Part shown: in pieces, positions 1-64,000 of the stretch
Position numbering within the stretch: position 1 is the first letter of the stretch
Layout of the letters: the number at the start of each line of letters is the position of its first letter
Assembly: GCA_944358865.1 (NCBI GenBank)
Contig: CALVRV010000002.1
Coordinates: 12,433-76,432 of the forward strand
DNA from: an uncultured Bacilli bacterium
GTDB lineage: Bacteria > Bacillota_I > Bacilli_A > RFN20 > CAG-826
Reading direction: 5' to 3'
Length of the DNA stretch: 64,000 nucleotides
Made by a program: the position numbers and the translations under genes
Notes under the pieces: model-generated
Told to the model about the DNA's origin: nothing
The model's database searches: none
The model's input: the letters and a program-made list of their open reading frames with translations, nothing else

Positions 1-1428
1 TTGTATCGTCTAATGTCGACATCTGGATTAATTATTTATGCATTATTAAATGGCATTAATAAATTATTATCATTAAAAATTAATGAGAAATATTCTAAAA
101 TTATTTCACTTGTAATTTTATCTTTGTATTTAGTTTTTACGTTGTTTAAATTTTCAATTTTACGTTTGACAGTGCTTTTTGTTTTTCGTTGGATCAATCA
201 ATATATTCTAAAAAATAAATTTTCTTATATTAGTATATTGTCTTTTTCTGGAATTATCTTTTTAATAATTGATCCTTATTTAGCATATCAAGATAGTTTT
301 ATTTTAGGATATTTAATTTCTTTAATTATTTACTTTACTAGAAATTCCTTTGTTTATTTAAAAAAGTGGCAATTAAATTTACTTATACCATTTGTGGTCT
401 TTTTATTTTTTATTCCATTTGAAATTCAATATTATCATGAAGTAAATTTATTTTCTTTTTTAATCGTTAATATTCTTTCTCCATTTATTATTTTAATTTC
501 TGTTGTTACTTTATTATGTTTTTATAAAATTCCATTGTACAGCGCTTCAGATTTTCTAATCGATGGTTTTAAAAACACAATAAGCTTTTTTAATAATTTT
601 TCAATCAACATACATGCAGGTGAAATGGGGTTATTATTAACTATTATTTATGAATTTGCTTTAATAATTTTAATTTATATTTTTTCTATCAAATTCAAAC
701 CATTTTATTCATTTTCTCTTACTTTTTTGTTATTTTTATCAATATATTTTGTTCCTATAAACAACTATATTAGTAATGAAGTTACATTTTTAAATGTTGG
801 TCAAGGTGACGCGACTTATATAAGATATAAAAACAATCATATTTTAATTGATACTGGAGGAAGTAATTATCAAGACATAGCAAAAGAATGTCTTATACCA
901 TTTTTTAAAAAGAGGAAAATATATCATTTAGACTATGTAATTACCACTCATAATGACATTGATCATAGTGGAGCGTTAAATTCATTACAAGAAAATTTTA
1001 ATGTCAAAAATTATGTTTATTTAGAAAAAGATTTTCCTTTAAATATAAATGGATTAATATTAACAAATTTAAATAATCTTATAAGTGAATCGCAAGATGA
1101 AAACGATCGTTCACTCGTAATTAATTTTACTATTGGAGACACTGATTTTTTAATTATGGGTGATGCTTCAAAAAAGATTGAAAGCGACATTATTAAAAAA
1201 TATCCTAATTTGGAATGCGACGTTTTAAAAATTGGACATCATGGATCTAAAACATCAACAAGTCAACAATTTATTGATTTTTTAAGACCAAAAGATGCAA
1301 TAATCTCTTGTGGATTAGATAATAATTATGGTCATCCAGATAGTTATGTGTTGTCTATTTTAAATTCGTACGATGTAAATATTTATCGAACAGATCTACA
1401 ATCTAGTATTTCATATCATTTTTATTAA
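1..1428 (+). CDS. comEC: DNA internalization competence protein ComEC/Rec2, C-terminal part (5' end outside window)
   Basis: ORF is open to the window edge. Many hydrophobic helices are followed by a metallo-beta-lactamase domain (NVGQGDA, THNDIDHSG, GHHGS). It lies upstream of the holA-rpsT region as in Bacillus. Confidence 0.85.
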   Translation: MYRLMSTSGLIIYALLNGINKLLSLKINEKYSKIISLVILSLYLVFTLFKFSILRLTVLFVFRWINQYILKNKFSYISILSFSGIIFLIIDPYLAYQDSFILGYLISLIIYFTRNSFVYLKKWQLNLLIPFVVFLFFIPFEIQYYHEVNLFSFLIVNILSPFIILISVVTLLCFYKIPLYSASDFLIDGFKNTISFFNNFSINIHAGEMGLLLTIIYEFALIILIYIFSIKFKPFYSFSLTFLLFLSIYFVPINNYISNEVTFLNVGQGDATYIRYKNNHILIDTGGSNYQDIAKECLIPFFKKRKIYHLDYVITTHNDIDHSGALNSLQENFNVKNYVYLEKDFPLNINGLILTNLNNLISESQDENDRSLVINFTIGDTDFLIMGDASKKIESDIIKKYPNLECDVLKIGHHGSKTSTSQQFIDFLRPKDAIISCGLDNNYGHPDSYVLSILNSYDVNIYRTDLQSSISYHFY

Positions 1429-1503
1429 GTAAAAATTTTTACAAATAGTATAAATTCATAATATAAGAATAAATTTAAATAAAATTCCACAAAAGATTTT
1501 TTA

Positions 1504-1622
1504 TTGATACGTTATTTTAATTCTTTAATAACATTATCAATTTATATATTTACAATATATATATTATTCGATATAATGATATCGATAAAAAAGTATCGAA
1601 TATCTTGATACTAAAGTTATCA
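1504..1622. promoter_or_regulatory. Cluster of TATC(A/G)A half-sites forming several dyads (candidate operator array)
   Basis: TTGATAC 1504-1510 pairs with TTATCAA 1534-1540. TCGATAT-AATG-ATATCGA at 1568-1585 overlaps the -10 box. GTATC-N9-GATAC lies at 1593-1611 and TGATA-N7-TATCA at 1606-1622. Confidence 0.35.
1549..1577 (+). promoter_or_regulatory. Candidate sigma-A promoter of the rex-adhE-hydrogenase array
   Basis: -35 TTTACA (1549-1554), 17-nt spacer, consensus -10 TATAAT (1572-1577). RBS AAGGAGG at 1631-1637 precedes the rex ATG at 1643. Confidence 0.45.
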
Positions 1623-1642
1623 CGCTTTGAAAGGAGGTTAAT

Positions 1643-2296
1643 ATGGCTAAAAACGATGTCGTTTCTTATTCATTATCTACAATTCAAAGATTACCATCTT
1701 ATTTAAGAGCTTTAAATGATTTGGCAAGTCAAAATGAAGAATATGTAACGACAATAACTTTAGGCAAAATCTTAAATATTAATCCAATGTCAATTAAAAA
1801 AGACCTAGCTATTATATCTAGTAAAGAAGGTCTTCCACATTATGGATTTAAAATTTCTATTTTAATTAGCGACATTGAGACGATTTTAGGGTATGATAAT
1901 ACTAAGGATGCTGTTATTATTGGTGTCGGTCATTTAGGGCAAGCTTTACTGAGCTATCCAGGCTTTACCAATTATGGTGTAAATATTTGCCTAGGCTTTG
2001 ACATTGATAGCAATCTAATCGGCCAAACAATTCATGGTGTAACTATTATGCCTTTAACAAAATTAGAAGATTTGATCGAAAGGCTACATATTCACATTGC
2101 AATTATTTGTGTGCCAAAAGATGCCGCCCAAGAAATTGCTAATCGTTTGAGTAAAACAACGATACGGGCGATATGGAACTGGGCGCCGATTAACTTAGCA
2201 GTACCTGATAATATTGTTTTAAAAAACGAAGATATTGCCTCATCTTTAGCAATATTAACGAGCCAAATGGAGCAATCTATGAAAAGGAACAAGTGA
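1643..2296 (+). CDS. rex: Redox-sensing transcriptional repressor Rex
   Basis: N-terminal winged helix (TIQRLPSYLRAL) followed by a Rossmann NADH-binding motif (IIGVGHLGQAL). Length 217 aa is typical. It sits directly upstream of adhE. Confidence 0.9.
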   Translation: MAKNDVVSYSLSTIQRLPSYLRALNDLASQNEEYVTTITLGKILNINPMSIKKDLAIISSKEGLPHYGFKISILISDIETILGYDNTKDAVIIGVGHLGQALLSYPGFTNYGVNICLGFDIDSNLIGQTIHGVTIMPLTKLEDLIERLHIHIAIICVPKDAAQEIANRLSKTTIRAIWNWAPINLAVPDNIVLKNEDIASSLAILTSQMEQSMKRNK

Positions 2297-2300
2297 AATT

Positions 2301-4910
2301 ATGGAAGAAAGAAAAATTGTGGACAGCTTAGAAGCACTAGAAGCTGAAATTAAAAAAGTTAGAGAAGCACAAGCAAAATTTGCTACCTACACTCAAGAGC
2401 AAGTTGATGCAATTTTCTTAGCTAGTGCAAAAGCTGCTAATATGGCACGTATTCCTTTAGCCAAATTAGCAGTAGAAGAAACTGGAATGGGTGTCGTTGA
2501 AGACAAAGTAATTAAAAACCATTTCGCAAGCGAATATATTTATAACGCTTATCGTCATAGTCAAACTGTTGGTGTTTTTGAAGAAGACAAAGAATATGGT
2601 ATTAAAAAATTATATGAACCAATTGGTTTAGTAGGCGCTGTTATTCCTACTACTAATCCAACATCAACTGCCATTTTTAAAACTTTAATTTCTTTAAAAA
2701 CTAGAAATGGTATTATCATTTCACCACATCCAAGAGCAAAAAAATCAACTATTGCTGCTGCTAAAATTGTTTTAGATGCTGCAGTTAAAGCTGGTGCACC
2801 AGAAAATATTATTTCTTGGATTGATGTCCCATCTCTTGATATGACTACTTTATTGATGCATGAATCTGATATTATTCTTGCTACTGGTGGTCCTGGCATG
2901 GTTCATTCTGCTTATAGTAGTGGAAAACCAGCTTTAGGTGTCGGTGCTGGTAATACTCCTGCCATCATCGATAGTAGTGCTGACATTGTTTTAGCGGTCA
3001 ACTCAATTATTCATTCTAAAACATTTGATAATGGTATGATTTGTGCCAGTGAACAATCATGTATTGTTTTAGATGATGTTTATGATGCTGTTAAAGCTGA
3101 ATTTATCAAAAGAGGTTGTTATTTCTTGAATCCTGAAGAAACTGAAAAAGTTAGAAAAACAATCATCATTAATGGTGCGTTAAATGCTAAAATTGTTGGA
3201 CAAAAAGCTCATACAATTGCTAAATTAGCAGGCGTCGATGTTAAAGAAGATACTAAAGTTTTAATTGGCGAAGTCGAATCTGTTGATATAAGTGAAGAAT
3301 TTGCTCATGAAAAATTATCTCCAGTTCTTGCTATGTATCGCGCGAAAGACTTTACTGACGCAGTGGATAAAGCAAGCCATTTAATTGCTGATGGTGGTTA
3401 TGGTCATACATCTTCTTTATATATAAATGTTATTAAAGAACAAGAAAAAATTAATGTTTTCCAAGAAGCGATGAAAACTTGCCGTATTTTAATTAATACT
3501 CCTTCTAGCCAAGGTGGTATCGGTGATTTATATAACTTTAAATTATTACCATCATTGACTTTAGGTTGTGGATCCTGGGGAGGAAACTCGGTTAGTGAAA
3601 ACGTTGGAATTAAACATTTATTAAATATTAAAACCGTCGCTGAAAGGAGAAATAATATGTTGTGGTTTAGAGCCCCAAGCAAGGTTTATATTAAAAAAGG
3701 CTGTTTACCTGTTGCACTTCGTGAATTAAAAGAAGTTTATAATAAAAAAAGAGCCTTTATTGTTACAGACTCATTCTTATATAAAAATGGTTATACTAAA
3801 ACAATTGAAAAATGCTTATCAGAAATGGGCATTGAATATGCAACATTCTTTGATGTGGCACCAGATCCTACTTTACAATGTGCCCAAGAAGGTGTTAAAC
3901 AATTGAGTGCTTTCCAACCTGATGTCATTATATCTATCGGTGGTGGTAGCGCGATGGATGCTGGTAAAATCATGTGGGTTTTATATGAACATCCAGAATG
4001 TGATTTCCAAGATATGGCTATGCGTTTTAGCGATATTAGAAAAAGAGTATATCAATTCCCAAGAATGGGTGAAAAAGCATTCTTTATTGCTATTCCAACA
4101 AGTGCTGGTACTGGTAGTGAAGTTACTCCATTTGCTGTTATTACTGATGCGACAACTGGTACAAAATATCCTCTTGCCGACTATGAATTGATGCCTAATA
4201 TGGCAATTGTTGATACTGACTTAATGATGTCAGCGCCAAAAGGATTGACTTCTGCTAGTGGTATTGACGCAGTTAGCCATAACTTAGAAGCTTTAGTTTC
4301 AACAATGGCTACTGATTATACTGATGGCTTAGCTTTACAATCATTAAAAATGATTTTCGAATATTTACCACGTGCCTACAATGATGGACTTCATGATGTT
4401 GAAGCTCGTGAAAAAATGGCTAATGCTGCCACAATGGCTGGTATGGCATTTGCTAATGCTTTCTTAGGCGTTTGCCACTCTATGGCGCATAAATTGGGTG
4501 CATTCCATCATATTGCTCACGGTGTCGCTAATGCTTTAATGCTTGAAGAAGTTATCGCCTTTAACAGTGCTGATGTTCCTACTAAGATGGGTACATTCCC
4601 ACAATACGATCATCCATTTGCAAAACATAAATATGCTCTTGCCGCGGATGCCTTAGGTTTAAAAGGCAAAAATGATGACGAAAAAGTTGAAGCTTTAATC
4701 AAAGCAGTTCATGAATTAAAACATCAAATTGGTATTAAAGATACAATTAAAGAATATGGCATCGATGAAAAGAATTTCCTTGATCGTCTTGATGATATGG
4801 TCGAACAAGCTTTTGACGATCAATGTACAGGTGCCAACCCACGTTATCCTTTAATGAGTGAAATTAAACAAATGTATTTAAATGCCTATTATGGTAAGAA
4901 AGGAAAATAA
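2301..4910 (+). CDS. adhE: Bifunctional acetaldehyde-CoA/alcohol dehydrogenase AdhE
   Basis: 869 aa. N-terminal aldehyde dehydrogenase domain (catalytic MICASEQS). C-terminal iron-containing alcohol dehydrogenase domain (GGGSAMDAGK and a His-rich metal site, HSMAHKLGAFHHIAHG). Confidence 0.95.
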   Translation: MEERKIVDSLEALEAEIKKVREAQAKFATYTQEQVDAIFLASAKAANMARIPLAKLAVEETGMGVVEDKVIKNHFASEYIYNAYRHSQTVGVFEEDKEYGIKKLYEPIGLVGAVIPTTNPTSTAIFKTLISLKTRNGIIISPHPRAKKSTIAAAKIVLDAAVKAGAPENIISWIDVPSLDMTTLLMHESDIILATGGPGMVHSAYSSGKPALGVGAGNTPAIIDSSADIVLAVNSIIHSKTFDNGMICASEQSCIVLDDVYDAVKAEFIKRGCYFLNPEETEKVRKTIIINGALNAKIVGQKAHTIAKLAGVDVKEDTKVLIGEVESVDISEEFAHEKLSPVLAMYRAKDFTDAVDKASHLIADGGYGHTSSLYINVIKEQEKINVFQEAMKTCRILINTPSSQGGIGDLYNFKLLPSLTLGCGSWGGNSVSENVGIKHLLNIKTVAERRNNMLWFRAPSKVYIKKGCLPVALRELKEVYNKKRAFIVTDSFLYKNGYTKTIEKCLSEMGIEYATFFDVAPDPTLQCAQEGVKQLSAFQPDVIISIGGGSAMDAGKIMWVLYEHPECDFQDMAMRFSDIRKRVYQFPRMGEKAFFIAIPTSAGTGSEVTPFAVITDATTGTKYPLADYELMPNMAIVDTDLMMSAPKGLTSASGIDAVSHNLEALVSTMATDYTDGLALQSLKMIFEYLPRAYNDGLHDVEAREKMANAATMAGMAFANAFLGVCHSMAHKLGAFHHIAHGVANALMLEEVIAFNSADVPTKMGTFPQYDHPFAKHKYALAADALGLKGKNDDEKVEALIKAVHELKHQIGIKDTIKEYGIDEKNFLDRLDDMVEQAFDDQCTGANPRYPLMSEIKQMYLNAYYGKKGK

Positions 4911-4913
4911 AAA

Positions 4914-5669
4914 ATGGAACAAAAAAGAATTGTTGCTATCCGCACAGGAAAAACGATTTATCGTGAAAATGATAAATTATACAAAGTCTTTGAAGAAAAT
5001 TATAAAAAAAGCGACATTTTAAATGAAGCCTTAAACCATGCACGTGTCGAAGAAAGTGGTTTAGTTGTTCCAACTTTACACGAAGTGGGAAATATCGATG
5101 GCAAGTGGACTTTAGTGTATCAATATATTAAAGGTAAAACTTTAGAACAATTGATGGCTAAAAATCCAGATAAAATCGATGAATATTTAGAATTATTCGT
5201 TAATTTACAAATGGAAATTCATTCTAAATCTATTCCACATTTAAATAAAATCAAAGACAAAATTAAAGATCGTATTTCACAATGTGAACAATTAGACGCG
5301 ACGACAAGATATGAACTTCATACTCATCTTGCTTCTATGCCAAACCATGACCACGTTATTCATGGCGATTTCAATCCTTCTAATATTATTATTAGTGATG
5401 ATGATGGTAAAGTTTATGTTGTTGACTGGGCACACGCTAGTCAAGGTAATTCAAGTTATGATGCAGCGATGACATATTTATTGCTCCAATTAAGCGGTAA
5501 TTTGACACTTGCTGATAAATATTTAGATTTATATTGTAAGAAGACAAATACTTTAAAAAATTATGTCCAAAGTTGGATTCCAATTGTGGCTGCTGCTAAA
5601 CTTGTCACATGCCGCAAAGAAGAAGCTGAATTTTTAAAACATGCTTTAAATATTTATGATCATGAATAA
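4914..5669 (+). CDS. Aminoglycoside/choline-kinase-fold (APH family) phosphotransferase, substrate unknown
   Basis: HxDxxxxN catalytic loop (H150-GDFNPSN), metal-binding D in VVDW (D171) and a beta3-Lys candidate (LYKVF). The gene starts 3 nt after the adhE stop. Confidence 0.7.
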   Translation: MEQKRIVAIRTGKTIYRENDKLYKVFEENYKKSDILNEALNHARVEESGLVVPTLHEVGNIDGKWTLVYQYIKGKTLEQLMAKNPDKIDEYLELFVNLQMEIHSKSIPHLNKIKDKIKDRISQCEQLDATTRYELHTHLASMPNHDHVIHGDFNPSNIIISDDDGKVYVVDWAHASQGNSSYDAAMTYLLLQLSGNLTLADKYLDLYCKKTNTLKNYVQSWIPIVAAAKLVTCRKEEAEFLKHALNIYDHE

Positions 5670-5680
5670 GGAGTAGAAAT

Positions 5681-5929
5681 ATGGTTAAAGTTACAGTTTG
5701 TATTGGTAGTTCCTGCCATTTAAAAGGATCACGTCAAGTTGTTGAAGAATTACAATATCTTATTAAAGAAAACAATGTTGGTGATGAAGTTAATTTAGCT
5801 GGTGCATTTTGCATGGGCAAGTGCCAAGAAAAAGGCGTAAATGTTACTGTTGATGGCCAACATTATTCCATTTTACCAGAAGAAGTAAAACAATTTTTTA
5901 ACGATAAAATTTTAACAAAAATTAAATAA
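5681..5929 (+). CDS. Thioredoxin-like [2Fe-2S] ferredoxin (NuoE/HndA-like small protein)
   Basis: 82 aa with Cys pattern C7-x4-C12 ... C44-x3-C48 (CIGSSC ... CMGKC). It lies immediately upstream of the sensory hydrogenase gene. Confidence 0.7.
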   Translation: MVKVTVCIGSSCHLKGSRQVVEELQYLIKENNVGDEVNLAGAFCMGKCQEKGVNVTVDGQHYSILPEEVKQFFNDKILTKIK

Positions 5930-5959
5930 TTTTAATCTATTTATTAAAGTAGGGATAAG

Positions 5960-7675
5960 ATGATGATTAATTTTTTAGAATTTAAACCTGCCAAATGTAA
6001 AGACTGCTATAAATGTTTAAAACATTGTCCAGTCAACGCGATTGAGGTTATTAACCACCAAGCACAAATTATTTCTAGCCGATGTATTTTGTGTGGGAAT
6101 TGTACTCTTATTTGCCCGCAAAACGCTAAGAAAGTTCATAATTCAATTGATGAAGTGTTAGACCTTATTAAACAAAACGATAATGTTATTGCAAGTGTTG
6201 CACCAAGTTTTGTTTCTTCCTTTAACATCGATGATTTTGAAGTTATACGTGAAGCTTTAAAAACAATTGGCTTTAAAGATGCTTTTGAAACTGCAATCGG
6301 TGCTTATGCGGTATCAAGAGAATATGAAAAATTACTTGCTAGTGGTAAATTTAAAAATTTTATAACATCAGCTTGTCCCGCGATAAATAGAATGATTCAA
6401 CTTTATTATCATGATGCTTTAAAATATCTAGCGCCTGTTGTTTCTCCTATGGTCGCACATTATCGCATTATTAAAGCTAATAATCCTAATGCTAAAGTTG
6501 TATTTATTGGACCATGTATTGCTAAAAAAAGAGAAGCATATGAAAATAATTTAGATGGTTGCTTAACTTTTGAAGAAATCAATCAAATTTTTAAAAAAGA
6601 AAATATTGATTTAAGAAAAATTAATATTACTAATACTACTAAAGGTGTTGTTAATAGCGCTAAATATTATCCAATTAGTCGTGGCATAATTAAATCTTTT
6701 GATAATAATTTTGTAAAAGGCTATGAATATCTTGCTATGGATGGAAATCAAAAAGCAAGAGAAATACTTGATAATATCGATAAAGTTGATGGCATTTTTA
6801 TTGAACTTAATTCTTGTGATAATGCTTGTGTTAATGGACCTTGTTCATTACTAAGTAAAGGAACTAGTTTAAACGCTAATAGTGCAATTAGAAAATATGT
6901 TAGAAAAGATATTGTAAGCGGTGGAACTTCTAAATTAGAAATACCTGATAACATTGACTTTTCTTATCAATTTAAACCATTAGACGCTCATGATAGAGAA
7001 CCAAGCGAAGAAGAAATAAAAGATATTTTAGCTAGAACTGGTAAATATAGTAAAGAAGATGAATTAAATTGCGGTGCTTGTGGCTATGATACATGTAGAA
7101 AAAAAGCTTGGGCTGTTATAAATGGATATGCTGATATTGAAATGTGTGTTCCATATATGAGAAAAAAAGCTGAATCCATGTCTTATGAAATCATACAAAA
7201 TATGCCAAATGGTATTATTGTTTGTGATGACAATTATCATATAAAAGAAATAAATTCCATGGCATGCAAATTATTTTTAGTCTCACCAAATGAAGCTAAA
7301 AATATGTTTGTCTATGAACTAATGGATAGCAGTGCTTTTGAAGGAGCCTTAGAAAAAAAGAAAAATACCTATCATCAAAAAATAGATATTTTAAAAACTC
7401 ATTCTGTTGTGGATATGAGTGTTATTGCACTTAGAGAAGAGCATTCTGCTTTTGCTGTTTTAAAAGATATAACCGAAAAGCAAAAAGTCAAAAATGAATT
7501 TAATAAATTAAGAGCTAATACGATAAACACTACTGATGAAGTAATTAAAAAACAAATGCGTGTTGCGCAAGAAATAGCTTCTGTTTTAGGTGAAACTGTA
7601 GCAGAAACAAAAGTAGCAATATTAAATCTTAAAAAATCTTTAGAAAATGAAAATAAAATAGATGAGGATGAATAA
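5960..7675 (+). CDS. hydS: Sensory-type [FeFe] hydrogenase homologue with C-terminal PAS domain (HydS / group C-like)
   Basis: Two N-terminal CxxCxxCxxxCP ferredoxin motifs. Variant H-cluster motifs TSACP (136-140), GPCIAKKRE and ELNSCDNACVNGPC. Extra Cx2Cx4Cx16C motif (C371, C374, C379, C396), then a PAS-like region (about aa 405-520). Confidence 0.8.
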   Translation: MMINFLEFKPAKCKDCYKCLKHCPVNAIEVINHQAQIISSRCILCGNCTLICPQNAKKVHNSIDEVLDLIKQNDNVIASVAPSFVSSFNIDDFEVIREALKTIGFKDAFETAIGAYAVSREYEKLLASGKFKNFITSACPAINRMIQLYYHDALKYLAPVVSPMVAHYRIIKANNPNAKVVFIGPCIAKKREAYENNLDGCLTFEEINQIFKKENIDLRKINITNTTKGVVNSAKYYPISRGIIKSFDNNFVKGYEYLAMDGNQKAREILDNIDKVDGIFIELNSCDNACVNGPCSLLSKGTSLNANSAIRKYVRKDIVSGGTSKLEIPDNIDFSYQFKPLDAHDREPSEEEIKDILARTGKYSKEDELNCGACGYDTCRKKAWAVINGYADIEMCVPYMRKKAESMSYEIIQNMPNGIIVCDDNYHIKEINSMACKLFLVSPNEAKNMFVYELMDSSAFEGALEKKKNTYHQKIDILKTHSVVDMSVIALREEHSAFAVLKDITEKQKVKNEFNKLRANTINTTDEVIKKQMRVAQEIASVLGETVAETKVAILNLKKSLENENKIDEDE

Positions 7676-8840
7676 TAATATGTCATTATTTATTGATTTT
7701 GGATATACATCTTTAAATCATTTTGGTGAAGAACTTTGTGGTGACAAAGTTGAATATGCTAAAAATAATGATTATGTTACTTTAGTTTTAGCAGATGGTT
7801 TAGGAAGCGGAGTTAAGGCTAATATTTTAAGTACCTTAACTAGTAAAATTTTATGTACCATGGTATCTAATAACGTTTCAATAAATGAATGTTTAGAAAC
7901 AATGGTCGCGTCCTTACCTGTTTGTAAAGAACGTGGAGTTGCTTATTCAACTTTTACAGTTGTTCATATCAATCACGAAGGTAAAGGATTCCTATTTGAA
8001 TTTGATAATCCACAGGCTATTTATATTCATGATGGCAAATGTTTAGACTTAGAAAGAAAAAAGATTACTGTATCAGGAAAAGATGTCTATCAAAGTGATT
8101 TAAATTTAAAAGATAATGACTTTATTGTTACTATGAGTGATGGGGCAATTCATGCCGGTATTGGTGCGACATTAAATTTTGGATGGGAAAGAGAAGACAT
8201 TAAAAAATATTTAGAATCAGTCTATGATAAAAATATGTCCGCGAAAGCTATCGCGTGTAGTCTTGCTAAATCTTGCAACGATCTATATCTTGATAAGCCA
8301 GGTGATGATACCACCATCGCGGCAATTAAAATAAGAAAATCTTTACGTGTCCATATTATGGTTGGGCCACCAGTTGATAAAAGCAAAGATGAATATTATA
8401 TTTCTAGATTTTTAAAAGATGCAGATAAGACTATTGTGTGTGGAGGAACTTCTTCAACCATAGTAGCTCGTTATCTAAATAAACCTATTGAAGTCGATTT
8501 AACTTATTTAGATAGCGATGTGCCTCCAATGGGTAAAATTGAAGGTATTGATTTAGTTACTGAAGGAGTTTTAACCTTACGTAAATTGCTAGAACTAAGT
8601 GAAGAATATTTATCTATTGTTGATTTATCGCCTAAAATTTTTATTAAAAAAGATGGTGCGACTCGTCTAGCTGATATGCTATTTATTGAGGCAAGTGATG
8701 TTGATTTTTATGTCGGACAATCAATAAACGCAGCGCATCAAGGATTACCTATTGATATTACTATGAAACTTAAATTAGTAGAATCTTTAGCAAATAATTT
8801 AAAAAAAATGGGCAAAAATGTTACATTAAATTATGATTAA
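7662..8840 (+). CDS. PP2C/SpoIIE-family protein Ser/Thr phosphatase with uncharacterised C-terminal domain
   Basis: N-terminal half has SpoIIE-like motifs (CGDKVEY, LADGLGSGVKANILS, MSDGAIHAG, GDDTTIAAIK). The start may instead be the ATG at 7680, with GAGGA 11 nt upstream. The ORF overlaps the hydS stop. Confidence 0.8.
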   Translation: MRMNNNMSLFIDFGYTSLNHFGEELCGDKVEYAKNNDYVTLVLADGLGSGVKANILSTLTSKILCTMVSNNVSINECLETMVASLPVCKERGVAYSTFTVVHINHEGKGFLFEFDNPQAIYIHDGKCLDLERKKITVSGKDVYQSDLNLKDNDFIVTMSDGAIHAGIGATLNFGWEREDIKKYLESVYDKNMSAKAIACSLAKSCNDLYLDKPGDDTTIAAIKIRKSLRVHIMVGPPVDKSKDEYYISRFLKDADKTIVCGGTSSTIVARYLNKPIEVDLTYLDSDVPPMGKIEGIDLVTEGVLTLRKLLELSEEYLSIVDLSPKIFIKKDGATRLADMLFIEASDVDFYVGQSINAAHQGLPIDITMKLKLVESLANNLKKMGKNVTLNYD

Positions 8841-8867
8841 TATAAAATATTAAGTGAGGGAGAGTAA

Positions 8868-10313
8868 ATGAAAACTAAAAATTTTGATACCAAAGTACAA
8901 GACTTAAAATATCGTGTTTTAAAAGAAGTTGCAAAATATGCATGGGAAGGAACTTTAATTGATCATGTTTTAGATATTCCTAATATTATTGTTCCTGGTA
9001 AAAAACCTACCATGCGTTGCTGTGTTTATAAAGAAAAAGCTATCGCGGCTGAACGGGTAAAATTAGCGATGGGTGGTAATCCTAATAATCCTAATATTAT
9101 TGAAGTTATCGATATTGCATGTGATGATTGCCCAACTGGTGGTTTTCATGTCACTGATGCTTGTCGAGGCTGTTTAGCACATCGTTGTGAAGAAGCATGT
9201 CGACTTAACGCCATATATTTTGATGAAAATCGTCGCGCGCACATTGATAAGAGTAAATGTGTTGAATGTGGTCAATGCGCTAAATCGTGTTTTTATAACG
9301 CGATTATATCTTTTAAAAGACCATGCGAGGCATCTTGTAAAATTAACGCTATTAGCATGAGCGAAGATAAAACTGCTCGAATTAATAATGATGATTGTAT
9401 TGCATGTGGTGCTTGCTCATATCAATGTCCTTTTGGTGCTATTATGGACAAATCATTTATTATTAATGTTATTGATTTTATTAAAAAAAGTGAAAACAAC
9501 ACTAAATACAAAGTTTACGCTATTGTTGCGCCATCAATCGCGGGTCAATTTAGATATGCTAAATTAGGTCAAGTTGTCGCAGGTCTTAAAAAAATTGGAT
9601 TTTTTAGTGTTGTAGAAGTTGCTTTAGGTGCTGATATGGTTGCTTATCTAGAGAGCCAAGAATTAGCAAAAAAAGGCTTTTTAACTAGCTCTTGTTGTCC
9701 AGCATTTGTAAGTTATGTCGAAAAGAAATTTCCAAATTTAAAACAATATGTTTCTCATAATTTATCCCCAATGGGAACAATTGCTAAATATATAAAAGAG
9801 ACAGATCCAACTTCTAAGATTGTCTTTATTGGACCTTGCACGGCTAAAAAAGCTGAAATTAAACGTGATGAAGTCAAAGGATTAGTTGATGTAGTCATGA
9901 CTTTTGAAGAACTACAAGCTTTAATTGATTCTAAAGATATTGATTTAACAACTTTAGAAGATGATGTTTTAGATAATGCTTCATATTATGGTCGTATTTT
10001 TGCTCGTAGCGGTGGTGTTAGTGACGCAGTTAAACAAGCAATAAAAGAACAAAATATCGAATTTGAAGTTAAGCCTGAAGTATGTAATGGAATTGAGGCT
10101 TGCCGTCTAGCGCTTATTAAGAAAAATAATAATAAACTTGACGCTAATTTCATTGAAGGCATGGCTTGTGTTGGAGGCTGTATTGGTGGAGCAGGTAATG
10201 TTACCCACAGCATAATTAATGCAAGCGAAGTTGATAAATATGGTAGACAAGCTCTAGAAAAAAATATTACTACTGCTGTAAGTGTTTATGATTTAAACGT
10301 CAAATCAAAATAA
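8868..10313 (+). CDS. hydA: Catalytic-type monomeric [FeFe] hydrogenase
   Basis: Canonical H-cluster motifs TSSCCPAFV, GPCTAKKAE and EGMACVGGCIGGAG. Two 4Fe-4S ferredoxin motifs (CVECGQCAKSC, CIACGACSYQCP) and additional N-terminal Cys. Confidence 0.85.
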   Translation: MKTKNFDTKVQDLKYRVLKEVAKYAWEGTLIDHVLDIPNIIVPGKKPTMRCCVYKEKAIAAERVKLAMGGNPNNPNIIEVIDIACDDCPTGGFHVTDACRGCLAHRCEEACRLNAIYFDENRRAHIDKSKCVECGQCAKSCFYNAIISFKRPCEASCKINAISMSEDKTARINNDDCIACGACSYQCPFGAIMDKSFIINVIDFIKKSENNTKYKVYAIVAPSIAGQFRYAKLGQVVAGLKKIGFFSVVEVALGADMVAYLESQELAKKGFLTSSCCPAFVSYVEKKFPNLKQYVSHNLSPMGTIAKYIKETDPTSKIVFIGPCTAKKAEIKRDEVKGLVDVVMTFEELQALIDSKDIDLTTLEDDVLDNASYYGRIFARSGGVSDAVKQAIKEQNIEFEVKPEVCNGIEACRLALIKKNNNKLDANFIEGMACVGGCIGGAGNVTHSIINASEVDKYGRQALEKNITTAVSVYDLNVKSK

Positions 10314-10314
10314 G

Positions 10315-11295
10315 ATGATTTATTTATTGTATGGTGATCAAAATGTAATGATTAACAATCGTTTAAAAAAGATTGTTAAAGAAAGACTTCCTTTTCAAGA
10401 TGCTTTAAATTATATTACTTTTGACCTAGATAATAGCGATATCAAACAAGCTATTGATGAAGCGTGTTATTTACCTTTAGGATATGATCATAAAGTTGTT
10501 GTTATTAAAAATTGCAATTTTTTAAGAAAAACACCTTTAAAAACAAGAAATAAAAATAATGATAGCAATCAAGATTTATCTTTGTTAATAAAATATTTAA
10601 AAAAAGATAATAATCAATGCGATTTAATTTTGATTTATCAAGGTAGTGATATTAATCTTTCAAGTGACATTTATAAAATTATCAGCGAAAAAGGACAAGT
10701 TAAACAACTTCTATCAATTGAAAGAAAAGACTGGAATACATACATATATCGTTATTTTGTCGAATCTTTAAAAATTCAAATTGATCGCGACGCTATTGAA
10801 GAATTGGCTAATCGAGTCAAGGGCGATTTAAATATTTTTGTTAATGAAGCAAATAAATTATCATTATACACTGACCATGTTCGATATGAAGATGTTGTTA
10901 AATTAGTCACACGTCCTTTAGAAGATAATGCTTTTAGTATTTTTAATTATTTATTAGATAAAAATATTAATGACGCTTTAATATTATTAGATGATTTATT
11001 TTTTGATAATGTTGAACCAGTTACTTTAATATCGATGCTTGCTAATCAATTCCGTCTTCTTTTGGAAATTATTCATTTAGCAAGAAATAATAATTTAAAT
11101 AATGCTCAAATTGCTGAAGAATTAAAAATAAAAGAAGTAAGGGTAAAAATATTAAAAAAATATCTTTTTACCATATCTATTAATCAAATAATGGATGTAT
11201 TAGATAATTTATATTTTTTAGATTATAAAATAAAAAGCGGACAAGTCGACCGCTTCTTTGCTTTTAAAATGTTTGTAATAAATTTTAATTTTTAA
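10315..11295 (+). CDS. holA: DNA polymerase III delta subunit
   Basis: 326 aa with N-terminus IYLLYGDQ typical of HolA. Its position between comEC and rpsT matches Bacillus. Confidence 0.8.
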   Translation: MIYLLYGDQNVMINNRLKKIVKERLPFQDALNYITFDLDNSDIKQAIDEACYLPLGYDHKVVVIKNCNFLRKTPLKTRNKNNDSNQDLSLLIKYLKKDNNQCDLILIYQGSDINLSSDIYKIISEKGQVKQLLSIERKDWNTYIYRYFVESLKIQIDRDAIEELANRVKGDLNIFVNEANKLSLYTDHVRYEDVVKLVTRPLEDNAFSIFNYLLDKNINDALILLDDLFFDNVEPVTLISMLANQFRLLLEIIHLARNNNLNNAQIAEELKIKEVRVKILKKYLFTISINQIMDVLDNLYFLDYKIKSGQVDRFFAFKMFVINFNF

Positions 11296-11304
11296 AAATA
11301 AAAT

Positions 11305-11571
11305 TTATTTTGCAATAGAATTGACTAAATTAGCAATTTCTGCTTTTTGTCTTGCACCTGTATTTTGATGTTGAATGCCATCAGAAACAGATTTATCAAT
11401 TAAACGATAAGCTTCTTGCATTAATTTATTTGCTAATTCATAGTCTTTGCCTTCAACAGCTTTTCTTACTTTTTTAATAGCAGTACGAACTGCAGATTTT
11501 GCACTTGCGTTACGCATACGTGCTTTTTCATTTGTTCTATTACGTTTTTCTTGTGATTTAATGTTTGCCAT
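11305..11571 (-). CDS. rpsT: 30S ribosomal protein S20
   Basis: 88 aa, MANIKSQEKR...N-terminus, basic alpha-helical protein typical of S20. Confidence 0.95.
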   Translation of the reverse strand: MANIKSQEKRNRTNEKARMRNASAKSAVRTAIKKVRKAVEGKDYELANKLMQEAYRLIDKSVSDGIQHQNTGARQKAEIANLVNSIAK

Positions 11572-11598
11572 AACTAATTCCTCTTTATAACGGCTATT

Positions 11599-11627
11599 AT
11601 GATATCAAAAAAGATATTAGCATTCAA
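11599..11627 (-). promoter_or_regulatory. Candidate rpsT promoter
   Basis: On the minus strand: TTGAAT (11627-11622), 17-nt spacer, TATCAT (11604-11599). RBS AAGAGGA follows upstream of the rpsT ATG. Confidence 0.4.
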
Positions 11628-11690
11628 CATAAATGTTGTTTTTTTACATTTTAGATATTTATTTTTTTAAAAAAAGCTATAATAGTTGAT

Positions 11691-12629
11691 ATGGAAACAA
11701 AATCTTGTCGAATTTTATTTATGGGCACTAGTGAAATATCTAGTTATGTTTTAGAATCATTAATTTTAGCTAATTATAATGTTGTTGGTGCAATTTCTCA
11801 GCCAGATAAGGCAGTTGGAAGAAAGAAAATTTTAACACCTACAAGTGTCAAATTAGTGTGTCAAAAATATCATATCAATTGTTATCAACCAATAAAAATT
11901 AGAAATGATTTTGAATTTGTAAAAGATTTAAAACCAGATGTAATTATAACATTTGCTTATGGTCAAATCGTGCCGCAGGAATTATTAGATATTCCAACGA
12001 TTGGATCAATTAATTTACATGGTTCTATTTTACCAAAACTACGTGGCGCCGCTCCTATACAACGAGCGATTATTAATGGTGATAAAATAACTGGCATTAC
12101 CTTAATGGAAATGGTCAATAAAATGGATGCTGGTAAGATGTATGCTAAAAAATATTTAAATATTGACGATGATGATAATTCGACAACATTGTTTAATAAA
12201 ATGAAAATATTAGCTAAAGATGTTATTTTAGAATATCTTCCTTTATATATTAACGGTTCATTAAAAGGTGAAGAGCAAGATGAAAGCCAAGTTAGTTTTG
12301 CTAATATGATCAAAAAAGATGATGAAAAATTAAAATTAGATTTGACATGTAAACAATTTATAAATTGGGTTAGAGGATTAAGTGAGAATCCAGGCGGATA
12401 TTTATATTTTAAAAATAAAAAACTTATTTTATACAAAGTAAAATTATCTTTACTTTCTCCTTCAAATTGTCTTGGAGAAATAATTAATGCTGATAAAAAT
12501 AGTCTTACTTTTTCTTTAAAAGATGGGGCAATTGATATTCTTGAATTAAAATTAGAAGGTAAAAATAAAATGTCATATAAGGATTTTGTCAATGGTCACC
12601 ATGATTTATTAGGTGAAATATTATCTTAA
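11691..12629 (+). CDS. fmt: Methionyl-tRNA formyltransferase
   Basis: 312 aa. Contains ILFMGT, the formyltransferase core SINLHGSILPKLRGAAPIQRAI, and a C-terminal Fmt domain. Confidence 0.9.
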   Translation: METKSCRILFMGTSEISSYVLESLILANYNVVGAISQPDKAVGRKKILTPTSVKLVCQKYHINCYQPIKIRNDFEFVKDLKPDVIITFAYGQIVPQELLDIPTIGSINLHGSILPKLRGAAPIQRAIINGDKITGITLMEMVNKMDAGKMYAKKYLNIDDDDNSTTLFNKMKILAKDVILEYLPLYINGSLKGEEQDESQVSFANMIKKDDEKLKLDLTCKQFINWVRGLSENPGGYLYFKNKKLILYKVKLSLLSPSNCLGEIINADKNSLTFSLKDGAIDILELKLEGKNKMSYKDFVNGHHDLLGEILS

Positions 12630-12630
12630 T

Positions 12631-14982
12631 ATGGGCATTTATCAATTAACTTTAAGTGTACATCAACTAGTTGATTTTTTATTAAGAAGTGGCGATATCG
12701 ATAATCGTGTTTTTAATAAAGAAACAATGAATGAAGGTTCTAGACTTCATGCCTTATATCAAAGCAAACAAAATAATAATTATCTTGCCGAATATAATTT
12801 AAAACAAACCTTTCACTATCAAGATTATGATATAACTTTACAAGGTCGCGCTGATGGAATAATTATTGAGAAAGATACATTTATTATTGATGAAATAAAA
12901 ACTAGTGTTGAAGATTTAAATACTTTTAAAGAAAAGCACCTAGATTGGCATTTAGGGCAAGCTAAATGTTATGCTTTAATGTTTTGTAAAGAAAGAAAAT
13001 TAAATGATATTCAAATTCGAATATCTTATTTTAGACAAGGTAAAAAAGATAAATTATTTTTAAATTTTACTTTTCAATATGATGAATTATTAGAATTTAT
13101 AAACAATCTTTTTGAGCAATATTTAAATTTTTATAATATTATTTTAAGAAATCGAATTTTGTTAAATGAAAGTATTAAAGATTTACCTTTTCCTTTTAAA
13201 AATTATCGAAATGGCCAGCAAAAGTTAGCTAAATTTGTTTATTTTGTTGGAAAACAAAGAAAAAAATTATTTGTCCAAGCTCCAACCGGTATTGGTAAAA
13301 CAATGTCTTGTCTTTATCCTTTTGTCAAATTATTAAAAGATAATTCAGAAAGTAAAATTTTTTATTTGACCGCTAAAAATTCTGGTAAATTAAGCGCTGG
13401 TAACGCTATTGAAATTTTAAAAAATAAAGGGTTAAAAGCTCATTCAATTATTGTTACTGCTAAAGAAAAAATATGTCCTTATGTAGATAAAAATTGTAAT
13501 CCAGATGAATGTCCTCTAACTAAATCATATTATAACAATCTAGCACGTGTCTTATCATATTGTTTAGAAAAATATGATAGTTTTAATCAAGAAAATATTT
13601 TTGATATTGCTTTAAAAGAAAGCATGTGTCCTTTTGAATTAAGTTTAGATTTATCTTTATACTGCGATATTATTGTTTGTGATTATAATTATTTTTTTGA
13701 TCCTCTTGTATATATGAAAAGATATTTTGATGAGGATGCTTCTAATTTTTTATTATTAATCGATGAAGCGCACAATTTAGTAGATCGCAGTAAAGAAATG
13801 TATTCTGCAAATATTAATTTTGACAATATTAAAAAATATAAAAAAGAAAATAAAAATATCGATAATAAAAAATTAAAAAGAATTATCAATAAGCTTTATA
13901 AATTATCTAAACTATATGATTCAATTTGCCAAGATGAATACACTGTATTGTTAGATTTACTTGAAGATACAAATAAAATATTTAAAAATTTTTATAATGT
14001 CTATCTTGATATATCTAAAAATGAATCTAAATTAATTAATTCAAGATTAACTGACATTTTTTTAGATATTAATAAATTTATCAAAATTTATGAACTATAT
14101 TCAGATAACTATATTTTATATTTCCATAAAAAAATCATAAAAAATAAAAGTTATGACTTAAATTTAACTTTGAAATGTCTAGATGCATCAAAATATTTAT
14201 CTAGCCTTTTAAAAAATGTTAAGTCCTCAGTATTTTTTAGTGCGACATTGACACCATTTAATTATTACGCAGATGTTTTAGGAGGAGATAAAAATATTGA
14301 TCCATATTTATCTTTACCATCTCCTTTTCCTATTGAAAATATGCTTATGATGATTGCCCCTAATATATCAATAAAATATAAAAAAAGATTAGAAAGTTAT
14401 CAAATTGTCAGCGATTATATAAAGACTTTTATATCACATCAAAAAGGTAATTATTTTGTTTTTGCTCCAAGTTATGAATATTTAAACAATTTAATTCCTT
14501 ATTTAGATGATATTGACGCTAAAAAAGTGGTTCAGACAACTGATATGGATGATATAGAGAAGCAAAAATTTTTAGATAATTTTACTTTAAATCCTGATAA
14601 GACCACTGTTGGTGTGGTTGTTTTAGGTGGAGCTTTTAGTGAAGGAATTGATTTAGTTAGCGATCGTCTAATCGGCGCAGTTATTATTGGTGTTGGATTA
14701 CCAAAAGTTAGTTTTGAATTAGATGCAATAGCAAAATATTATGATAAATTAGGTATGCCTGGATTAGATTATGCTTATGTTGATCCTGGAATGAATAAAG
14801 TTATGCAAGCTGTAGGTCGTGTGATTAGAAGTGAAAAAGATAAGGGTGCAATACTATTAATTGATGAACGATATACGCTGAATAAATATCAAGATTTATT
14901 CAAAAGTGAGTGGCGCAATTACCAAGTCGTATTTAATAAAGAAGATATTAATCAATTATTGCTACAATTTTATAAAAAATAA
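12631..14982 (+). CDS. PD-(D/E)xK nuclease fused to XPD/DinG-type Fe-S DNA helicase
   Basis: N-terminal RecB-like nuclease motifs (GRADG, IDEIKT, QAKCYAL). Walker A QAPTGIGKT and a Cys cluster (CPYVDKNCNPDEC, MCPFE, VCDYNYFF). DEAH box LLIDEAHNL and motif VI QAVGRVIRS. The ORF track starts at GTG 12613; ATG 12631 is preferred because AGGTGA lies upstream. Confidence 0.8.
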   Translation: MGIYQLTLSVHQLVDFLLRSGDIDNRVFNKETMNEGSRLHALYQSKQNNNYLAEYNLKQTFHYQDYDITLQGRADGIIIEKDTFIIDEIKTSVEDLNTFKEKHLDWHLGQAKCYALMFCKERKLNDIQIRISYFRQGKKDKLFLNFTFQYDELLEFINNLFEQYLNFYNIILRNRILLNESIKDLPFPFKNYRNGQQKLAKFVYFVGKQRKKLFVQAPTGIGKTMSCLYPFVKLLKDNSESKIFYLTAKNSGKLSAGNAIEILKNKGLKAHSIIVTAKEKICPYVDKNCNPDECPLTKSYYNNLARVLSYCLEKYDSFNQENIFDIALKESMCPFELSLDLSLYCDIIVCDYNYFFDPLVYMKRYFDEDASNFLLLIDEAHNLVDRSKEMYSANINFDNIKKYKKENKNIDNKKLKRIINKLYKLSKLYDSICQDEYTVLLDLLEDTNKIFKNFYNVYLDISKNESKLINSRLTDIFLDINKFIKIYELYSDNYILYFHKKIIKNKSYDLNLTLKCLDASKYLSSLLKNVKSSVFFSATLTPFNYYADVLGGDKNIDPYLSLPSPFPIENMLMMIAPNISIKYKKRLESYQIVSDYIKTFISHQKGNYFVFAPSYEYLNNLIPYLDDIDAKKVVQTTDMDDIEKQKFLDNFTLNPDKTTVGVVVLGGAFSEGIDLVSDRLIGAVIIGVGLPKVSFELDAIAKYYDKLGMPGLDYAYVDPGMNKVMQAVGRVIRSEKDKGAILLIDERYTLNKYQDLFKSEWRNYQVVFNKEDINQLLLQFYKK

Positions 14983-14997
14983 GATAAAATATAGGCT

Positions 14998-16809
14998 ATG
15001 GATTTTAAGCAAGAAAAAATTAGAAACTTCTCAATCATCGCCCATATTGATCATGGTAAATCCACTTTAGCGGATCGAATTTTAGAATTAACTGGCGCAG
15101 TTGAAGAACGTGAGATGAAAGATCAACTTCTCGATTCTATGGATTTAGAAAGAGAAAGAGGCATTACTATTAAACTTAATGCTGTTACAATAAAATATAA
15201 CGACAATGGCGAAGATTATATATTTAATTTAATTGATACACCTGGGCATGTAGACTTTTCTTATGAAGTATCTCGTTCATTAGCAGCGTGTGAAGGAGCC
15301 TTATTAGTAGTTGATGCTTCACAAGGTGTTGAAGCACAAACTTTAGCTAATGTATATTTAGCAATAGATAATGATTTAACTATTATTCCTGTCATTAATA
15401 AAATTGATTTACCAAGCGCACAAATTGATTTGGTAAAACAAGAAATTGAGCAAAGAATTGGCATTGACGCTAGTAAAGCCTTATTAGTGTCTGCTAAAAC
15501 AGGAGCTAATATTGGTGATGTATTAAAAGCAATTGTAAAAGATATTCCTTGTCCCAATGGCGATATCAATAAACCATTAAAAGCCTTAATTTTTGATAGT
15601 TATTATGATTCGTATCGTGGGGTTGTTGTATTAGTAAGAATATTTGATGGGCAAGTTAATATTGGCGATAAAATTTATTTATGTAACGCCAAAAAAGAAT
15701 ATCAAGTTACTGAACTTGGAATTCGCACTCCTAAAGAATTAAAACTTAAATCTCTCCAAGCTGGTCAAGTTGGTTTTATATGTGCTCAAATTAAAGACAT
15801 TAAAGATGTTCATCCTGGTGATACAATAACCTTAAAAGATAATCCAACTTTATCTCCTTTACCAGGTTATCGCAAAATTAATCCAATGGTTTATTGCGGA
15901 CTTTATCCAGTTGACAGCGATGATTATTTAGCTTTAAAAGAGGCTTTAGAAAAGTTAGTTTTAAACGATGCTTCTTTATTTTATGAACCTGAAACAAGTC
16001 AAGCGCTAGGTTTTGGATTTCGTTTAGGGTTTTTAGGATTGCTCCATATGGATGTGGTTCAAGAAAGATTAGAAAGAGAATATGGATTAGATTTAGTTTT
16101 AACCGCACCAAGTGTTATTTATAAAGTTACATTAACTAATAAAGAAGTAATTAATTTAGATAATCCAAGTCGCTTACCTGATCTTTCTAAAGTTGATTAT
16201 ATTGAAGAACCATATGTTAAGGCTGATATAATGACTCCACAGGAATATATTGGTCCAATTATGGAATTATGCCAAGATAAAAGAGGAATATATAAAGATT
16301 TAGTTTATTTTGATGATACTAGATCAATATTAACTTATGAAATACCACTTTCAGAAATTATATATAACTTTTTTGATAGACTTAAATCTGTCACTAAAGG
16401 ATATGCTAGTTTAGATTATGAAATAAGTGATTATAAAAGATCTAATCTATGTAAATTAGATATTTTATTAAATGGTCAAGTTGTCGATGCACTATCTAGT
16501 ATTGTTTATAAACCAAGTGCTTATAATCGTGGTTTAGCAATCATTAGAAATTTAAAAAATATTATTCCAAGACAACAATTTGAAGTTCCAATTCAAGCTG
16601 CAATAGGGGGAAAAGTTATTGCTCGCGTCGATATAAAAGCGGTTAGAAAAGATGTTTTAGCTAAATGTTATGGAGGAGATATTACTCGTAAAAAGAAACT
16701 TTTAGAAAAACAAAAAGAAGGAAAAAAACGTCTTAAAAAAGTTGGATCAATAGAGATTCCTCAAGAAGCATTTATGACAATATTAAGTATCGATGATAAA
16801 GATAATTAG
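14998..16809 (+). CDS. lepA: Translation elongation factor 4 (LepA)
   Basis: 603 aa with GTPase motifs [14 protein letters not shown] and NKID. Conserved LepA C-terminal domain. Confidence 0.95.
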
Positions 16810-16878
16810 TAGTTTTTTAGTATTTATAATTGCATAGTTTTTAAATTTTTATATAATAATATAAAAGAGGTAAAAATT

Positions 16879-18330
16879 ATGGCATATGAAGAATATGGAG
16901 TTCGTTTTACAGAAGGTAAATATGCAACAAAATTAGAAGTCGCTAACGATTTACATACTCCTTTAATTGATGGAATTTGGAAAAAAATATTAGAATATCG
17001 TAAACCTTTTACTCATGCCTTACCATTATTTAGTATCGATAAAAGTATTCTTAATTTTTGCCTTTGCAATTCTATAAGTGGAAAAATTAATAGTTGTGAG
17101 ATGCGACTTATTAATTTATTAAAACGTTATTCTAAATTAAATAATGAAGAGACTAATGATTTGCAATTATTTGATAATACTTGCTACGTTGATATTTTAA
17201 AGAAAATATCATCGATGAATAATTTTGACTTAGATGACAATTATTTAAGCATGGTTGCTAATAAAAAGATTAATGATGATAGTCAACATTTTAAAATGCT
17301 TACTAATTATGTTAATGCTTTAAATAAAGCCAAAAAAATATATCACAATAAATTTGATGAAGATATGATTGCTGAGCTTTATTCAACATTAATAGACAAT
17401 TATGAATTAACTTATTTATATCGTAATCATGATAGCAAATCTCATTTATCAATGGTAAATCCAACTTATGAAGAAGCACCTTATCAAAAATTAGATAAAC
17501 TTATGTTAGATTTATGTAATTTTGTTAATAATAGCGATGTATCATACCTTGTTAAGGCAATGAGTGTCTTTTATTACATCAATTACATTAAGCCTTTTGA
17601 AAAATCTAATAAATATATGTCATTTTTATTAGCTAAAATAGTCTTAGCAAAATCTGATTTAGAAAATTTAGCTTTTGATTTAAATATAGAATCAATTCTT
17701 GTTAATTATAAAAATAGTATTCAAAAAGTATTCTTAGATGTTCAAAAAAGTAATGATTTAACTTATTTATTAATCGTGTTTTTAGATGCGACATTACAAA
17801 ATTGTGAATATCTATCTGAAATTATTAATAATTTAACTGCTTTACAATTAAAAAATGAATATTATGAGCAATCTTATCAAGAAGCAAATATCAAAAAAGA
17901 AGAAGTTAAGCAAGAAAATCATATTCAGGCTCAACTTCAAAATGAACTTTCTAATATTGAAAATGAAAAACCAATTACTATAAATAAAGAAAAGACATCA
18001 TCTTTAGATTCATTAGAGAGTAAGGATCTAGATGATAATAGACTAAATCTTGCGATAAATGTCTTGCCACCGTCATTAAGTGAAAAAGAATTACAAAGAT
18101 TAGAGGAAGATTTATTAGAAAGTGATCCTGAACTTAAACGTGGTCAAGCTTATTTTTATGTTCGTCATTGTACGATTGGCAAACGTTACACAATAAGCCA
18201 ATATAAAAAAGAATTAAGTTGTGCTTATGAAACGGCAAGAACGAGCATGGATTTACTTGCTAAATTAGGTTATTATCGTCAAGAAATGGTAAAAAATAAG
18301 AAGGTCTATACTCCAGTAAGAAGAAAGTAG
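16879..18330 (+). CDS. Fic-fold protein with degenerate active-site motif and C-terminal winged-helix domain
   Basis: Residues 180-300 follow the Fic-domain pattern. The HxFx(D/E)GNGRxxR position reads IKPFEKSNKYMSF (aa 237-249, nt 17587-17625). An E/K/Q-rich linker follows, then a C-terminal wHTH-like segment (YTISQYKKELSCAYETARTSMDLLAKLGY). Confidence 0.6.
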   Translation: MAYEEYGVRFTEGKYATKLEVANDLHTPLIDGIWKKILEYRKPFTHALPLFSIDKSILNFCLCNSISGKINSCEMRLINLLKRYSKLNNEETNDLQLFDNTCYVDILKKISSMNNFDLDDNYLSMVANKKINDDSQHFKMLTNYVNALNKAKKIYHNKFDEDMIAELYSTLIDNYELTYLYRNHDSKSHLSMVNPTYEEAPYQKLDKLMLDLCNFVNNSDVSYLVKAMSVFYYINYIKPFEKSNKYMSFLLAKIVLAKSDLENLAFDLNIESILVNYKNSIQKVFLDVQKSNDLTYLLIVFLDATLQNCEYLSEIINNLTALQLKNEYYEQSYQEANIKKEEVKQENHIQAQLQNELSNIENEKPITINKEKTSSLDSLESKDLDDNRLNLAINVLPPSLSEKELQRLEEDLLESDPELKRGQAYFYVRHCTIGKRYTISQYKKELSCAYETARTSMDLLAKLGYYRQEMVKNKKVYTPVRRK

Positions 18331-18339
18331 GGTTATAAA

Positions 18340-18600
18340 ATGATTTTTTTAATTGACATGAATTCACCTGTTGTAATATTGCTACTCATTTTAGGATGTG
18401 CCGCACTTATTGCAGTTATTGCTTTAATTATTTATAAAATTTTACATCCAAAATTAAAACAAGATAAAAAAATTGATGAAGAAAAAGCCTTGCAAGAAGA
18501 ATTAAATCGTGTTTTAGAACCAATTGACGATGAAAAAATAAGTAAAGATATTCAAAATTATCAATCGGATGAAGATAAAAAACAAGACAAAGAAAATTAA
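18340..18600 (+). CDS. Small single-pass membrane protein with charged C-terminal tail
   Basis: 86 aa with one hydrophobic helix (VVILLLILGCAALIAVIALIIY) and a K/E/D-rich tail. It starts 9 nt after the Fic-like gene and overlaps the hemW start by 32 nt. Confidence 0.5.
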   Translation: MIFLIDMNSPVVILLLILGCAALIAVIALIIYKILHPKLKQDKKIDEEKALQEELNRVLEPIDDEKISKDIQNYQSDEDKKQDKEN

Positions 18601-19717
18601 TGCTTTATATATACATATTCCATTTTGTCATAGTATATGTTCATACTGTGATTTTTTAAAGTTCATCTATAACAAAAAATGGGCTGATTTATATATTGAA
18701 CAATTAAAAAAACAATATCTATTATTAAATATTAAAAAAGGACAATTAAAAACAATATATTTTGGTGGTGGAACACCAACATCTTTAAGCATTAAACAAT
18801 TAAAAAATTTATTAGATATTTTTAAAAATGATATCAAATTAGCAAAAGAAGTCACCTTTGAAGCTAATGTTGAAGATTTGAATTTACAAAAATTAAAAAT
18901 ATTAAAACAATATGGAATTAATCGCTTATCTATCGGGGTGCAGTCATTTAATAATGAAATATTAAAAGAAATGAATCGCCATCATAATAAAATAGATGTT
19001 GTTAAATGTATTAAACTGGCAAAAAAAATTGGATTTAATAATATTAATATTGATTTAATTTTTGGTTATGAAAAACAAGATTTTGAAATATTAAAAGATG
19101 ATATAAAAAATGTTTTAAGTTTAAATGTAGAACATATATCTTGTTATAGTTTAATTTTAGAAAAAAATACTAAATTATATTTAAAAAATAAAAACGCTAA
19201 AGATGATGATACTTTAAGATCTTATTTTGACTATGTCCATAAAACATTAAAAAAACATGGTTATATACATTATGAAATATCAAATTTTGCGAAAAAAGGC
19301 TACTTTAGCAAGCATAATTTAAATTATTGGAAAGATAATCAATATTATGCATTAGGAGTTGGGTCAAGTGGATATGTTAACAATTATCGTTATAAGTATA
19401 GCGGTAATCTAATTTCATATCTAAAAGGGGAATATAATTTTGTTGAAAATGAAAAAATAACTTTAAAAGATGATGTTTTATATTATTTAATGTTAAATTT
19501 AAGAACAAAATTTGGTTTTACATATAAAGATTTTTATCAAAGATTTAATTTTGATATTTTGATAATTAAACCATTACTTAATAAATTTAAACAAGAAAAA
19601 TTATTAAAACTAAACAAAAATAATATGGCATTAACTTATGATGGTGCGATGATATTAGATAGTGTAGTTATAGATATTATCAGCACTTTAGAAAAAGAAA
19701 AATGTCTAAATGATTGA
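18569..19717 (+). CDS. hemW: Radical SAM heme chaperone HemW (HemN-like, oxygen-independent coproporphyrinogen oxidase family)
   Basis: YIHIPFCHSICSYCDF contains the CxxxCxxC radical SAM motif. Position lepA-hemW-hrcA matches Bacillus. Stop codon is TGA. Confidence 0.85.
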   Translation: MKIKNKTKKINALYIHIPFCHSICSYCDFLKFIYNKKWADLYIEQLKKQYLLLNIKKGQLKTIYFGGGTPTSLSIKQLKNLLDIFKNDIKLAKEVTFEANVEDLNLQKLKILKQYGINRLSIGVQSFNNEILKEMNRHHNKIDVVKCIKLAKKIGFNNINIDLIFGYEKQDFEILKDDIKNVLSLNVEHISCYSLILEKNTKLYLKNKNAKDDDTLRSYFDYVHKTLKKHGYIHYEISNFAKKGYFSKHNLNYWKDNQYYALGVGSSGYVNNYRYKYSGNLISYLKGEYNFVENEKITLKDDVLYYLMLNLRTKFGFTYKDFYQRFNFDILIIKPLLNKFKQEKLLKLNKNNMALTYDGAMILDSVVIDIISTLEKEKCLND

Positions 19718-19760
19718 TAATTTATTTTATTTATAAAATAATAGTAATTTTTAAACAAAA

Positions 19761-19787
19761 TTAGCACTTTTTTGTTGACAGTGCTAT
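19761..19787 (+). promoter_or_regulatory. CIRCE operator 1 (HrcA binding site)
   Basis: TTAGCACTT-N9-CAGTGCTAT compared with the consensus TTAGCACTC-N9-GAGTGCTAA. Confidence 0.8.
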
Positions 19788-19802
19788 TTTTGCGCATATA
19801 AT
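19775..19802 (+). promoter_or_regulatory. Candidate sigma-A promoter of the hrcA-grpE-dnaK-dnaJ operon
   Basis: -35 TTGACA (19775-19780), 16-nt spacer, -10 TATAAT (19797-19802). The -35 box is embedded in the first CIRCE element. Confidence 0.6.
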
Positions 19803-19807
19803 AGTAT

Positions 19808-19834
19808 TTAGCACTTGGGTAATATAAGTGCCAA
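19808..19834 (+). promoter_or_regulatory. CIRCE operator 2 (HrcA binding site)
   Basis: TTAGCACTT-N9-AAGTGCCAA, lying just downstream of the -10 box and abutting the RBS. Confidence 0.75.
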
Positions 19835-19845
19835 AGGAGGTTAAG

Positions 19846-20874
19846 ATGACTCTTAATAGACGTGATCAAATTCTAAAACTCATCGTTGAACATTTTATTA
19901 AAACAGCTCAACCTGTTGGTAGCAAGACTTTGATTGAAGAGTATCATCTTAAATATTCTTCTGCGACAATTCGTAACGAGATGTATGCCTTAGAACAACT
20001 GGGATATTTAGAAAAAACTCATTCATCATCTGGACGTGTACCAAGTGCGGAAGGATATCGTTTTTATTGTGAATATCTTAGAGATAGAAATATCGATGAT
20101 CAATTTAAAATCATGGTTCAAGATATTTTAAAAGAAAAAAGCAAATCTATTGACGATATTATTAAATCTTCATGTCAAATATTATCACATATGACTAACT
20201 TAGTTTCTGTAGTGCTAGGACCAGATGTAAAAAAAGAACTATTAGCCTCAATTCAATTTATTCCTTTATCATTAACTAGCGCTTCAGTAATATTTGTAAC
20301 TAATCAAGGCTATGTTGAAAATCGTACATTTGTCGTTGATGATAATGTCAGCATGAACGACTTAAAAAGTTGCTTACAATTATTAAATGATCGATTAGTA
20401 GGCACGCCTATTAGTGAATTATTAGATAAGATGACTGCTTTAAGACCTGTTTTAAGTGAATATATTATTCAACACGACATTGTTTATAAAGCGATTATGG
20501 AAGCCTTTATTAAATTCGCTAATGAAAGAATAGCGTTATATGGAAAAAATGAATTATTAAATCAACCAGAATTTAATAGTTCAACTGAAACAATTAAAAA
20601 GATGATTCAATTGTTAGAATCGCCTAATGAATTAAAAAATAGTGCTTCAAATAGTCAAAGCGATTATAAAGAAGGTAACATTATGATTCATATAGGTAAT
20701 AACAATAAAGATAATCCTGATGTATCAATTATTACAACTAAACTTCAGATTAGTGATATTCCTGAAGGAACAATTGCCTTGATTGGTCCAAAAAGAATGG
20801 ATTATGATAAAGCCTTATCTTCATTAGAATTTTTAATAAAACAACTACAGGAATATTATAAAAAGGAGGGTTAA
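19846..20874 (+). CDS. hrcA: Heat-inducible transcription repressor HrcA
   Basis: LNRRDQILKLIVEHFIKTAQPVGSKTL is a typical HrcA N-terminus. ATG 19846 is preferred because AAAGGAGG lies at 19833-19840; the ORF track starts at GTG 19828. Confidence 0.9.
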   Translation: MTLNRRDQILKLIVEHFIKTAQPVGSKTLIEEYHLKYSSATIRNEMYALEQLGYLEKTHSSSGRVPSAEGYRFYCEYLRDRNIDDQFKIMVQDILKEKSKSIDDIIKSSCQILSHMTNLVSVVLGPDVKKELLASIQFIPLSLTSASVIFVTNQGYVENRTFVVDDNVSMNDLKSCLQLLNDRLVGTPISELLDKMTALRPVLSEYIIQHDIVYKAIMEAFIKFANERIALYGKNELLNQPEFNSSTETIKKMIQLLESPNELKNSASNSQSDYKEGNIMIHIGNNNKDNPDVSIITTKLQISDIPEGTIALIGPKRMDYDKALSSLEFLIKQLQEYYKKEG

Positions 20875-20879
20875 AATAA

Positions 20880-21473
20880 ATGGTAGAAAATCAAAAAAAC
20901 GAACAGGATGTTTCTTCATCAGAAGAAAAAGAATTCATTGGTAAAAAAGCCTATAAAGAAAAACTTTTAAAAAAAGATGAAGAAATTGAAAAATTAAAAA
21001 AAGAAATTGAAAAATGGAAAAATGATTACTATTTAGCTTTCGCTGATACTCAAAATCTAAGAAAGGCTCTAGAAAAAGATTATTCTAACGCTTTAAAGTA
21101 TCGCGCAGAAGGATTTTTAGAAAAATTGCTTCCAGTTATTGATAGTTTCAATTTAGCACTTCAAAGTAAACCAACTGATCCAGCTTTATTAAATTATTTA
21201 ACTGGATTTGAATATATTTATAAAAACATTGTCAGTGCATTAGAAAGTGAAGGTGTAAGTGAAATTAGACCACAAATAAATTCAAAATTTGATGCATCGA
21301 CAATGAACGCAATTGATACAGTTTTAGACGATGGTGAAGAAAATTTAGTTAAACAAGTCTACTGTGTTGGAATTAAACTTCACGATCGTATTATAAGACA
21401 CGCCAATGTGGTTGTTAGTAAAAAACCACAAGAAAAAACTAACATAGAAAAAACTGAGGAAACTCAAGCTTAA
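20880..21473 (+). CDS. grpE: Nucleotide exchange factor GrpE
   Basis: 197 aa. Coiled-coil N-terminus followed by the GrpE core (YLAFADTQNLRK...LLPVIDSF). Operon context supports the call. Confidence 0.9.
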   Translation: MVENQKNEQDVSSSEEKEFIGKKAYKEKLLKKDEEIEKLKKEIEKWKNDYYLAFADTQNLRKALEKDYSNALKYRAEGFLEKLLPVIDSFNLALQSKPTDPALLNYLTGFEYIYKNIVSALESEGVSEIRPQINSKFDASTMNAIDTVLDDGEENLVKQVYCVGIKLHDRIIRHANVVVSKKPQEKTNIEKTEETQA

Positions 21474-21476
21474 TAG

Positions 21477-23312
<1,836 letters not shown>

Positions 23313-23324
23313 TTGATGCTTTAT

Positions 23325-23350
23325 GGGGCAAGTTATATAGAATTTGCCCC
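23325..23350 (+). terminator. GC-rich hairpin between dnaK and dnaJ (partial terminator or stability element)
   Basis: GGGGCAA (23325-23331), 12-nt loop, TTGCCCC (23344-23350), then TTTAATT. The U-tail is short. Confidence 0.4.
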
Positions 23351-23376
23351 TTTAATTAATTAGAAAGGAGAATGTT

Positions 23377-24498
23377 ATGGCGCAAAAAACTGATTTATAT
23401 CAAGTTTTGGGTGTAAATAAATCTGCTAGTAAAGATGAAATTAAATCAGCATATCGTAAATTAGCAAAAAAATATCACCCAGACAATAAAGAAACTGGCG
23501 ATGAAAAGAAATTTAAAGAAGTTCAAGAAGCCTATGATATTCTTTATGATGATCAAAAACGTGCTGCTTATGATCGTTTTGGTTTTGCTGCTTTTGACCA
23601 AGCTGGCGCAAATCCTGGCCAAGGTAACCCATTCTCTGGTTTTAGTGGATTCCAAGGTGGTAACCCATTTGGTGACGAAGGCATTGATTTAGGCGACATT
23701 TTTTCTTCATTTTTTGGAGGCGGTGGTTCACAAAGAAGAAGTCAATCCGCTGCTGGTCCTTTAAGAGGAAGCGATATTGTCATGAAATTGACAGTGGATT
23801 TTATGGACACTATCAATGGCAAAGATGTTTCTATTCCATATACATATGATATGCCTTGTCCTGATTGTAACGGAACAGGGGCAAAAACTCCTAATGATGT
23901 TAAAACATGTACTAATTGTAATGGCCGTGGTTATGTTAGAGTGCAAAGAAGATCATTATTTGGTGTTGTTGAAAGTCAAGAAGTATGTCCAACTTGTGGT
24001 GGCAAAGGCAAAATTATTGTTAATCCATGTCCAAAATGTAATGGTAAAGGATATATTAGAAGTAAAATTGATTTAAAATTACATATACCTGCCGGTATTA
24101 ACAATGGTCAACAAATTCGTGTCAGTGGAAAAGGCGAAAGAGGTAGAAATGGTGGTCCAAATGGTGATTTATATGTTCAAATGGACGTTAAAAAACATCC
24201 TATCTTTACTCGAAACGGCAATGATATATATGTAGATTTAACATTATCTATGGTTGACGCTGCTTTAGGAGAAGATGTTGAAATTGAAACTGTTTATGGT
24301 AAAAAAATACTTTCGATTCCTTCTGGAACACAACCTAATACCACATTGCGTATGAAAGGATATGGTGTTAAAGATTTAAAAACTGGTAAACCTGGAGATC
24401 AATATGTCAATGTTAAAATTGTTATTCCAACTTCACTTAAAAGAAATGAAAAAGACTTGCTTAATCAATTTAAAGCATTAAGGCAAGGTAAAAAATAA
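23377..24498 (+). CDS. dnaJ: Molecular chaperone DnaJ
   Basis: J domain ([11 protein letters not shown]), G/F-rich region and four CxxCxGxG zinc-finger repeats. Confidence 0.95.
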
Positions 24499-24564
24499 AT
24501 AAATTTTGATAAAAATTAGCACCTTTTAAAAAACTTGACTATAAGTAATTAGAGGTGCTTTTTT

Positions 24565-25749
24565 ATGTATTTTATTAAACAAATAGACAATCATGACTGT
24601 GGATTTGCATCACTTAAAATGCTTTTAGCAAATATTTATAAGGACAAACGTTATTTATATTTAAAGCAAGACTTAAATAAGAAACGTTATTCATATTTAG
24701 AATTAATAAATATTGCTAAAAAATATAATCTTAGTTTAACTGGTTTAAAATTTATAAAAGAAAACGAATTAAAAAAATATCGTAACAAAATATTTTTAGC
24801 AACAATAAAAATAGGTGAGACCAATCATTTAGTTATGATTAAAAAAGGAAGACATTTATTAAAAGTTTATGATCCTAATCAAGGTATATATTATTTAAGT
24901 TATAAAAAGTTTTTTAAGGTGTGGGATAAAACAATTTTATCTATTTTAAATTATAAAGAAAACACTTTAAAAAATGATGATTTATTAACTATTTATAAAT
25001 TAAGACCTTTATATGGTATATCTAACATAATATTTAGATTTATTTCAATAATTAGTATAATTTTAGGACTTTTCTTTGTATCTTATAAAACTTATTTTTA
25101 TGTTGCGATTGCTTTATTTTTTATTTCCTTATTAGGAGAAGTATTTTATCGATTGTCATCAATAAAATCACTTAAAAAAATCGATATAGATTTTGCAAAT
25201 AAATTTCAAATTAAAGATGGGTTTTATGATGTCTTTTACAATAATTTTTTAAATTATAAAAAAATGTATGTGACAAAAAACGCTAATGTAGTTTTTTCAA
25301 TCTTACTAGCGATTTTTATATTGACACTTTTTATAATTAATGGGGTAAGTAATATTTATTTTTTAATTTTTGCTATTATATTAGCTTTTATTAATGTTGG
25401 AATAATTAAACCGATGTTTTATAACGCTTCAAATAAATTAGCTTTAAAAGAGCAAAAATATTTAAAAGAAAAATATGATCTAAATATGTTAAAAACAATT
25501 TCTAATGATTCATATAAGATCGCTAATAACTTTTTATTTTTTGAAGCAATGTTTATTGTTTTAATTATTTTAATGTGCAGCATATCTAGTTTTCTTATTA
25601 GCGGATTTGATATCTCCTATGTCGTTTTTTATAGTGTCACAATTGCTTTTTTTAAAAAACAATTTGAAGAAATTCTTTCTTTTAATAAAAAAGAAAAAGA
25701 ATTTAAAAAGCAACAAGTGCTAATTGCAAATATGTTAGATGATATATAA
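24565..25749 (+). CDS. C39 (bacteriocin-processing) cysteine peptidase domain fused to a six-helix membrane domain, with no ATPase domain
   Basis: N-terminus QIDNHDCGFASLKMLL holds the catalytic Cys12. His lies in NHLVMI and Asp in YDPNQG. About six hydrophobic helices follow. The protein ends at 394 aa without Walker motifs. Confidence 0.65.
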   Translation: MYFIKQIDNHDCGFASLKMLLANIYKDKRYLYLKQDLNKKRYSYLELINIAKKYNLSLTGLKFIKENELKKYRNKIFLATIKIGETNHLVMIKKGRHLLKVYDPNQGIYYLSYKKFFKVWDKTILSILNYKENTLKNDDLLTIYKLRPLYGISNIIFRFISIISIILGLFFVSYKTYFYVAIALFFISLLGEVFYRLSSIKSLKKIDIDFANKFQIKDGFYDVFYNNFLNYKKMYVTKNANVVFSILLAIFILTLFIINGVSNIYFLIFAIILAFINVGIIKPMFYNASNKLALKEQKYLKEKYDLNMLKTISNDSYKIANNFLFFEAMFIVLIILMCSISSFLISGFDISYVVFYSVTIAFFKKQFEEILSFNKKEKEFKKQQVLIANMLDDI

Positions 25750-25803
25750 AAATAATATGACATTATTTTTTTAATAAATTTGTGATAAAATATAATTCCA
25801 AGG

Positions 25804-26673
25804 ATGAAAAAAATAGATTTTACTTCGTTTTCTAAATCATATAACCGTTTTAAAAAGGTTTACAATCGTCTGTTAACTATTACTTTAAAAAGGTTAAATG
25901 TCAAAGCTAATATATATGTTAGCTGCATTATTTGTGATAACGATTATATCCATAAAATTAATAAGGATTACCGTAAAATTGATCGTCCTACCGATGTCAT
26001 AAGTTTTGCTTTTTTAGACGATGGTAAAAGATTTGATTTGTTAAATCAAAAATGTGATATCATTCTTGGAGAAATCTACATCTCATATCAAAAAGGGATC
26101 GAGCAAGCAAAAGAATATGGCCATAGTTTAGATAGAGAAATGTCATTTCTATTTGTTCATGGATTGCTTCACTTATTAGGATATGACCATCAAAATAAGA
26201 TGGAAGAAGAAATTATGTTTAATCTTCAAGAAGAAATTTTATCGTCGTATCAGGAGGAAAATATTATGACAAATGAAAAAGAATTAGTCGCCAGCGCTTT
26301 AAAAGCACGAGAGTTATCTTATTCACCTTATTCTAATTTTGCAGTTGGAGCCGCACTTTTATGTAAAGATGGAGATGTAATTTTAGGCGCAAATATTGAA
26401 AATTCTTCTTATCCTTTATCAATGTGTGCAGAAAGAAACGCAATTTATTCTGCTTATCTTAAAGGAAAGAAAAAAGAAGATATTGTCGCACTTGCTATTG
26501 CTGCTGATAGCGATAATCCTTGTTCTCCTTGTGGCGCGTGTCGACAAGTTATGAGCGAACTTCTATCAAAAGATTGTAAAATAATTTTAGCTAATGTAAA
26601 AGGAGACATGAAAGTAGTAAGTGTTAATGATTTACTTCCTTTTGCTTTTTCTAGTGAGGATTTAAATAAATAA
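25804..26673 (+). CDS. ybeY: rRNA maturation endoribonuclease YbeY fused in frame to cytidine deaminase
   Basis: YbeY metal site HGLLHLLGYDH lies in the N-terminal half. The C-terminal half has the cytidine deaminase motifs CAERNA and PCGACRQ. An internal AGGAGG (26252-26257) and in-frame ATG at 26266 could also give a free Cdd. Confidence 0.8.
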   Translation: MKKIDFTSFSKSYNRFKKVYNRLLTITLKRLNVKANIYVSCIICDNDYIHKINKDYRKIDRPTDVISFAFLDDGKRFDLLNQKCDIILGEIYISYQKGIEQAKEYGHSLDREMSFLFVHGLLHLLGYDHQNKMEEEIMFNLQEEILSSYQEENIMTNEKELVASALKARELSYSPYSNFAVGAALLCKDGDVILGANIENSSYPLSMCAERNAIYSAYLKGKKKEDIVALAIAADSDNPCSPCGACRQVMSELLSKDCKIILANVKGDMKVVSVNDLLPFAFSSEDLNK

Positions 26674-27563
26674 TGAAATCTGGTTTTGTTTCTATTGTTG
26701 GACGACCTAATGTAGGTAAATCCACTCTTTTAAATGCGATATTGAAAAGTAAAATATCTATCGTTACTAATAAAGCTCAAACGACAAGAAATAACATCAA
26801 AGGAATTTATAATGAAGATGATGTACAAATTGTTTTTTTAGATACGCCAGGTATTCACAAACCTTTTTATAAATTAGGTGATGAAATGAATAATATGGCT
26901 TATAAGAGCTTTAAAGATATTGATGCTTTAATTTTAGTAGTGGATGCTTCTTTAAAATATTCAAGTGGTGATGAATTTTTAATTTCGCATTTAAAAATCG
27001 CTAATGATATACCTATTTTTATTGTTTTTAATAAAATTGATTCAACTAATATTGTTTTAATTAATGAATTAAAAGAAAAATATCATCAATGTTTTCCTAA
27101 AGCAAAAATGATTGAAACTGTCGCTAATAATGATTTTAATGTCGATTTTTTATTAAAAGAAATAATCAATATATTACCTGAAGGTCTTAAATATTATCCT
27201 GATGATCAACTTTCAGATCGCGATATGCGTTTTCAAGCTAAAGAAATAATACGAGAAAAAGCCTTGCTTTTATTAGATAAAGAAGTTCCACATTCTCTTG
27301 CTGTAGAAATAGAACAATATAAAGAAAATAAAAATAAAACTATTATAGATGCATGCCTAATTTTAGAAAAAGATTCTCAAAAAGGCATAGTTATTGGTAA
27401 AAACGGACAAATGATTAAAAAAATAGGATCAAAGGCAAGAAAAGAACTCGAAGATTATCTAGGTGAACATGTTGTTTTAAATTTATATGTTAAAGTAGAA
27501 CCTGACTGGAGAAACAAAAACAATTTATTAAAACAATACGGTTATAACAAAAATTCAAATTAA
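26673..27563 (+). CDS. era: GTPase Era
   Basis: GRPNVGKST, DTPG and NKID motifs with a C-terminal KH domain (GKNGQMIKKIG). Confidence 0.95.
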   Translation: MKSGFVSIVGRPNVGKSTLLNAILKSKISIVTNKAQTTRNNIKGIYNEDDVQIVFLDTPGIHKPFYKLGDEMNNMAYKSFKDIDALILVVDASLKYSSGDEFLISHLKIANDIPIFIVFNKIDSTNIVLINELKEKYHQCFPKAKMIETVANNDFNVDFLLKEIINILPEGLKYYPDDQLSDRDMRFQAKEIIREKALLLLDKEVPHSLAVEIEQYKENKNKTIIDACLILEKDSQKGIVIGKNGQMIKKIGSKARKELEDYLGEHVVLNLYVKVEPDWRNKNNLLKQYGYNKNSN

Positions 27564-27568
27564 TAAAT

Positions 27569-28279
27569 ATGAAAATAATAATCTTAAATATATCACCATA
27601 TAAGGATAATGATGCGATAATAAGCGCTTTTAATAATGATGGAAGCTATGATTTTATTGCACGAGGAATTTTAAATAGCAAAAATAAATTGGCTATGCTA
27701 AATAATCCGTTGACATATGCTGAAGTCGAGATAAGCAAATCTAAAAAAAGTCAGTATGAATCAATTAAAAATGCAAATGTTATTTTTAGTTGCATGGAAT
27801 TAATGTCTAATTTTAATGATTTGATGTGGTGCTCCATTTTAGCAGATGTCATTAAAAAATGTTTAAATCAAGATGAAAGGCCTCTAATTTTTAAACCATT
27901 ATTAATAACTTTAGGAGCTTTAAAAGCTAATTTTAATAAAGAAATTTATATTTTATCTTTATTAGGCTTAATTTTAAAATTAAGTGGTTTCGAAATGAAT
28001 GTTAGCGAATGTAATATTTGCCATAACAAAGATAACATAACTAATTTTTCATTAAAAAGAGGTGGATTTATTTGTAAAAATGATAACCTTGATAATAAAA
28101 ATCTAAGTAGGGAACAATTAATTTTATATCGCGACATATTTAAAGGCTTTGTTTACTATGGCAAGGAAAAATATCAAATAACAAATGATGATTTTAAAAA
28201 AATAAGCAAAGATATTTTAAATTTCATCGCTGATGTATTAGACTTTGAAATAAAAAATATAACTTTGTTATATGATTAA
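27569..28279 (+). CDS. recO: DNA repair protein RecO
   Basis: 236 aa with a zinc-finger-like CNICH...C segment. Position era-recO-glyQS matches Firmicutes. Sequence similarity judged by eye is weak. Confidence 0.65.
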   Translation: MKIIILNISPYKDNDAIISAFNNDGSYDFIARGILNSKNKLAMLNNPLTYAEVEISKSKKSQYESIKNANVIFSCMELMSNFNDLMWCSILADVIKKCLNQDERPLIFKPLLITLGALKANFNKEIYILSLLGLILKLSGFEMNVSECNICHNKDNITNFSLKRGGFICKNDNLDNKNLSREQLILYRDIFKGFVYYGKEKYQITNDDFKKISKDILNFIADVLDFEIKNITLLYD

Positions 28280-28311
28280 TATTTTGTAAATATTTTTACC
28301 ACTATAGAGGG

Positions 28312-28340
28312 TTGACAAAATAGCATAAAAAAAATAAAAT
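28312..28340 (+). promoter_or_regulatory. Candidate glyQS promoter
   Basis: TTGACA (28312-28317), 17-nt spacer, TAAAAT (28335-28340). Confidence 0.45.
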
Positions 28341-28342
28341 TT

Positions 28343-28362
28343 CTTTCGTGTGCGCACGAAAG
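28343..28362 (+). promoter_or_regulatory. GC-rich dyad/hairpin overlapping the glyQS ribosome-binding region
   Basis: CTTTCGTG-TGCG-CACGAAAG has an 8-bp stem. The right arm overlaps the SD-like GAAAGGGA, and the ATG is at 28373. Confidence 0.35.
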
Positions 28363-28372
28363 GGAAACAACT

Positions 28373-29746
28373 ATGTCGAAATTTAGCTTTGAAAAAATAA
28401 CAACTCATCTACAAACTTCAGGATTTCTATTTCCTGGTTCACAAATTTATGGTGGACTTTCAAATACATGGGACTATGGTCCTTTAGGAAGTGAAATAAA
28501 AAACAACATTTCTAAGATGTGGTGGAAAAAATTTGTTCAAGAAAGCACTACAAATGTCGGTATTGATGCAGCAATATTAATGAATCCTAAAGTTTGGGAA
28601 GCGACTGGCCATGTTTCAAGATTTAATGACCCATTAATTGATTGCAAAAATTGTAAATCCCGTCATAGAGCAGATGAATTAATCGAACAACAATTTCAAG
28701 ATGTTGATGTTAATGCCATGTCTAATGAAGAAATGGATAAATTTATTAAAGAAAATCATGTTAAGTGTCCAGTATGTGGTAAATCAGATTTTACAAGTAT
28801 AAGACAATTTAATATGATGTTTAAAACCCATATTGGTGTTACACAAGATTCTTCTAGTGTTGTTTATTTAAGACCAGAAACTGCGCAGGGCATGTTTGTT
28901 AATTTTAAAAATGTCTTAAGAGCAACTAGAAGAAAATTGCCATTAGGAATTTGTAATATAGGTAAAGCTTTTAGAAACGAAATTACTCCAGGGCAATTTA
29001 CTTTTAGAACAAGAGAATTTTCCCAAATGGAAATGGAATTTTTCTGCCAACCAGAAACTGATTTAAAATGGTTTGAATATTGGAAAAAATATTGTTACAA
29101 CTTTGTTTTGTCATTAGGAATTAAAGCTAGTAATTTAAGATTTAGAGATCATGAAAAAGAAGAATTAGCTTTTTATAGTAAAGCCACTAGTGATATTGAA
29201 TATAATTTCCCATTTGGTTGGGGTGAAATTTGGGGTATTGCTGACCGCACTGATTACGATTTAAAAAGACATATGGAATATAGTAAAGAATCATTAGAAT
29301 ATCTTGATCCAGTAACAAATGAAAAATATGTCCCATACTGTATTGAACCTTCTGTTGGTCTAGATAGACTTGTTTTAATGACACTTTGTGATGCCTATGA
29401 TGAAGAAACATTAGAAAATGGCGATACTAGAGTAGTAATGAGACTTCATCCTGCTGTGGCAACTTATAAAATAGCAATTTTACCGCTACAAAAAAAACTA
29501 GAAGAAAAGGCTCATGAAATTGAAGCGATATTAAGAACTTACTTTAATGTTGTTTATGATGAAACTGGTTCAATTGGAAAAAGATATCGCCGTCAAGATA
29601 GTATTGGAACACCATTTTGTTTAACAATAGATTTTGATACTTTGCAAGATAATTGTGTCACTATTCGTGAACGAGATTCTATGCAACAAATAAGACTACC
29701 AATTAAAGATTTAGTCAATTATTTTTCAGTAAAAGTATTTTTTTAG
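28373..29746 (+). CDS. glyQS: Glycine--tRNA ligase (single-chain alpha2 type)
   Basis: 457 aa with class II aaRS motifs ([13 protein letters not shown]) and an anticodon-binding C-terminal domain. Confidence 0.92.
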
Positions 29747-29765
29747 TAGATTTTAGGTATTTGTA

Positions 29766-31556
29766 ATGGCATTTGATCAATCATTAATTAACGATGTTTT
29801 ACATCATGCGGATATCGTCGATATTATTTCTAGATATATTGATGTTATTCAAAAAGGAAGAGAATATGTAGCTCTTTGTCCTTTTCATGATGATCGAAAT
29901 CCATCTATGCAAATTTCTAAAACAAAACAAATTTTTAAATGCTTTGTATGTGGTTCGGGTGGAAACGCGATTAAATTTGTTGAGATGTATGAACATCTTA
30001 ATTTCTTTGATGCGATGCGTAAAGTAGCGCAATTATCAGGTTATAGCGATCCACGTTTAGAAATAAAAAGTAATGTTAAAGCAAAAGACCCTCAAATTGT
30101 TAATTTAGAGAATTGTATTAATGATTTGAATGTCTATTACCAATACGCCTTAAATACTAGCGAAGGTCAAGAGCCATTAAAATATTTAAATCAAAGAGGA
30201 ATCGATGATCATATTCGCAAAAAATTTCAAATTGGATATGCCTTTAAAGATGGTGTTAGCACGTGTAAATACCTTCAATCAAAAGGTCATTCGTTACGTA
30301 GTATTGAATTAATTGGTATTGCAAGTGTAAATAAAGACGTTTATAGCGATTTAAATCAAGGACGTATTATATTTTCTATTTGTGATTCAAATGGCCAAGT
30401 TGTTGGTTTTTCTTCGCGTCGATATTTAGAAAATGATGATTCACCTAAATATATTAATTCGCCTGAAACACCTTTATTTCATAAAAGTGACATTTTATAT
30501 AATTTTCATAACGCTAAAAACGAAGCCAAAAAATTTAATTATGTCTATGTTGTCGAAGGTTTTATGGATGCGATTGCTTTAGAAAGAATAGGCATCAGCA
30601 GTGTATGCGCTTTGATGGGAACAGCCTTTACAAATCAACATTTATCTTTGTTAAGATCTTTAGGTGTTGAAATAAGATTTTGTCTTGATGGTGATGAGGC
30701 TGGACAAATGGGGCATATGCGTGTCATTAATATGTTAAAAAATAGCGACATAAATTGCCGTTTTGTTAAAAAAGACACTAATTTAGGTAAAGATAGCGAT
30801 GAAATATTAACAAAACATGGCCAAGAAAAATTAAAACAATATTTAAATAATCTTTTAACTATTAGCGATTTTATTTTTGATTATTATGAAAATACTTCAT
30901 CTTTAAAAAGCGCAAAAGATAGACAAAATTTAATTAAATATTTTTTACCTCTTCTTTTAAATTGCAAATCTGAGCTTGAATTTGATGATTATATTGATAA
31001 ATTAGCTAAAGTTTCTCGTTATAGCGCAGATTCAATAAGAAATTTAGTTAATAAAGCTAAATTAGATAAAGAAGACGATCCAAATAAAATTATTTCTAAT
31101 TTTCATCCAGAAAAGAAATATTTAAATCGTTTTCGTCTCGCTGAAAAAGAAATTTTATACTACATGTTAAAAGATGAAAAAGCAATTCAATTTTATGAAA
31201 ACAATATTGAAACATTTTATGATGATATTTATCGACGTATCGCTGATTATATCTTAGATTTTTATCATCAAAATAAAAATATCAATGTTTCTTTATTAAC
31301 TTCTTCTATAGAGGCAAAAGAAAGCTCTAATAGCGATGAAATTATTAAAGAAATTTTAGATATTTCTTTTGAAAGCAATCATCCTGACAATGTTGATAAA
31401 AATTATTATGAATCTGTTTTTGAAACTATTCAAAAAGAAAAAAATAAATTGTATAAGAAAATGACATTAGAAAAAATGTTAGAAAATAAATCAAGTCAAG
31501 ATAAAGCAAGAATTTTAGCGGATTGGAATAAAAAGATGGTTAAAACCAAGTCTTAA
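29766..31556 (+). CDS. dnaG: DNA primase
   Basis: Zinc finger CPFHDDRNPSM...CFVCG and TOPRIM domain (VVEGFMDAI, DGDEAG). It lies upstream of sigA. Confidence 0.93.
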   Translation: MAFDQSLINDVLHHADIVDIISRYIDVIQKGREYVALCPFHDDRNPSMQISKTKQIFKCFVCGSGGNAIKFVEMYEHLNFFDAMRKVAQLSGYSDPRLEIKSNVKAKDPQIVNLENCINDLNVYYQYALNTSEGQEPLKYLNQRGIDDHIRKKFQIGYAFKDGVSTCKYLQSKGHSLRSIELIGIASVNKDVYSDLNQGRIIFSICDSNGQVVGFSSRRYLENDDSPKYINSPETPLFHKSDILYNFHNAKNEAKKFNYVYVVEGFMDAIALERIGISSVCALMGTAFTNQHLSLLRSLGVEIRFCLDGDEAGQMGHMRVINMLKNSDINCRFVKKDTNLGKDSDEILTKHGQEKLKQYLNNLLTISDFIFDYYENTSSLKSAKDRQNLIKYFLPLLLNCKSELEFDDYIDKLAKVSRYSADSIRNLVNKAKLDKEDDPNKIISNFHPEKKYLNRFRLAEKEILYYMLKDEKAIQFYENNIETFYDDIYRRIADYILDFYHQNKNINVSLLTSSIEAKESSNSDEIIKEILDISFESNHPDNVDKNYYESVFETIQKEKNKLYKKMTLEKMLENKSSQDKARILADWNKKMVKTKS

Positions 31557-31569
31557 TTAGGAGGAAATT

Positions 31570-32832
31570 ATGGCAAGATTAAAAGAAAAAACAAAATCAA
31601 CAAGCAAAAAACCAGCCCTTAAAAACGCTTTGAAAAAGATCGAAAAAAGTGATGGTACTTTAGTAACATTAGATGAAATTAAAACAAATCTTGTTAAAAT
31701 TGCAAAAAACAATAATAACGAGATTGAACAAAGCGACATCTATGATGCCTTAGAAGATTATGAAATTGATGATAGTACGCTTGATGATCTTATCGATTAT
31801 TTTAAAGAATTAAATATTAAAATCATCACCGATGATAATATTGACGAAGAAGATGAAGAAATCGATGATAGCAACATTGATTTAGATGAAAACATGTCAG
31901 AAGAAGATGATTTTTTAGAAAATGATGATATGTCTGATGAAGATGAAGAAATTTCTAGCGCTGATCATTTTGATAGCATCATGGCTGGTGATGTTCGTGT
32001 CAACGACTCGGTTAAAATGTATTTAAAAGGTATTGGTAAATTTGAACTTTTAAAACCTGAAGAAGAACCAATTTTAGCGCAAAAAATCATCGAAGGTGAT
32101 GAAGAAGCAAAAGATCGCTTAATAAACGCTAATTTACGTTTAGTTGTTAATATTGCTAAACATTATGTAGGACGTGGCTTACAATTCCTTGATTTAATTC
32201 AAGAAGGAAATCTTGGTCTTATGAAAGCTGTTGAAAAATTTGATCACACGAAAGGATATAAATTTTCAACATATGCGACATGGTGGATTAGACAAGCAAT
32301 TACTAGAGCTATTGCCGACCAAGCTCGTACAATTCGTATTCCAGTTCATATGGTAGAAACAATTAACAAGATGACACGTATTCAAAGACAATTAGTGCAA
32401 GATTTTGGCCGCGAACCAACTGCAGAAGAAATTTCTGAAGCAATGGATGGAGCATTAGAGCCTAAAAAGATTCGTGAAATCCAAAGAATTGCAATGGACC
32501 CAGTATCTTTAGAAACTCCAATAGGTGAAGAAGATGATTCACATTTAGGTGATTTTATTGAAGATAAGGAATCTGTCTCGCCATCAGATTATGCAACTAA
32601 TCAGTTATTGAGCGAAGAATTATCTAACATTTTAGGCGATTTAACCGAAAGAGAAGAAAGAGTTATCCGTCTTCGTTATGGTTTAGATGACAATCGAGTT
32701 AGAACTTTAGAAGAAGTTGGCAAAGAATTTGGTGTAACTCGTGAAAGAATTAGACAAATCGAAGCAAAAGCTATTCGTAAATTAAGACATCCAACAAGAT
32801 CGAAAAAATTGGGAGATTATACTGGCAAATAA
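31570..32832 (+). CDS. rpoD: RNA polymerase primary sigma factor (sigma-70/SigA)
   Basis: Region 2 ([14 protein letters not shown]), region 3, and region 4 ([19 protein letters not shown]). Long acidic N-terminal insert. Confidence 0.95.
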
Positions 32833-32833
32833 A

Positions 32834-33502
32834 ATGCAAAAATTATCAAAAAGATTAAACAAAATATACGATTTTGTTGATGCTGGGAGCGTAGTTTTTG
32901 ATATTGGCGCAGATCATGGAAAACTTATTATTGAATTAGTTAAAACCCATAAAATTAGCCATGGATACGCTAACGAAAATAAAAAAGGACCATACAACAT
33001 ACTTTCTTTGGCATGTCAAAATTATCCTAATATTGCTGTCTTATTTAGTGATGGAATAGATAATTTACCAATTGATGTAAATACATTAGTGCTTGCTGGT
33101 ATGGGTGGCCATTTAATAGTTAACATATTAACAAAGCATCAAGAAAAATTGCAACAAATCGAAAATATTATAGTGGATGCTCATAGCGATATAAGATATA
33201 TAAGAGAAAAATTAGCGTCTCTATCATATCAAATTGTTTTAGAAGATGTAGTTTTAGAAAAAAATGTTTATTATGAAATAATAAAATTTCAAAGATGTGT
33301 GAATATAACTAAATATACAGATGATGAACTTAATTTTGGACCGCTTCTTTTAAAAACAAAACCAACTCTTTTTAAAGACAAGTATCAAAAAAGAATTCGG
33401 ATAATCAATTCTTTACTTAAAATTGAAAATCTTTCATCATATAAAATTAATAAATTAAAAAAAGAAAAGGATAAGTTGGAGGAAATAATTAATGAACACT
33501 AG
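32834..33502 (+). CDS. trmK: tRNA (adenine22-N1)-methyltransferase TrmK
   Basis: SAM-binding motif DIGADHGKL. Position after sigA matches Bacillus yqfN. Confidence 0.8.
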   Translation: MQKLSKRLNKIYDFVDAGSVVFDIGADHGKLIIELVKTHKISHGYANENKKGPYNILSLACQNYPNIAVLFSDGIDNLPIDVNTLVLAGMGGHLIVNILTKHQEKLQQIENIIVDAHSDIRYIREKLASLSYQIVLEDVVLEKNVYYEIIKFQRCVNITKYTDDELNFGPLLLKTKPTLFKDKYQKRIRIINSLLKIENLSSYKINKLKKEKDKLEEIINEH

Positions 33503-34259
33503 ATCTTTATTAATAAAATTAAGCAAGCAATTTCCTAAATCTATTGCAAAAAAACATCATGATTTTGTCGGTCTAATGGTAGGAAAACTTCCAACTGAAG
33601 TTCATAAAATCTTGCTTTGCTTAGATTTTGATGATGAAGTGTTAATTCAAGCAAAACAATTTCAACCTGATTTAATTTTAACACATCATCCTTTTATTTA
33701 TGGTCGTAAGTCATTTGTTTTAAAAAATGACCTTATTAAAAAAAGACTTTATGAAGAATTAGAAAAACTTAATATTCCCGTATATAGCATGCATACAAAT
33801 TTTGATGAAGGCAAAGGTGGAATGAATGATGCATTAATGGAAAAATTAGATGTTACTGACGTCTATCAAAGCCAAATAGAGCCAATGATGCGAATCGCTA
33901 AGTTAAAAAAACCAGCAAAAAGTAAAGAAATAGCAAAAATAATTAAAGATAAATTTAACATATCTTATGGATTATTATGTGGAAGAGATGATAAATTAAT
34001 CAATTCTATCGCCTTAATCGCTGGAGGCGGCTCAAGAAGTTGGATAAACGCTAAATTAGAAGGTGCAGATATGTATATTTCTGGTGATGCGCCTCATCAT
34101 GTTAGACGTGATATCATAATTAATGACTATGTTTATTTAGATTTGCCTCATGAAATAGAAAAAATATTCATGCCAACAATGAAAAATATTTTATTAAATA
34201 TCGATAGTTCTTTACAAATATTAGTTGTAGATCATGAAATAGAACCATTAGTTATTTAA
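33492..34259 (+). CDS. Nif3-like dinuclear metal centre protein (YqfO family)
   Basis: ILTHHPFIY, HTNFD and a C-terminal H-rich metal site. Synteny with trmK. Confidence 0.8.
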   Translation: MNTRSLLIKLSKQFPKSIAKKHHDFVGLMVGKLPTEVHKILLCLDFDDEVLIQAKQFQPDLILTHHPFIYGRKSFVLKNDLIKKRLYEELEKLNIPVYSMHTNFDEGKGGMNDALMEKLDVTDVYQSQIEPMMRIAKLKKPAKSKEIAKIIKDKFNISYGLLCGRDDKLINSIALIAGGGSRSWINAKLEGADMYISGDAPHHVRRDIIINDYVYLDLPHEIEKIFMPTMKNILLNIDSSLQILVVDHEIEPLVI

Positions 34260-35123
34260 TTTTAATAAATATTCTTTAAGTTCCTCAAGTTGTTCCATAC
34301 TTGTTGAGGTGCCTCCTAAAACAATAATGTGTTGGAGGCTTTTTATTTTTAATAAATCGATTTCATCTGTATTAGAAACAAAACTAACATAACAATTTGA
34401 ATATCTTTTTTTAGCTAATTCAAATAATCTTGTTGTATTACTTGATTTTAAAGAACCACATACGATTATTCCATCAACATCATTAGGCAAATTTAAAAGA
34501 GATTTTTGTCTAATTTTTGTAAAATTACATATCTCATTAGCGATTTCTAAATGAGGGATTATTTTTTTTAATTGATTATGTAGGCTATCTAACTGAATAT
34601 AACTTAGTGTAGTTTGATTTATGCAATAATAATCATATTTAGTATTAAAATAGTAATTAATTGGTTGATTATAATCAACAAAAATAATGTCTTTTGATAA
34701 GCTTAACGCTAATAGTGTTTCAGCGTGATTTTTAATACCAATATAAATTACCTTCTTTTTCTTATTTAAGGCTTCTATTATTAAATCTTGACATCTTTTT
34801 ACCATCGGACATATTGCATCAACGACTTTAATTTGTCTTGCTTTTGTTATTTTTTCAAGCTTAATATCATGACCATGGGCAGGAAATATCAAAATATCAT
34901 TTTTATTTATCTTTTGAATTTCTTTTTCATATTCGTTATAAGGAACATTAATTGTTATTATGTTTTCTAATTCTAATTTTTTAATAATTTCTTCATTATG
35001 AACGAGCATTCCTAAAACATATATTTTTTGATTTGGATTTTCTTTTCTTGCTTTAAAAGCTATTTCTATTGCGTTTTTAACACCATAGCAATAACCTGAA
35101 TTTTTTAAAATTTCTACTACCAT
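34248..35123 (-). CDS. ispH: 4-hydroxy-3-methylbut-2-enyl diphosphate reductase (MEP pathway)
   Basis: 291 aa. GYCYGV N-terminus, PAHGH and conserved Cys positions of IspH/LytB. Confidence 0.85.
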   Translation of the reverse strand: MVVEILKNSGYCYGVKNAIEIAFKARKENPNQKIYVLGMLVHNEEIIKKLELENIITINVPYNEYEKEIQKINKNDILIFPAHGHDIKLEKITKARQIKVVDAICPMVKRCQDLIIEALNKKKKVIYIGIKNHAETLLALSLSKDIIFVDYNQPINYYFNTKYDYYCINQTTLSYIQLDSLHNQLKKIIPHLEIANEICNFTKIRQKSLLNLPNDVDGIIVCGSLKSSNTTRLFELAKKRYSNCYVSFVSNTDEIDLLKIKSLQHIIVLGGTSTSMEQLEELKEYLLKLNN

Positions 35124-35197
35124 CTTTGTTATTTTATCATGTTTAAGTTTAAATTAATCTTAAAAATTAATATAATTAATTTATAAAGGACTCAATT

Positions 35198-36550
35198 ATG
35201 AAATTTTCAAGTTTTAATCTAAAAACTAAATTAGTAGCCGCTCTAGATGAGCTAGGTTATAAAAACGCAAGCGCGATACAAGAAATTGTTATACCAAAAG
35301 CTTTAAAAGGCAGAAGTCTTATCGTTAAATCAATGACAGGAAGTGGAAAAAGTCATTGTTTTATCATTCCGATTTTAAATAATTTAAAATTAGATAATAA
35401 AAACGCTCAAAGTATAATTATTTCTCCAACACGAGAATTAGCAAGACAAACATATTTATTTTTTAAACAATTCGAACCGTATTTTGAAGGATTGAATGTT
35501 AAATTGCTTATTGGTGGTCACCAACAAAAAGATGATGAGGTATTAAAAAATAATCCTCCTCATATTATTATTGCAACACCAAAACGTGCGAATGATATTC
35601 TAGTTTTAGAAAGTTTTATTAAGTTAGGATGTGTAAAAACTGTTGTCTTAGATGAAGTGGATATGATGATGGATATGGGTTATTTTAATGATATCGATCA
35701 GCTTTTAAAACGTCTAAAAGATATTCAAATTATGTCTTTTAGTGCTTCATATCCTAATAAGGTTATTCATTTATTAAAAAAATATATGCCAGTCGATGAA
35801 ATTATATCTTTAGATGATAATATCACAAATGATAATGTTACACATTTTGCAATTGACATTAAACATCAAGACAAAAATGAAATGGTTTATAAATTTATTG
35901 ATAAATTTAATCCATATGGATTAATTATTTTTTGTTCATTAAAAAGCGATGTAAATGTTGTTTATAATTATTTAATAGAACATAAAATAAAATGTGGAAT
36001 GCTTCATGGTGATCTAAGTCAAAGAGAAAGAAAAAACATGATGAAAATGTTTAAAAATAATGATTTTCATATTATGGTTTGTAGCGATATGGCAAGTAGA
36101 GGCTTAGATTTAGATAATATTAGTGATGTTTTAAATTATGATTTACCAAACAATGAAGAATTTTATTTTCATCGCGCTGGACGTGTCGGAAGAATGAATA
36201 AAAAGGGGAACTGTTATTCTTTTTATAATGTTGACAGTGTTGATAAAATAACTAATTTAGAAAAAAATAAAATCACTTTTACATATTTAGTTTATAAAAA
36301 TAATGATTTTATTTCGTCTTTAAAAGTTAAAAAAGAAAGAAAAAATAATCGTCTTGATCCTGAAATAATCGAATTAAATAAAAATATAAAAATTGCAAAA
36401 AGCAAGGCTACTACTAAAAAAGTAAAACCAAATTACAAAAAGAAAGTAAAAGTCGCTATTAATGAAGTAAAAAGAAAATATAAAAAAGAAAAAATTAAAA
36501 AGGAAATAAAAAAACAATTAAAGAAAAAATATCAACAAGGAGATTTTTAA
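35198..36550 (+). CDS. cshB: DEAD-box RNA helicase (DEVD variant), CshB-like
   Basis: Q-motif region, TGSGKS, DEVD, SAS and HRAGRVGR motifs with a Lys-rich tail. Adjacent to nfo as in Bacillus yqfR-yqfS. Confidence 0.85.
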   Translation: MKFSSFNLKTKLVAALDELGYKNASAIQEIVIPKALKGRSLIVKSMTGSGKSHCFIIPILNNLKLDNKNAQSIIISPTRELARQTYLFFKQFEPYFEGLNVKLLIGGHQQKDDEVLKNNPPHIIIATPKRANDILVLESFIKLGCVKTVVLDEVDMMMDMGYFNDIDQLLKRLKDIQIMSFSASYPNKVIHLLKKYMPVDEIISLDDNITNDNVTHFAIDIKHQDKNEMVYKFIDKFNPYGLIIFCSLKSDVNVVYNYLIEHKIKCGMLHGDLSQRERKNMMKMFKNNDFHIMVCSDMASRGLDLDNISDVLNYDLPNNEEFYFHRAGRVGRMNKKGNCYSFYNVDSVDKITNLEKNKITFTYLVYKNNDFISSLKVKKERKNNRLDPEIIELNKNIKIAKSKATTKKVKPNYKKKVKVAINEVKRKYKKEKIKKEIKKQLKKKYQQGDF

Positions 36551-36552
36551 TA

Positions 36553-37443
36553 ATGAATAAAGATTTAATTATTGGTTGCCACGTTTCAATGAACGCGCCT
36601 GATTATTATTTAGGAAGCGTTAAAGAAGCTCTATCTTATGGGGCGAATACTTTTATGTTTTATACTGGAGCGCCTCAAAATTCTTATCGAAAACCTTTAG
36701 AAGAATTAAAAATTAGTGAAGGGCGTCAATTAATTAAAGAAGCTGGAATTAATGAAGATAATATCGTTGTTCACGCTCCATATATTGTAAACTTAGCTAA
36801 TATGAATGATTTAGAAAAACATGAGGCTAGTAAAAGAATTATTGCTAACGAATTAATAAGATGCGAAGCATTTAATGTTCATGTTTTAGTTCTGCATCCT
36901 GGCGCTCATATGAATAAAGGTGAAGATTTTGCTCTTAATGCGATTGCAAAAGCTTTAGATGATATTTTTTCAAAATTACCTCAAGACAATCATGTTAAAA
37001 TTGCTTTAGAAACAATGTCAGGAAAAGGAAGTGAAGTAGGAATTAATTTTGAACAAATTTCTAAATTGATCTCTTTAAGTAATTTTAAAGATCGCTTAGG
37101 GGTTTGTCTTGATACATGCCATGTTAATGACGCTGGTTATAATGTTTTTGATAAAGAACAACTCTTTGAACAATTCGATAAAATTATTGGTTTAGATAAA
37201 TTATTAGTGGTTCATGTTAACGATTCAAAAAATCCTATTGGCGCTCATAAAGATAGACACGAAAATATTGGTTATGGTGAAATTGGATTTGATGCCTTAA
37301 ATAGTATTGTTAATGATGAAAGACTTAAAAATATCCCAAAAATATTAGAAACACCTTATTTTAATCAATTGCCACCTTATAAAAAAGAAATTGAAATGTT
37401 TAGAAATGGTAAATTCGTGCCTAATTGGCGAGATAATATTTAA
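36553..37443 (+). CDS. nfo: Endonuclease IV
   Basis: TIM-barrel AP endonuclease 2 motifs (HAPYIVNL, LHPG, CLDTCH, HVNDS). Confidence 0.9.
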   Translation: MNKDLIIGCHVSMNAPDYYLGSVKEALSYGANTFMFYTGAPQNSYRKPLEELKISEGRQLIKEAGINEDNIVVHAPYIVNLANMNDLEKHEASKRIIANELIRCEAFNVHVLVLHPGAHMNKGEDFALNAIAKALDDIFSKLPQDNHVKIALETMSGKGSEVGINFEQISKLISLSNFKDRLGVCLDTCHVNDAGYNVFDKEQLFEQFDKIIGLDKLLVVHVNDSKNPIGAHKDRHENIGYGEIGFDALNSIVNDERLKNIPKILETPYFNQLPPYKKEIEMFRNGKFVPNWRDNI

Positions 37444-38504
37444 TTATTATTCATCATCTTATTTATTTCTTCAATCAAAGTTAGATATGCATCTTTTTCA
37501 TTTATTTTTTTAATGATATTACCTTTTTTAAATAAAACATATTGACCTTTGCCACCAGCAATACCAATATCTGCGTTTTTAGCTTCTCCTGGTCCATTTA
37601 CAACACATCCCATAATAGCAACACTTAATTTAATATTGTTATTTTCAAGATATGTTAAGACTTTTTTTGCTAATTTAGTAACATCAACCATTGTTCTTCC
37701 ACATGTTGGGCACGATATCAATGTTGGATAATTATCATACAACCCTAAATCGTGTAATAATCTTTTACAAGCGACTATTTCTTGATATGGATTACCACTT
37801 ATTGAAATTCTAATTGTATCTCCGATTCCGTCCAATAAAAGAGGTGATAAACCCGCTGATGAACGGATTAGAGATATTTCATTTATACTAGCTTCAGTAA
37901 TGCCAATGTGTAAAGGATAATCATATTTTTCACTTGCGATACGATAAGCATTTATAGTGGTTAAAATATTAGAACCTTTTAATGATAAGACGATGTTATC
38001 AAATTGATATTTTTTAAAAATATTTAATTGTTTATCAATTGAATGAATCATATCTAATTCATTTAGTGGTCTATCATAGTCGTAAATTTGTTTATCAATA
38101 GAGCCAGAATTGACACCAATACGAATGACAGTATTATTTTTCTTAGCTAAATCAATGATTTGTTTTATTTCTTCTTCTTTAGAAATGTTACCAGGATTAA
38201 TTCTTATTGCATCACAGCCATTTTTAATAGCTAATAACGCTAATTTATAGTCAAAATGAACATCTCCAATCAAAGGTATAGATATATTTTTTTTAATTTT
38301 TTTAATAGCGTCAGCGTCTTTTTTATCCATTATTGAAACACGCATCATATCTGCACCTAAAAGGGCGCATTTATTAATTTGTTTGATTATTTGACTAGCC
38401 TTACTAGTTTTAATATTGCACATCGATTGAATCAAAACCTTATCTTGATGACCGATGTAGATATTACCAATTTTAATTTTTTTTGTTTGATTTCTTTTAT
38501 ACAT
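37440..38504 (-). CDS. ispG: 4-hydroxy-3-methylbut-2-en-1-yl diphosphate synthase (MEP pathway)
   Basis: 354 aa. RINPGN, and the C-terminal Fe-S motif SCPTCGR...GCVVNGPGE. Confidence 0.9.
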
Positions 38505-38594
38505 ACCAAAATAATAGTGGATTTATTTAAAAAAGTCTATGAAATAACTTTAAGTTATGATAATATACCATTTGCAAATATTAAGGAGAAAAAT

Positions 38595-38762
38595 ATGGCA
38601 AAAAATAAAGGACGCGAATCAATTATATTAAAATGTACAGTATGCGGCGAAGAAACATATTTAAGTTCTTCTAATAAGAAAAAACATCCAGATCGTTTAG
38701 AAAGAAATAAATATTGCCCACGCTGTCAAAAAGTTACAGTTCATAAAGAGAAAAAGAAATAG
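38595..38762 (+). CDS. rpmG: 50S ribosomal protein L33 (zinc-ribbon form)
   Basis: 55 aa, [20 protein letters not shown]...[22 protein letters not shown] lies upstream of ATG 38595. The longer track ORF from 38379 is an artefactual N-terminal extension. Confidence 0.9.
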
Positions 38763-38781
38763 GCTAATAACCTATTTTTTT
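38758..38781 (+). terminator. Weak hairpin plus T-run after rpmG
   Basis: AATAGG (38758-38763), 7-nt loop, CCTATT (38771-38776), with the T-run continuing to 38781. The stem is AT-rich and the next gene starts 3 nt later. Confidence 0.3.
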
Positions 38782-38783
38782 AT

Positions 38784-39404
38784 ATGCGTATGGAAATAAG
38801 AAAATTTAATGATTCATTTGCAAATTGTTACTTAATTTTTGAAGGAAACAACGCAATTATTGTTGATCCATGTTTAAAAGATATCACGCCTTTAATAATG
38901 TTTATTAGTGATTATCAATTAAATATTAAAGGTATTTTATTAACGCATGGTCATTTTGATCATTTTTTCTCTTTAAATAAATTAATAAACATATTAAAAG
39001 TGCCAGTTTATATACACGAATTAGATGCAAAATTATTAAAAGATCCAATATTGAATTTGAGTAATTTTATGGCACATGAAGATATTATTTATAATCAAGA
39101 TATTGAATATATTGAAGATGGAGAAATAATTAATTTAATTTATAACCATCCTATAAAAGTAATACATACACCATATCATAGTAAAGGATCATGTTGCTTT
39201 TATTTTATAAAAGATAATGTTATTTTAACTGGTGATAGTTTATTTTTGCACAATATTGGAAGATATGATTTACCAACTAGTGAACCAAATAAAATGATTT
39301 ATTCTTTAAAAAAGATACTATCATTAGATGACAATGTAAAAGTTTATCCGGGCCATGGTGAAAATACAAATATAGGTAATGAAAGGCAATATTTTGACCT
39401 TTAA
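38784..39404 (+). CDS. Metallo-beta-lactamase fold hydrolase (glyoxalase II-like)
   Basis: LTHGHFDHF motif plus downstream His/Asp ligands. 206 aa. Confidence 0.8.
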   Translation: MRMEIRKFNDSFANCYLIFEGNNAIIVDPCLKDITPLIMFISDYQLNIKGILLTHGHFDHFFSLNKLINILKVPVYIHELDAKLLKDPILNLSNFMAHEDIIYNQDIEYIEDGEIINLIYNHPIKVIHTPYHSKGSCCFYFIKDNVILTGDSLFLHNIGRYDLPTSEPNKMIYSLKKILSLDDNVKVYPGHGENTNIGNERQYFDL

Positions 39405-39442
39405 AACATAATTATGCTATAATTTTGTTAGGAGATATAAGT

Positions 39443-41560
39443 ATGCCAAAAATTAAACCTATTAAAGATTTAAGAAATACAAATGAAATATCAAAACTAA
39501 CTCATGAAATTGATGAACCTATTTTTATCACTAAAAATGGCTATCAAGACATGGTTGTTATGTCAAATGAATATTACGATAAAAATTTTAATAAACATAA
39601 TACATATAAAGTAAATTCTGTTGAATTAGACAATAATTTTGTCCCCTTAAAACAATGTGATAATAATTATGGTTTTGTTCGTGTTGGTGCAGGTAATTTT
39701 AATGTTTGCCTATCAAATGTAAAAGAAAATGTTAAAAAAATCAAAGATATTATTTTAGATGCTTTAAAAAAAGAAATTCATGTTTTAGTCTTACCTGAAC
39801 TTTGTTTGTGTGGGTATAGTTTAAGAGATTTATTTTTTCAAAATGAAACGCTTGATCAAATCCATGATTCAATAGTGGAACTAGCTAATTTTAGTAAAGA
39901 TAAAAATATCATTGTTTTTATTGGCGCGCCACTAACATATCAAGGTGGATTATATAATTGTGCAGTTGCTATTAATAATGGCGAAATATTAGGCGTAATC
40001 CCTAAAACCTACATACCAAACTACAATGAATTTTATGAAGCAAGACAATTTAGAAGTGGATTAGATATTAAAAAAGATCATATATTGATAAAAGATAAAC
40101 TTTATCCGTTTGGAAGAGAAATTTTATTCCGCTGTTTAAATTATTATAATTTATGCATTGGTGTTGAAATTTGTGAAGATTTATGGAGCAATCTTCCACC
40201 AAGCACCTATTTAGCACAAAATGGAGCGACACTTATTGTAAATTTAAGCGCTTCTAATGAATTAATTAGCAAAGATGATTATCGTCTTGATTTAGTTAAA
40301 ATGACATCAGGGCGATTGATATGTGGTTATGCTTACGCAAGTGCTGGTCAAGGAGAATCAACCACTGATGTTATTTATAGTTCACATAATATTATTTGTG
40401 AAAATGCAAGAATTTTATCTAATAGTGAACTTTTTAAAAATAATTTAGTGTATAGTGAAATTGATATTGAAAGATTAGTAAATGAAAGAAGGAGAACTTC
40501 GACTTTTTTCACTACAAACGATAATTATTTAAATATTGGATTTAAATTAGATATTGTCATCAATAATTTAGTGCGATATATTAACCCAAATCCATTTTTA
40601 ATAACAAACAAAAAACAAGCCTTATCTAGATATCGTAAAATACTAAAAATGCAAGCCTTATCTTTAAAAAAACGTGTCGAAGCCGCACATAGCGATAGTT
40701 TAGTTATAGGCTTAAGCGGTGGTCTTGATTCCACTTTAGCGCTTTTAGTTAGTAAAGAAACATTTAAATTAATGAATAAAGATTTAAAAAAAGTCTACGC
40801 AATTACATTACCATGTTTTGGAACAAGTCAAAGAACTCATGACAATGCAAAAGCACTAGCGAATGCTTTAGGCGTATCTTTTAAAGAAATTAATATTAAT
40901 GAAACTATTAAATCTCATTTTAAAGATATCGGACATGATATTAAAAATGAAAATGCCACATTTGAAAATGCTCAAGCTAGAGAAAGAACACAAGTCTTAA
41001 TGGATTTTGCAAATGATCACAATGCTTTGATGGTAGGAACTGGCGATCTAAGTGAATTATGTCTTGGATGGACAACATATAATGGAGATCATATGTCGAT
41101 GTATGGTGTCAATGCTTCTATTCCTAAAACATTAGTAATTGAACTAGTAAATACATATGGCTTAGACCATCAAGAAGTCGCACAGATTCTAGAAGATATT
41201 ATACTAACACCAATATCACCTGAATTATTGCCATTAGATAATGGAAAAATTATTCAAAAAACAGAAGAAAAAATAGGACCATACGAACTTGTTGATTTCT
41301 TTATTTATTATTTCTTAAGATGTAATTTTAAACCAAGTAAAATTCTTTTTCTTGCTAAACAAGCCTATCATGATAAATATCAAGTCGATGAAATAAAAAA
41401 ATGGTTAAAAATATTCTTAAAGCGTTTTTACCAAAATCAATTTAAAAGAAGCTGTCTTCCTGATGGTGTTAAGATTGGTTCTGTGTGTATCTCGCCACGT
41501 GGTGATTTAAGAATGCCAAGTGACGCTGATGTAAACGAGTTAATATCTTCATTAGATTAG
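39443..41560 (+). CDS. nadE: Glutamine-dependent NAD+ synthetase with N-terminal Phd/YefM antitoxin-like domain
   Basis: aa 1-50 read MPKIKPIKDLRNTNEISKLTHEIDEPIFITKNGYQDMVVMSNEYYDK, which fits the Phd/YefM pattern. From about aa 75 there is a CN-hydrolase domain (YGFVRVGAG, LPELCLCGY, EICEDLW), then an NAD synthetase domain (GLSGGLDST). RBS GGAG lies upstream of ATG 39443. Confidence 0.8.
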   Translation: MPKIKPIKDLRNTNEISKLTHEIDEPIFITKNGYQDMVVMSNEYYDKNFNKHNTYKVNSVELDNNFVPLKQCDNNYGFVRVGAGNFNVCLSNVKENVKKIKDIILDALKKEIHVLVLPELCLCGYSLRDLFFQNETLDQIHDSIVELANFSKDKNIIVFIGAPLTYQGGLYNCAVAINNGEILGVIPKTYIPNYNEFYEARQFRSGLDIKKDHILIKDKLYPFGREILFRCLNYYNLCIGVEICEDLWSNLPPSTYLAQNGATLIVNLSASNELISKDDYRLDLVKMTSGRLICGYAYASAGQGESTTDVIYSSHNIICENARILSNSELFKNNLVYSEIDIERLVNERRRTSTFFTTNDNYLNIGFKLDIVINNLVRYINPNPFLITNKKQALSRYRKILKMQALSLKKRVEAAHSDSLVIGLSGGLDSTLALLVSKETFKLMNKDLKKVYAITLPCFGTSQRTHDNAKALANALGVSFKEININETIKSHFKDIGHDIKNENATFENAQARERTQVLMDFANDHNALMVGTGDLSELCLGWTTYNGDHMSMYGVNASIPKTLVIELVNTYGLDHQEVAQILEDIILTPISPELLPLDNGKIIQKTEEKIGPYELVDFFIYYFLRCNFKPSKILFLAKQAYHDKYQVDEIKKWLKIFLKRFYQNQFKRSCLPDGVKIGSVCISPRGDLRMPSDADVNELISSLD

Positions 41561-41670
41561 ACTATAGTATTAAAAATTAAGTAACAGTCAATTATTTTTA
41601 AATTTACATTTAAATATACACTAATTAATATTATAATATTAAACGTATTTCATAAGGAGGAATTTTTATT

Positions 41671-42228
41671 ATGGTTAATGTAACAGAATTAAGACCAGGC
41701 AACTATTTTGAAGAAGAAGGTAATATTTATCGTGTTATTGATATTTTATTAAACAAAACCGCGATGAGAAAAATGGTTGCTAAAGTTAAAGTTAAAAATT
41801 TAAGAACAGGCGCAGTTACTGAAATTGCTCGTAATAGCGGTTATCAAATCGAAACTATTCGTTTAGATAAAAAACAAATGCAATATCTTTATGACAGCGG
41901 TGAAACTTTAGTATTTATGGATCAAAATACCTATGAACAAGTTGAAATTTCAAAAGATCGTTTGCAATGGGAATCTCAACTATTAAAAGGTGATGAATTA
42001 GTGGAAATTATTTCCTATGGAAGCGAAATATTAGGCGTTAATTTACCTGCTAAAGTAGCCTTAAAAGTTACACAATGTGATCCTGCAACTAGAGGCGATA
42101 CAATTAATAAAGCTATGAAAGAAGTTACACTTGAAACTGGCTTAAAAACAAAAGTACCAATGTTTATCGAAGAAGGAGAAGTCGTATTAATCCGCACTGA
42201 TAATGGTGAATACGACGGACGTGCTTAA
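41671..42228 (+). CDS. efp: Translation elongation factor P
   Basis: 185 aa with typical three-domain EF-P sequence (LRPGNYFEEEGNIY...). Confidence 0.95.
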   Translation: MVNVTELRPGNYFEEEGNIYRVIDILLNKTAMRKMVAKVKVKNLRTGAVTEIARNSGYQIETIRLDKKQMQYLYDSGETLVFMDQNTYEQVEISKDRLQWESQLLKGDELVEIISYGSEILGVNLPAKVALKVTQCDPATRGDTINKAMKEVTLETGLKTKVPMFIEEGEVVLIRTDNGEYDGRA

Positions 42229-42230
42229 TT

Positions 42231-42449
42231 ATGGAAGCTTGGGAAATTGCTCTTATTTGTATTGCATGTGTTATCGTAACAGCAATCGCAACGTTTTTTA
42301 TCACAAGAGCGTTATTTAAAAAACAGTTAAGGGATAATCCTCCTATTAATGAAAAAATGATTCGCGCGATGTTTATGTCAATGGGAAGACCAGCGACCGA
42401 AAAACAAATTCGTGAAGTCATGCGAAACGTTAAAAATCAAAGCAAATAA
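42231..42449 (+). CDS. yneF: UPF0154/YneF-family small membrane protein
   Basis: 72 aa with one TM helix, then the motif NPPINEKMIRAMFMSMGRPATEKQI typical of YneF. Confidence 0.8.
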   Translation: MEAWEIALICIACVIVTAIATFFITRALFKKQLRDNPPINEKMIRAMFMSMGRPATEKQIREVMRNVKNQSK

Positions 42450-42470
42450 ATTAATTAAATTAACTAATAA

Positions 42471-42497
42471 AATCACCATAGCAATGGTGGTTTTTTT
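42471..42497 (+). terminator. Rho-independent terminator after yneF
   Basis: CACCAT (42474-42479), AGCA loop, ATGGTG (42484-42489), extendable by flanking pairs, followed by T7 (42491-42497). Confidence 0.7.
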
Positions 42498-42673
42498 ATG
42501 CTTTTAATTAATAAAGAACAAAATGTTATTATATGTTAAAAGTTAATATAAAGTTAAAAAATCAGTCAACGTAAAACTTTGAATAGCGCTATATAAATTG
42601 TATAGTATTATAATTTTTGTAAAAATATTAACAATATAAATAAACTACTAAAAAACTACTAGATATATACTAA

Positions 42674-43411
42674 TTACATCCACGAAATTTTTCTTTCGTT
42701 TCCGTTTTTAATTCTAACAATATTGCTTCTATGTCTAAAGATTAAAATTAGCATTGCAAAGGTCATAACACTTGCAAAAACATATCCAGGACACAAAGTT
42801 AAACCATACATACAAAATTCATTAAATGTAGGAATGCAAGTTAGCCAACTGCATATCATGACAACAATGCTTCCAATTATTGAACTAAGTGAAATATATT
42901 TTTTAATTTTTAAAGTTATAAAAAACGCAGCAACACCAAATATGCCAACGAACCAACTTGAAAATACTGCACTTGAAAAAGTTACTGATGCAGCTTTTCC
43001 GCCTTTAAAACTAGCAAATAGTGGATAGCAATGGCCAAGTATGCATCCAACAACCACAAGCCAATACACTGGCCAAGTAATTAAATAACCTGCGACATTA
43101 TTATTTAAAATCATTTCAGTAGTCGGTAGTAGTGGTAAATCATCAAACATTTTAACATATGTTAAAATTGCCCATGAACCCCATAATGGCACTGCTAATT
43201 TTAAAAAATCTAAAATATAGACAATTATTCCATATTTAAAACCCCAAAGTCGAGAAGCATTTGTTCCTCCAGAATTTTTTGATCCAAGCTCTCTAGGGTC
43301 TTGTCTAAAAAATATTTTACCAACTAAAACACCGACAGGAATTGAACCAAATAGGTATCCAATTATTAGGCATATTATTGCGCATGTGATGTTAACTAAT
43401 ACTTGGTTCAT
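42674..43411 (-). CDS. plsY: Glycerol-3-phosphate acyltransferase PlsY
   Basis: Polytopic membrane protein with GSKNSGGTNASR, a variant of the GSGNxGATN motif. Adjacent to parE-parC as in Bacillus. Confidence 0.85.
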   Translation of the reverse strand: MNQVLVNITCAIICLIIGYLFGSIPVGVLVGKIFFRQDPRELGSKNSGGTNASRLWGFKYGIIVYILDFLKLAVPLWGSWAILTYVKMFDDLPLLPTTEMILNNNVAGYLITWPVYWLVVVGCILGHCYPLFASFKGGKAASVTFSSAVFSSWFVGIFGVAAFFITLKIKKYISLSSIIGSIVVMICSWLTCIPTFNEFCMYGLTLCPGYVFASVMTFAMLILIFRHRSNIVRIKNGNERKISWM

Positions 43412-43487
43412 AATTTATTATTATTTTACTAAAAATAATTATAATTTCAATTAAATTCGTGTATAATACTTATGGAATATATAAGTA

Positions 43488-45431
43488 ATGAGCGAAGATA
43501 TTAAAAAAAATACATATGTTGCAGATGACATTGAATTGCTGCAAGGTTTAGAAGCCGTTAGAAAAAGACCTGGTATGTATATTGGGTCAACAAACAGTTA
43601 TGGCTTACATCATTTAGTGTGGGAAATTGTTGATAACGCAATCGATGAAGCGATGGCGGGTTATGGAAATAAAATATATGTTACCATACATAAAGATGGA
43701 TCAATTACTATTACCGATGAAGGACGAGGAATTCCTACTGGAGTGCAAAGTCAAACTCATAAACCTGCTATAGAACTAGTTTTTGGTGAACTTCATGCTG
43801 GTGGTAAATTTAACGAAGGTGCTTATAAAAGTGCGGCTGGTTTACACGGTGTTGGTGCTTCTGTTACTAATGCTTTAAGTACTTGGCTTGATGTTTTAGT
43901 TTATCGTGATGGAAAAATTTTTCATATTCGTTACAAAGATGGTGGAAAAATTGATATACCATTAGAAGTTATCGGTACGACAAATAAACATGGTACGACT
44001 GTAAGTTTTAAACCTGATGATAAAATTTTTGCAACAACTGAATTTAAATGGGATACGATATATAATCACTTACAAGAAGAAGCTTTCTTATTAAGAAAAG
44101 TCCATTTCTATTTAAAAGATGAACGTTCTTCACTCAGCCAAGAATTTTATTATGAAGATGGATTAAAAGAATATATTGCAACTGTTAATCAAAACAAAAA
44201 ACCTTTGACAGATATTATTCATTTTCAAGGTGTGGTCCAAGATATTGAAATTGAAATTGCTATGCAATATTGTTTAGGCGATTACAATGAAACAATGTTT
44301 AGTTATGCAAATAATGTAAGAACACGCGATGGCGGCACTCATGAAACTGGTTTTAAATCAGGTATTACTCGTGTCGTTAATGATTTTGTTGAAAAAAATA
44401 ATATTACTAAAGCTAAAAAACTTGAAGGCAGCGATATAAGAGAAGGGCTTACAACAGTCATGTCTTTAAAGGTGCCTGAAAAAATTATTGAATTTGAAGG
44501 TCAAACAAAATCAAAGTTAGGAACGCCACAAGCGACTAGCTCAGTTTTTAATTTTATTTATGAAAAATTCACTTACTATTTGACTGAAAATAAAGAAGTA
44601 GCAATGAATATTATTTCTAAATGTATCGATGCTTATAATACAAGAATCGCGGCAAGAAAAGCTAAAGAAGAAGCAAGAAGTAGTAAAAAAGTAAAGCAAG
44701 AGATAATCTTATCAGATAAATTAACTCCTGCCCAAAGTAAAGATTATTTAAAAAATGAATTGTTTATAGTGGAAGGTGATTCAGCTGGTGGAAACGCTAA
44801 AAAAGGGCGTGATCGCATTCATCAAGCTATTTTACCTTTACGTGGTAAGCCATTAAATACAGATTCTATTACTGTTGAAAAATTATTACAAAATGAAGAA
44901 TTTGCTACAATTATTAACACTATTGGTGCAGGTTTTGGTCAATCTTTTGACATTAATGAAATAAAATATGGAAAAATAATTATTATGACCGACGCTGATA
45001 CTGACGGCGCGCATATTCAAACCTTACTTTTGACATTTTTTTATAACTATATGCGTACTTTAATAACATCTGGTCACGTTTATGTGGCTGCTCCTCCTTT
45101 ATATAGAATATATAAAGAAGATAAGCAAAGAAAAGTTAATGAACGTTATGCTTGGAATGATCAAGATTTAGAAAAAGCAAAAAAAGAAATTGGCCCTGGC
45201 TATCATATTTCTCGTTATAAAGGACTTGGTGAAATGAGTGATATTCAATTAAAAAAGACAACCATGGATCCTCGTTCCCGTTTATTGATACAAGTAAGAA
45301 TTGATGATCCTTTATTTGTTGAAAAACAAGTTGGTATTTTAATGGGAAAAGATGCAAGCAATCGTCGTAAATGGGTTGAAGAAAATGTTGACTTTAACAA
45401 AGTAGACACTTTTATTAATGAGGTCAAATAA
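43488..45431 (+). CDS. parE: DNA topoisomerase IV subunit B (type IIA topoisomerase ATPase subunit)
   Basis: GHKL ATPase motifs, TOPRIM EGDSAGG and PLRGK. Assignment as ParE rather than GyrB rests on plsY adjacency and the 647 aa length. Confidence 0.75.
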   Translation: MSEDIKKNTYVADDIELLQGLEAVRKRPGMYIGSTNSYGLHHLVWEIVDNAIDEAMAGYGNKIYVTIHKDGSITITDEGRGIPTGVQSQTHKPAIELVFGELHAGGKFNEGAYKSAAGLHGVGASVTNALSTWLDVLVYRDGKIFHIRYKDGGKIDIPLEVIGTTNKHGTTVSFKPDDKIFATTEFKWDTIYNHLQEEAFLLRKVHFYLKDERSSLSQEFYYEDGLKEYIATVNQNKKPLTDIIHFQGVVQDIEIEIAMQYCLGDYNETMFSYANNVRTRDGGTHETGFKSGITRVVNDFVEKNNITKAKKLEGSDIREGLTTVMSLKVPEKIIEFEGQTKSKLGTPQATSSVFNFIYEKFTYYLTENKEVAMNIISKCIDAYNTRIAARKAKEEARSSKKVKQEIILSDKLTPAQSKDYLKNELFIVEGDSAGGNAKKGRDRIHQAILPLRGKPLNTDSITVEKLLQNEEFATIINTIGAGFGQSFDINEIKYGKIIIMTDADTDGAHIQTLLLTFFYNYMRTLITSGHVYVAAPPLYRIYKEDKQRKVNERYAWNDQDLEKAKKEIGPGYHISRYKGLGEMSDIQLKKTTMDPRSRLLIQVRIDDPLFVEKQVGILMGKDASNRRKWVEENVDFNKVDTFINEVK

Positions 45432-48068
45432 ATGGCAAAGAAGAAGCAACAAGAAGAAGTTATTATTGAAAATATATCTAGTGAACCATTAGAAGAAGTA
45501 ATGGCGGATCGATATGCGACGTATGCAAAATATGTAATTCAAGATCGCGCTATTCCGGATGTAAGAGATGGTTTAAAACCTGTACAAAGACGTATTTTAT
45601 ATGCTATGCATACAAGCGGAAATACTTTTAATCGTCCAACTAGAAAATGTGCTCACAGTGTTGGTGAAGTTATGGGTAATTATCATCCACATGGTGATAC
45701 CTCAATATATGAAGCTTTAGCAAGAATGAGCCAAGATTGGAAAGTAAGAGCCCCTTTAATTGATTTTCAAGGTAATAATGGTTCTATTGATGGTGATTCT
45801 CCAGCTGCTTATCGTTATACAGAAGCGCGCTTAAGCCAACTAGCGTCTGAAATGTTAAAAGATATTGAAAAAAACACTGTTGATATGCAGTTAACTTTTG
45901 ATGACACAAGATTTGAACCTACTGTTTTGCCTGCTCGTTTTCCTAATCTTTTTGTTAATGGCAGTGAAGGTATTGCTGTTGCGTTAGCGACAGAAATTCC
46001 TACTCATAATTTAAAAGAAATTATTGACGCAACAACATATCGAATTAGTCATCCTAATTGTCAATTAGATGAATTATTACAAATTATGCCCGGTCCAGAT
46101 TTTCCTACTGGTGGTATTATATATAATGGTGAAGGAATTAAACAAATTTATGAGACTGGAAGAGGAAGAATTGAAATTACTAGCCGCTGGCAAATTGTTG
46201 ATTCTGGTTCGATTAAACAAATAATTATTAGTGAAATTCCATACAAAGTAAATAAAAAACAATTAGTGTATGAAATAGATAAAATCCGTCATAGCAAATC
46301 TATAGATGGGATTATTGAAGTTAGAGATGAAAGTGATTACACTGGCTTTAGAATTGTTATTGATATAAGAAAAAATAGTGATGCAAATTTGATATTATCA
46401 TATTTAGAAAATAAAACATCTTTAAAAATCTCTTATAGTGTCAATATGGTTGCAATTGTTGATGGGCGACCAAAAACACTTTCTTTAATTGATTATCTTG
46501 ACGCTTATATCGCACATCAAAAAAATGTTGTAACAAGATTATTAAATTTTGAATTAGATAAATTAAACGCTCGTTTGCATATTGTTGAAGGGCTTATTTT
46601 AGCTTTAACAAATATTAATGAAGTAGTAAAAATAATTCAGCAAAGCAAAGATAAGGCTGATTCTAAAATTAACTTGATGGAAAAATATAAATTTAGCAAT
46701 GAACAAGCAGAAGCTATTGTCATGATGCCTTTATATAAATTAAGCCACACTGATGTTGAAACTTTAATTAGTGAAAAAGATCAATTATTAAGAGATATTA
46801 ATTACCGTCAAGATGTTTTATCTGATCCTAAAAAAATAAATCGTTATATCATTAATGATTTAAATGCAATTGCAAAAACTTATCCTAGCCCAAGAAAAAC
46901 ATCATTTAAAGATAAAGAAGTAGTAGGAAAAATTGATAAGCGCTTATTAATTAGCAAAGAAAAAATATTTTTTGCAGTTACACGTGATGGATATTTTAAA
47001 CGCTCAACTTATAAATCTTATACTTCATCATTAAATTCTAATCCATATCCTGAATTAAAAGAAGGGGATGTACTTGTCGGATTAAATATGGCTTATACAA
47101 CAGATTTTCTTCTTTGCTTTACTAATTTAGGTAACTATATGTATATTCCAATTTATGAATTAGAAGAAAATAAATGGAAAGATAAAGGAAGCCACATCAA
47201 TTCATTAATTACAATGAATAGCAATGAAAAAATTATATCTGTTTTAGTATGTGATAAATTAAGAAATGATTTATACACTATTTTGTTAACAAAAAATGGT
47301 CAAATAAAAAGAACTCCTTTATCATTTTATACTGATAGTTTAAAATCTCGACCATTTAAATGTATTAGACTAGCAAACGGAGATGAATTAGTCGATGTTA
47401 AATTATCAACTGGAAACGCAAACATTATGGTATTTTCTAGTGGTGGATTTTATGCCTATTTTAATGAAAATGAATTAATACCATTATCTTTAAAGGCTAG
47501 CGGTGTTAAATCAATGTCTTTAAAAGGTGGGCAACATGCAATTAATTTAGTTATTGCTCAAGAAAATGAAAGATCAAAAATCGTTTTAATTACTGATAAA
47601 TCTTGTCTTAGAATTTTTGATACTAGTAAGGGTGAGGTTACACAACGTTTAGCGAAAAATCAAATTGCTTTTAAAACTTTTAAAAACGATACTCACCATC
47701 TTGTTTACGCTCATAAAGTTGTATACGATAAAATTTATCAAGGCCAAGATAATATTTTAGAAAAAGATGAAATGTCAATTGTGCTATACGACAATAATTT
47801 TGAACCTAATGAAATAATTATTAATGACTTCCATCTAACCGATATTGATAAATATGCAAAGAAAAATATTGATTCAATGTTAGTAAAATCACGCATCAGA
47901 TATGTTTTTAATAAAGGTGTTGATTATGTTGATGATAAAATTGTTTCTCAGCCAATTGTCTTAAGAAAAGATTTGACTAATATTGAACAAGAATTATTAG
48001 ATGATGAAAAAGAAACAAAAAAAGGAAATGTTGAACAAATTACTTTGTTTGATGATTTTGATGATTAA
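45432..48068 (+). CDS. parC: DNA topoisomerase IV subunit A
   Basis: Region around AAYRYTEARL contains the catalytic Tyr. HPHGD motif and beta-pinwheel C-terminal domain. Starts immediately after parE. Confidence 0.75.
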   Translation: MAKKKQQEEVIIENISSEPLEEVMADRYATYAKYVIQDRAIPDVRDGLKPVQRRILYAMHTSGNTFNRPTRKCAHSVGEVMGNYHPHGDTSIYEALARMSQDWKVRAPLIDFQGNNGSIDGDSPAAYRYTEARLSQLASEMLKDIEKNTVDMQLTFDDTRFEPTVLPARFPNLFVNGSEGIAVALATEIPTHNLKEIIDATTYRISHPNCQLDELLQIMPGPDFPTGGIIYNGEGIKQIYETGRGRIEITSRWQIVDSGSIKQIIISEIPYKVNKKQLVYEIDKIRHSKSIDGIIEVRDESDYTGFRIVIDIRKNSDANLILSYLENKTSLKISYSVNMVAIVDGRPKTLSLIDYLDAYIAHQKNVVTRLLNFELDKLNARLHIVEGLILALTNINEVVKIIQQSKDKADSKINLMEKYKFSNEQAEAIVMMPLYKLSHTDVETLISEKDQLLRDINYRQDVLSDPKKINRYIINDLNAIAKTYPSPRKTSFKDKEVVGKIDKRLLISKEKIFFAVTRDGYFKRSTYKSYTSSLNSNPYPELKEGDVLVGLNMAYTTDFLLCFTNLGNYMYIPIYELEENKWKDKGSHINSLITMNSNEKIISVLVCDKLRNDLYTILLTKNGQIKRTPLSFYTDSLKSRPFKCIRLANGDELVDVKLSTGNANIMVFSSGGFYAYFNENELIPLSLKASGVKSMSLKGGQHAINLVIAQENERSKIVLITDKSCLRIFDTSKGEVTQRLAKNQIAFKTFKNDTHHLVYAHKVVYDKIYQGQDNILEKDEMSIVLYDNNFEPNEIIINDFHLTDIDKYAKKNIDSMLVKSRIRYVFNKGVDYVDDKIVSQPIVLRKDLTNIEQELLDDEKETKKGNVEQITLFDDFDD

Positions 48069-48070
48069 AT

Positions 48071-48589
48071 ATGAATATTAATAAATACATTCCTACATAC
48101 GTAATAGATTCTATTTTTAAGATGGATCCTAAAGATGTCTTAAAAAGACAATATAAAGTAATTTTAAGTGATTTAGATAATACTTTAGATTGTTATTTAA
48201 ATGAGCGTCCAAGTGATGAAGTAAAAAATAAAATTAAACAATTTCAAGAAAACGGTATCAAATTTATTATCACTAGCAACAATTTTAAAAAAAGAGTTTT
48301 GACCTATACAAAAGATTTAAATGTTAAAACAATATGGTTGCTATTAAAACCTTATACTTTTCGCTTAAAACGATTTTTAAAAAAGCATCATATTAACAAA
48401 GATGAATGTCTTATCATCGGCGATCAACTCTTTACAGATATTGCTTTAGCAAATAAAATAAAAATAGATAGTGTATTAGTTAAACCATTAACTAATCAAG
48501 ATCAAAAATTTACTACTTATCGAAGAAAAAAAGAGAAGAAATTATTAAAATTATTAAACGACAATAATAAATTTAATCAATGGAGGTAA
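48071..48589 (+). CDS. yqeG: YqeG-family HAD-IIIA phosphatase
   Basis: DLDNTL nucleophile motif and GDQLFTDI. Synteny yqeG-yqeH. Confidence 0.8.
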   Translation: MNINKYIPTYVIDSIFKMDPKDVLKRQYKVILSDLDNTLDCYLNERPSDEVKNKIKQFQENGIKFIITSNNFKKRVLTYTKDLNVKTIWLLLKPYTFRLKRFLKKHHINKDECLIIGDQLFTDIALANKIKIDSVLVKPLTNQDQKFTTYRRKKEKKLLKLLNDNNKFNQWR

Positions 48590-48593
48590 CAAT

Positions 48594-49727
48594 ATGGGCA
48601 AAATGTCTCGTGTCTTACGATGTAATAATTGTGGCGAAATATTGCAAAGTGATAATATTAATTTACCTGGTTATATCCCAACTTTAATTTTAAAAGATAC
48701 AAATCGTATTTTATATTGTGAAAATTGTTACCAAAAAAGAAAAGTTAATAGGGGAGAACTTTCATCTTCAATTGATGACAATTCTTTTAAAATTTTAAGT
48801 GACGCGAAAAATAATAATTCATTAATTGTTTTAATTGTTGATATTTTTGCTTTTAATGGGGTCATTAAAAAAACAATTATTGATTTAATTAAAGATGTTC
48901 CTTTAATAATAGTAGCAAATAAAAAAGATCTTTTACCTTTAAAAAGTAGCGATGAACAAATAATTAAATTTATTAAATCTCGTTTTAAAGAATATGAAAT
49001 TGATCCTCTAGATGTTCTTATTATAAGCACTAATAAGGGTTATAATTTTGAAACAATAAAAGAAAAAATCAAGATCCATGCTAAAAATAAAAATGTTTAT
49101 ATCATTGGTGGAAAAGGTTCAGGAAAAACAGCAATAATAAATAGATTATTAAAAACTTATAAAAACACAACTAATCGTCCGATTCAAACAATTAAATATA
49201 AAGATATTGACGCTAAAGTGTTAACTATGCCAATTGATGATAATACAAACGCCTATGAATTAGATGGATTTAGTTTAGACGATTCTATTTATGGTGCTTT
49301 AGAAAGAAACATAATTAATAAATATGTTTTATTAAAAAAATGTGTCAAAGTAAGAAAATTTCATCTTAAAGAAAACGATACATTACTTTTAGGTGGAATC
49401 GCTATGATCGGCTTAAAACAAGGCAAAAATAGTGAAATTAAAGCTTATTTTAATGAAAAAATAGAAATTAAAAAGATGCCTTTATCAAAAGAAAAAATAT
49501 TTTTTAAAACTAATTTAATAAATAAAAATCTTTTGCCTGTATCTGATTTATTACAAGATTTTTCTAATTTTGATTTATTTCAATATGAAATGGAAAATGA
49601 TAATTTAGACCATGAAATTGCAATTAAAGGTTTAGGATTTATAATATTTAAAGGTTTAGGACAAACTATTTATATTATGGTTCCAAAAGGTGTCGCTATT
49701 AAGGAAGGAATACCTAGATTATGTTAA
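48594..49727 (+). CDS. yqeH: Ribosome biogenesis GTPase YqeH (circularly permuted)
   Basis: N-terminal Zn ribbon CNNCG...CENC. G4 NKKD precedes G1 GGKGSGKT. Confidence 0.8.
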   Translation: MGKMSRVLRCNNCGEILQSDNINLPGYIPTLILKDTNRILYCENCYQKRKVNRGELSSSIDDNSFKILSDAKNNNSLIVLIVDIFAFNGVIKKTIIDLIKDVPLIIVANKKDLLPLKSSDEQIIKFIKSRFKEYEIDPLDVLIISTNKGYNFETIKEKIKIHAKNKNVYIIGGKGSGKTAIINRLLKTYKNTTNRPIQTIKYKDIDAKVLTMPIDDNTNAYELDGFSLDDSIYGALERNIINKYVLLKKCVKVRKFHLKENDTLLLGGIAMIGLKQGKNSEIKAYFNEKIEIKKMPLSKEKIFFKTNLINKNLLPVSDLLQDFSNFDLFQYEMENDNLDHEIAIKGLGFIIFKGLGQTIYIMVPKGVAIKEGIPRLC

Positions 49728-50011
49728 CTAAAGACAATAAAATAAAATTAAAATCATTATCAAATTCAATCAAAAATCGATACCAAATTGGAAAAAATGG
49801 TCTAACAAATACGACATTAGATTTACTTGATAAAGCCTTATTAGCGCATGAATTAATAAAAATTAATGTCTTAAAAAATTATCCATTTCCAGTACAAGAA
49901 TTAGTATTAGATTTATCTAGCAATTTGCATGCAGATGTTATAAGCGTTATTGGACGTGTAATTACTTTATATCGTTTTTCAAATAAAGATGGAGTTAAAC
50001 ACATTTTATGA
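49721..50011 (+). CDS. yhbY: YhbY/CRM-domain RNA-binding protein
   Basis: 96 aa with YQIGKNGLT...ELIKI pattern. Synteny with yqeH and nadD. Confidence 0.8.
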   Translation: MLTKDNKIKLKSLSNSIKNRYQIGKNGLTNTTLDLLDKALLAHELIKINVLKNYPFPVQELVLDLSSNLHADVISVIGRVITLYRFSNKDGVKHIL

Positions 50012-51111
50012 TTGAAAATGTGGTTTTGTTTGGCGGCTCTTTTGATCCAATCCATAATGGCCATATTAATATGGCATTAAAAGCTCAACAATTTTTAGGC
50101 GGTAAAAATAAATGCAAAATTATTTTTTTGCCAAATAAAGTATCTGTTTGGAAAATGACAAGCGTTAATCCTATTGATAAATTAAATATGATTAATTTAG
50201 CAATCAAAGATTATGTTAACCTAGAAGTAGATGACTATGAATTAAAATCTAATGATGAAAATTATACATATTTTACAATCAAACATTTTTTAGATACTTA
50301 TCAAAATAAGAATTTAAAATTTTATTTTTTAATCGGAAGCGATCAAGTTGAATTATTTCATCTTTGGAAAAACGCTTTAGAAATATCTAAATTAGTGCAG
50401 CTAATATATTATCCAAGACCAAATTTTGTTTTCACTAATGATAATATTAATAAATTCAACATTATTCGTGTCGAAGGTGATGATTTAGTGGACGTCTCTA
50501 GTAATTCAATACGTGATTTAAATAATTTAGATATACCAGATTGTGTTTTAACATATATTAATGATCACGATTTATATTTTTTAGAAAAAATTCAAACATA
50601 TATCGATGATAGAAGATATAAGCATTGTAAATCGGTTGGAATGTTAGCAAAAGATATAGCGATTTCTAATCATATAGAAAAGCCATGGCGATATTATATT
50701 GCTGGTTTATTACATGATATTGGAAAAAATGTTCCTTTAGAAATTGAAAAGATTATTGAAAAACAATATCAAAATTATATGCCGATTGATAAAAAACTTT
50801 ATCATCAATTTTATAGCGCGATGATTGCAAACGAAGATTTTCAAATTAATGATGAAAAGATATTAGATGCGATTCGCTATCATGCGACAGGCAAGGCTCA
50901 TATGACAAAAATTGGGATGGCAGTTTATGCGTCAGACAAAATCGATCCATTAAGAGGTTATGATTCCAGTGCGATGATTTTAAAATGCAAAGAGAATTTA
51001 AAAGAAGGTTTTATATTTGTCTTAAAAGAAAATAAAATCCATTTGTTAAGTAAGAAAAGAGATATAAATAATAAATTAACTAATGAATGTTTTGAATATT
51101 ATCTAAAATGA
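50008..51111 (+). CDS. nadD: Nicotinate-nucleotide adenylyltransferase fused to YqeK HD-domain phosphohydrolase
   Basis: N-terminus GGSFDPIHNGH (NadD). The C-terminal half has HD-domain motifs (HCKSVG, LLHDIGK, RYHATG). Single 367-aa ORF with a TGA stop. Confidence 0.85.
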   Translation: MIENVVLFGGSFDPIHNGHINMALKAQQFLGGKNKCKIIFLPNKVSVWKMTSVNPIDKLNMINLAIKDYVNLEVDDYELKSNDENYTYFTIKHFLDTYQNKNLKFYFLIGSDQVELFHLWKNALEISKLVQLIYYPRPNFVFTNDNINKFNIIRVEGDDLVDVSSNSIRDLNNLDIPDCVLTYINDHDLYFLEKIQTYIDDRRYKHCKSVGMLAKDIAISNHIEKPWRYYIAGLLHDIGKNVPLEIEKIIEKQYQNYMPIDKKLYHQFYSAMIANEDFQINDEKILDAIRYHATGKAHMTKIGMAVYASDKIDPLRGYDSSAMILKCKENLKEGFIFVLKENKIHLLSKKRDINNKLTNECFEYYLK

Positions 51112-51347
51112 TAATTTTTTGTTAGATAATTTACTTCGCATAATTGCTATTATGTTAACCAAAAATAATATATTTAGGCCTGTACTAATAAATTTTATGA
51201 TAAAAACGCCTTAAAATAATATGGTTTAAAAGTTATCCACAAAAAAATATTTACTAAATATCTACTATAAAACTACTAATATCATAAGCACCACTTATTA
51301 ATTTGTATCTTTTATTTATCTAAAACAAAACGCTTTTAATTATATCT

Positions 51348-52139
51348 TTATTGTATAGAATATTTATTTTTTAAATTCTTTTTTATGATATAAATTATTA
51401 TGTCAACCAATGCAATTAAGATTATTGCATGAATTGAATATGCTAATATTTGATCTACGTAAGCAAAATTGTATGCTTGTCGAATTAATATTCCTAAACC
51501 TAACACTTTATTATTGCCAACTAATACTTCCGCCATTAAAGATACTTTCATACCTAATCCTATTGTTTGAAATATTCCTAAAATAATGTATGGAAAAATT
51601 AATGGAACCTTTATTTTAAAAATAGCTTTTAAACTATGTTTAGAAGAATCAACTTTTAATGACTTAATAACGTTTTTATCAATGTTTTCATATCCATTAA
51701 TTATTGCTTCATAAAGAATTGGAAACATCACTAAAAACACTATTATAAATAATGCCATAAACGGTTTTAACAACACTATTAATATTAAAATTACTGCCGC
51801 GGTTGGAATAGTTTTTAAAACTAAGACGATTGGTTTTAAAATTATTTTAACATAATAAAATTCAGACGCTATTACTCCTAAAACAAAACTAATGACAAAA
51901 CTTAAAAGAAAAGAAAATAAAAGCCTTAATAAGGTCCAGCCAATTGAAATATATAAGATTGGATCAGCATAATAACTAAAATACAATCCTAATACTTCTT
52001 TTGGCGTGGGTATTAAGGCATTATTTAATGTGATTGCAATAACATACCAAATCAAAAATATTAATCCGATTCCAAAAACAAGACATAAAATTGTAAGTAA
52101 TCGATGGAGTAATATTTTATCTTTGTTAGTTAGTTTCAT
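51348..52139 (-). CDS. ABC transporter permease (NitT/TauT-like binding-protein-dependent family)
   Basis: 263 aa with six hydrophobic helices. N-terminus and overall layout resemble SsuC/ThiX-type permeases. 4-nt overlap with the upstream lipoprotein gene. Confidence 0.7.
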   Translation of the reverse strand: MKLTNKDKILLHRLLTILCLVFGIGLIFLIWYVIAITLNNALIPTPKEVLGLYFSYYADPILYISIGWTLLRLLFSFLLSFVISFVLGVIASEFYYVKIILKPIVLVLKTIPTAAVILILIVLLKPFMALFIIVFLVMFPILYEAIINGYENIDKNVIKSLKVDSSKHSLKAIFKIKVPLIFPYIILGIFQTIGLGMKVSLMAEVLVGNNKVLGLGILIRQAYNFAYVDQILAYSIHAIILIALVDIIIYIIKKNLKNKYSIQ

Positions 52140-53152
52140 AAAATATAATCTGAATAATCTTCATCTATTCCTAATGTTAGGAAAAAATCATTAATATCAA
52201 TACTATCTTGACTACCTAATAAAGCAAAACCGTTTGGTGTTTCTTGACTAGATTGAACATTATAAGCAATTTGTGAATTAAAGCCAAATAAGGCAGCCTG
52301 TTCTTGTAATGATAATTGTTCATCCATTGTTTGCTTCATTGATAAAGGATCATTGATACAAGTATCAAGGCGGGTACTAATTAATTCAAGTTGTTCATCA
52401 AAATAATTTTGATGGTCTTCATAATAATTCATATTAATAAATAAGCCGGCTTGTGGGATTCCATCTTGTCCAGTTTTTTCTTTCCACATGTCTTTAAAAG
52501 AAGCAATAACATTTAATCGTCCATATGTATTGGCATTAGTATTTGCTAAAACTGTGGATAAAACTGGCTGCGCAACAACAACATAATCGACAGCTTCTCC
52601 TTCATACATTCCTGCTGTTAAAATTGCACCAGCCTCACTTGTTGATGCGACATAAGATACATTATTTAAAATTTCTTGATTGTCTTTATATAAATAATTA
52701 AAAGCTAAATCAGGAATTAAACCTTGACCAAAAGAGACGATTTTATCTTCAGCGGTTGGTTGCTCGGTTTTATCAATTCCAACTAAATATAAATTACCAG
52801 CAGTAATTATTTTTGCTAATTTATAATGTCCTTGGTTAGCTTTTAGATTTTTTAAGCCATTATAAAAATCAAAAACAACCATCCCATAATTATCTTGTGA
52901 TAATTGCGCTAAAACGTTGCTTGGAGTTTGGTTTGTTTCAAAAGTGCCGCTATTACCTTGATCATAAAAAGCAATGGCAGGCGCGCCACTTGGTGAAATT
53001 GCTTTCATATAATTTTCTATTACTTGTGGCTGACTAGATGTATTTGATGAACTGGTTGTATCATCAAAAGATGATGATTGTGATGAATTATTATTAACAG
53101 TGCATCCGCTTAATAATAATGCCACTAAAGGCAAAATAATTTGTTTATTCAT
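52136..53152 (-). CDS. Lipoprotein, putative ABC transporter substrate-binding protein
   Basis: Signal peptide with lipobox LLSGC (Cys17), a Ser/Thr-rich linker, then a roughly 300-aa soluble domain. Translationally coupled to the permease. Confidence 0.6.
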   Translation of the reverse strand: MNKQIILPLVALLLSGCTVNNNSSQSSSFDDTTSSSNTSSQPQVIENYMKAISPSGAPAIAFYDQGNSGTFETNQTPSNVLAQLSQDNYGMVVFDFYNGLKNLKANQGHYKLAKIITAGNLYLVGIDKTEQPTAEDKIVSFGQGLIPDLAFNYLYKDNQEILNNVSYVASTSEAGAILTAGMYEGEAVDYVVVAQPVLSTVLANTNANTYGRLNVIASFKDMWKEKTGQDGIPQAGLFINMNYYEDHQNYFDEQLELISTRLDTCINDPLSMKQTMDEQLSLQEQAALFGFNSQIAYNVQSSQETPNGFALLGSQDSIDINDFFLTLGIDEDYSDYIL

Positions 53153-53169
53153 TTAATTATTCCTCTTTT

Positions 53170-54384
53170 CTAAAATAATTCTTTAATAGGTTTACCTATT
53201 AAATTGGAAGGTTTATCAAGCTCAAAATTATATAAAACAGTTGCTCCTATATCTGCAAATGAGGTTCTTTCATCTAATAATTTGCCATCATTAAATAATT
53301 TGCTATAAATAATAAATGGTACTTTTTCTCTTGTATGGTCAGTGCCATGCCAAGTTGGATCATTTCCATGGTCAGCAGTAATAATTAATAAATCATCATC
53401 TTTTAGATTTTTAATTAACACATCTAATTCTTTATCAAATTGTTCGATAGCTTTACCATATCCGATTGGGTTTCTTCTATGACCATATTCAGAATCAAAT
53501 TCGACTAAATTAATAAAACACAATCCTTTATCGAATTCTTTATTGTTAGCTTCTTTTATAGTTATTTCCATTCCATTTGAATTAGAAATAGTTTTAGTAG
53601 TTTTACTAACGCCATAACCATCAAAAATATCGCTTATCTTTCCAATACAATTGACCTCTAGATGATTATTTTTTAAAACATTCATGACAGTCTCATGAGG
53701 TGGCTTTAAAGCTAAATCATGACGATTAGGAGTTCGTTTGAAGTTGTCTTTATTTGTACCTACAAATGGTCTTGCTATTACTCGGCCAACACGATATTTT
53801 GGATCCATACAAAGCTCTCTTGCAATCTCACAACAGCGATAAAGTTCTTCTAAACCAGTAACTTCTTCACTTGCGGCAATTTGTAAGACTGAATCAGCGC
53901 TTGTATACACTATTAAGGAATTATCTTTCATTTGTTGTTCACCAAGTTGTTTAATGATTTCTGTTCCTGACGCTGCACAATTACCAATAATTTTATGACC
54001 AGTTCTTTTTTCTAATTCATCAATTAATTCTTTAGGAAAACCAGTATCGGTAAAAGTAACAAATGGTTCAGTTGTTTTAATTCCCATCATTTCCCAGTGT
54101 CCTGTCATTGTATCTTTTCCAACACTTTCTTCTTTAGCTTTACAAACATAAGAATGTGGATGAGACACTTTACTTGTACCAAGAATATTGTTATCTAAAT
54201 CATATAGTCCCAAACTATTTAAGGTTGGAATATTTAGACCATTACATTGTTTAGAAGTATGAACCCACGTATTAGCGCCTTCATCATTATATTTATAGCT
54301 CGTATCGTCATATCCAATACCGACACTATCCATAACAAGGACAAAGATTCTTTTAAACTTTTTATAATTTTGATTATTTGACAT
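53170..54384 (-). CDS. deoB: Phosphopentomutase
   Basis: FVLVMDSVGIG N-terminus and ADHGNDPT metal-site motif. 404 aa. Confidence 0.92.
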   Translation of the reverse strand: MSNNQNYKKFKRIFVLVMDSVGIGYDDTSYKYNDEGANTWVHTSKQCNGLNIPTLNSLGLYDLDNNILGTSKVSHPHSYVCKAKEESVGKDTMTGHWEMMGIKTTEPFVTFTDTGFPKELIDELEKRTGHKIIGNCAASGTEIIKQLGEQQMKDNSLIVYTSADSVLQIAASEEVTGLEELYRCCEIARELCMDPKYRVGRVIARPFVGTNKDNFKRTPNRHDLALKPPHETVMNVLKNNHLEVNCIGKISDIFDGYGVSKTTKTISNSNGMEITIKEANNKEFDKGLCFINLVEFDSEYGHRRNPIGYGKAIEQFDKELDVLIKNLKDDDLLIITADHGNDPTWHGTDHTREKVPFIIYSKLFNDGKLLDERTSFADIGATVLYNFELDKPSNLIGKPIKELF

Positions 54385-54440
54385 ATTTACCTCCCTGACA
54401 TAAATATAATTTATTTATTCTAAATAATCTAATGATATGC

Positions 54441-55331
54441 TTATCTTTTTGATTGCATTAAAGCGTTATAAGCTTCAACTATTCTTTTACTTGTGACATG
54501 AGTATATATTTGTGTTGTAGCAATGTTACTATGTCCAAGCATTTCTTGAACCACTCTTAAATCAGCTCCATTATTTAATAGATGTGTTGCAAAACAATGT
54601 CTAAGTGTATGTGGTGAAATATTTTCTTTAATTCCAGCAATCATCGCGTATTTTTTAATTTGCTTAAAAAAGTATTGCCTTGATAATGATTCACCATATT
54701 TTGATAAAAATAAATAAGATGATTTACTATTAATATTTTTACTTCTTACATCGTTAATATATTTAGCAATATAATCAGAAGCATATTCGCCAAATGGAAT
54801 TTTTCTTTGCTTTCCGCCTTTTCCCATTACTGTTACTATATTTAATTTCAAATCAACATCTCCTCTTTTGACATTTAAAAGTTCACTCACACGTAACCCA
54901 CTAGCGTACATTAATTCCAACATCGCACGATCTCTTAATTCGTCATCTTTTTCAATGTTTGGTGCGTCTAATAAGGCTTCAACTTCTTCTAAAGATATTA
55001 AAGTTGGAAGATGAAAAGGTTTTTTTGGCGCTTCAACTTCTTCAAGTGGAATATCAATAATGCCTTCTTTAATTAAAAACATAAAAAATCCTTTTAAAGA
55101 AGAAAGACGTCTTAAAGATGTTGTAATGGATTTACCATTTTTAATTTCATATTGTAAAAAATTAGATAAATCATCACTTTTTAACTGATCAGTGTCTTTA
55201 ATGTTATTAAGACGATAATCTTTAATAAAATGATTGATGTCTTCTAAATAGGCTTTCGCACTTAATAAAGATAATCCTTTTTCTGCTACTATGTATTGAT
55301 AATAATTATCCATTGCATCAATAATATCCAT
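54441..55331 (-). CDS. xerD: Site-specific tyrosine recombinase XerD
   Basis: Motifs R...HxLRHxFATHLL...GHxxxxTTQIYTH with catalytic Tyr. Adjacency to deoB matches Bacillus ripX-drm. Confidence 0.8.
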   Translation of the reverse strand: MDIIDAMDNYYQYIVAEKGLSLLSAKAYLEDINHFIKDYRLNNIKDTDQLKSDDLSNFLQYEIKNGKSITTSLRRLSSLKGFFMFLIKEGIIDIPLEEVEAPKKPFHLPTLISLEEVEALLDAPNIEKDDELRDRAMLELMYASGLRVSELLNVKRGDVDLKLNIVTVMGKGGKQRKIPFGEYASDYIAKYINDVRSKNINSKSSYLFLSKYGESLSRQYFFKQIKKYAMIAGIKENISPHTLRHCFATHLLNNGADLRVVQEMLGHSNIATTQIYTHVTSKRIVEAYNALMQSKR

Positions 55332-55343
55332 ATTTTCCTCCTG

Positions 55344-56522
55344 TTATTTAATCAAGTCACACGCTCTTTTTAAAGATGGTTTGCTCAACTGGCGATTTAA
55401 CTGATTTATTAATAATTTAGTTGTTGATTGTTTTATGCCTTCCTCATAATCAAAAAAAGTCATTTGAATAGCGATATCTTTCATATCGACAAAATTAGAA
55501 AGAGTAATTCCAAGCAAACGTATTAAACGATAATCATAGAATTTATCTAATAAATCTAAAGCAACATCAAATATATCGTTATCATCATCTAATGGTTTTT
55601 CTAAAGTTATCGACTTACTTTTGCTAACAAATTCTGTATCTTTAATTGTTAATGATATGGTCTTAGCTAGTTTTCCTTCTTTTTTAATACGATTAGAAAC
55701 ATCTTTAGAAAGATCTTTCAAGACATTACGAATGTCTAAATAATCATTTGTGTCATATTTTAAAGTTGTCGATGTTCCAATAGATTTAGGATTTCGTTCT
55801 TCATCATAATGTATCATATCATCACCATCACCATTTAGCCATTCTTCTATAGTAAAATAAAATTTACCTAATATATTTTTAACATCTTCATCATTTTCTT
55901 TTATTTTTTTGGCTAAATCACCAATGGTATTGATATTTAAAGATTGTAAACGAGGTGCAGTTTTTCTTCCAATACCATACATATTTGCTAAATTAAGAGG
56001 ATATATTTTATCTTTAAAATCTTTTTTTCTTAAAATAGTAATTCCGTGTGGTTTTTTAAAATCAGATCCCATTTTTGCTAAAAATTTATTTGTGGCCACT
56101 CCAATAGAACAAAATAATTTAGTTTTTTCATATAATCCTTTTTGAAAATGTTTAAAAAAGGCAATTGGATCTTTAACATTTTTTAAAACATCACTAAAAT
56201 CAGCGTAGCATTCATCAATTGAAGCCATTTCAATTTTATTAGTGTAACTTCTAACATATAAATAAAATTCTTTACTCATTACACCATAAAAATCAAAATC
56301 AACAGGTCGAATAATTAAATTAGGACATAATTTTGTCGCTTGAAACATGGCCATGCCACTTCTTACACCATATTCACGCGCTTTATATGAACAAGTAGAG
56401 ACAATTCCAGCGCGACCTTGATGTCCAACCGCGACAGGTTTGCCTATTAATGAAGGATCTTTAATTTCTTCACATCGAACAAAGAAATAATTTAAATCAA
56501 TATGAACGATAATTTTTACCAT
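55344..56522 (-). CDS. dinB: DNA polymerase IV (Y-family)
   Basis: IVHIDLNYFF, SIDECY and the typical little-finger C-terminus. Confidence 0.9.
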   Translation of the reverse strand: MVKIIVHIDLNYFFVRCEEIKDPSLIGKPVAVGHQGRAGIVSTCSYKAREYGVRSGMAMFQATKLCPNLIIRPVDFDFYGVMSKEFYLYVRSYTNKIEMASIDECYADFSDVLKNVKDPIAFFKHFQKGLYEKTKLFCSIGVATNKFLAKMGSDFKKPHGITILRKKDFKDKIYPLNLANMYGIGRKTAPRLQSLNINTIGDLAKKIKENDEDVKNILGKFYFTIEEWLNGDGDDMIHYDEERNPKSIGTSTTLKYDTNDYLDIRNVLKDLSKDVSNRIKKEGKLAKTISLTIKDTEFVSKSKSITLEKPLDDDNDIFDVALDLLDKFYDYRLIRLLGITLSNFVDMKDIAIQMTFFDYEEGIKQSTTKLLINQLNRQLSKPSLKRACDLIK

Positions 56523-56574
56523 GCAATTATTATAACAATTTTTATTATGTTAACCAAGAATTATATAAATATAA

Positions 56575-58422
56575 TTATTTCAAATTATTTAAAATATCGT
56601 CAGGCGAAATACAAGCAAGTTTTAATTGCTCATTTATAGACATATGAGAATAATATTTATCTTCAATTGCAAAAATTTTAATTCTGCCTTTAAAATTGTT
56701 TTCTAATAATAAATTTTGTAAATGCAAGCAAAATCCTGATTTATTTGCGTAGGCATCATAAATAAAAATTTCTTCGTAATTTAATAGTTGGTTAACATAA
56801 TCTATACATATAGGTTTTTGATATAAAGCTTCATAGTAATCACATTTAATGTTGTTTTCTAAAATGAGTTTATAAACTTGATAACCAGCATTTGAAAAAC
56901 TAATTAAACATTTTTTGTTTTGTTTATTAATTAATTTGTTCCATCCCATAAATTTAGATGTCGGATATTTTTTAAATTGGTTAACATAATCTTTTGCATA
57001 TCGAATAACAAATAGTCCATGATTATTTAATGATTCATTAAGCAATTCATAACAACTTTGTTTGCTTGTCGCCATTGATATAATAGAATTTGGTAAATCA
57101 TATAAGAAAGATTCATCAAAAGAACCTTGGTGTGTATCGCCATCAAATCCAGGCATTCCAGCACGATCAACAAGCAATGTCATATTGATGTTCATACGTG
57201 TAATATCATGATTTATTTCATCGTAAGCACGTTGTAAAAATGTAGAATACATCGATACAATTGGATGAAAACCACTTAGCGCTAGACCTTGTGCCATGAC
57301 TATAGCGTGTTCTTCGCTAATACCGACATCAAAAGTTCGATCTGGAAAACCTTTATATATTTTTTCAAGGCAAGATCCTTTCATTGTTGCAGGATTTATC
57401 AAGACTAGTTCTTGATTATTTTTCATCAAATCATATAAAGCATCACCATAAATTTTAGAAAAAGTTTCTTTATTACTTATATTTAAGCTTATCCCAGTTT
57501 TAATATCAAAAGGTTCGACTCCATGCCAAGAACCATTATTATCGATTTCACTATATTTATATCCGCGGCCTTTATTTGTTTTAATGTGTACAACAACTGG
57601 TTGTTTAAATTTTTTGGCCTTTAAAAAAACTTTCTCTAATTTTTTGATATTATGTCCATCACAAGGTCCGATATATTTTAAAGATAAATTATCAAATATT
57701 GTAGATGGGATGAGAATTTTTGCAATTCTATTTTTGATAAGCGAACTAAAAGCATATATTTTTTTGCCTAATGTAGTTGTTGATAAAAATTTTTTATATC
57801 GCCTTTTAGCGTTCATATAAGAGGTTGAATTTGAAATTTTTCTAAATAAGTTAGACAATCCACCAATTGGCTTTGATATTGACATATCATTGTCATTTAA
57901 AACAATAATCATTTTATGTTGATTAAAGGAAAGATTATTTAAACCTTCAAAGGCTAAACCATTAGCGATACTTGCATCACCAATAAATGATATTATTTCA
58001 TAATTTTCTTTTTTTAAGTCACGGCCAATCGCCATTCCATACGCTGCACTTATCGAAGTTGATGAATGACCAGCTTCAAAACAATCATATTTTGATTCAC
58101 TTCTTTTTTGAAAGCCGGATACACCATCTTTGTGTCTTAAATTATCAAGACTGCGTCCAGTTAAAAGCTTATAAGTATAGCTTTGATGCCCTACATCAAA
58201 TAAAAGTTTGTCATAATCAAAATTAAAAACACGTAAAAGCGCAATAGTGGCTTCAACCACACCTAAATTGCTTGATAGATGTCCACCATTAATCGATACT
58301 TTATTAATGATTTCATCGCGAATATTTTTTGCTAAACCATCAAGTTCCTTATAGGAATATTTTTTAATATCATTTGGGTTTTTAATATCGCTTATTTGAA
58401 TGTTTTTGATTTCTTTTTTCAT
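56575..58422 (-). CDS. dxs: 1-deoxy-D-xylulose-5-phosphate synthase (MEP pathway)
   Basis: GHLSSNLGVVE, DVGHQSY and the GDASIANG ThDP motif. 615 aa. Confidence 0.92.
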   Translation of the reverse strand: MKKEIKNIQISDIKNPNDIKKYSYKELDGLAKNIRDEIINKVSINGGHLSSNLGVVEATIALLRVFNFDYDKLLFDVGHQSYTYKLLTGRSLDNLRHKDGVSGFQKRSESKYDCFEAGHSSTSISAAYGMAIGRDLKKENYEIISFIGDASIANGLAFEGLNNLSFNQHKMIIVLNDNDMSISKPIGGLSNLFRKISNSTSYMNAKRRYKKFLSTTTLGKKIYAFSSLIKNRIAKILIPSTIFDNLSLKYIGPCDGHNIKKLEKVFLKAKKFKQPVVVHIKTNKGRGYKYSEIDNNGSWHGVEPFDIKTGISLNISNKETFSKIYGDALYDLMKNNQELVLINPATMKGSCLEKIYKGFPDRTFDVGISEEHAIVMAQGLALSGFHPIVSMYSTFLQRAYDEINHDITRMNINMTLLVDRAGMPGFDGDTHQGSFDESFLYDLPNSIISMATSKQSCYELLNESLNNHGLFVIRYAKDYVNQFKKYPTSKFMGWNKLINKQNKKCLISFSNAGYQVYKLILENNIKCDYYEALYQKPICIDYVNQLLNYEEIFIYDAYANKSGFCLHLQNLLLENNFKGRIKIFAIEDKYYSHMSINEQLKLACISPDDILNNLK

Positions 58423-58451
58423 ACTAAATATATACTAATTTTATACTAATA

Positions 58452-58643
58452 TTATTGAATTATCTTCTCTACCTTTTCTTTTGCGTTATTTAATGCATCA
58501 GATAATTCTTTAATTATTTTTTGCGCTTTTTCGTATAATTTTAAATTTTCATCAATGGAAGAATTTTCATCGCTTACACTATCTAAGATTTCTTTTAATT
58601 CTTCTAATGATTTTTCAAAATCGACACTTTCAGTTTTCATCAT
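58452..58643 (-). CDS. xseB: Exodeoxyribonuclease VII small subunit
   Basis: 63 aa with FEKSLEELKEIL pattern. Overlaps the xseA stop. Confidence 0.85.
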   Translation of the reverse strand: MMKTESVDFEKSLEELKEILDSVSDENSSIDENLKLYEKAQKIIKELSDALNNAKEKVEKIIQ

Positions 58644-59778
58644 CTTTTACCTCTTTAATTTCACTTATTATAGTACCATTTTTTAATTTTGTGGTAATTA
58701 TATTGCCTACTTTAATTTGTTTTATATCTTTTACAACTTTATTATCAACAAAAGTAACACTATACCCTCTTTTTAAAATATTGTAAGGATGTAAATCATT
58801 TAATCTTTTTTCATAATTTTCAATTTGTAGATTTATTTTTTCTATTCTACCTTTTATTATTGATGATATATTTTGTTTTAAATAATTAAATTCATTAATA
58901 TAAGCATTTAATTTAGAAATAATCTTGGTTTTAATTTGCTTATCATAGTTTTCTAATAATTGTTTAATTTCTCTTTTATCCGCGGTCGCTAATTCGGCTG
59001 CACCAGTAGGAGTTGACGCTCTTTTATCAGCAATATAATCGATTAAAGTTAAATCTATTTCGTGTCCTACTGCTGAAATAATCGGACAATTACGATTTGT
59101 TATTGCTCTTATTAATGTTTCATCATTAAATGCGCTTAAATCTTCGCTACTTCCACCGCCTCGACCAATAATAAGTGTATCTAGTTGATATTCTTGTGAT
59201 TTTAAAAAAGCTTTTAAAATATCTTGACTAGCATTTTGTCCTTGTACTTGGCATGGAAAAACATAAATATCACAAAACGGATATCGTCTTTTGATATTAA
59301 CTAAAATATCTTTTAAAGCTGCACTATTTAAGGCACTGATGACACCAATAGTTTTTGGAAAAATATTTATTTTCCTTTTTTTAGATTCATCAAATAAACC
59401 TTCTTTAAATAATTTTTCTTTTAATTGTTCAAATTGTAATAATTTAGATCCAATCCCTTGTTTGATGATGTTATATGCTTTTAAGGATACATTACATTTC
59501 CCGCTATAAATGTTAATTGAACCATAAATTATTACTTTATCACCATTATTAGGAGTAAAACCTAATTTAACATAACTATTTTTAAATAATACGCATGATA
59601 TACTCGCATTATTTGTTAGATCATTTAATGAAAAATAATAAACACCGTTGCTTGCTAATTTAAAATTAGAAATTTCACCTTGCACTAAAATAGATTGTAA
59701 ATTTTCATCATTTTCCAAACGTGTCTTAATATATTCATTTAATTGAAAAACGCTTGGTATATTATCATAATTAATCAT
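58630..59778 (-). CDS. xseA: Exodeoxyribonuclease VII large subunit
   Basis: OB-fold N-terminus (VQGEISNFK), GRGGGS motif and coiled-coil C-terminus. Confidence 0.9.
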   Translation of the reverse strand: MINYDNIPSVFQLNEYIKTRLENDENLQSILVQGEISNFKLASNGVYYFSLNDLTNNASISCVLFKNSYVKLGFTPNNGDKVIIYGSINIYSGKCNVSLKAYNIIKQGIGSKLLQFEQLKEKLFKEGLFDESKKRKINIFPKTIGVISALNSAALKDILVNIKRRYPFCDIYVFPCQVQGQNASQDILKAFLKSQEYQLDTLIIGRGGGSSEDLSAFNDETLIRAITNRNCPIISAVGHEIDLTLIDYIADKRASTPTGAAELATADKREIKQLLENYDKQIKTKIISKLNAYINEFNYLKQNISSIIKGRIEKINLQIENYEKRLNDLHPYNILKRGYSVTFVDNKVVKDIKQIKVGNIITTKLKNGTIISEIKEVKDDEN

Positions 59779-60197
59779 AATAATATTTTATCCAACACAC
59801 CATTAATTAATTTATATGTATCGCCATTTGTGTATTTTTTTGCTAATTTAACAGCGACATTTATTGCTACTTTCTTATCAACTTTATTAGAATAATTATA
59901 ATAATATAAGACATATGCTAAAAATAAGATAGCTTTGGTAAGATATTCTAATCTTTGATAGGACCACTTGATTAGATTAGCAGATATAGCATTAATTATT
60001 TCTTCTTTATGAGCCATAGAAGAGACTACTATTTGTTTAATAAATAAGTCTGCGTCATCAAAAGAAGAATCTAAATTATTAGAAATAATTTCTTTAATAT
60101 CATAAGGAATTTTCATGTCATCATAACAAAGACATTGATAAATAATCGCCATTGCTTTTTCTTCTTGTTTATGTCTTGTTATTGCAAAATCCATCAT
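59775..60197 (-). CDS. nusB: Transcription antitermination factor NusB
   Basis: 140 aa, all-helical. Position upstream of xseA matches Firmicutes. Sequence similarity judged by eye is moderate. Confidence 0.7.
   Translation of the reverse strand: MMDFAITRHKQEEKAMAIIYQCLCYDDMKIPYDIKEIISNNLDSSFDDADLFIKQIVVSSMAHKEEIINAISANLIKWSYQRLEYLTKAILFLAYVLYYYNYSNKVDKKVAINVAVKLAKKYTNGDTYKLINGVLDKILL

Positions 60198-64000: not shown

What the first reader, a model, noticed from the sequence alone, without database searches (positions are those of the whole stretch)
1643..10313. Rex and AdhE packed into one gap-free array with an Hfs-like H2-sensing hydrogenase, kinase and phosphatase module, inserted between comEC and holA
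Seen in sequence: seven same-strand genes (rex, adhE, APH-fold kinase, 2Fe-2S ferredoxin, PAS-containing HydS-type hydrogenase, PP2C phosphatase, catalytic HydA). They are separated by 4, 3, 11, 30, -14 and 27 nt. Only one convincing promoter (1549-1577) lies in front of the array. Established knowledge: comEC and holA are near neighbours in Bacillus-type genomes, so this ~8.7 kb block interrupts a conserved backbone. Rex represses adhE and hydrogenase genes in many anaerobic Firmicutes. Group C [FeFe] hydrogenases are proposed H2 sensors that co-occur with Ser/Thr kinase and phosphatase genes. As I recall it, the Thermoanaerobacterium hfs cluster (small Fe-S protein, PAS hydrogenase, phosphatase, hydrogenase) influences ethanol yield through adhE. 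Inference: the NADH sensor, the putative H2 sensor, a phospho-relay and both electron sinks (ethanol via AdhE, H2 via HydA) appear to form one transcription unit. That would be a compact redox-disposal switch whose phospho-target is unknown. The hydEFG maturase genes are not in this window.
Basis: partly seen in the sequence, partly recalled or inferred. Interest (0 to 1): 0.75.

Follow-up and report, generated by a model that had tools for sequence, protein, structure and literature searches.

The report
Known hydrogen-sensing fermentation switch operon
The seven-gene block that couples an NADH sensor, a putative hydrogen sensor, a kinase and a phosphatase to ethanol and hydrogen production is real, but the same genes in the same order are already described in Ruminococcus albus and are common in gut and rumen bacteria.

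Summary
Seven same-strand genes lie at exactly the stated coordinates: rex, adhE, an APH-fold kinase, a 2Fe-2S ferredoxin, a PAS-containing HydS, a PP2C phosphatase and a group B [FeFe] hydrogenase. They have tiny gaps, one strong conserved promoter and no terminator.

The arrangement is not new. Ruminococcus albus 7 plasmid pRUMAL01 carries rex-adhE-phosphotransferase-fdx-fdx-HydS-SpoIIE phosphatase-HydA2 in the same order. That eight-gene cluster is published as falling 111-fold when an H2 consumer is present (Greening 2019). Its four-gene core is the Thermoanaerobacterium hfsABCD operon.

I found the full or nearly full array in many uncultured Bacillota. Bacteroidales carry it without the kinase.

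Corrections:
- The phosphatase probably starts at 7680, giving a gap of +4 rather than an overlap of 14.
- holA follows hydA after 1 nt with no ribosome-binding site, so the unit may not end at 10313.

Three side results may be new:
- A conserved palindrome ATCGATA-N6-TATCGAT, a variant Rex box, overlaps the promoter. It replaces the canonical Rex box in this HydS clade.
- The kinase is tied to adhE, which lies directly upstream in 52 of 59 loci, rather than to HydS.
- The phosphatase is tied to HydS, in 76 of 80 loci.

Verdict: a new member of a known kind, of modest interest.

The parts
1..1428 (+). 3' part of comEC (upstream flank)
   Evidence: Competence and Lactamase_B domains, TIGR00361. 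comEA-comEC precede the cluster in the relatives L001, L085, L086 and L087.
1549..1577 (+). sigma-70-type promoter: -35 TTTACA (1549-1554), 17-nt spacer, -10 TATAAT (1572-1577)
   Evidence: Best-scoring site, 11 of 12. The -10 GATATAAT is invariant and a -35-like hexamer is kept in L085, L086 and L087.
1567..1600 (.). Two overlapping 20-bp palindromes: TTCGATATAATGATATCGAT (1567-1586, with the -10 box in its spacer) and ATCGATAAAAAAGTATCGAA (1581-1600, across the predicted transcription start). Candidate operator, a variant Rex box TCGATAA-N4-TTATCGA.
   Evidence: These are the only two matches in 64 kb with one mismatch or fewer. The same palindrome lies upstream of the first cluster gene in 19 of 81 loci against about 1% background; it never co-occurs with a canonical Rex box, which occupies the same place in 16 other loci.
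1643..2296 (+). rex: cluster-encoded Rex paralogue (NAD(H)-sensing repressor)
   Evidence: NF003994 at 235 bits against cut-off 130; PF06971 and PF02629. GVGHLG Rossmann motif and GFD are kept; the YFG after the recognition helix is replaced by IIS.
2301..4910 (+). adhE: bifunctional acetaldehyde-CoA/alcohol dehydrogenase
   Evidence: NF010378 at 1371 bits. 74% identical to the R. albus 7 cluster AdhE.
4914..5669 (+). APH/Bud32/RIO-like kinase (251 aa), the adhE-linked kinase
   Evidence: PF01636. K24, H150-G-D152, N157 and D171 are invariant in 13 homologues. adhE lies directly upstream in 16 of 18 and 52 of 59 informative loci.
5681..5929 (+). Thioredoxin-like 2Fe-2S ferredoxin (position of HfsA; orthologue of the first of the two R. 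albus fdx genes)
   Evidence: PF01257 and NuoE-family hits. 65% identical to the first R. albus fdx and 42% to the second. Present next to HydS in 73 of 80 loci.
5960..7675 (+). HydS: group C-type putative sensory [FeFe] hydrogenase (2x4Fe-4S, H-domain, C-terminal FeS, PAS, conserved C-terminal helix)
   Evidence: Pfam domains. The L1 motif is TSACP, with Ala in place of the proton-relay Cys, and GPC replaces MPC; both were mapped on PDB 7p5h. 38% identical over full length to R. albus HydS, Rumal_3405, listed as HydDB group C3.
7680..8840 (+). PP2C (SpoIIE/RsbU-type) phosphatase with an uncharacterised 160-aa C-terminal alpha/beta domain. The longest ORF starts at 7662; the likely start is 7680.
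   Evidence: PF07228. Homologues are 386 aa. The AF2 model has pLDDT 82, and the best PDB matches are SpoIIE, RsbX and the Rv1364c RsbU domain. The C-terminal domain has no significant match. Adjacent to HydS in 76 of 80 loci.
8868..10313 (+). Group B [FeFe] hydrogenase (orthologue of HydA2/HfsD), catalytic motifs intact
   Evidence: TIGR04105 at 579 bits against cut-off 450. Motifs TSSCCP, GPCTAKK and MACVGGCIGG. 66% identical to R. albus HydA2.
10315..11295 (+). holA (DNA polymerase III delta): downstream flank, possibly co-transcribed and translationally coupled
   Evidence: TIGR01128 at 218 bits. Starts 1 nt after the hydA stop, with no SD sequence, promoter-like site or terminator between them. 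The gap is 3, 51 and 66 nt in relatives.

Best explanation
This is the copy, in an uncultured low-GC Bacillota lineage, of the HydS-associated fermentation switch first described on Ruminococcus albus 7 plasmid pRUMAL01. That cluster is rex-adhE-kinase-fdx-fdx-hydS-PP2C-hydA2. The Thermoanaerobacterium hfsABCD operon is its four-gene core.

Shown:
- Gene content, gene order, the catalytic and sensory sequence signatures, a conserved promoter, and a conserved palindrome over that promoter.

Inferred:
1. One promoter drives rex through hydA, and probably holA as well.
2. A Rex-type repressor, most likely the cluster's own paralogue, sits on the ATCGATA-N6-TATCGAT palindromes that cover the -10 box and the transcription start. 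It leaves when NADH/NAD+ rises. That happens when H2 accumulates and NADH can no longer be disposed of as H2.
3. The cell then makes AdhE, which sends NADH to ethanol, and a ferredoxin-dependent group B hydrogenase, which sends reduced ferredoxin to H2.
4. HydS, with its 2Fe-2S partner and its tightly coupled PP2C partner, forms an H2/redox-gated phosphatase module.
5. The APH-like kinase, which is genomically bound to adhE, supplies the opposing phosphorylation. The substrate is unknown; AdhE is the best genomic candidate.
For: R. albus 7 pRUMAL01 has the identical order, with 34-74% protein identity. The published transcriptome shows that eight-gene cluster 111-fold down when H2 is removed by a consumer, with ethanol dropping as well (PMC6776011; PMC10838669). 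Deleting hfsA or hfsB raises adhE expression and ethanol yield, and hfsB is stated to be homologous to hydS (PMC5707799; PMC11837493).

The array recurs widely:
- All seven genes occur in 7 of 80 species-representative loci, and more copies are cut by contig ends.
- Bacteroidales carry it without the kinase.
- The complete array occurs in 19 of 80 kinase-centred metagenome loci.

Evidence for a single unit:
- Gaps are 3-30 nt and every gene from rex to hydA has an SD sequence.
- There is no terminator.
- The promoter is conserved.

Evidence on the operator:
- The variant box occurs in 19 of 81 loci and the canonical Rex box in 16 of 81, each against about 1% background. None has both, and they occupy the same position.
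- The variant box goes with rex as first gene in 14 of 18 loci, against 3 of 16 for the canonical box (Fisher p = 0.0016).

Evidence on the proteins:
- HydS has the sensory signature, Cys to Ala at the CpI C299 position as in TmHydS A131 (PMC10055695).
- The HydA motifs are intact.
- The kinase catalytic residues are invariant.
- The PP2C has the SpoIIE/RsbU fold.
Against: - There are no expression or biochemical data for this organism.
- H2 sensing by any group C hydrogenase has never been demonstrated directly.
- The protein that binds the palindrome is not known. Four loci with the variant box have no rex nearby. R. albus and L003 have 7-nt rather than 6-nt spacing. The Rex recognition helix shows no clean change that tracks operator type.
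- Promoter-like hexamers inside the array are as frequent as chance, so internal promoters cannot be excluded.
- The two modules occur separately elsewhere, as adhE-kinase alone and as fdx-hydS-PP2C-hydA alone. They need not signal to each other.
- The kinase belongs to a fold that mostly phosphorylates small molecules. Pkinase scores 21 bits against a cut-off of 32.
Confidence: 0.8

Rival explanations
1. Rex alone makes the switch. H2 is read only indirectly, through NADH/NAD+. Ferredoxin, HydS, PP2C and HydA are subunits or assembly and tuning factors of one Hfs-type hydrogenase complex, and no H2 signal passes through phosphorylation to gene expression.
For: A Rex-type box, variant or canonical, precedes the cluster in 35 of 81 loci. 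That is enough to explain H2-dependent expression through the NADH/NAD+ ratio. In T. saccharolyticum hfsABCD is described as the main hydrogenase, and deleting all four genes lowers hydrogenase activity (PMC5707799). fdx-hydS-PP2C-hydA is an almost invariant block, with PP2C in 76 of 80 loci and fdx in 73 of 80.
Against: Deleting hfsB alone raises hydrogenase activity and adhE expression. A full deletion has a weaker phenotype than the A or B deletions, which the authors read as regulation. HydS lacks the proton-relay Cys and carries a PAS domain. TmHydS has low activity (PMC10055695).
Confidence: 0.25
2. The array is two or more transcription units that happen to be packed together: rex-adhE-kinase, and fdx-hydS-PP2C-hydA(-holA) with an internal promoter.
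For: The two modules exist separately in many genomes. There are at least 15 adhE-kinase pairs with no HydS module, and many fdx-hydS-PP2C-hydA clusters have their own Rex box directly upstream of fdx. A 10-of-12 promoter-like site lies at 5502-5529 inside the kinase gene, about 150 nt before fdx. holA, an essential gene, follows hydA and needs expression even when the switch is off.
Against: There is no terminator and the gaps are 3-30 nt. The number of promoter-like sites is below the shuffled expectation, 60 against 68. All eight R. albus genes change together, 111-fold. The variant operator occurs only once, in front of rex.
Confidence: 0.3
3. The 'kinase' phosphorylates a small molecule, as most APH-fold enzymes do. 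It is linked to adhE for a metabolic reason and is not the partner of the PP2C.
For: The best family is APH PF01636, with weaker hits to choline kinase, hygromycin kinase and thiamine kinase. Pkinase is below its cut-off. The kinase and PP2C distributions are largely independent, with the kinase in 18 of 80 HydS loci and PP2C in 76 of 80.
Against: It is small, at 251 aa. It also hits Bud32 and RIO, which are atypical protein kinases. It is always immediately downstream of one AdhE clade, with 66-80% identity, even when the pair is moved to the other end of the cluster in L012 and L037. No small-molecule pathway genes accompany it.
Confidence: 0.2
4. The block is a recently acquired mobile island inserted between comEC and holA.
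For: GC content is higher in the block, 0.28-0.38, than in the flanks, 0.19-0.27. The same cluster sits on a plasmid in R. albus and in unrelated contexts elsewhere. AdhE and HydA are 66-80% identical to those of Clostridia.
Against: The block has the same position and flanks in relatives down to 67% HydS identity, and identities fall in step with the flanking genes. There are no flanking direct repeats, integrase or transposase. Any acquisition is therefore old.
Confidence: 0.1

Closest known systems
Ruminococcus albus 7 pRUMAL01 cluster rex-adhE-phosphotransferase-fdx-fdx-hydS-SpoIIE phosphatase-hydA2 (NC_014824.1 138999-147916; HydS is Rumal_3405 and HydA2 is Rumal_3407)
   Same: Same genes, same order and same strand. 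Junctions are tight and the HydS and PP2C genes overlap or nearly overlap. A palindrome of ATCGATA half-sites lies upstream of rex. Protein identities are Rex 34%, AdhE 74%, kinase 53%, fdx 65%, HydS 38%, PP2C 45% and HydA 66%. It is published as one H2-responsive unit.
   Different: The window has one ferredoxin gene instead of two. Its location is chromosomal, between comEC and holA, instead of on a plasmid. Its HydS has Ala rather than Cys at the proton-relay position, where R. albus has SSCCH. The operator spacing is 6 nt rather than 7, and it overlaps the promoter. holA is fused to the end of the array.
hfsABCD operon of Thermoanaerobacterium saccharolyticum
   Same: The four-gene core has the same order: small Fe-S protein, PAS hydrogenase, Ser phosphatase, ferredoxin-linked hydrogenase. 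Genetics link it to adhE expression and ethanol yield.
   Different: In Thermoanaerobacterium, rex, adhE and a kinase are not part of the operon; adhE is elsewhere (Tsac_0416). I had no Tsac sequences in hand, so homology rests on the literature statement that HfsB corresponds to HydS and HfsD to HydA2.
Group C (putative sensory) [FeFe] hydrogenases such as Thermotoga maritima HydS
   Same: The H-cluster cysteines are kept. The proton-relay Cys is replaced by Ala, as in TmHydS A131. Met353 is replaced. There is an extra C-terminal 4Fe-4S motif and a PAS domain.
   Different: According to the literature read here, other sensory [FeFe] hydrogenases are usually encoded upstream of bifurcating hydrogenases, often with a histidine/serine kinase gene between them (PMC3561251). 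Here the partners are a PP2C, a group B hydrogenase and AdhE.
HoxBC-HoxJ-HoxA H2-sensing system of Ralstonia eutropha ([NiFe] regulatory hydrogenase)
   Same: It works on the same logic: a low-activity hydrogenase senses H2 and controls, through phosphorylation, the expression of catalytic hydrogenases (described).
   Different: It is not homologous. It uses a [NiFe] sensor, a histidine kinase and a response regulator, and it serves H2 oxidation rather than fermentation.
Canonical Rex regulon of Clostridia (operator TTGTTAA-N4-TTAACAA)
   Same: The repressor has a winged-helix plus Rossmann architecture. The operator has the same 18-bp geometry and the same position in front of HydS, adhE and hydrogenase clusters.
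   Different: The half-site is TCGATAA instead of TTGTTAA, two changes per half-site. The repressor is encoded in the operon it controls. It lacks the YFG motif after the recognition helix.

Membership tests
R. albus-type HydS/HydA2/AdhE cluster | Gene content and order: rex, adhE, APH-like kinase, 2Fe-2S ferredoxin(s), HydS, PP2C, ferredoxin-dependent hydrogenase, all on one strand | tested here: met
   The annotated region of NC_014824.1 was compared with the window. The window has one ferredoxin fewer.
R. albus-type HydS/HydA2/AdhE cluster | Co-regulation of the whole cluster by H2 partial pressure | not testable with these tools
   Known only for R. albus 7 (PMC6776011). No expression data exist for this organism.
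hfsABCD operon | Order: small Fe-S protein, PAS [FeFe] hydrogenase, Ser phosphatase, [FeFe] hydrogenase | tested here: met
   Window 5681-10313 has this order. It is the commonest architecture among 80 HydS loci.
hfsABCD operon | Sequence homology to T. saccharolyticum HfsA-D | not tested
   No Tsac sequences were available in the collections. The equivalences HfsB to HydS and HfsD to HydA2 are taken from PMC5707799 and PMC11837493.
Group C sensory [FeFe] hydrogenase | H-cluster-ligating cysteines present, with an altered second sphere (CpI C299 and M353 replaced) | tested here: met
   C139, C186, C286 and C290 are invariant in A1. TSACP and GPC align to TSCCP and MPC of PDB 7p5h.
Group C sensory [FeFe] hydrogenase | C-terminal extra Fe-S motif plus PAS domain | tested here: met
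   PF04060 at 40.8 bits. PAS PF00989 scores 24.1 bits (cut-off 22.6) on the isolated C-terminal part and 21.4 bits in the whole protein.
Group C sensory [FeFe] hydrogenase | Assignment by the HydDB classifier (subgroup C3, phosphatase-linked) | not tested
   HydDB is not available here. The indirect evidence is 38% full-length identity to Rumal_3405, listed as group C3, and an adjacent PP2C.
Group C sensory [FeFe] hydrogenase | Actual H2 sensing and signal output | not testable with these tools
   This needs biochemistry. It is unproven for any member.
Group B [FeFe] hydrogenase | Score above the curated cut-off of TIGR04105 and intact L1-L3 motifs | tested here: met
   579 bits against 450. 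Motifs TSSCCP, GPCTAKK and MACVGGCIGG.
Rex redox-sensing repressor | Winged-helix N-domain plus Rossmann NAD(H) domain, above a curated equivalog cut-off | tested here: met
   NF003994 at 235 bits against 130; PF06971 and PF02629. The GVGHLG motif is present.
Rex redox-sensing repressor | Canonical operator TTGTGAA-N4-TTCACAA or TTGTTAA-N4-TTAACAA in front of its targets | tested here: not met
   There is no match with 3 or fewer mismatches near the cluster. A variant, TCGATAA-N4-TTATCGA, is there instead.
Hanks-type Ser/Thr protein kinase | Pkinase domain above the Pfam gathering score | tested here: not met
   PF00069 scores 21.4 bits against 31.7. The best family is APH, and the protein also hits Bud32 and RIO. 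The catalytic residues K, HGDxxxxN and D are present.
Partner-switching PP2C (SpoIIE/RsbU/RsbX type) | PP2C fold closest to SpoIIE/RsbU/RsbX, with the metal-binding Asp motifs | tested here: met
   Foldseek finds 5mqh at E = 3.5e-12, then 5ucg, 3ke6 and 3w40. Motifs ADGLGSG, SDG and GDDTT are present.
Partner-switching PP2C (SpoIIE/RsbU/RsbX type) | A STAS-domain substrate and a GHKL anti-sigma kinase in the same system | tested here: not met
   No STAS or HATPase domain occurs in any cluster protein. The C-terminal domain of the phosphatase is a generic alpha/beta fold with no significant match.

The most novel reading that the evidence does not exclude
The APH-like kinase is a dedicated AdhE kinase, and the HydS-PP2C pair is its H2-gated antagonist. 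H2 partial pressure would then control ethanol flux post-translationally on AdhE itself. A cluster-encoded Rex paralogue with a re-tuned operator (TCGATAA-N4-TTATCGA) would keep the operon insulated from the global Rex regulon.
Probability: 0.2. Interest if true: 0.65.

Novelty: new member of a known kind. Interest (0 to 1): 0.33.

Why it matters
How fermenting anaerobes decide between ethanol and H2, and how the widespread 'sensory' [FeFe] hydrogenases pass on their signal, is still unsolved. It matters for gut and rumen H2 and methane budgets and for ethanol strain engineering.

This locus adds no new kind of system. The comparison made here does narrow the search:
- The phosphatase belongs to HydS.
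- The kinase belongs to one AdhE clade.
- The cluster is preceded either by a canonical Rex box or, in this clade, by a distinct variant box, usually together with its own Rex paralogue.

These give concrete, cheap experiments in R. albus 7: an EMSA with the paralogue, and a kinase assay on AdhE.

Tried and rejected
- **Canonical Rex box.** A search in the window found nothing near the cluster.
- **Rfam.** A scan of the whole window gave no hits, so no riboswitch or leader RNA is evident.
- **Terminators.** No terminator-like site lies between genes.
- **Mobile element.** There are no flanking direct or inverted repeats and no mobility genes.
- **PP2C C-terminal domain.** I tested whether it is a STAS substrate or a GHKL kinase. 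Pfam at E up to 5 gave nothing. PDB sequence search gave nothing. A separate AF2 model (pLDDT 84) had no PDB match better than E = 0.01 and TM 0.49. The idea is rejected.
- **Tsac_0415.** I tested whether this gene, next to adhE in T. saccharolyticum, is the homologous kinase. The paper says it is of unknown function, genus-restricted and divergently transcribed. The idea is rejected.
- **Rex recognition helix.** I looked for residue changes tracking operator type and found no clean pattern.
- **adhE-kinase pairs without HydS.** A search for recurrent genes downstream of them found none.
- **Regulator genes next to variant-box loci that lack rex.** None were found.
- **Zheng et al. 2014.** The original R. 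albus paper is not held in the library, so it is cited only through papers that describe it.
- **Organism name.** The closest named species-representative HydS reach only 54-55% identity: an Erysipelotrichaceae MAG at 54% and an unclassified Bacillota MAG at 55%.
- **Literature on the palindrome.** A search for the sequence together with 'Rex' was uninformative.


Full report
**What is there.** Pfam and NCBIfam identify them as follows:
- Rex: NF003994, 235 bits against a cut-off of 130.
- AdhE: NF010378, 1371 bits.
- A 251-aa APH-fold kinase.
- An 82-aa thioredoxin-like 2Fe-2S ferredoxin.
- A 571-aa [FeFe] hydrogenase homologue with two N-terminal 4Fe-4S motifs, an H-domain, a C-terminal Fe-S motif (PF04060) and a PAS domain.
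- A SpoIIE-family PP2C phosphatase.
- A 481-aa hydrogenase above the curated cut-off of TIGR04105, the 'monomeric [FeFe] hydrogenase' B1 family (579 against 450 bits).

The flanks are comEC and holA. They are followed by rpsT on the opposite strand, then fmt, a DinG-like helicase, lepA, hemW, hrcA, grpE and dnaK. From my own knowledge this is the Bacillus 'yqe' backbone.

No ORF of a size compatible with HydE, HydF or HydG has such an assignment. The statement that the maturases are outside the window stands.

**Sequence signatures.**
- HydS keeps the four H-cluster cysteines; C139, C186, C286 and C290 are invariant in 14 homologues. It reads TSACP and GPC where catalytic enzymes read TSCCP and MPC, as shown by alignment to PDB 7p5h. 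The proton-relay Cys (CpI C299) and Met353 are therefore replaced, exactly as described for the sensory TmHydS, which has A131 (PMC10055695).
- The downstream hydrogenase keeps TSSCCP, GPCTAKK and MACVGGCIGG. It is 66% identical to R. albus HydA2.
- The kinase keeps the beta3 Lys, HGDxxxxN and the metal-binding Asp in all 13 homologues aligned. It scores below threshold for Pkinase and best for APH, with Bud32/RIO-like hits.
- The phosphatase has the PP2C Asp motifs. An AlphaFold model (pLDDT 82) is closest to SpoIIE, RsbX and the RsbU domain of Rv1364c. Its conserved 160-residue C-terminal domain is a generic alpha/beta fold with no significant sequence or structure match. It is neither a STAS domain nor a GHKL kinase.

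**Packing and signals.**
- The site 1549-1577 (TTTACA-17-TATAAT) is the best promoter match in the region. It is conserved in three related genomes, where the comEC-rex spacer is only 76-94 nt.
- No terminator-like hairpin lies between genes.
- Every gene from rex to hydA has a Shine-Dalgarno sequence.
- First correction: the phosphatase homologues are uniformly about 386 aa. Relatives start it at the ATG equivalent to 7680, behind a GAGGA. The -14 overlap is therefore probably a +4 gap.
- Second correction: holA begins 1 nt after the hydA stop, with no SD sequence and no promoter-like site. The gap is 3, 51 and 66 nt in relatives. The transcript may run into this essential replication gene.
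- Promoter-like hexamers inside the array are no more frequent than in shuffles, 60 against 68. Internal promoters can be neither claimed nor excluded.

**The arrangement is already known.**
- A tblastn of HydS against PLSDB found Ruminococcus albus 7 plasmid pRUMAL01. Its annotation reads: Rex, AdhE, phosphotransferase, two (2Fe-2S) ferredoxins, [Fe-Fe] hydrogenase domain protein, SpoIIE phosphatase, 4Fe-4S dicluster protein. All lie on one strand with tight junctions. The order is the same as in the window, with one extra ferredoxin.
- Greening et al. 2019 report that this 'putative eight-gene cluster' shows the largest change in the transcriptome, 111-fold down, when R. albus grows with the H2 consumer Wolinella. 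They propose that the group C hydrogenase senses H2 and induces AdhE and the ferredoxin-only hydrogenase (PMC6776011). Their supplement lists Rumal_3405 as group C3 and Rumal_3407 as group B.
- Eminoglu et al. 2017 and later papers equate hfsB with hydS and hfsD with hydA2. They show that deleting hfsA or hfsB raises adhE expression and ethanol yield.

**How common it is.**
- I scanned one genome per GTDB species with a HydS alignment and kept the 80 best loci. Mapping the window proteins onto them shows PP2C next to HydS in 76 of 80 loci, the small ferredoxin in 73, a hydrogenase in 57, adhE in 25, rex in 22 and the kinase in 18.
- All seven genes occur together in seven loci: an Erysipelotrichaceae MAG, a Stercoripulliclostridium MAG and several Clostridia MAGs. 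Two of these have the adhE-kinase pair moved behind hydA. More copies are cut by contig ends.
- Several Bacteroidales carry rex-adhE-fdx-hydS-PP2C-hydA without the kinase and with a different AdhE clade (48% identity).
- A kinase-centred scan of metagenome contigs found the complete array in 19 of 80 loci.
- Both samples are the best 80 of more than 600 matches, so they are biased towards relatives.

**Position in this lineage.** Contigs carrying HydS at 98, 78, 69 and 67% identity all have the cluster between comEA-comEC and holA-rpsT. Cluster proteins are more conserved than the flanking ones; for example AdhE is 91/87/85% identical against holA at 67/55/55%. There are no bracketing repeats or mobility genes. 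Given the Bacillus order comEC-holA (my own knowledge), the block is an insertion relative to that backbone. It is an old and stably inherited one. I found no relative with an empty site.

**Side result 1: a variant Rex box.**
- No canonical Rex box occurs near the cluster.
- Aligning the promoter regions of the four related genomes exposed a conserved element after the -10 box.
- The same palindrome, ATCGATA-N6-TATCGAT, lies upstream of the first cluster gene in R. albus (with N7 spacing) and in many other loci, including Bacteroidales.
- In the window there are two overlapping copies, 1567-1586 with the -10 hexamer in its spacer and 1581-1600 across the predicted start. They are the only matches in 64 kb with one mismatch or fewer.
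- Read as an 18-mer it is TCGATAA-N4-TTATCGA. That is the geometry of the clostridial Rex box TTGTTAA-N4-TTAACAA with two changes per half-site.
- Among 81 loci, 19 have the variant box and 16 have a canonical box within 300 nt upstream of the first gene. Each compares with about 1% of random 300-nt windows, and none has both.
- The variant box is confined to the HydS clade of the window (at least 51% identity). The canonical box occurs in the more distant clade.
- The variant box goes with a cluster-encoded rex as first gene in 14 of 18 loci, against 3 of 16 for the canonical box (p = 0.0016).
- The cluster Rex proteins keep the Rossmann motif but lack the YFG that follows the recognition helix in B. 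subtilis Rex. I saw no residue pattern that cleanly tracks the operator type.
- I infer, but have not shown, that the cluster's own Rex paralogue binds this operator and autoregulates the operon.

**Side result 2: who travels with whom.**
- In the HydS-centred sample adhE lies directly upstream of the kinase in 16 of 18 informative cases. In the kinase-centred sample it does so in 52 of 59, plus two more with one inserted ORF.
- fdx-hydS follows the kinase in only 44 of 68 loci. At least 15 loci have an adhE-kinase pair with no HydS module and no other recurrent neighbour.
- Every AdhE of the 66-80% identity clade is followed by the kinase. AdhEs below 50% identity are not.
- PP2C is almost inseparable from HydS. 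The kinase and phosphatase are therefore not an obligate pair; the kinase is an AdhE-linked gene.
- This makes AdhE the best genomic candidate for the kinase's substrate or partner. It fits the remark by Eminoglu et al. that the changes in AdhE activity exceed what transcription explains. It remains an inference, and a small-molecule substrate is a serious alternative.

**Mechanism I commit to.**
1. One promoter drives rex through hydA, and probably holA.
2. A Rex-type repressor on the promoter-overlapping palindromes releases it when NADH/NAD+ rises, as happens when H2 builds up.
3. AdhE then drains NADH into ethanol, and the group B hydrogenase drains reduced ferredoxin into H2.
4. HydS, its 2Fe-2S partner and the PP2C form an H2/redox-gated phosphatase. 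The adhE-linked kinase opposes it on a still unknown target.

Confidence is high that this is a member of the R. albus-type cluster with the published function. Confidence is moderate for the Rex-operator step and low for the phospho-target.

**Verdict.** It is a new member of a known kind. The variant operator and the adhE-kinase and HydS-PP2C pairing rules are small, testable additions.

Noticed in passing
window 1567-1600; also L083:4277-4297, L013:5541-5574, L006:227-246, L008, L024, L025 and others: A conserved palindrome ATCGATA-N6-TATCGAT (variant Rex box TCGATAA-N4-TTATCGA) overlaps the cluster promoter. It is found in Bacillota and Bacteroidales. It is mutually exclusive with the canonical Rex box at the same position and is associated with a cluster-encoded rex.
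   Followed up: yes
window 2301-5669; L012, L037, L083 and 52 of 59 kinase-centred metagenome loci: adhE (the clade at 66-80% identity) and the APH-like kinase form an almost invariant adjacent pair. This holds even when the pair is moved to the other end of the cluster, and also where no HydS module is present.
   Followed up: yes
window 10311-10317: holA, an essential clamp-loader subunit, starts 1 nt after the hydA stop codon. There is no Shine-Dalgarno sequence, promoter-like site or terminator between them, so it may be read through and translationally coupled to a redox-regulated operon. The gap is 3, 51 and 66 nt in relatives.
   Followed up: partly
window 8334-8840 (residues about 225-386 of the phosphatase): A highly conserved 160-residue C-terminal alpha/beta domain of the HydS-linked PP2C has many invariant positions across Bacillota and Bacteroidales. 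It has no Pfam, PDB-sequence or Foldseek match.
   Followed up: yes
window 7520-7660 (HydS residues about 521-561): An almost invariant C-terminal helical segment follows the PAS domain (VIKKQMRVAQEIASxLGETxAETKVAxLxLKK). No domain is assigned. It may be the contact to the phosphatase.
   Followed up: no
window 1429-1642 compared with L085:5611-5686, L086:5608-5692 and L087:3657-3750: The comEC-rex spacer is 214 nt in the window but 76-94 nt in relatives. The window also has a 26-nt insertion in the 5' leader (TATCTTGATACTAAAGTTATCACGCT) that contains a short inverted repeat, TGATA-N7-TATCA.
   Followed up: no
window 1-14000: GC content of the cluster (0.28-0.38) is clearly above that of the flanking housekeeping genes (0.19-0.27). 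This fits either old lateral acquisition or strong coding constraint.
   Followed up: partly
L006, L008, L017, L020, L021, L024, L025 (Bacteroidales MAGs): The Bacteroidales versions of the cluster lack the kinase. They use a different AdhE clade (about 48% identity) or a separate Fe-ADH-only gene next to the ferredoxin. L020 has a second operator copy in front of that adh gene.
   Followed up: partly
PMC6776011 main text compared with its supplementary file 2: The paper's text calls the R. albus ferredoxin-only hydrogenase 'group A1', while its supplement aligns Rumal_3407 to HydDB group B. The window orthologue scores as group B1 (TIGR04105).
   Followed up: partly
window 16879-18330 and 24565-25749: A 483-aa ORF lies between lepA and hemW with no family hit at strict thresholds; relatives show a weak Fic domain. 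A 394-aa protein with an N-terminal peptidase C39 domain interrupts the otherwise Bacillus-like backbone after dnaJ.
   Followed up: no

Follow-up and report, generated by a model that had tools for sequence, protein, structure and literature searches.

A kinase of the APH/choline-kinase fold encoded between adhE and a HydS-type hydrogenase cluster: a candidate regulator of ethanol/H2 electron disposal

A kinase gene located between adhE and the genes of a HydS-type [FeFe] hydrogenase and a PP2C phosphatase raises the question of what its product acts upon: the target of the phosphatase, as the original prediction suggested, another protein of the ethanol/H2 branch, or a small molecule. Such a gene is present in the window (the whole stretch of 64,000 nucleotides that was analyzed, from an uncultured Bacilli bacterium).

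The kinase gene, its array and its host

The kinase ORF (positions 4914-5669, + strand, as are all features given below) starts with ATG and encodes 251 amino acids, with the signature H150-G-D-F-N-P-S-N and D171 (VVDW) as originally described, in the segment VIH150GDFNPSN157IIISDDDGKVYVVD171W. The codon of K24, the presumed ATP-binding lysine of strand beta3, is at 4983-4985, and that of E38 in helix alphaC is at 5025-5027; the catalytic loop H150-G-D152-F-N-P-S-N157, an HxDxxxxN motif recognized from the sequence and from an alignment of orthologs, spans 5361-5384, and D171-W172 (5424-5429) contains the presumed Mg-binding aspartate equivalent to that of DFG, the roles of K24, E38 and D171 being assigned from the kinase fold.

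The neighbors identified by profile searches match the predicted placement of the kinase gene between adhE and the ferredoxin, HydS and PP2C genes. Upstream are the genes of the redox-sensing repressor Rex (1643-2296; NCBIfam NF003994, 235 bits against a cut-off of 130) and of bifunctional AdhE (2301-4910; NF010378, 1371 bits), the stop of which at 4910 leaves a gap of 3 nt before the kinase gene. Downstream, after a gap of 11 nt, are the genes of a thioredoxin-like 2Fe-2S ferredoxin that resembles HfsA (5681-5929, 82 amino acids; PF01257), an [FeFe] hydrogenase of HydS/HfsB type carrying a C-terminal FeS motif and a PAS domain (5960-7675; PF02906, PF04060, PAS), an HfsC-like SpoIIE/PP2C phosphatase (7662-8840; PF07228) and a group B1 monomeric [FeFe] hydrogenase that resembles HfsD/HydA2 (8868-10313; TIGR04105, 578.6 bits against a cut-off of 450), with holA listed last among the neighbors. 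The adhE/kinase and kinase/ferredoxin junctions each have their own Shine-Dalgarno sequence, and no terminator-like site was found between genes of the array. The only sizeable intergenic gap is upstream of rex, and it holds the best promoter-like match (1549-1577; sigma-70-like, 11/12), a consensus match that is not above chance region-wide. The rex, adhE, kinase and hfs-like genes may constitute one array that is transcribed together. The C-terminal domain of the PP2C (8337-8837, 167 amino acids; AlphaFold2 pLDDT 84) was considered as a built-in kinase or STAS partner and rejected as such: it is a Rossmann-like alpha/beta domain without a Pfam match, and its best Foldseek match in the PDB has an E value of 5e-3 and a TM score below 0.4.

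The host assembly (1.19 Mb, 97.7% complete, 28% G+C) has one copy of the kinase gene. Apart from the module, the genome has an ordinary PP2C gene with a short Hanks kinase gene after it; its one true Hanks kinase is encoded at C4:57417-58301. Within the family to which the host belongs, the kinase was found only in the host's own genus. The G+C content of the module is 32%, versus 28% for the genome, and in the phylogenetic tree the window kinase groups with L001 and with a genome of the same genus, within a Clostridia clade. Horizontal acquisition of the module by the host genome is probable.

Fold, active site and structural relatives

Assignment of the protein to the APH/choline-kinase fold, part of the original prediction, is borne out by the Pfam APH model PF01636 (53.3 bits against a cut-off of 23.2, residues 24-208), a match far beyond chance, and by an AlphaFold2 model built on 18 orthologs (mean pLDDT 87.6), the best Foldseek match of which is APH(3')-Ia (4fev_A; E 2.9e-10, TM 0.70). 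The protein is thus modeled as an intact kinase of this "eukaryotic-like kinase" fold. All 105 close orthologs share the six residues K24, E38, H150, D152, N157 and D171, so the window kinase looks catalytically competent. The Hanks-type Ser/Thr kinase model PF00069 reaches 21.4 bits against a cut-off of 31.7, with no single stretch that passes, and the Pfam scan of the kinase found no match to HATPase_c, the GHKL ATPase domain of RsbW/SpoIIAB-type proteins.

These relatives bear on the reading that the protein is a metabolic enzyme, which would phosphorylate an alcohol, amine, sugar or nucleotide hydroxyl of a metabolite or cofactor precursor, either for the AdhE/hydrogenase branch or as a signal to it. 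A small-molecule substrate is a serious rival because every close structural neighbor is a small-molecule kinase: the model has a bilobal kinase fold resembling APH(3'), and its best 50 Foldseek matches (TM 0.56-0.73) are small-molecule kinases throughout, the close ones being APH(3')-Ia/IIa, APH(4), capreomycin phosphotransferase and LicA, at 12-19% identity. With APH(3')-Ia and IIa (PDB 4fev, 1nd4; E 3e-10, TM 0.68-0.70) the kinase shares a similar size, the HGDxxxxN loop and the Mg-binding aspartate, but its sequence identity to them is low and its context is regulatory or metabolic rather than one of resistance. Among solved proteins, LicA (PDB 4r77) gives the strongest sequence-profile match (E 1e-5) and has the same "IDW-x-x-x...D-x-A" segment after the catalytic loop, although only about 65 residues align. 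The C-termini of the close orthologs carry an acidic D-[YH]-E tail, and in APH(3') enzymes the C-terminus helps to bind substrate. Passing the APH model is itself consistent with a small-molecule kinase, but the models of characterized enzymes do not extend the match to orthology: scores fall below the cut-offs for choline/ethanolamine kinase (PF01633, 23.0 bits against 29), for APH(3') resistance enzymes (NF033068, 29.1 against 205), for thiamine kinase (TIGR02721, ThiK, 28.5 against 299.45), for homoserine kinase II (TIGR00938, 18.1 against 255.9) and for the macrolide phosphotransferases, and no methylthioribose-kinase or FN3K model appears among the 25 of 26 NCBIfam matches listed. The comparison of profiles that had been proposed therefore separates APH, which passes, from choline kinase, which does not, and clear orthology to a characterized small-molecule kinase was not found. 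The embedding of the gene among regulators (Rex, HydS-PAS and PP2C) also speaks against a metabolic enzyme, as does the lack, in the inspected loci, of any recurrent neighboring gene for metabolism or uptake of a phosphorylated small molecule. On balance such an enzyme is unlikely, though with a substantial minority chance of being correct.

The remote members of the family provide further evidence. At 33-35% identity they are still found in redox contexts: Rex-kinase, kinase-Fdx, a kinase gene directly followed by an [FeFe] hydrogenase gene, and Fe-ADH ... Rex-kinase-Fdx-x-HydABC. The contexts of remote plasmid relatives (23-30% identity) are variable. Across family representatives K24 is present in 107/111, E38 in 103/111 and D171 in 104/111, but in 23 of 110 cluster representatives (21%, at 33-44% identity) the catalytic aspartate D152 has given way to N, E, S, H, G, C or K, while K24, E38, N157 and D171 are largely kept. 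Six of these Asp-less members were inspected: one is in a complete Rex-X-Fdx-Fdx-HydS-PP2C array, with HGE replacing HGD; two follow Rex, one of them in the Rex-X-Fdx-x-HydABC array just mentioned and the other on a contig too short for more; two precede ferredoxin genes without Rex; and one is alone. None of the six has adhE upstream. Repeated loss of the aspartate in a context that is kept would be typical of signaling pseudokinases and not of metabolic enzymes, and counts against the small-molecule reading. Because the loss occurs in a HydS-PP2C context, the protein encoded beside HydS-PP2C is probably without phosphorylating activity in part of the family. Judged by their sequences, parts of the family have become pseudokinases, which is new with this analysis.

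Retention of the nucleotide-binding residues by the Asp-less members would also be expected of a nucleotide-dependent switch or ATPase that binds ATP and a partner (AdhE, Rex or HydS) and changes conformation, like Bud32 and RIO. Like these, the window protein is a small kinase of about 250 amino acids without an activation loop, and it has weak but significant profile matches to them in the catalytic region: the Bud32 model TIGR03724 is the second-best NCBIfam match (E 3e-11), the RIO1 model PF01163 scores 24.2 bits against a cut-off of 22, and among solved structures a Bud32 chain ranks second by sequence (E 3.5e-5). However, the RIO1 match covers residues 128-175 only, both solved relatives (LicA and Bud32) align in the catalytic-loop region only, the Bud32 score of 43.1 is below the equivalog cut-off of 125, and there is no KEOPS or ribosome-biogenesis context around the kinase. 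Invariance of the six catalytic residues throughout the clade of the window kinase argues for phosphotransfer, and a switch of this kind is accordingly rated as quite improbable.

Known HydS clusters and linkage across genomes

The original prediction regarded an APH-fold kinase as unusual, on the premise that HydS clusters are accompanied by RsbW-like or Hanks-type kinases. The claim is wrong: Ruminococcus albus 7 and Clostridium thermocellum carry the same family. A tblastn search of plasmid records found, on pRUMAL01 (NC_014824.1), the R. albus 7 "phosphotransferase" RUMAL_RS17360 (WP_013483408.1), which is of the same size as the window kinase and 53% identical to it over 100% of the length. 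The order of genes on pRUMAL01 is Rex, AdhE, "phosphotransferase", two 2Fe-2S ferredoxins, HydS-type hydrogenase, SpoIIE phosphatase and HydA2, so that the kinase gene lies, as in the window, between adhE and the genes for ferredoxin, HydS and PP2C; the group B1 hydrogenase of the window is 65% identical to that of the R. albus cluster. The clusters differ in that R. albus has two ferredoxin genes and a megaplasmid location whereas the window has one ferredoxin gene. In C. thermocellum, Rex (Cthe_0422), AdhE (Cthe_0423), an "aminoglycoside phosphotransferase" (Cthe_0424), Cthe_0425, an Fe-S/HydS protein (Cthe_0426), SpoIIE (Cthe_0427) and a hydrogenase (Cthe_0428-0430) are encoded together, and Cthe_0422-0431 respond together to stress (PMC3848806). 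With Cthe_0424 matched by order and annotation, the sequence of Rex, AdhE, kinase, small hypothetical protein (ferredoxin), HydS-like protein and SpoIIE is the same as in the window, but the hydrogenase downstream is of the NADH-linked HydABC type in C. thermocellum and a group B monomer in the window. An ortholog in Acetivibrio mesophilus is 58% identical and has the same gene order, as do more than 60 further loci. The tree places the window kinase within the group of R. albus and C. thermocellum cluster kinases, and by these comparisons it is an ortholog of a cluster "phosphotransferase" that was already noted and is uncharacterized, which for the window itself is a modest result.

Nor does the sensory-hydrogenase module have a "kinase slot" for this gene to occupy. 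Among 30 ORFs flanking 10 kinase-less Fdx-HydS-PP2C loci, a Pfam scan found no kinase of any type; those ORFs include TnpB-like transposon-associated proteins, PFL, NuoF-like subunits and transporters. The absence of kinases from all 30 means that there is no such slot, and in HydS clusters no kinase-like gene recurs other than that of the APH-fold kinase.

The family comprises more than 8,000 clusters at 90% identity. At E <= 1e-30 there are 235 clusters at 50% identity, each of a stand-alone protein of about 250 amino acids; no Rosetta-stone fusion was found among the best 150 representatives, which have about 245-260 amino acids. With an alignment of orthologs as the query (a single-protein query found none), relatives were found in at least 598 species genomes. 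In the best 80 loci, counting those with enough sequence, AdhE is immediately upstream in 67/68, Rex is upstream in 26/59, HydS is downstream in 61/69 and PP2C is downstream in 52/60; a ferredoxin gene follows the kinase gene in most loci, remote ones included. Conservation of both position and co-orientation across many genomes excludes the alternative of the original prediction, a passenger trapped in the operon. The more specific idea of an antibiotic or xenobiotic phosphotransferase, unrelated to its neighbors and caught in the operon by chance, agrees with the public annotation as "aminoglycoside phosphotransferase" and with the plasmid relatives in their variable contexts, but the gene holds this position in at least 598 species genomes, the scores against APH resistance models are far below the cut-offs, and in 79 Clostridia and 23 Bacilli genomes the gene is never away from adhE or the HydS-PP2C module. 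A trapped resistance gene was rejected on synteny and is scarcely credible.

Linkage to the two candidate partners was compared across 300 evenly sampled genomes of Clostridia species. The kinase was found in 79 of these genomes, about a quarter of Clostridia species, a cluster-type PP2C in 104 and an AdhE of the same clade in 95. Kinase and AdhE are both present in 70 genomes, with the kinase alone in 9, AdhE alone in 25 and neither in 196 (odds ratio 61, p 1e-36); for kinase and PP2C the corresponding numbers are 46, 33, 58 and 163 (odds ratio 3.9, p 5e-7). In 66 of the 79 genomes, no more than 400 nt separate the kinase gene from adhE. Each of the 33 kinase genomes without PP2C has an adjacent AdhE, and PP2C is present in all 9 that lack AdhE; thus, in these 79 Clostridia the kinase is never apart from both partners. 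Among 23 near-complete Bacilli genomes with the kinase (estimated to be at least 94% complete), 11 have both partners, 7 have AdhE and lack both HydS and a cognate PP2C throughout the genome, and 5 have Rex-kinase-Fdx-HydS-PP2C without a bifunctional AdhE. One genome in each class sample was unscored, and most of the genomes are metagenome-assembled, so that an absence counts for less than a presence. A maximum-likelihood tree of 110 kinases implies at least 11 changes in the presence of HydS and two in adjacency to AdhE. Collinsella (Actinomycetota) has the adhE-kinase pair with the rest of the module absent. The primary evolutionary partner of the kinase is adhE, not HydS-PP2C.

The same counts bear on the view that the protein is a Ser/Thr kinase dedicated to opposing the HydS-linked PP2C on a shared substrate, the two forming an obligate pair as the output of the H2 sensor. 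[quoted passage not shown] 2014, to the extent that their work is quoted in PMC5707799. Since RUMAL_RS17360 is the sole kinase-like gene of the R. albus 7 cluster, it is presumably the kinase that was meant. The association with PP2C is significant, the two genes being neighbors in 36 of the 46 Clostridia genomes that have both, and the frequency of HydS downstream in the closest loci points in the same direction. Yet the association is loose and not obligate, given the 33/79 kinase genomes and 58/104 PP2C genomes in which the other is missing, the 7/23 Bacilli genomes that lack HydS and cognate PP2C, and the many changes in HydS presence on the kinase tree; the hfsABCD genes of Thermoanaerobacterium saccharolyticum work without such a gene (PMC11837493), and the complete Rex-X-Fdx-Fdx-HydS-PP2C locus has an HGE-bearing member. 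Because kinase and PP2C are often apart and the kinase is more faithful to adhE, opposing PP2C is not the defining role of the family. It may occur where the two genes are neighbors, but as an obligate pairing it is rather improbable.

A proposed role in the ethanol/H2 module

The reading that is tentatively preferred, with a probability judged to be somewhat short of even, casts the protein as a kinase that regulates the ethanol/H2 electron-disposal module by acting on a protein substrate, AdhE being the first candidate, with reversal by HydS-PP2C where that is present. Its starting points are the fold, the intact active site, the orthology, the gene order and the co-occurrence described above, together with the co-regulation of the clusters of model organisms known from the literature, including a 111-fold decrease in expression of the H2-responsive R. 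albus cluster in co-culture with a hydrogen consumer (PMC6776011). Support comes from this co-regulation of the whole cluster, the HydS-to-kinase signaling that Zheng et al. proposed, the linkage to AdhE, the lack of a small-molecule partner gene, the lack of fusions and the pseudokinase branches; against it, the close structural neighbors of the modeled kinase (APH(3'), APH(4), capreomycin phosphotransferase and LicA) all act on small molecules. According to this proposal, the stand-alone kinase would modify, at the expense of ATP, a protein of the branch through which fermentation electrons leave as ethanol or H2. The leading candidate would be AdhE because of its near-obligate adjacency to the kinase, with Rex, the hydrogenase or the small ferredoxin as alternatives; where present, the HydS-PP2C sensor might reverse the mark in an H2-dependent manner, PP2C being an optional antagonist.

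The APH fold is compatible with protein substrates, as YihE/SrkA is an APH-fold protein kinase, and both AceK and PpsR/PDRP are dedicated kinases of metabolic enzymes that are encoded beside their own pathways. These proteins are analogues of the proposed mechanism, their likeness to the window kinase being one of analogy and not of demonstrated sequence relationship.

Adjacent genes need not encode proteins that interact physically or in regulation, and two comparisons limit what can be predicted about AdhE. When 41 kinase-linked AdhE proteins were compared with 19 kinase-less ones, a handful of positions differed (for example D770-H771 versus K-Y, and A710 versus S), but no Ser, Thr or Tyr was specific to the linked proteins, so that no particular acceptor site is indicated; a literature search on the phosphoproteome and AdhE found nothing relevant. 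AdhE would not be the sole target, since 9/79 Clostridia and 5/23 Bacilli genomes with the kinase lack AdhE. Since the kinase tracks adhE more tightly than HydS-PP2C, AdhE and Rex become targets of interest also where HydS is absent.

In its boldest form, the proposal would have a protein kinase of the APH fold, inherited together with adhE, act on AdhE (or Rex) by phosphorylation and thereby set the split between ethanol and H2, with HydS-PP2C as an optional eraser of the mark and with the pseudokinase branches keeping a binding role only. As a whole this is speculative and would more probably fail than hold, perhaps by a wide measure. HydS-type clusters control the split among ethanol, H2 and acetate in Clostridia of the rumen and gut and in biofuel strains. 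If the proposal were true, the kinase would be the first of the APH fold shown to regulate a central fermentation enzyme, and its action would be the missing output step of H2 sensing by [FeFe] hydrogenases.

Probable origin of the module and records labelled outside Bacillota

The rex-adhE-kinase-hfs module (window 1643-10313) has a G+C content of 32.2%, compared to 28.0% for the 1.19-Mb genome of the host (G000); within the host's taxonomic family the kinase is confined to the host's own genus, and in the kinase tree the window kinase nests among Clostridia sequences. Together, the G+C offset, the restriction to one genus and the nesting among Clostridia suggest that the entire module was acquired horizontally.

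Records labelled Spirochaetota and Actinomycetota also carry the kinase with adhE, and two of them carry the full module. The loci are in a Treponema sp. MAG (L055), a Coriobacteriaceae-labelled bin (L061) and Collinsella aerofaciens (L082). They point to transfer between phyla or, where the record is a MAG, to mis-binning; L061 and a Eubacteriales locus (L057) are nearly identical.

Kinases and the PP2C phosphatase

In about one-fifth of the representatives of the kinase family's 50%-identity clusters (P0133, P0144, P0174, P0229, P0245 and 18 others), the catalytic Asp is replaced (HGN, HGE, HGH, HGS and other variants) and the nucleotide-binding residues are kept. These Asp-less members are probably pseudokinases, and in the gene contexts looked up they mostly still have genes for Rex, ferredoxin or HydS as neighbours.

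The C-terminal 167 aa of the PP2C (window 8337-8837) constitute a strongly conserved domain with the motifs CGGT[ST]S, DL[VT]TEG, DGAS and N-x-AHQ..LPI. No Pfam family matched this domain, for which a confident AF2 model gives a Rossmann-like alpha/beta fold; the domain is neither a GHKL kinase nor a STAS domain. A fold search of the PDB with the model returned nothing significant (best E 5e-3, TM <0.4).

The sole Hanks-type kinase of G000 is PrkC-like, short (294 aa) and devoid of PASTA repeats; its gene overlaps an upstream 253-aa PP2C gene (the pair at G000:C4:57417-59052) and is adjoined by rpe-like and rlmN-like genes.

Surroundings of HydS-PP2C cores in other genomes

TnpB-like ORFs that match the Cas12f1-like TNB domain directly adjoin the HydS-PP2C core or its neighbouring adhE at loci of three unrelated genomes (L114:4971-6575, L115:7273-8475, L116:9771-11339). 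Elsewhere, in one Clostridia genome, a tandem run of six ORFs of 91 aa each (L120:12501-14201) lies a few genes away from a HydS-PP2C core.

A second arrangement lacks the kinase: immediately after (hydrogenase)-Fdx-HydS-PP2C comes an AdhE that belongs to another clade and is approximately 49% identical to the window AdhE. The Fdx-HydS-PP2C-AdhE order was found in 10 of the 58 kinase-less PP2C genomes among the 300 sampled Clostridia genomes (L113 in G324:C1, L114 in G453:C13 and loci in eight further genomes). There are thus two independent gene layouts that link the HydS-PP2C module with adhE.

Follow-up and report, generated by a model that had tools for sequence, protein, structure and literature searches.

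The locus considered here raises the question of what a protein with the architecture of a Fic enzyme does once the residues of its catalytic motif have been replaced. The gene lies between lepA and hemW in a stretch of 64,000 nt from an uncultured Bacilli bacterium (contig CALVRV010000002.1 of assembly GCA_944358865.1), which is referred to below as the window. The initial annotation described the product as a catalytically dead Fic scaffold with a winged-helix tail, retained as a DNA- or protein-binding factor and acquired as an insertion together with the small membrane protein encoded downstream. The features of the window that bear on this question are collected in Table 1.

Table 1. Features of the window, in order of position
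Feature	Position (nt)	Strand	Remarks
TTAGTA-N5-TTAGTA direct-repeat array	16806..16822	+	First hexamer overlaps the lepA stop; abuts the promoter -35
Promoter-like TTGCAT, 16-nt spacer, TATAAT	16830-16835, 16852-16857	+	Putative promoter
Shine-Dalgarno AAGAGGT	16866-16871	+	Read from the sequence
Gene of the pseudo-Fic/wHTH protein	16879..18330	+	483 aa
N-terminal domain, aa 1-62	16879..17064	+	Two helices and a beta hairpin in the model
Degenerate Fic motif K238-P-F-E-K-S-N-K-Y-M-S-F249	17590..17625	+	Replaces H-P-F-x-[DE]-G-N-G-R-x-x-R
Acidic E/K/Q-rich linker, aa 336-397	17884..18069	+	Low-confidence model, variable alignment
Conserved acidic helix (aa 398-420), then basic wHTH (aa 421-483)	18070..18327	+	From conservation and model
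86-aa single-pass membrane protein, acidic tail	18340..18600	+	9 nt past the Fic-like stop; overlaps the hemW start
Triple TTAGTA array, 11-bp period	42646..42673	-	Directly behind a plsY-like gene
dif-like Xer site ACTTCGCATAATTGCTATTATGTTAAC	51133..51159	+	8 bp from the cumulative GC-skew maximum
Perfect DnaA-box 9-mer TTATCCACA	51233..51241	+	Between dif and array
Triple TTAGTA array	51252..51279	-	92 nt past dif; convergent intergenic gap at the skew flip
Perfect triple TTAGTA array	58422..58449	-	Fills the xseB-dxs gap
Triple TTAGTA array	63216..63243	+	Between aspS-like and transketolase-like genes, orientation opposed to both

The Fic assignment is secure. The reading frame matches PF02661 over residues 159–256 (E 2.7e-6; 28.6 bits against a cut-off of 24 bits), the only Pfam family matched by the protein, whereas NCBIfam gives no match. 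A profile built from 36 homologues matches solved Fic proteins, with E-values of 9.9e-14 for 4rgl (residues 65–314) and 7.7e-9 for CbFic2 (8cil). The AlphaFold model, with a mean pLDDT of 83, has as its best Foldseek matches the Fic-plus-wHTH proteins CbFic2, SoFic, 4rgl and FICD; the probability is 1.0 against 8cil, 3zcn and 4rgl, E-values against class II Fic–wHTH structures range from 1e-8 to 6.5e-7, and the full-length alignments cover 420–450 columns of 8cil and 3zcn. Like the window's protein, CbFic2 (8CIL), SoFic (3EQX, 3ZCN) and Dde_2494 (4RGL) carry a winged helix after the Fic helical core. The profile search and the comparison with class II structures that had been suggested thus both bear out the predicted Fic fold and wHTH tail, and the E/K/Q-rich linker before the winged helix is also where the initial annotation had placed it.

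At the position of HPFx(D/E)GNGRxxR, the protein carries KPFEKSNKYMSF. HMMER and hhalign align I-K-P-F-E-K-S-N-K-Y-M-S-F-L to I-H-P-F-x-D-G-N-G-R-M-G-R-L; the histidine, the Gly-Asn-Gly turn and both arginines are replaced and a lone asparagine survives, as originally read. The replacement is a property of the family: the 121 homologues from databases and the 81 derived from genomes all lack both the histidine and GNGR at the motif. Among the 121 proteins the histidine position is held by lysine (111), arginine (8) or leucine (1), glutamine is also seen in the family, and the consensus reads [KR]PFxx[YFH][NS][DE]E[IVM]A, from which the window's protein departs at three positions. Residues Y181, R182, Y197 and P201 are conserved ahead of the motif, in a region modelled with low confidence at residues 190–193 and without a clear beta-hairpin flap. 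The class II inhibitory motif (S/T)xxxE(G/N) was not found in the hhalign alignment with the canonical class II protein P0123 (SLAIEN); its positions are occupied by the variable K109...M113-N114 in the window's protein and by IAxKxxL in the family consensus.

Could such a pocket still be active? In our judgement it is very improbable that the Fic domain retains enzymatic activity through a non-canonical site, in which Lys or Arg replaces His, and catalyzes a different modification. P239 and F240 are invariant, the family strongly conserves K/R238, N/S244, E246 and K253, and migrated catalytic residues are known in some pseudoenzymes (PMC10211241). Against this, the phosphate-binding GNGR turn has become an acidic [DE]-E in most members, the histidine position varies as described above, even the family-specific E246 is gone from the window's protein and from one f5 member, and the inhibitory motif, on which active Fic enzymes depend, has disappeared. 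The family alignment also shows the dead pocket drifting, with less conservation than the wHTH. That the gene is a strain-specific, decaying relic deserves almost no credence: the three departures from consensus would suit it, but intact reading frames of 440–600 aa are found in hundreds of species at 33–55% identity, the N- and C-terminal domains are invariant and there are no internal stops. The conservation data refute this reading, and the expectation of a conserved pseudoenzyme holds across the 121 and 81 homologues. As far as can be judged from sequence, the family is derived from class II Fic-plus-wHTH enzymes that lost their catalytic and auto-inhibitory motifs and gained an N-terminal domain.

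In the N-terminal domain, conservation in the family alignment is 95% or higher at F10, Y15, D31, W34, Y40 and R41; this domain is missing from canonical Fic proteins and is shared with the short lepA-adjacent relative P0122. Residues 1–157 alone have zero Pfam matches even at E-values up to 10, and neither DUF4172 nor Fic_N was found there. The linker varies in sequence and length among homologues and falls below a pLDDT of 50 at residues 362–397. Beyond it, residues 421–483 are modelled as three helices and a beta wing, that is, a winged helix, which is the most conserved region of the protein and basic (pI ~9.7–10); its recognition helix, Y450-ETARTSMDLL, is identical even in the most divergent lineages. 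The C-terminal 95 residues alone match nothing in Pfam, and a search of PDB sequences with the C-terminal profile gave chance-level matches only. Modelled in isolation (pLDDT 86), the domain matches DNA-binding wHTH proteins, including the wHTH of SoFic, although these fold matches are weak and generic (E at least 3e-3). With a basic and almost invariant winged helix, the sequence fits a DNA-binding role, and it is this half of the proposed DNA- or protein-binding function that the predicted domain favors.

The order to which the genome belongs, probably GTDB RFN20, is represented by 201 genomes, 179 of which have the gene; 476 species genomes carry it. Gene order is almost always helicase, lepA, the pseudo-Fic gene, the small membrane protein and hemW. 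In the window, the last nucleotide of lepA is 16809 and the first of hemW is 18569. A shortened relative in another order lies directly behind lepA, and the relatives of the short G256 homologue numbered eight proteins in the search. Throughout the order the pseudo-Fic gene is a core gene, passed on vertically and kept in fixed synteny, which speaks against its arrival as an insertion jointly with the membrane protein. An equivalent of the small reading frame is present in all 77 loci compared, and genomes of the same order that lack the Fic-like gene still have a small reading frame with a transmembrane segment and a charged tail between lepA and hemW. The membrane protein therefore belongs with hemW; the survey of the lepA–hemW interval in related genomes lends no support to a co-acquired module, and this idea is rejected on the persistence of the small reading frame in gene-less genomes.

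A different partner is suggested by the DNA just upstream. Two TTAGTA hexamers in direct repeat precede the gene, and 73 of 81 loci have such an array abutting the promoter when at least 11 of 12 matching positions are demanded within 140 nt before the start. The G of each hexamer is invariant across these upstream arrays, which are retained in divergent and in high-GC members. Within 80 lepA–gene loci, all but one of the 33 triple arrays fall between lepA and the gene. The -10 element and the Shine-Dalgarno sequence are conserved across loci, the -35 element being weak. Of all the arrays, this promoter array is the best conserved, which is the usual signature of autoregulation.

Similar arrays, consisting of two to four head-to-tail hexamers in 11-bp phase, occur elsewhere. 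The window holds four triple arrays where 0.01 would be expected, and its genome has 10 triple-array matches, compared with 0–1 in six simulated genomes. Of the 179 genomes that have the gene, 96 carry triple arrays, as against 0 of the 22 that lack it; in about half of the gene-bearing genomes, which lack a stringent triple array, the arrays are shorter or degenerate. Outside the order, triple arrays were found in 2 of 263 genomes, approximately the rate of a reversed-pattern control. Array positions include convergent gene ends, gaps too small for a promoter and gaps from stop codon to start codon, and the arrays are therefore not ordinary operators; a simple transcription-factor regulon is ruled out on these grounds. 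With the 11-bp phase, each of the three frames also contains a TAG, or a TAA when the opposite strand is read. A role as an all-frame stop element was considered and judged coincidental given the clustering of the arrays at the terminus and their invariant hexamers.

That clustering is pronounced. All genomes considered are MAGs of uncultured organisms, in which the terminus is placed by GC skew and a dif-like site only. In the window's genome, 7 of 9 array sites lie on the contig where GC skew flips from + to -, and oriC is on a different contig. Eight other genomes show this clustering too, and the phased arrays recur almost exclusively around the terminus. The cumulative-skew maximum is 35–520 bp from an array in all nine genomes compared, which come from three families, and in each of them the distance from dif to an array is 92–147 nt, with fixed relative orientation. 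Most gene-bearing genomes have a TT[AT]TCCAC[AC] box in the interval from dif to the array; DnaA boxes were not found beside the arrays other than the dif-adjacent one. The gene itself is 34–57 kb away from dif in nine genomes. By hand tally, 43 of 58 arrays are co-oriented with the leading strand and point to dif and 15 are not, and in genome G073 two inverted arrays enclose dif within ~330 bp. Presence of the gene and of the dif-adjacent array coincide, with 18 of 18 genomes that have the gene carrying the array and 0 of 8 that lack it. The latter include genus g35, in which the gene and all arrays are missing together while its family relatives have both. The co-occurrence reflects few independent events, perhaps one gain and one loss, and therefore any other gene that shared this phyletic distribution would match the arrays just as well.

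Which protein reads the arrays? Hexamer-N5-hexamer boxes are usually read by OmpR/PhoB response regulators. A Trans_reg_C domain of this type (PF00486) was not matched in the window's genome (completeness 97.65%), with positive controls in 10 genomes, and none of 61 genomes of the order has an RTP homologue (PF02334) that reaches the Pfam cut-off, with B. subtilis positive as control. Because neither candidate is present, we propose the pseudo-Fic/wHTH protein as the best candidate for the array binder, and infer both this identity and what binding would do. On balance we lean toward a protein that binds the TTAGTA arrays as a terminus- and dif-associated factor built on a dead Fic scaffold. 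Its winged helix would read the head-to-tail hexamers, one per helical turn (11 bp), and occupancy of the array that abuts its own weak promoter would give autoregulation. The remaining arrays, gathered in the terminus region with one fixed beside dif and the DnaA-box-like 9-mer, would be its other sites, and the dead Fic domain may serve as a dimerization or partner-binding scaffold that assembles the protein on them. The protein could then act as an organizer of the Ter region, as an accessory factor for Xer and dif or as a fork barrier.

A competing view, possible but in our estimate doubtful, is that the protein is a local regulator or protein-binding adaptor of the lepA–hemW unit and that another protein reads the arrays and controls the gene's promoter. 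wHTH domains are generic, array binding by this one is something we infer, the gene is co-transcribed with the membrane protein and hemW, and the phyletic correlation stems from the few events noted above. Such a view requires, however, a second clade-specific DNA binder of the same distribution, when neither an OmpR-type domain nor an RTP homologue was found; it must also accommodate the autoregulation signature of the promoter array and the joint loss of gene and arrays in genus g35. The terminus-factor reading, for its part, has a more specific version in which the protein is a polar replication-fork barrier and a third type of terminator, analogous in function to RTP/Ter and Tus/Ter. We regard this version as unlikely. 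Head-to-tail protein arrays would let forks into the dif region and block their exit. Arrays on both sides of the terminus, about three-quarters of them with TTAGTA on the leading strand toward dif, agree with this picture, as do the nearness of the skew flip to an array in all nine genomes and the inverted pair around dif in G073. But about one-quarter of the arrays would stop forks before dif, including three of the seven on the window's contig (window 42646 and 63216; C2:98994), the skew flip coincides with dif as well, so that dif alone could explain it, and in most genomes the array next to dif is found on a single side of it. With three wrong-way arrays in the window's own genus, a clean Tus-like orientation rule is rejected.

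The known fork traps offer further points of comparison. In RTP/Ter of B. subtilis and Tus/Ter of E. coli, as here, multiple sites flank the terminus, and RTP is a winged-helix protein like the C-terminal domain described above. The rtp gene adjoins one of its own sites, and the promoter array of the pseudo-Fic gene reproduces this fork-trap feature of a terminator gene beside its own site. RTP and Tus have no sequence relationship to the window's protein, and their sites are A/B half-sites or a 23-bp Ter in place of short phased hexamers. The present arrays differ also in an orientation that is only ~75% consistent and in having one site tied to dif at a fixed short distance. The tus gene likewise adjoins one of its own sites; Tus and RTP are the only known terminus protein systems and are regarded as convergent, and most bacteria are thought to lack one (PMC10331603). 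That the protein and its arrays form a third, independently evolved bacterial terminus system, in which a head-to-tail protein filament on the direct repeats confines fork fusion to dif, is an idea to which we assign a low probability; such a filament may cooperate with Xer and a reader of the DnaA box, and the whole system would have been built on a Fic enzyme without its former catalysis.

Other systems share single features with the present one. The terminus concentration of the arrays recalls matS, the site of the Ter-macrodomain organizer MatP, but matS is a palindrome and MatP a ribbon-helix-helix protein, in contrast to phased direct repeats and a dead Fic candidate binder. Plasmid cer (ArgR/PepA) and psi (ArcA/PepA) resemble the dif-adjacent arrangement in having a protein-binding arm at a fixed short distance from the Xer core; those arms are on plasmids and are bound by metabolic regulators, whereas the array is chromosomal. 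Fold comparison of the C-terminal domain in isolation ranks the centromere-binding proteins TubR (of TubR/tubC) and AspA among its top matches, if weakly (E ~5e-3). Both are wHTH proteins that cooperatively coat direct-repeat arrays, but they act in plasmid partition and have no Fic domain. Bartonella BepC and AvrB-type Fido folds reportedly use a Fic fold without the canonical motif for binding, not AMPylation; these are secreted effectors that target the host, unlike the housekeeping-type, chromosomal protein described here with its DNA-binding domain. A description of BepC is given in bioRxiv 10.1101/2020.04.17.046482.

The closest structural relatives remain the class II Fic–wHTH AMPylases. 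CbFic2 binds DNA through its wHTH, and this binding drives dimerization (PMC10628234). The window's family differs from these enzymes in the absence of both HPFx[DE]GNGRxxR and (S/T)xxxE(G/N) from every member, in an extra conserved 62-residue N-terminal domain unmatched by DUF4172, in an inserted acidic linker of 60–150 residues, and in being encoded by a syntenic core gene of one order, where class II Fic–wHTH genes are sporadic or encode effectors.

A concrete, cloneable candidate for the TTAGTA-array binder can now be named, and the terminus-factor reading predicts that its wHTH binds TTAGTA arrays and that this binding requires the invariant G in every hexamer. Should this prove true, the protein would clearly exemplify how a bacterial pseudoenzyme can be repurposed for chromosome maintenance, and the biology of the terminus and dif would become accessible in a large, uncultured lineage of the gut and rumen that is related to Mycoplasma.

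The initial annotation had read the product as a Fic fold with a winged helix-turn-helix (wHTH) tail and a lost catalytic motif, and this is borne out by Pfam, profile, Foldseek and motif alignments. Residues 159–256 match Pfam Fic above the curated cut-off, and a 36-member family profile matches the solved Fic structures 4rgl (E 9.9e-14) and CbFic2 8cil (E 7.7e-9). Foldseek ranks two Fic+wHTH proteins, CbFic2 and SoFic, as the best matches of the AlphaFold model (mean pLDDT 83), ahead of the Fic proteins 4rgl and FICD. In every alignment IKPFEKSNKYMSFL is paired with IHPFxDGNGRMGRL. The canonical Fic motif occurs in none of 121 database homologues, where the His position holds K (111), R (8) or L (1). 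The consensus of 81 genome-derived sequences is [KR]-P-F-x-x-[YFH]-[NS]-[DE]-E-[IVM]-A, so that the phosphate-binding GNGR turn is now acidic. The class II inhibitory motif (S/T)xxxE(G/N), intact as SLAIEN in the nearest canonical class II relative, is also gone. The window's protein departs from the family-specific consensus at S243, K245 and Y246, and in an f5 member L occupies the His position and Y replaces E246; the pocket is thus not a conserved alternative active site.

The best-conserved part is the wHTH (mean top-residue frequency 0.78), followed by the preceding acidic helix (0.72), the N-terminal 62 residues (0.66) and the Fic core (0.61). The wHTH has a pI of ~9.7, versus ~5.5 for the whole protein. 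Modelled in isolation (pLDDT 86), the C-terminal domain weakly matches DNA-binding winged helices, namely TubR, AspA, TrmBL2, MarR and the SoFic wHTH; TubR and AspA coat direct-repeat centromeres. The recognition helix YETARTSM is invariant across the order (probably GTDB RFN20), and the hexamer TTAGTA, which recurs there in direct repeats of 11-bp period (TTAGTA-N5-TTAGTA, double or triple), is likewise unchanged.

Features of the window (G+C ~25%, genetic code table 11)
Feature	Position	Strand	Remarks
DinG/XPD-type helicase	12613-14982		N-terminal PD-(D/E)XK domain; upstream of lepA
lepA	14998-16809		directly before Fic-like gene
TTAGTA-N5-TTAGTA array	16806-16822		lepA-to-gene spacer, just 5' of weak -35 and good -10
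Fic-like pseudoenzyme gene	16879-18330	+	483 aa
Single-pass membrane protein	18340-18600		86 aa; after Fic-like gene; overlaps hemW start
hemW	18569-19717		after membrane-protein ORF
Two CIRCE-like inverted repeats	19761-19834		around perfect sigma-70 promoter TTGACA-16-TATAAT; directly 5' of hrcA
hrcA, grpE, dnaK			downstream of hemW, in that order
dif-like site	51133-51159
Perfect DnaA box	51233-51241		TTATCCACA
Triple TTAGTA array	51252-51279		beside dif

The heat-shock operon has a separate start at its own promoter, flanked by CIRCE-like repeats with three mismatches each, and the Fic-like ORF therefore belongs to the lepA-to-hemW stretch. The order helicase-lepA-gene-TM-hemW-hrcA-grpE is essentially invariant in 80 loci, nearly all of which carry the PD-(D/E)XK nuclease domain and DinG/XPD-type helicase gene upstream of lepA. 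In all 77 of 77 loci a small TM ORF follows the Fic-like gene. Where members of the order lack the Fic-like gene, the lepA-hemW interval usually still holds a small ORF for a TM segment plus charged tail; the membrane protein thus belongs with hemW, contradicting the earlier proposal that the two genes were acquired together. The small TM family conserves a tail motif, EELxRVLxP[VI]EDE, and 14 of 27 members show a weak, sub-threshold similarity to NCBIfam TIGR04561.

Relatives are encoded by 476 species-representative genomes; with few exceptions these are rumen and gut MAGs of uncultured 'Bacilli' or 'Erysipelotrichaceae'. They include Coprobacillus sp. CAG:826, whose name suggests that the lineage is probably family CAG-826, order RFN20 (PMC10868615). 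Of the 201 genomes of the order, 179 carry the gene, and no full-length orthologue was found among ~260 other genomes of the class. The sole exception comes from G256, a genome from another order of the class, in which a 282-aa protein is encoded directly 3' of lepA (L087 1085-1930). It shares the wHTH (hhalign E 8e-13) and N-terminal segment (BLASTP E 6e-4) with the family and has only ~140 aa where the Fic core would be; no TTAGTA array lies upstream of its gene or elsewhere in that genome.

At the Fic-like gene's own putative promoter, 73 of 81 loci have an array with at least 11 of 12 positions matching, the G of each hexamer being invariant. It is retained in the most divergent and the high-GC members, and a third copy is frequent. 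The 80 loci retrieved (793 kb) contain 33 triple arrays, 32 of them in this position. Triple arrays in the window number four against 0.01 expected, and the genome has ten matches at eight sites versus 0–1 in six simulated genomes. Counting the promoter double, seven of nine array sites fall on one 102-kb contig, whose GC skew turns from positive to negative at ~51.1 kb of the window, placing the replication terminus inside it; a DnaA-box cluster marks oriC on another contig.

Arrays were traced directly in the window's genome and in nine further ones. In nine genomes from three families an array lies 35–520 bp from the cumulative-skew maximum. Near that maximum each has a dif-like (Xer dimer-resolution) site, ACTTCG[CT]ATAAT-N4-ATTATGT[TA]AAC, with an array 92–147 nt beyond its XerD-arm side in fixed relative orientation and usually a DnaA-box-like TT[AT]TCCAC[AC] between them. 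The window's composite of dif, DnaA box and triple array (51133-51279) is conserved across the order. The Fic-like gene lies 34–57 kb from dif in nine genomes.

Arrays often fill tiny intergenic gaps or lie between convergent genes, and we therefore rejected them as classical operators. Those at 58422-58449 and, elsewhere in the genome, C2:2754-2792 and C13:13565-13581 stop 0–2 nt short of a start codon, in front of dxs-, dtd- and glycosidase-like genes, so that a Shine-Dalgarno sequence has no space. With a period of 11 bp (2 mod 3), a run of three copies places TAG in every frame of one strand and TAA in every frame of the other (e.g. 42646-42673), a six-frame stop character that is probably a by-product of phasing. 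In the same genome a four-copy array precedes an FtsA-like gene by ~50 nt (C19:17212-17250), on a contig of uniformly negative skew where this terminus-linked element adjoins a cell-division gene.

Of the 179 genomes of the order with the Fic-like gene, 96 have stringent triple arrays, compared with none of the 22 that lack it; of 263 genomes outside the order, 2 have them, about the reversed-pattern control rate. An array next to dif was seen in 18 of 18 genomes that carry the gene (degenerate in genus g44) versus 0 of 8 that lack it. Genus g35, whose relatives within the family possess both gene and array, is among these 8. No OmpR/PhoB-type domain, which is what usually reads hexamer-N5-hexamer boxes, was found in the window's genome, and no RTP homologue reached the cut-off in 61 genomes. 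The most economical reading of these sequences is that the dead Fic protein binds the arrays; we infer this, since the co-occurrence supporting it rests on few independent events.

Once bound, the protein might act as a fork trap. In about three-quarters of arrays (43 of 58, by hand tally) the leading strand carries TTAGTA, directed towards dif, and in genome G073 two inverted arrays enclose dif within ~330 bp, exactly at the skew flip (C12:28192-28546, L132-L134), the most trap-like layout among those seen. However, three of seven arrays on the window's contig are oriented against such a trap, and dif itself also falls at the skew flip, so that fork arrest is no likelier than a role as Ter organiser or Xer accessory factor. 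As an array-binding protein, the dead Fic protein would regulate its own gene through the array at its promoter and would act at the terminus and dif through the arrays there.

Follow-up and report, generated by a model that had tools for sequence, protein, structure and literature searches.

Organization of the locus

The window (the whole 64,000-nt stretch of DNA that was analyzed) carries an open reading frame at 39443–41560 on the forward strand, which is a single open frame of 705 codons with an ATG start and encodes a Phd/YefM-like domain, a linker, and a glutamine-dependent NAD+ synthetase (NadE). A preliminary description of this DNA had proposed such a fusion to a complete NadE, with no stop or frameshift between the parts, and domain, homolog, and fold searches, together with the uninterrupted frame, bear this out. 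The neighbors are an MBL-fold hydrolase gene (38784–39404) and efp (41671–42228), and these neighbors are housekeeping genes. The features are as follows.

39394–39399, + strand: TTGACC, −35 hexamer for nadE, lying within the 3′ end of the preceding MBL-hydrolase gene
39405–39430, + strand: operator-like dyad AACATAATTAT-GCT-ATAATTTTGTT, which takes in the promoter spacer, the −10 box, and the expected start of transcription
39407–39416, + strand: unit 1, a perfect 10-bp palindrome CATAATTATG (5/5 symmetric pairs) between −35 and −10
39415–39423, + strand: extended −10 element TGcTATAAT, part of the dyad
39430–39435, + strand: RBS AGGAGA, 7 nt 5′ of the nadE ATG
39443–41560, + strand: fused gene for the Phd/YefM-like domain, linker, and glutamine-dependent NAD+ synthetase, 705 codons plus stop
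39443–39586, + strand: Phd/YefM-fold domain (predicted dimerization/DNA binding), residues 1–48, β-α-α-β-β-α, from homolog and fold searches
39587–39664, + strand: disordered linker of variable length, residues 49–74, replacing the toxin-binding C terminus of free-standing antitoxins
39665–40477, + strand: glutaminase (CN-hydrolase) domain, residues 75–345; E119 and K188 invariant, C244 nearly invariant
40652–41557, + strand: NAD+ synthetase (ATP pyrophosphatase) domain, residues 404–705; SGGLDS P-loop at 425–430 (40715–40732)

The N-terminal domain

The preliminary description had called for a PF02604 search and a structure prediction. Scored as a single sequence, the fused protein reaches 20.6 bits against PF02604 (E = 3.9e-4), which is under the gathering score of 29.8, and the Phd matches of aa 1–76 alone in NCBIfam/Pfam are all below threshold; the assignment to Phd/YefM is supported by homolog and fold searches. 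With aa 1–76 as query, phmmer matched 218 proteins in a 5.8-billion-sequence database, with E values down to 1.8e-15. The best 120 of these are mostly 82–96 aa long, nearly all carry PF02604, and they share 51–78% identity across aa 1–55. PF02604 is also already annotated on several fused homologs. A phmmer search of the PDB with the N-terminal region gave no relevant match, and a profile of the domain retrieved Rv2865 (E = 0.021) and YefM (E = 0.21).

The structure predicted for aa 1–55 (pLDDT 77) recovers the YefM/Phd fold. Among its 40 best PDB matches, almost every one is a YefM/Phd family antitoxin, although a few were deposited as RelBE2/RelJK; the best is 2a6q_A (TM 0.82, rmsd 1.5 Å), and DNA-bound YefM (6l8e) and Phd (4zm0) are among them. 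The secondary structure is the same in the full-length model, and residues 1–48 share the β-α-α-β-β-α fold of the YefM/Phd/Axe type II antitoxins (PF02604). Within the domain, P6, I7, L10, R11, N32, and G33 are invariant, and conservation reaches 90% or more at I4, T13, T30, K31, and V38. In a gapless alignment with the E. coli YefM sequence, which is consistent with the PDB profile match, Arg10 falls opposite L10 rather than R11. The register is uncertain by one position, so that the invariant R11, followed by N/D12, can be placed only within one residue of Arg10/Gln11, the base-reading residues of YefM (PMC7544224). The invariant TKNG loop corresponds to the β2–β3 wing of YefM.

The enzyme body and the linker

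Residues 72–701 match the NAD(+) synthase equivalog NF002730 with 772.6 bits (cut-off 473), in keeping with the earlier claim of an intact NadE part, and Pfam places CN_hydrolase at 91–344 and NAD_synthase at 404–634. Among 86 sequences, E119, K188, and S425–S430 never vary, and C244 is retained in at least 90%; on established family grounds, E119, K188, and C244 are assigned as the catalytic triad of the glutaminase. The NadE body superimposes on the M. tuberculosis enzyme (6ofc/3dla) with a TM score of 0.88 and an rmsd of 2.5 Å at 36% identity, and like that NAD+ synthetase (PDB 3DLA, 6OFC; NF002730/PRK02628) it has the E-K-C residues, the SGGLDS P-loop, and the two-domain fold. An octameric assembly is assumed here by analogy with this 36%-identical enzyme. 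Unlike any solved NadE, the fused protein bears a 74-residue N-terminal extension, comprising the predicted DNA-binding domain and the linker.

The linker that had been noted between the two parts proved to be unconserved and disordered over residues ~49–74. Its length varies by about 20–45 aa among homologs, residues 51–68 have a pLDDT below 50 in the full-length model, and that model gives no contact between the N-terminal domain and the enzyme.

Conservation of the fusion

A database search for the fusion and its spread, as the preliminary description had suggested, returned more than 110 homologs of 694–734 aa with the same architecture and 48–99% identity; the extension is thus present in relatives. 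The exact 705-aa sequence is also found in NCBI, Logan, and ENA assemblies and belongs to a 63-member 90% cluster, and about 34 representatives at 50% identity (out of 1.84 billion) cover both parts. One candidate two-part homolog, P0363 (488 aa, six “matches”), was rejected as a false positive, being a Thr/Ser/Asp-rich repeat protein. The identical protein in independent assemblies and the many homologs of the same architecture show that the fusion is not an assembly artifact. Within a clade of uncultured Bacilli, the Phd/YefM–NadE architecture is the usual one. Unfused NadE relatives lacking the N-terminal domain exist as well, P0218 being a presumed loss. The earlier impression that the architecture was undescribed agrees with our literature search, Makarova 2009 included, in which neither the fusion nor the operator was found described, but the architecture is not confined to this genome.

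The N-terminal domain is under purifying selection and matches the glutaminase domain in conservation: the entropies in the homolog alignment are 1.54 bits for the N-terminal domain, 1.55 bits for the glutaminase domain, and 3.44 bits for the linker. Divergence of the N-terminal domain and of the enzyme body correlates with r = 0.41 over 3,655 pairs.

Free-standing relatives and loss of the toxin-binding segment

The closest relatives of the N-terminal domain are free-standing Phd/YefM antitoxins of 87–88 aa, with 65–78% identity over residues 1–48. The closest of these are followed by an overlapping ParE_toxin (PF05016) gene; such pairs occur in Clostridia, Bacilli, and Spirochaetes, and related Phd–ParE cassettes are seen in gut phage contigs and plasmids. 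The free-standing proteins have ~35 extra C-terminal residues with the conserved pattern ...AEAE...G...DAE.VF..L..KY, whereas similarity in the fused protein stops at about residue 48–55 and gives way to the unconserved linker. YefM holds its toxin by α3, α4, and β4 of the C-terminal half (PMC7544224). These comparisons show that the fusion, as judged from its sequence, retains only the predicted dimerization/DNA-binding half and has lost the toxin-binding part. The absence of a flanking toxin gene, stated in the preliminary description, was confirmed with an HMM built from 53 cognate toxins: neither the window nor any of 15 fused loci yielded a ParE-like toxin at E values up to 10, and positive controls scored 1e-42.

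Beyond the missing C-terminal segment and toxin gene, the fused protein differs from Phd/YefM antitoxins in that its domain is covalently linked with a housekeeping enzyme of 630 aa, and in that its gene lies on the chromosome in a syntenic context and is inherited vertically rather than being mobile.

An operator-like element over the nadE promoter

The best σ70-type promoter-like site within 38700–41800 is TTGACC-18 nt-TATAAT, which has 11/12 matches plus a TG extension and is overlapped by the dyad. The dyad arms (39405–39415 and 39419–39429) are 91% complementary and separated by 3 nt; equivalently, the element can be read as two 11-bp units, CATAATTATG-c-TATAATTTTG. The 17-mer CATAATTATGCTATAAT occurs only once, with 0.01 matches expected at one mismatch or fewer.

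A closely similar element, ACATAATTATGCTATAATTATGyCA, lies over the −10 box of ~70 free-standing antitoxin genes from many Bacillota, Spirochaetes, and others, and the dyad (ACATAATTATGCTATAAT...) that overlaps the −10 box is shared by the fused nadE promoter and those of the 87–88-aa antitoxins. A position weight matrix (PWM) trained solely on the free-standing antitoxin promoter sites scored 28.9 at 39406–39430, compared with 12.6 for the runner-up among unrelated sites of the 64 kb. It was also applied to whole fused loci on both strands, six of them found by a genome scan with an 8-sequence alignment and nine more taken from contigs encoding homologs. In 14 of the 16 fused loci, window included, the top site was the one immediately 5′ of the nadE ATG. 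The nominal P value is 6e-28, which is inflated because these 16 loci are related by descent; their flanks have diverged past alignment. In two loci, L006 and L008, the spacing deviates and the scores are poor. Leaderless transcripts are predicted for L010 and L091–L093. At two unfused nadE loci, the element was not found (top scores 2.7 and 1.8). The comparisons show that a putative operator is common to fused nadE and free-standing antitoxin genes.

Symmetry is maintained among the fused loci. Unit 1 keeps a mean of 4.4 of 5 symmetric pairs across 14 loci, compared with 1.5 expected from base composition, and the whole site keeps 8.2 of 12 compared with 3.6; one variant site, CATTTAAATG, retains perfect symmetry. 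Such symmetry, compensated variant included, fits a dimeric binder rather than a bare promoter, although part of the conservation must reflect promoter function since the element contains the extended −10 box. The two adjacent palindromic units resemble those of S. aureus YefM and would suit two dimers in neighboring major grooves. An RNA-based explanation of the upstream conservation was dropped, as Rfam detected no riboswitch or other RNA in the window and most of the element lies 5′ of the expected transcription start. No further copies above background were seen in the 64-kb window or in any of the fused loci, and with no second operator in the window nothing supports a wider regulon.

A model for NadE autorepression and its alternatives

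The fusion is real and conserved, and we consider it likely, with a probability of roughly 70%, that a cassette of promoter, operator, and DNA-binding domain has been domesticated in it, through which NadE would repress its own gene. In this scenario, a mobile Phd/YefM–ParE toxin–antitoxin cassette would have been truncated, with loss of the toxin and the toxin-binding tail, and its promoter, operator, and antitoxin N-terminal half would have been joined in frame to nadE through the floppy linker. N-terminal domains of neighboring NadE subunits would pair as YefM-like dimers, which would occupy the palindromic units lying side by side at 39405–39430. Because the promoter spacer, the −10 box, and the start site all fall within these units, bound dimers would block RNA polymerase. 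The oligomeric NadE body may take over from the toxin as the bridge between two antitoxin dimers, so that repression would rise with NadE concentration. Both DNA binding and repression by the domain are inferred from the sequence. Of the three roles considered in the preliminary description, autoregulation thereby gains specific support, namely, a promoter dyad that is the same as that of the closest free-standing antitoxin genes.

In a bolder version, the NadE body would act as co-repressor in the toxin's place. Octamer assembly, or conformational changes upon binding of NaAD, ATP, glutamine, or NAD+, would then set how many N-terminal dimers can reach the two operator units, which would mirror the “conditional cooperativity” of toxin–antitoxin operons. 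This part, with the NadE body as co-repressor and Phd–NadE as a metabolite-sensing trigger enzyme, is speculative, and we give it a minor chance of being correct; the role of oligomerization and any metabolite response are deduced rather than observed.

The remaining readings have to account for the same observations. Phd/YefM N-terminal domains are obligate dimers (PMC7544224), and the motif contains TGnTATAAT, so the domain could be a purely structural module, a dimerization unit or clamp that stabilizes or cross-links NadE oligomers, below a strong inherited promoter to which no protein binds. Such a module leaves unit 1 (CATNNNNATG) unexplained, since it sits in the −35/−10 spacer, which is not normally conserved in promoters, and yet its palindrome is almost perfect across 14 loci, compensated variant included. 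Moreover, conservation extends beyond the hydrophobic dimer core to the Arg and the TKNG loop, which are top-conserved here and contact DNA in YefM, the long disordered linker would make a poor rigid clamp, and unfused relatives manage without the domain. We regard this reading as unlikely; oligomerization, also raised in the preliminary description, may be an additional role, but alone it does not explain the conserved operator.

Even less probable is that the domain captures or neutralizes a ParE/RelE-type toxin encoded elsewhere, on the chromosome, a plasmid, or a phage, either coupling NAD+ synthesis to toxin activity or serving as an anti-addiction decoy. The closest relatives are indeed antitoxins of ParE-family toxins, gut phage contigs and plasmids carry related cassettes, and the toxin search of this genome covered 64 kb. 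Against this, which the preliminary description had listed as toxin tethering, stand the replacement from about residue 48–55 of the very half by which YefM grips its toxin (PMC7544224) and the empty toxin-HMM searches of the window and the 15 fused loci. As for a misassembly, a miscalled start, or a decaying leader before an internal NadE start, the frame does contain Met codons at residues 37 and 40, but neither is preceded by an RBS, the strong one lying only before the first ATG, and Met40 is just 51% conserved in the homolog alignment. With identical ORFs in independent NCBI, ENA, and Logan assemblies, more than 110 homologs keeping the architecture, and selection on the N-terminal domain as strong as on the enzyme, this reading is already effectively refuted.

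Relation to known regulators and implications

Enzyme–repressor fusions, or “trigger enzymes,” are known: PutA joins a ribbon-helix-helix domain (RHH) to proline catabolic enzymes; NadR, an enzyme of the NAD pathway, joins a helix-turn-helix (HTH) to NMN adenylyltransferase and ribosylnicotinamide kinase; and BirA joins an HTH to biotin ligase. A ligand-controlled switch defines all three. The fused NadE likewise combines an enzyme and a predicted DNA-binding domain in one chain, with a putative operator at its own promoter, as Phd/YefM antitoxin genes also have. Unlike PutA, NadR, and BirA, it uses a Phd/YefM fold rather than an HTH or RHH, a module that would have come with its operator from a toxin–antitoxin cassette, and only putative self-regulation, with no regulon, is visible. 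While enzyme–repressor fusions and exapted antitoxins are already known, what is new here is the Phd/YefM domain with its putative operator on NadE.

NAD metabolism in Firmicutes and other bacteria is also controlled by the repressors NiaR and NrtR, which respond to niacin or ADP-ribose and have multigene regulons (PMC2330245, PMC2330246). Phd–NadE resembles them in the proposed transcriptional control of an NAD biosynthesis gene, but they are separate regulator proteins of unrelated folds. Should the metabolite-sensing reading hold, Phd–NadE would add to NadR, NiaR, and NrtR a fourth class of NAD regulators in bacteria, unrelated to the other three.

If autorepression is correct, the locus would be a clear case of a toxin–antitoxin cassette that was dismantled and put to new use: its promoter, operator, and DNA-binding head would have been kept to provide an essential enzyme with a ready-made autoregulatory unit, and the toxin and toxin-binding tail discarded. 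The Phd/YefM fold would join the short list of DNA-binding modules on metabolic enzymes, and control of NAD+ synthesis would be suggested for a large group of uncultured, small-genome gut Bacilli. PF02604 matches, moreover, are not always antitoxins. As a corollary of the co-repressor reading, since the putative operator is nearly identical to that of mobile Phd–ParE cassettes, cassettes arriving on gut phages and plasmids and the host nadE could cross-regulate.

Reading frame, enzyme part, and conservation

The fused gene is one uninterrupted frame preceded by a ribosome-binding site (RBS):

39443 (ATG) to stop 41558–41560, + strand: fused nadE, single open frame, 705 codons
7 nt 5′ of ATG 39443, + strand: RBS AGGAGA

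The NadE part is complete and looks active, because residues 72–701 match the NCBIfam model NF002730, NAD(+) synthase (772.6 bits; cut-off 473), Pfam places CN_hydrolase at 91–344 and NAD_synthase at 404–634, the AlphaFold model of the full-length protein (pLDDT 89.7) resembles the glutamine-dependent NAD+ synthetase of M. tuberculosis (TM 0.88, rmsd 2.5 Å, 36% identity), and none of 86 homologues departs from E119, K188, or the SGGLDS loop, with C244 nearly invariant.

The fusion proposed in the preliminary description is real and conserved. NCBI, ENA, and Logan assemblies all contain the identical 705-aa protein (90% cluster, n = 63), and a full-length search yielded more than 110 proteins of 694–734 aa, 48–99% identical and of the same architecture. 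All listed fused homologues start with I-x-P-I-x-x-L-R-x-T ... P-I-F-I-T-K-N-G-Y, followed by a variable linker of 20–45 aa and then G-F-V-R-V. In the 86-sequence alignment, mean column entropy of residues 1–47 (1.54 bits) is close to that of the glutaminase domain (1.55); the linker reaches 3.44 and has a pLDDT below 50 (AlphaFold). Divergence of the N-domain correlates with that of the enzyme body (r = 0.41), which fits joint vertical inheritance. The fused family is of modest size: with a profile of residues 1–135, about 34 of 1.84 billion representatives span both N-domain and enzyme. Where a source is named, it is an uncultured Bacilli, Erysipelotrichaceae, or Coprobacillus MAG; G+C of the window is 28%. 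Members of 204–206 aa listed in the 90% cluster (P0258, P0260, P0263–P0265) are the upstream MBL hydrolase, apparently through an oddity of the cluster table and not for a biological reason.

Identity of the N-terminal domain

An alignment made by eye had placed the N-terminus with YefM. As a single sequence, the fused protein stays below the PF02604 gathering score (20.6 bits; gathering score 29.8), which left that alignment not obviously significant; the assignment to Phd/YefM was settled by a homologue search with residues 1–76 and a fold comparison of residues 1–55. The search found 218 proteins (E down to 1.8e-15; 5.8-billion-sequence database), the best 120 of which are almost all 82–96 aa long, nearly all carry PF02604, and are 51–78% identical to residues 1–55. 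The modelled residues 1–55 form a β-α-α-β-β-α fold that matches E. coli YefM (2a6q_A) with a TM of 0.82 and an rmsd of 1.5 Å; YefM/Phd family antitoxins make up nearly all of the top 40 PDB matches, a few of them deposited as RelBE2/RelJK, and the top matches include operator-bound S. aureus YefM and P1 Phd. The N-terminal head belongs to the Phd/YefM family by descent.

The free-standing relatives (87–88 aa) have a conserved helical tail beyond the 50 shared residues, and an overlapping ParE-family toxin gene (~100 aa) lies 3′ of the antitoxin in P0102 and 53 fetched loci. In YefM, residues 1–40 serve dimer formation and DNA binding, and the toxin is gripped by the tail (α3, α4, and β4) (PMC7544224). 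Judged from the alignment, the fusion retains only the first part of the antitoxin, the putative equivalent of the dimer- and DNA-binding segment, without the toxin-binding tail. An HMM built from the 53 toxins (positive controls at 1e-42), run on the window and 15 fused loci translated in six frames, detected no ParE-like toxin, in agreement with the flanking toxin gene reported missing at the outset. Flanking genes are ordinary in 16/16 fused loci; loci of the window-like group have rpmG, MBL hydrolase, and efp, and the remainder have others. Unlike type II antitoxins, which have a toxin-binding segment and a cognate toxin, the fused protein lacks both; because both were tested and found absent, it is not a type II antitoxin.

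A few gut phage contigs and plasmids carry related free-standing cassettes, as would fit a mobile ancestor. These relatives of the N-domain (45–67% identity) are on human-gut phage contigs MT835563.1 (20909–21046) and MT839877.1 and plasmids NZ_CP061173.1 and OY725859.1, and operator cross-talk with host nadE is conceivable. A 135-aa protein of an Oscillospiraceae MAG (L072 3001–3408) combines the same N-domain and upstream operator with a longer, different C-terminal part; the cassette may have further fusion partners.

An operator-like element upstream of nadE

The 110 nt upstream were compared across every fetched locus. ACATAATTATGCTATAATTATGyCA is common to about 70 free-standing antitoxin genes of many taxa; its two 11-bp units are both CATAATTATG palindromes and together form a 25-bp dyad enclosing the −10 box. 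The window contains a match, overlapping the region's best sigma-70-type promoter:

39405–39429: operator-like element AACATAATTATGCTATAATTTTGTT, upstream of nadE, matching the free-standing antitoxin element
39394–39423: sigma-70-type promoter of nadE, TTGACC-18-TGcTATAAT, 11/12 matches

The 17-mer core of the element occurs once in 64 kb (0.01 matches expected at ≤1 mismatch), and a repeat search gave 11-nt arms that are 91% complementary and lie 3 nt apart.

Entire fused loci were scanned on both strands with a weight matrix trained on free-standing antitoxin loci only, fused loci being excluded from training. The top match lies directly 5′ of the nadE ATG in 14/16 fused loci (nominal P = 6e-28 for this placement, inflated by shared descent of the loci), and the flanks of these loci have diverged past alignability. 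The window site scores 28.9 and the next unrelated site 12.6; L006 and L008 have like units at a different spacing. The element is missing from P0218 and P0240, two unfused NadE relatives (best scores 2.7 and 1.8). The operator appears to have come along with the antitoxin head.

Site and ATG are spaced in two ways. In the window and its closer relatives, 10–13 nt with an RBS lie between them; in the second class, the final A of the site doubles as the first base of the ATG and there is no RBS:

L010 2968–2992; L091, L092, and L093, each 3977–4001: operator/−10 ending at the start-codon A

Because the element ends at the start-codon A without an RBS, leaderless nadE mRNA is predicted in these four loci.

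Upstream of nadE lies an MBL-fold hydrolase gene (38784–39404, + strand), the last codons of which contain the nadE −35 box. Its orthologues (L085 5349–5966, L087 3353–3982, L088 3295–3933) match Pfam Anti-Pycsar_Apyc1 (PF23023) and Lactamase_B, and the order rpmG, MBL, nadE, efp is kept in the closest relatives of the window. The 127-aa TTG-initiated ORF at 38379–38762 (+ strand) was rejected as an ORF-extension artefact; the ribosomal protein L33 gene, as annotated in L085 (5151–5315), takes up just the final 54 codons (MAKNKGRES...).

Probable autorepression and alternative explanations

Over the 14 fused sites, an average of 8.2/12 positions are dyad symmetric, compared with 3.6 expected from composition; unit 1, within the −35/−10 spacer, has 4.4/5 symmetric pairs versus 1.5 expected, and the variant CATTTAAATG (L007, L092) is again a perfect palindrome. 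This pattern suggests a protein-binding site, more than a promoter alone. Conservation within the N-domain is highest at invariant R11, at N/D12 and T13, and in the T30-K31-N32-G33 loop. S. aureus YefM recognizes bases through Arg10 and Gln11 and contacts the backbone through the β2–β3 wing and Thr32, and two dimers occupy adjacent major grooves on a palindrome pair at the −35/−10 region (PMC7544224); the register of R11 relative to Arg10 is uncertain by one residue.

We consider it probable (roughly 0.7), on the basis of sequence, that NadE represses its own gene. The N-domains would pair as dimers, two of which would fill the two operator units and cover the −10 box and start site; with these occluded, NadE would limit its own synthesis. 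Operator binding by free-standing antitoxins is strongest when toxin bridges two dimers, and M. tuberculosis NadE is an octamer. By analogy, the covalently linked oligomeric enzyme body could sit in the bridging position of the toxin and replace it. Metabolite control of the fused NadE is also conceivable.

A role of the N-domain purely in oligomerization is unlikely, as it leaves both the symmetric spacer element and the conserved Arg and wing unexplained. Toxin capture is less likely still, given that the toxin-binding half is missing and that no toxin was found in the 64 kb of this genome searched. The idea that the fusion is an artefact or a remnant has a negligible probability, refuted as it is by independent assemblies and by selection on the N-domain. 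If autorepression holds, the fused NadE resembles PutA, NadR, and BirA, enzymes that carry their own repressor domain. Literature searches across 8 million papers found NadR, NiaR, and NrtR as known NAD regulators and no description of the Phd/YefM–NadE architecture, as initially supposed, or of its operator.

Neighborhoods of other nadE loci

In one of the 16 fused loci, an AbiEii toxin gene (PF08843) and a 195-aa partner gene are divergent and just upstream of nadE (L090 2406–3861, − strand). The neighbor upstream of nadE in two distant fused loci encodes a tyrosine-phosphatase-like protein fused to NUDIX (L092 881–1966, L093 2873–3952), and at L094 (1580–3871) an unfused nadE adjoins genes for an isochorismatase (PncA-like) and a PRK-family kinase; these are possible NAD-salvage neighborhoods.
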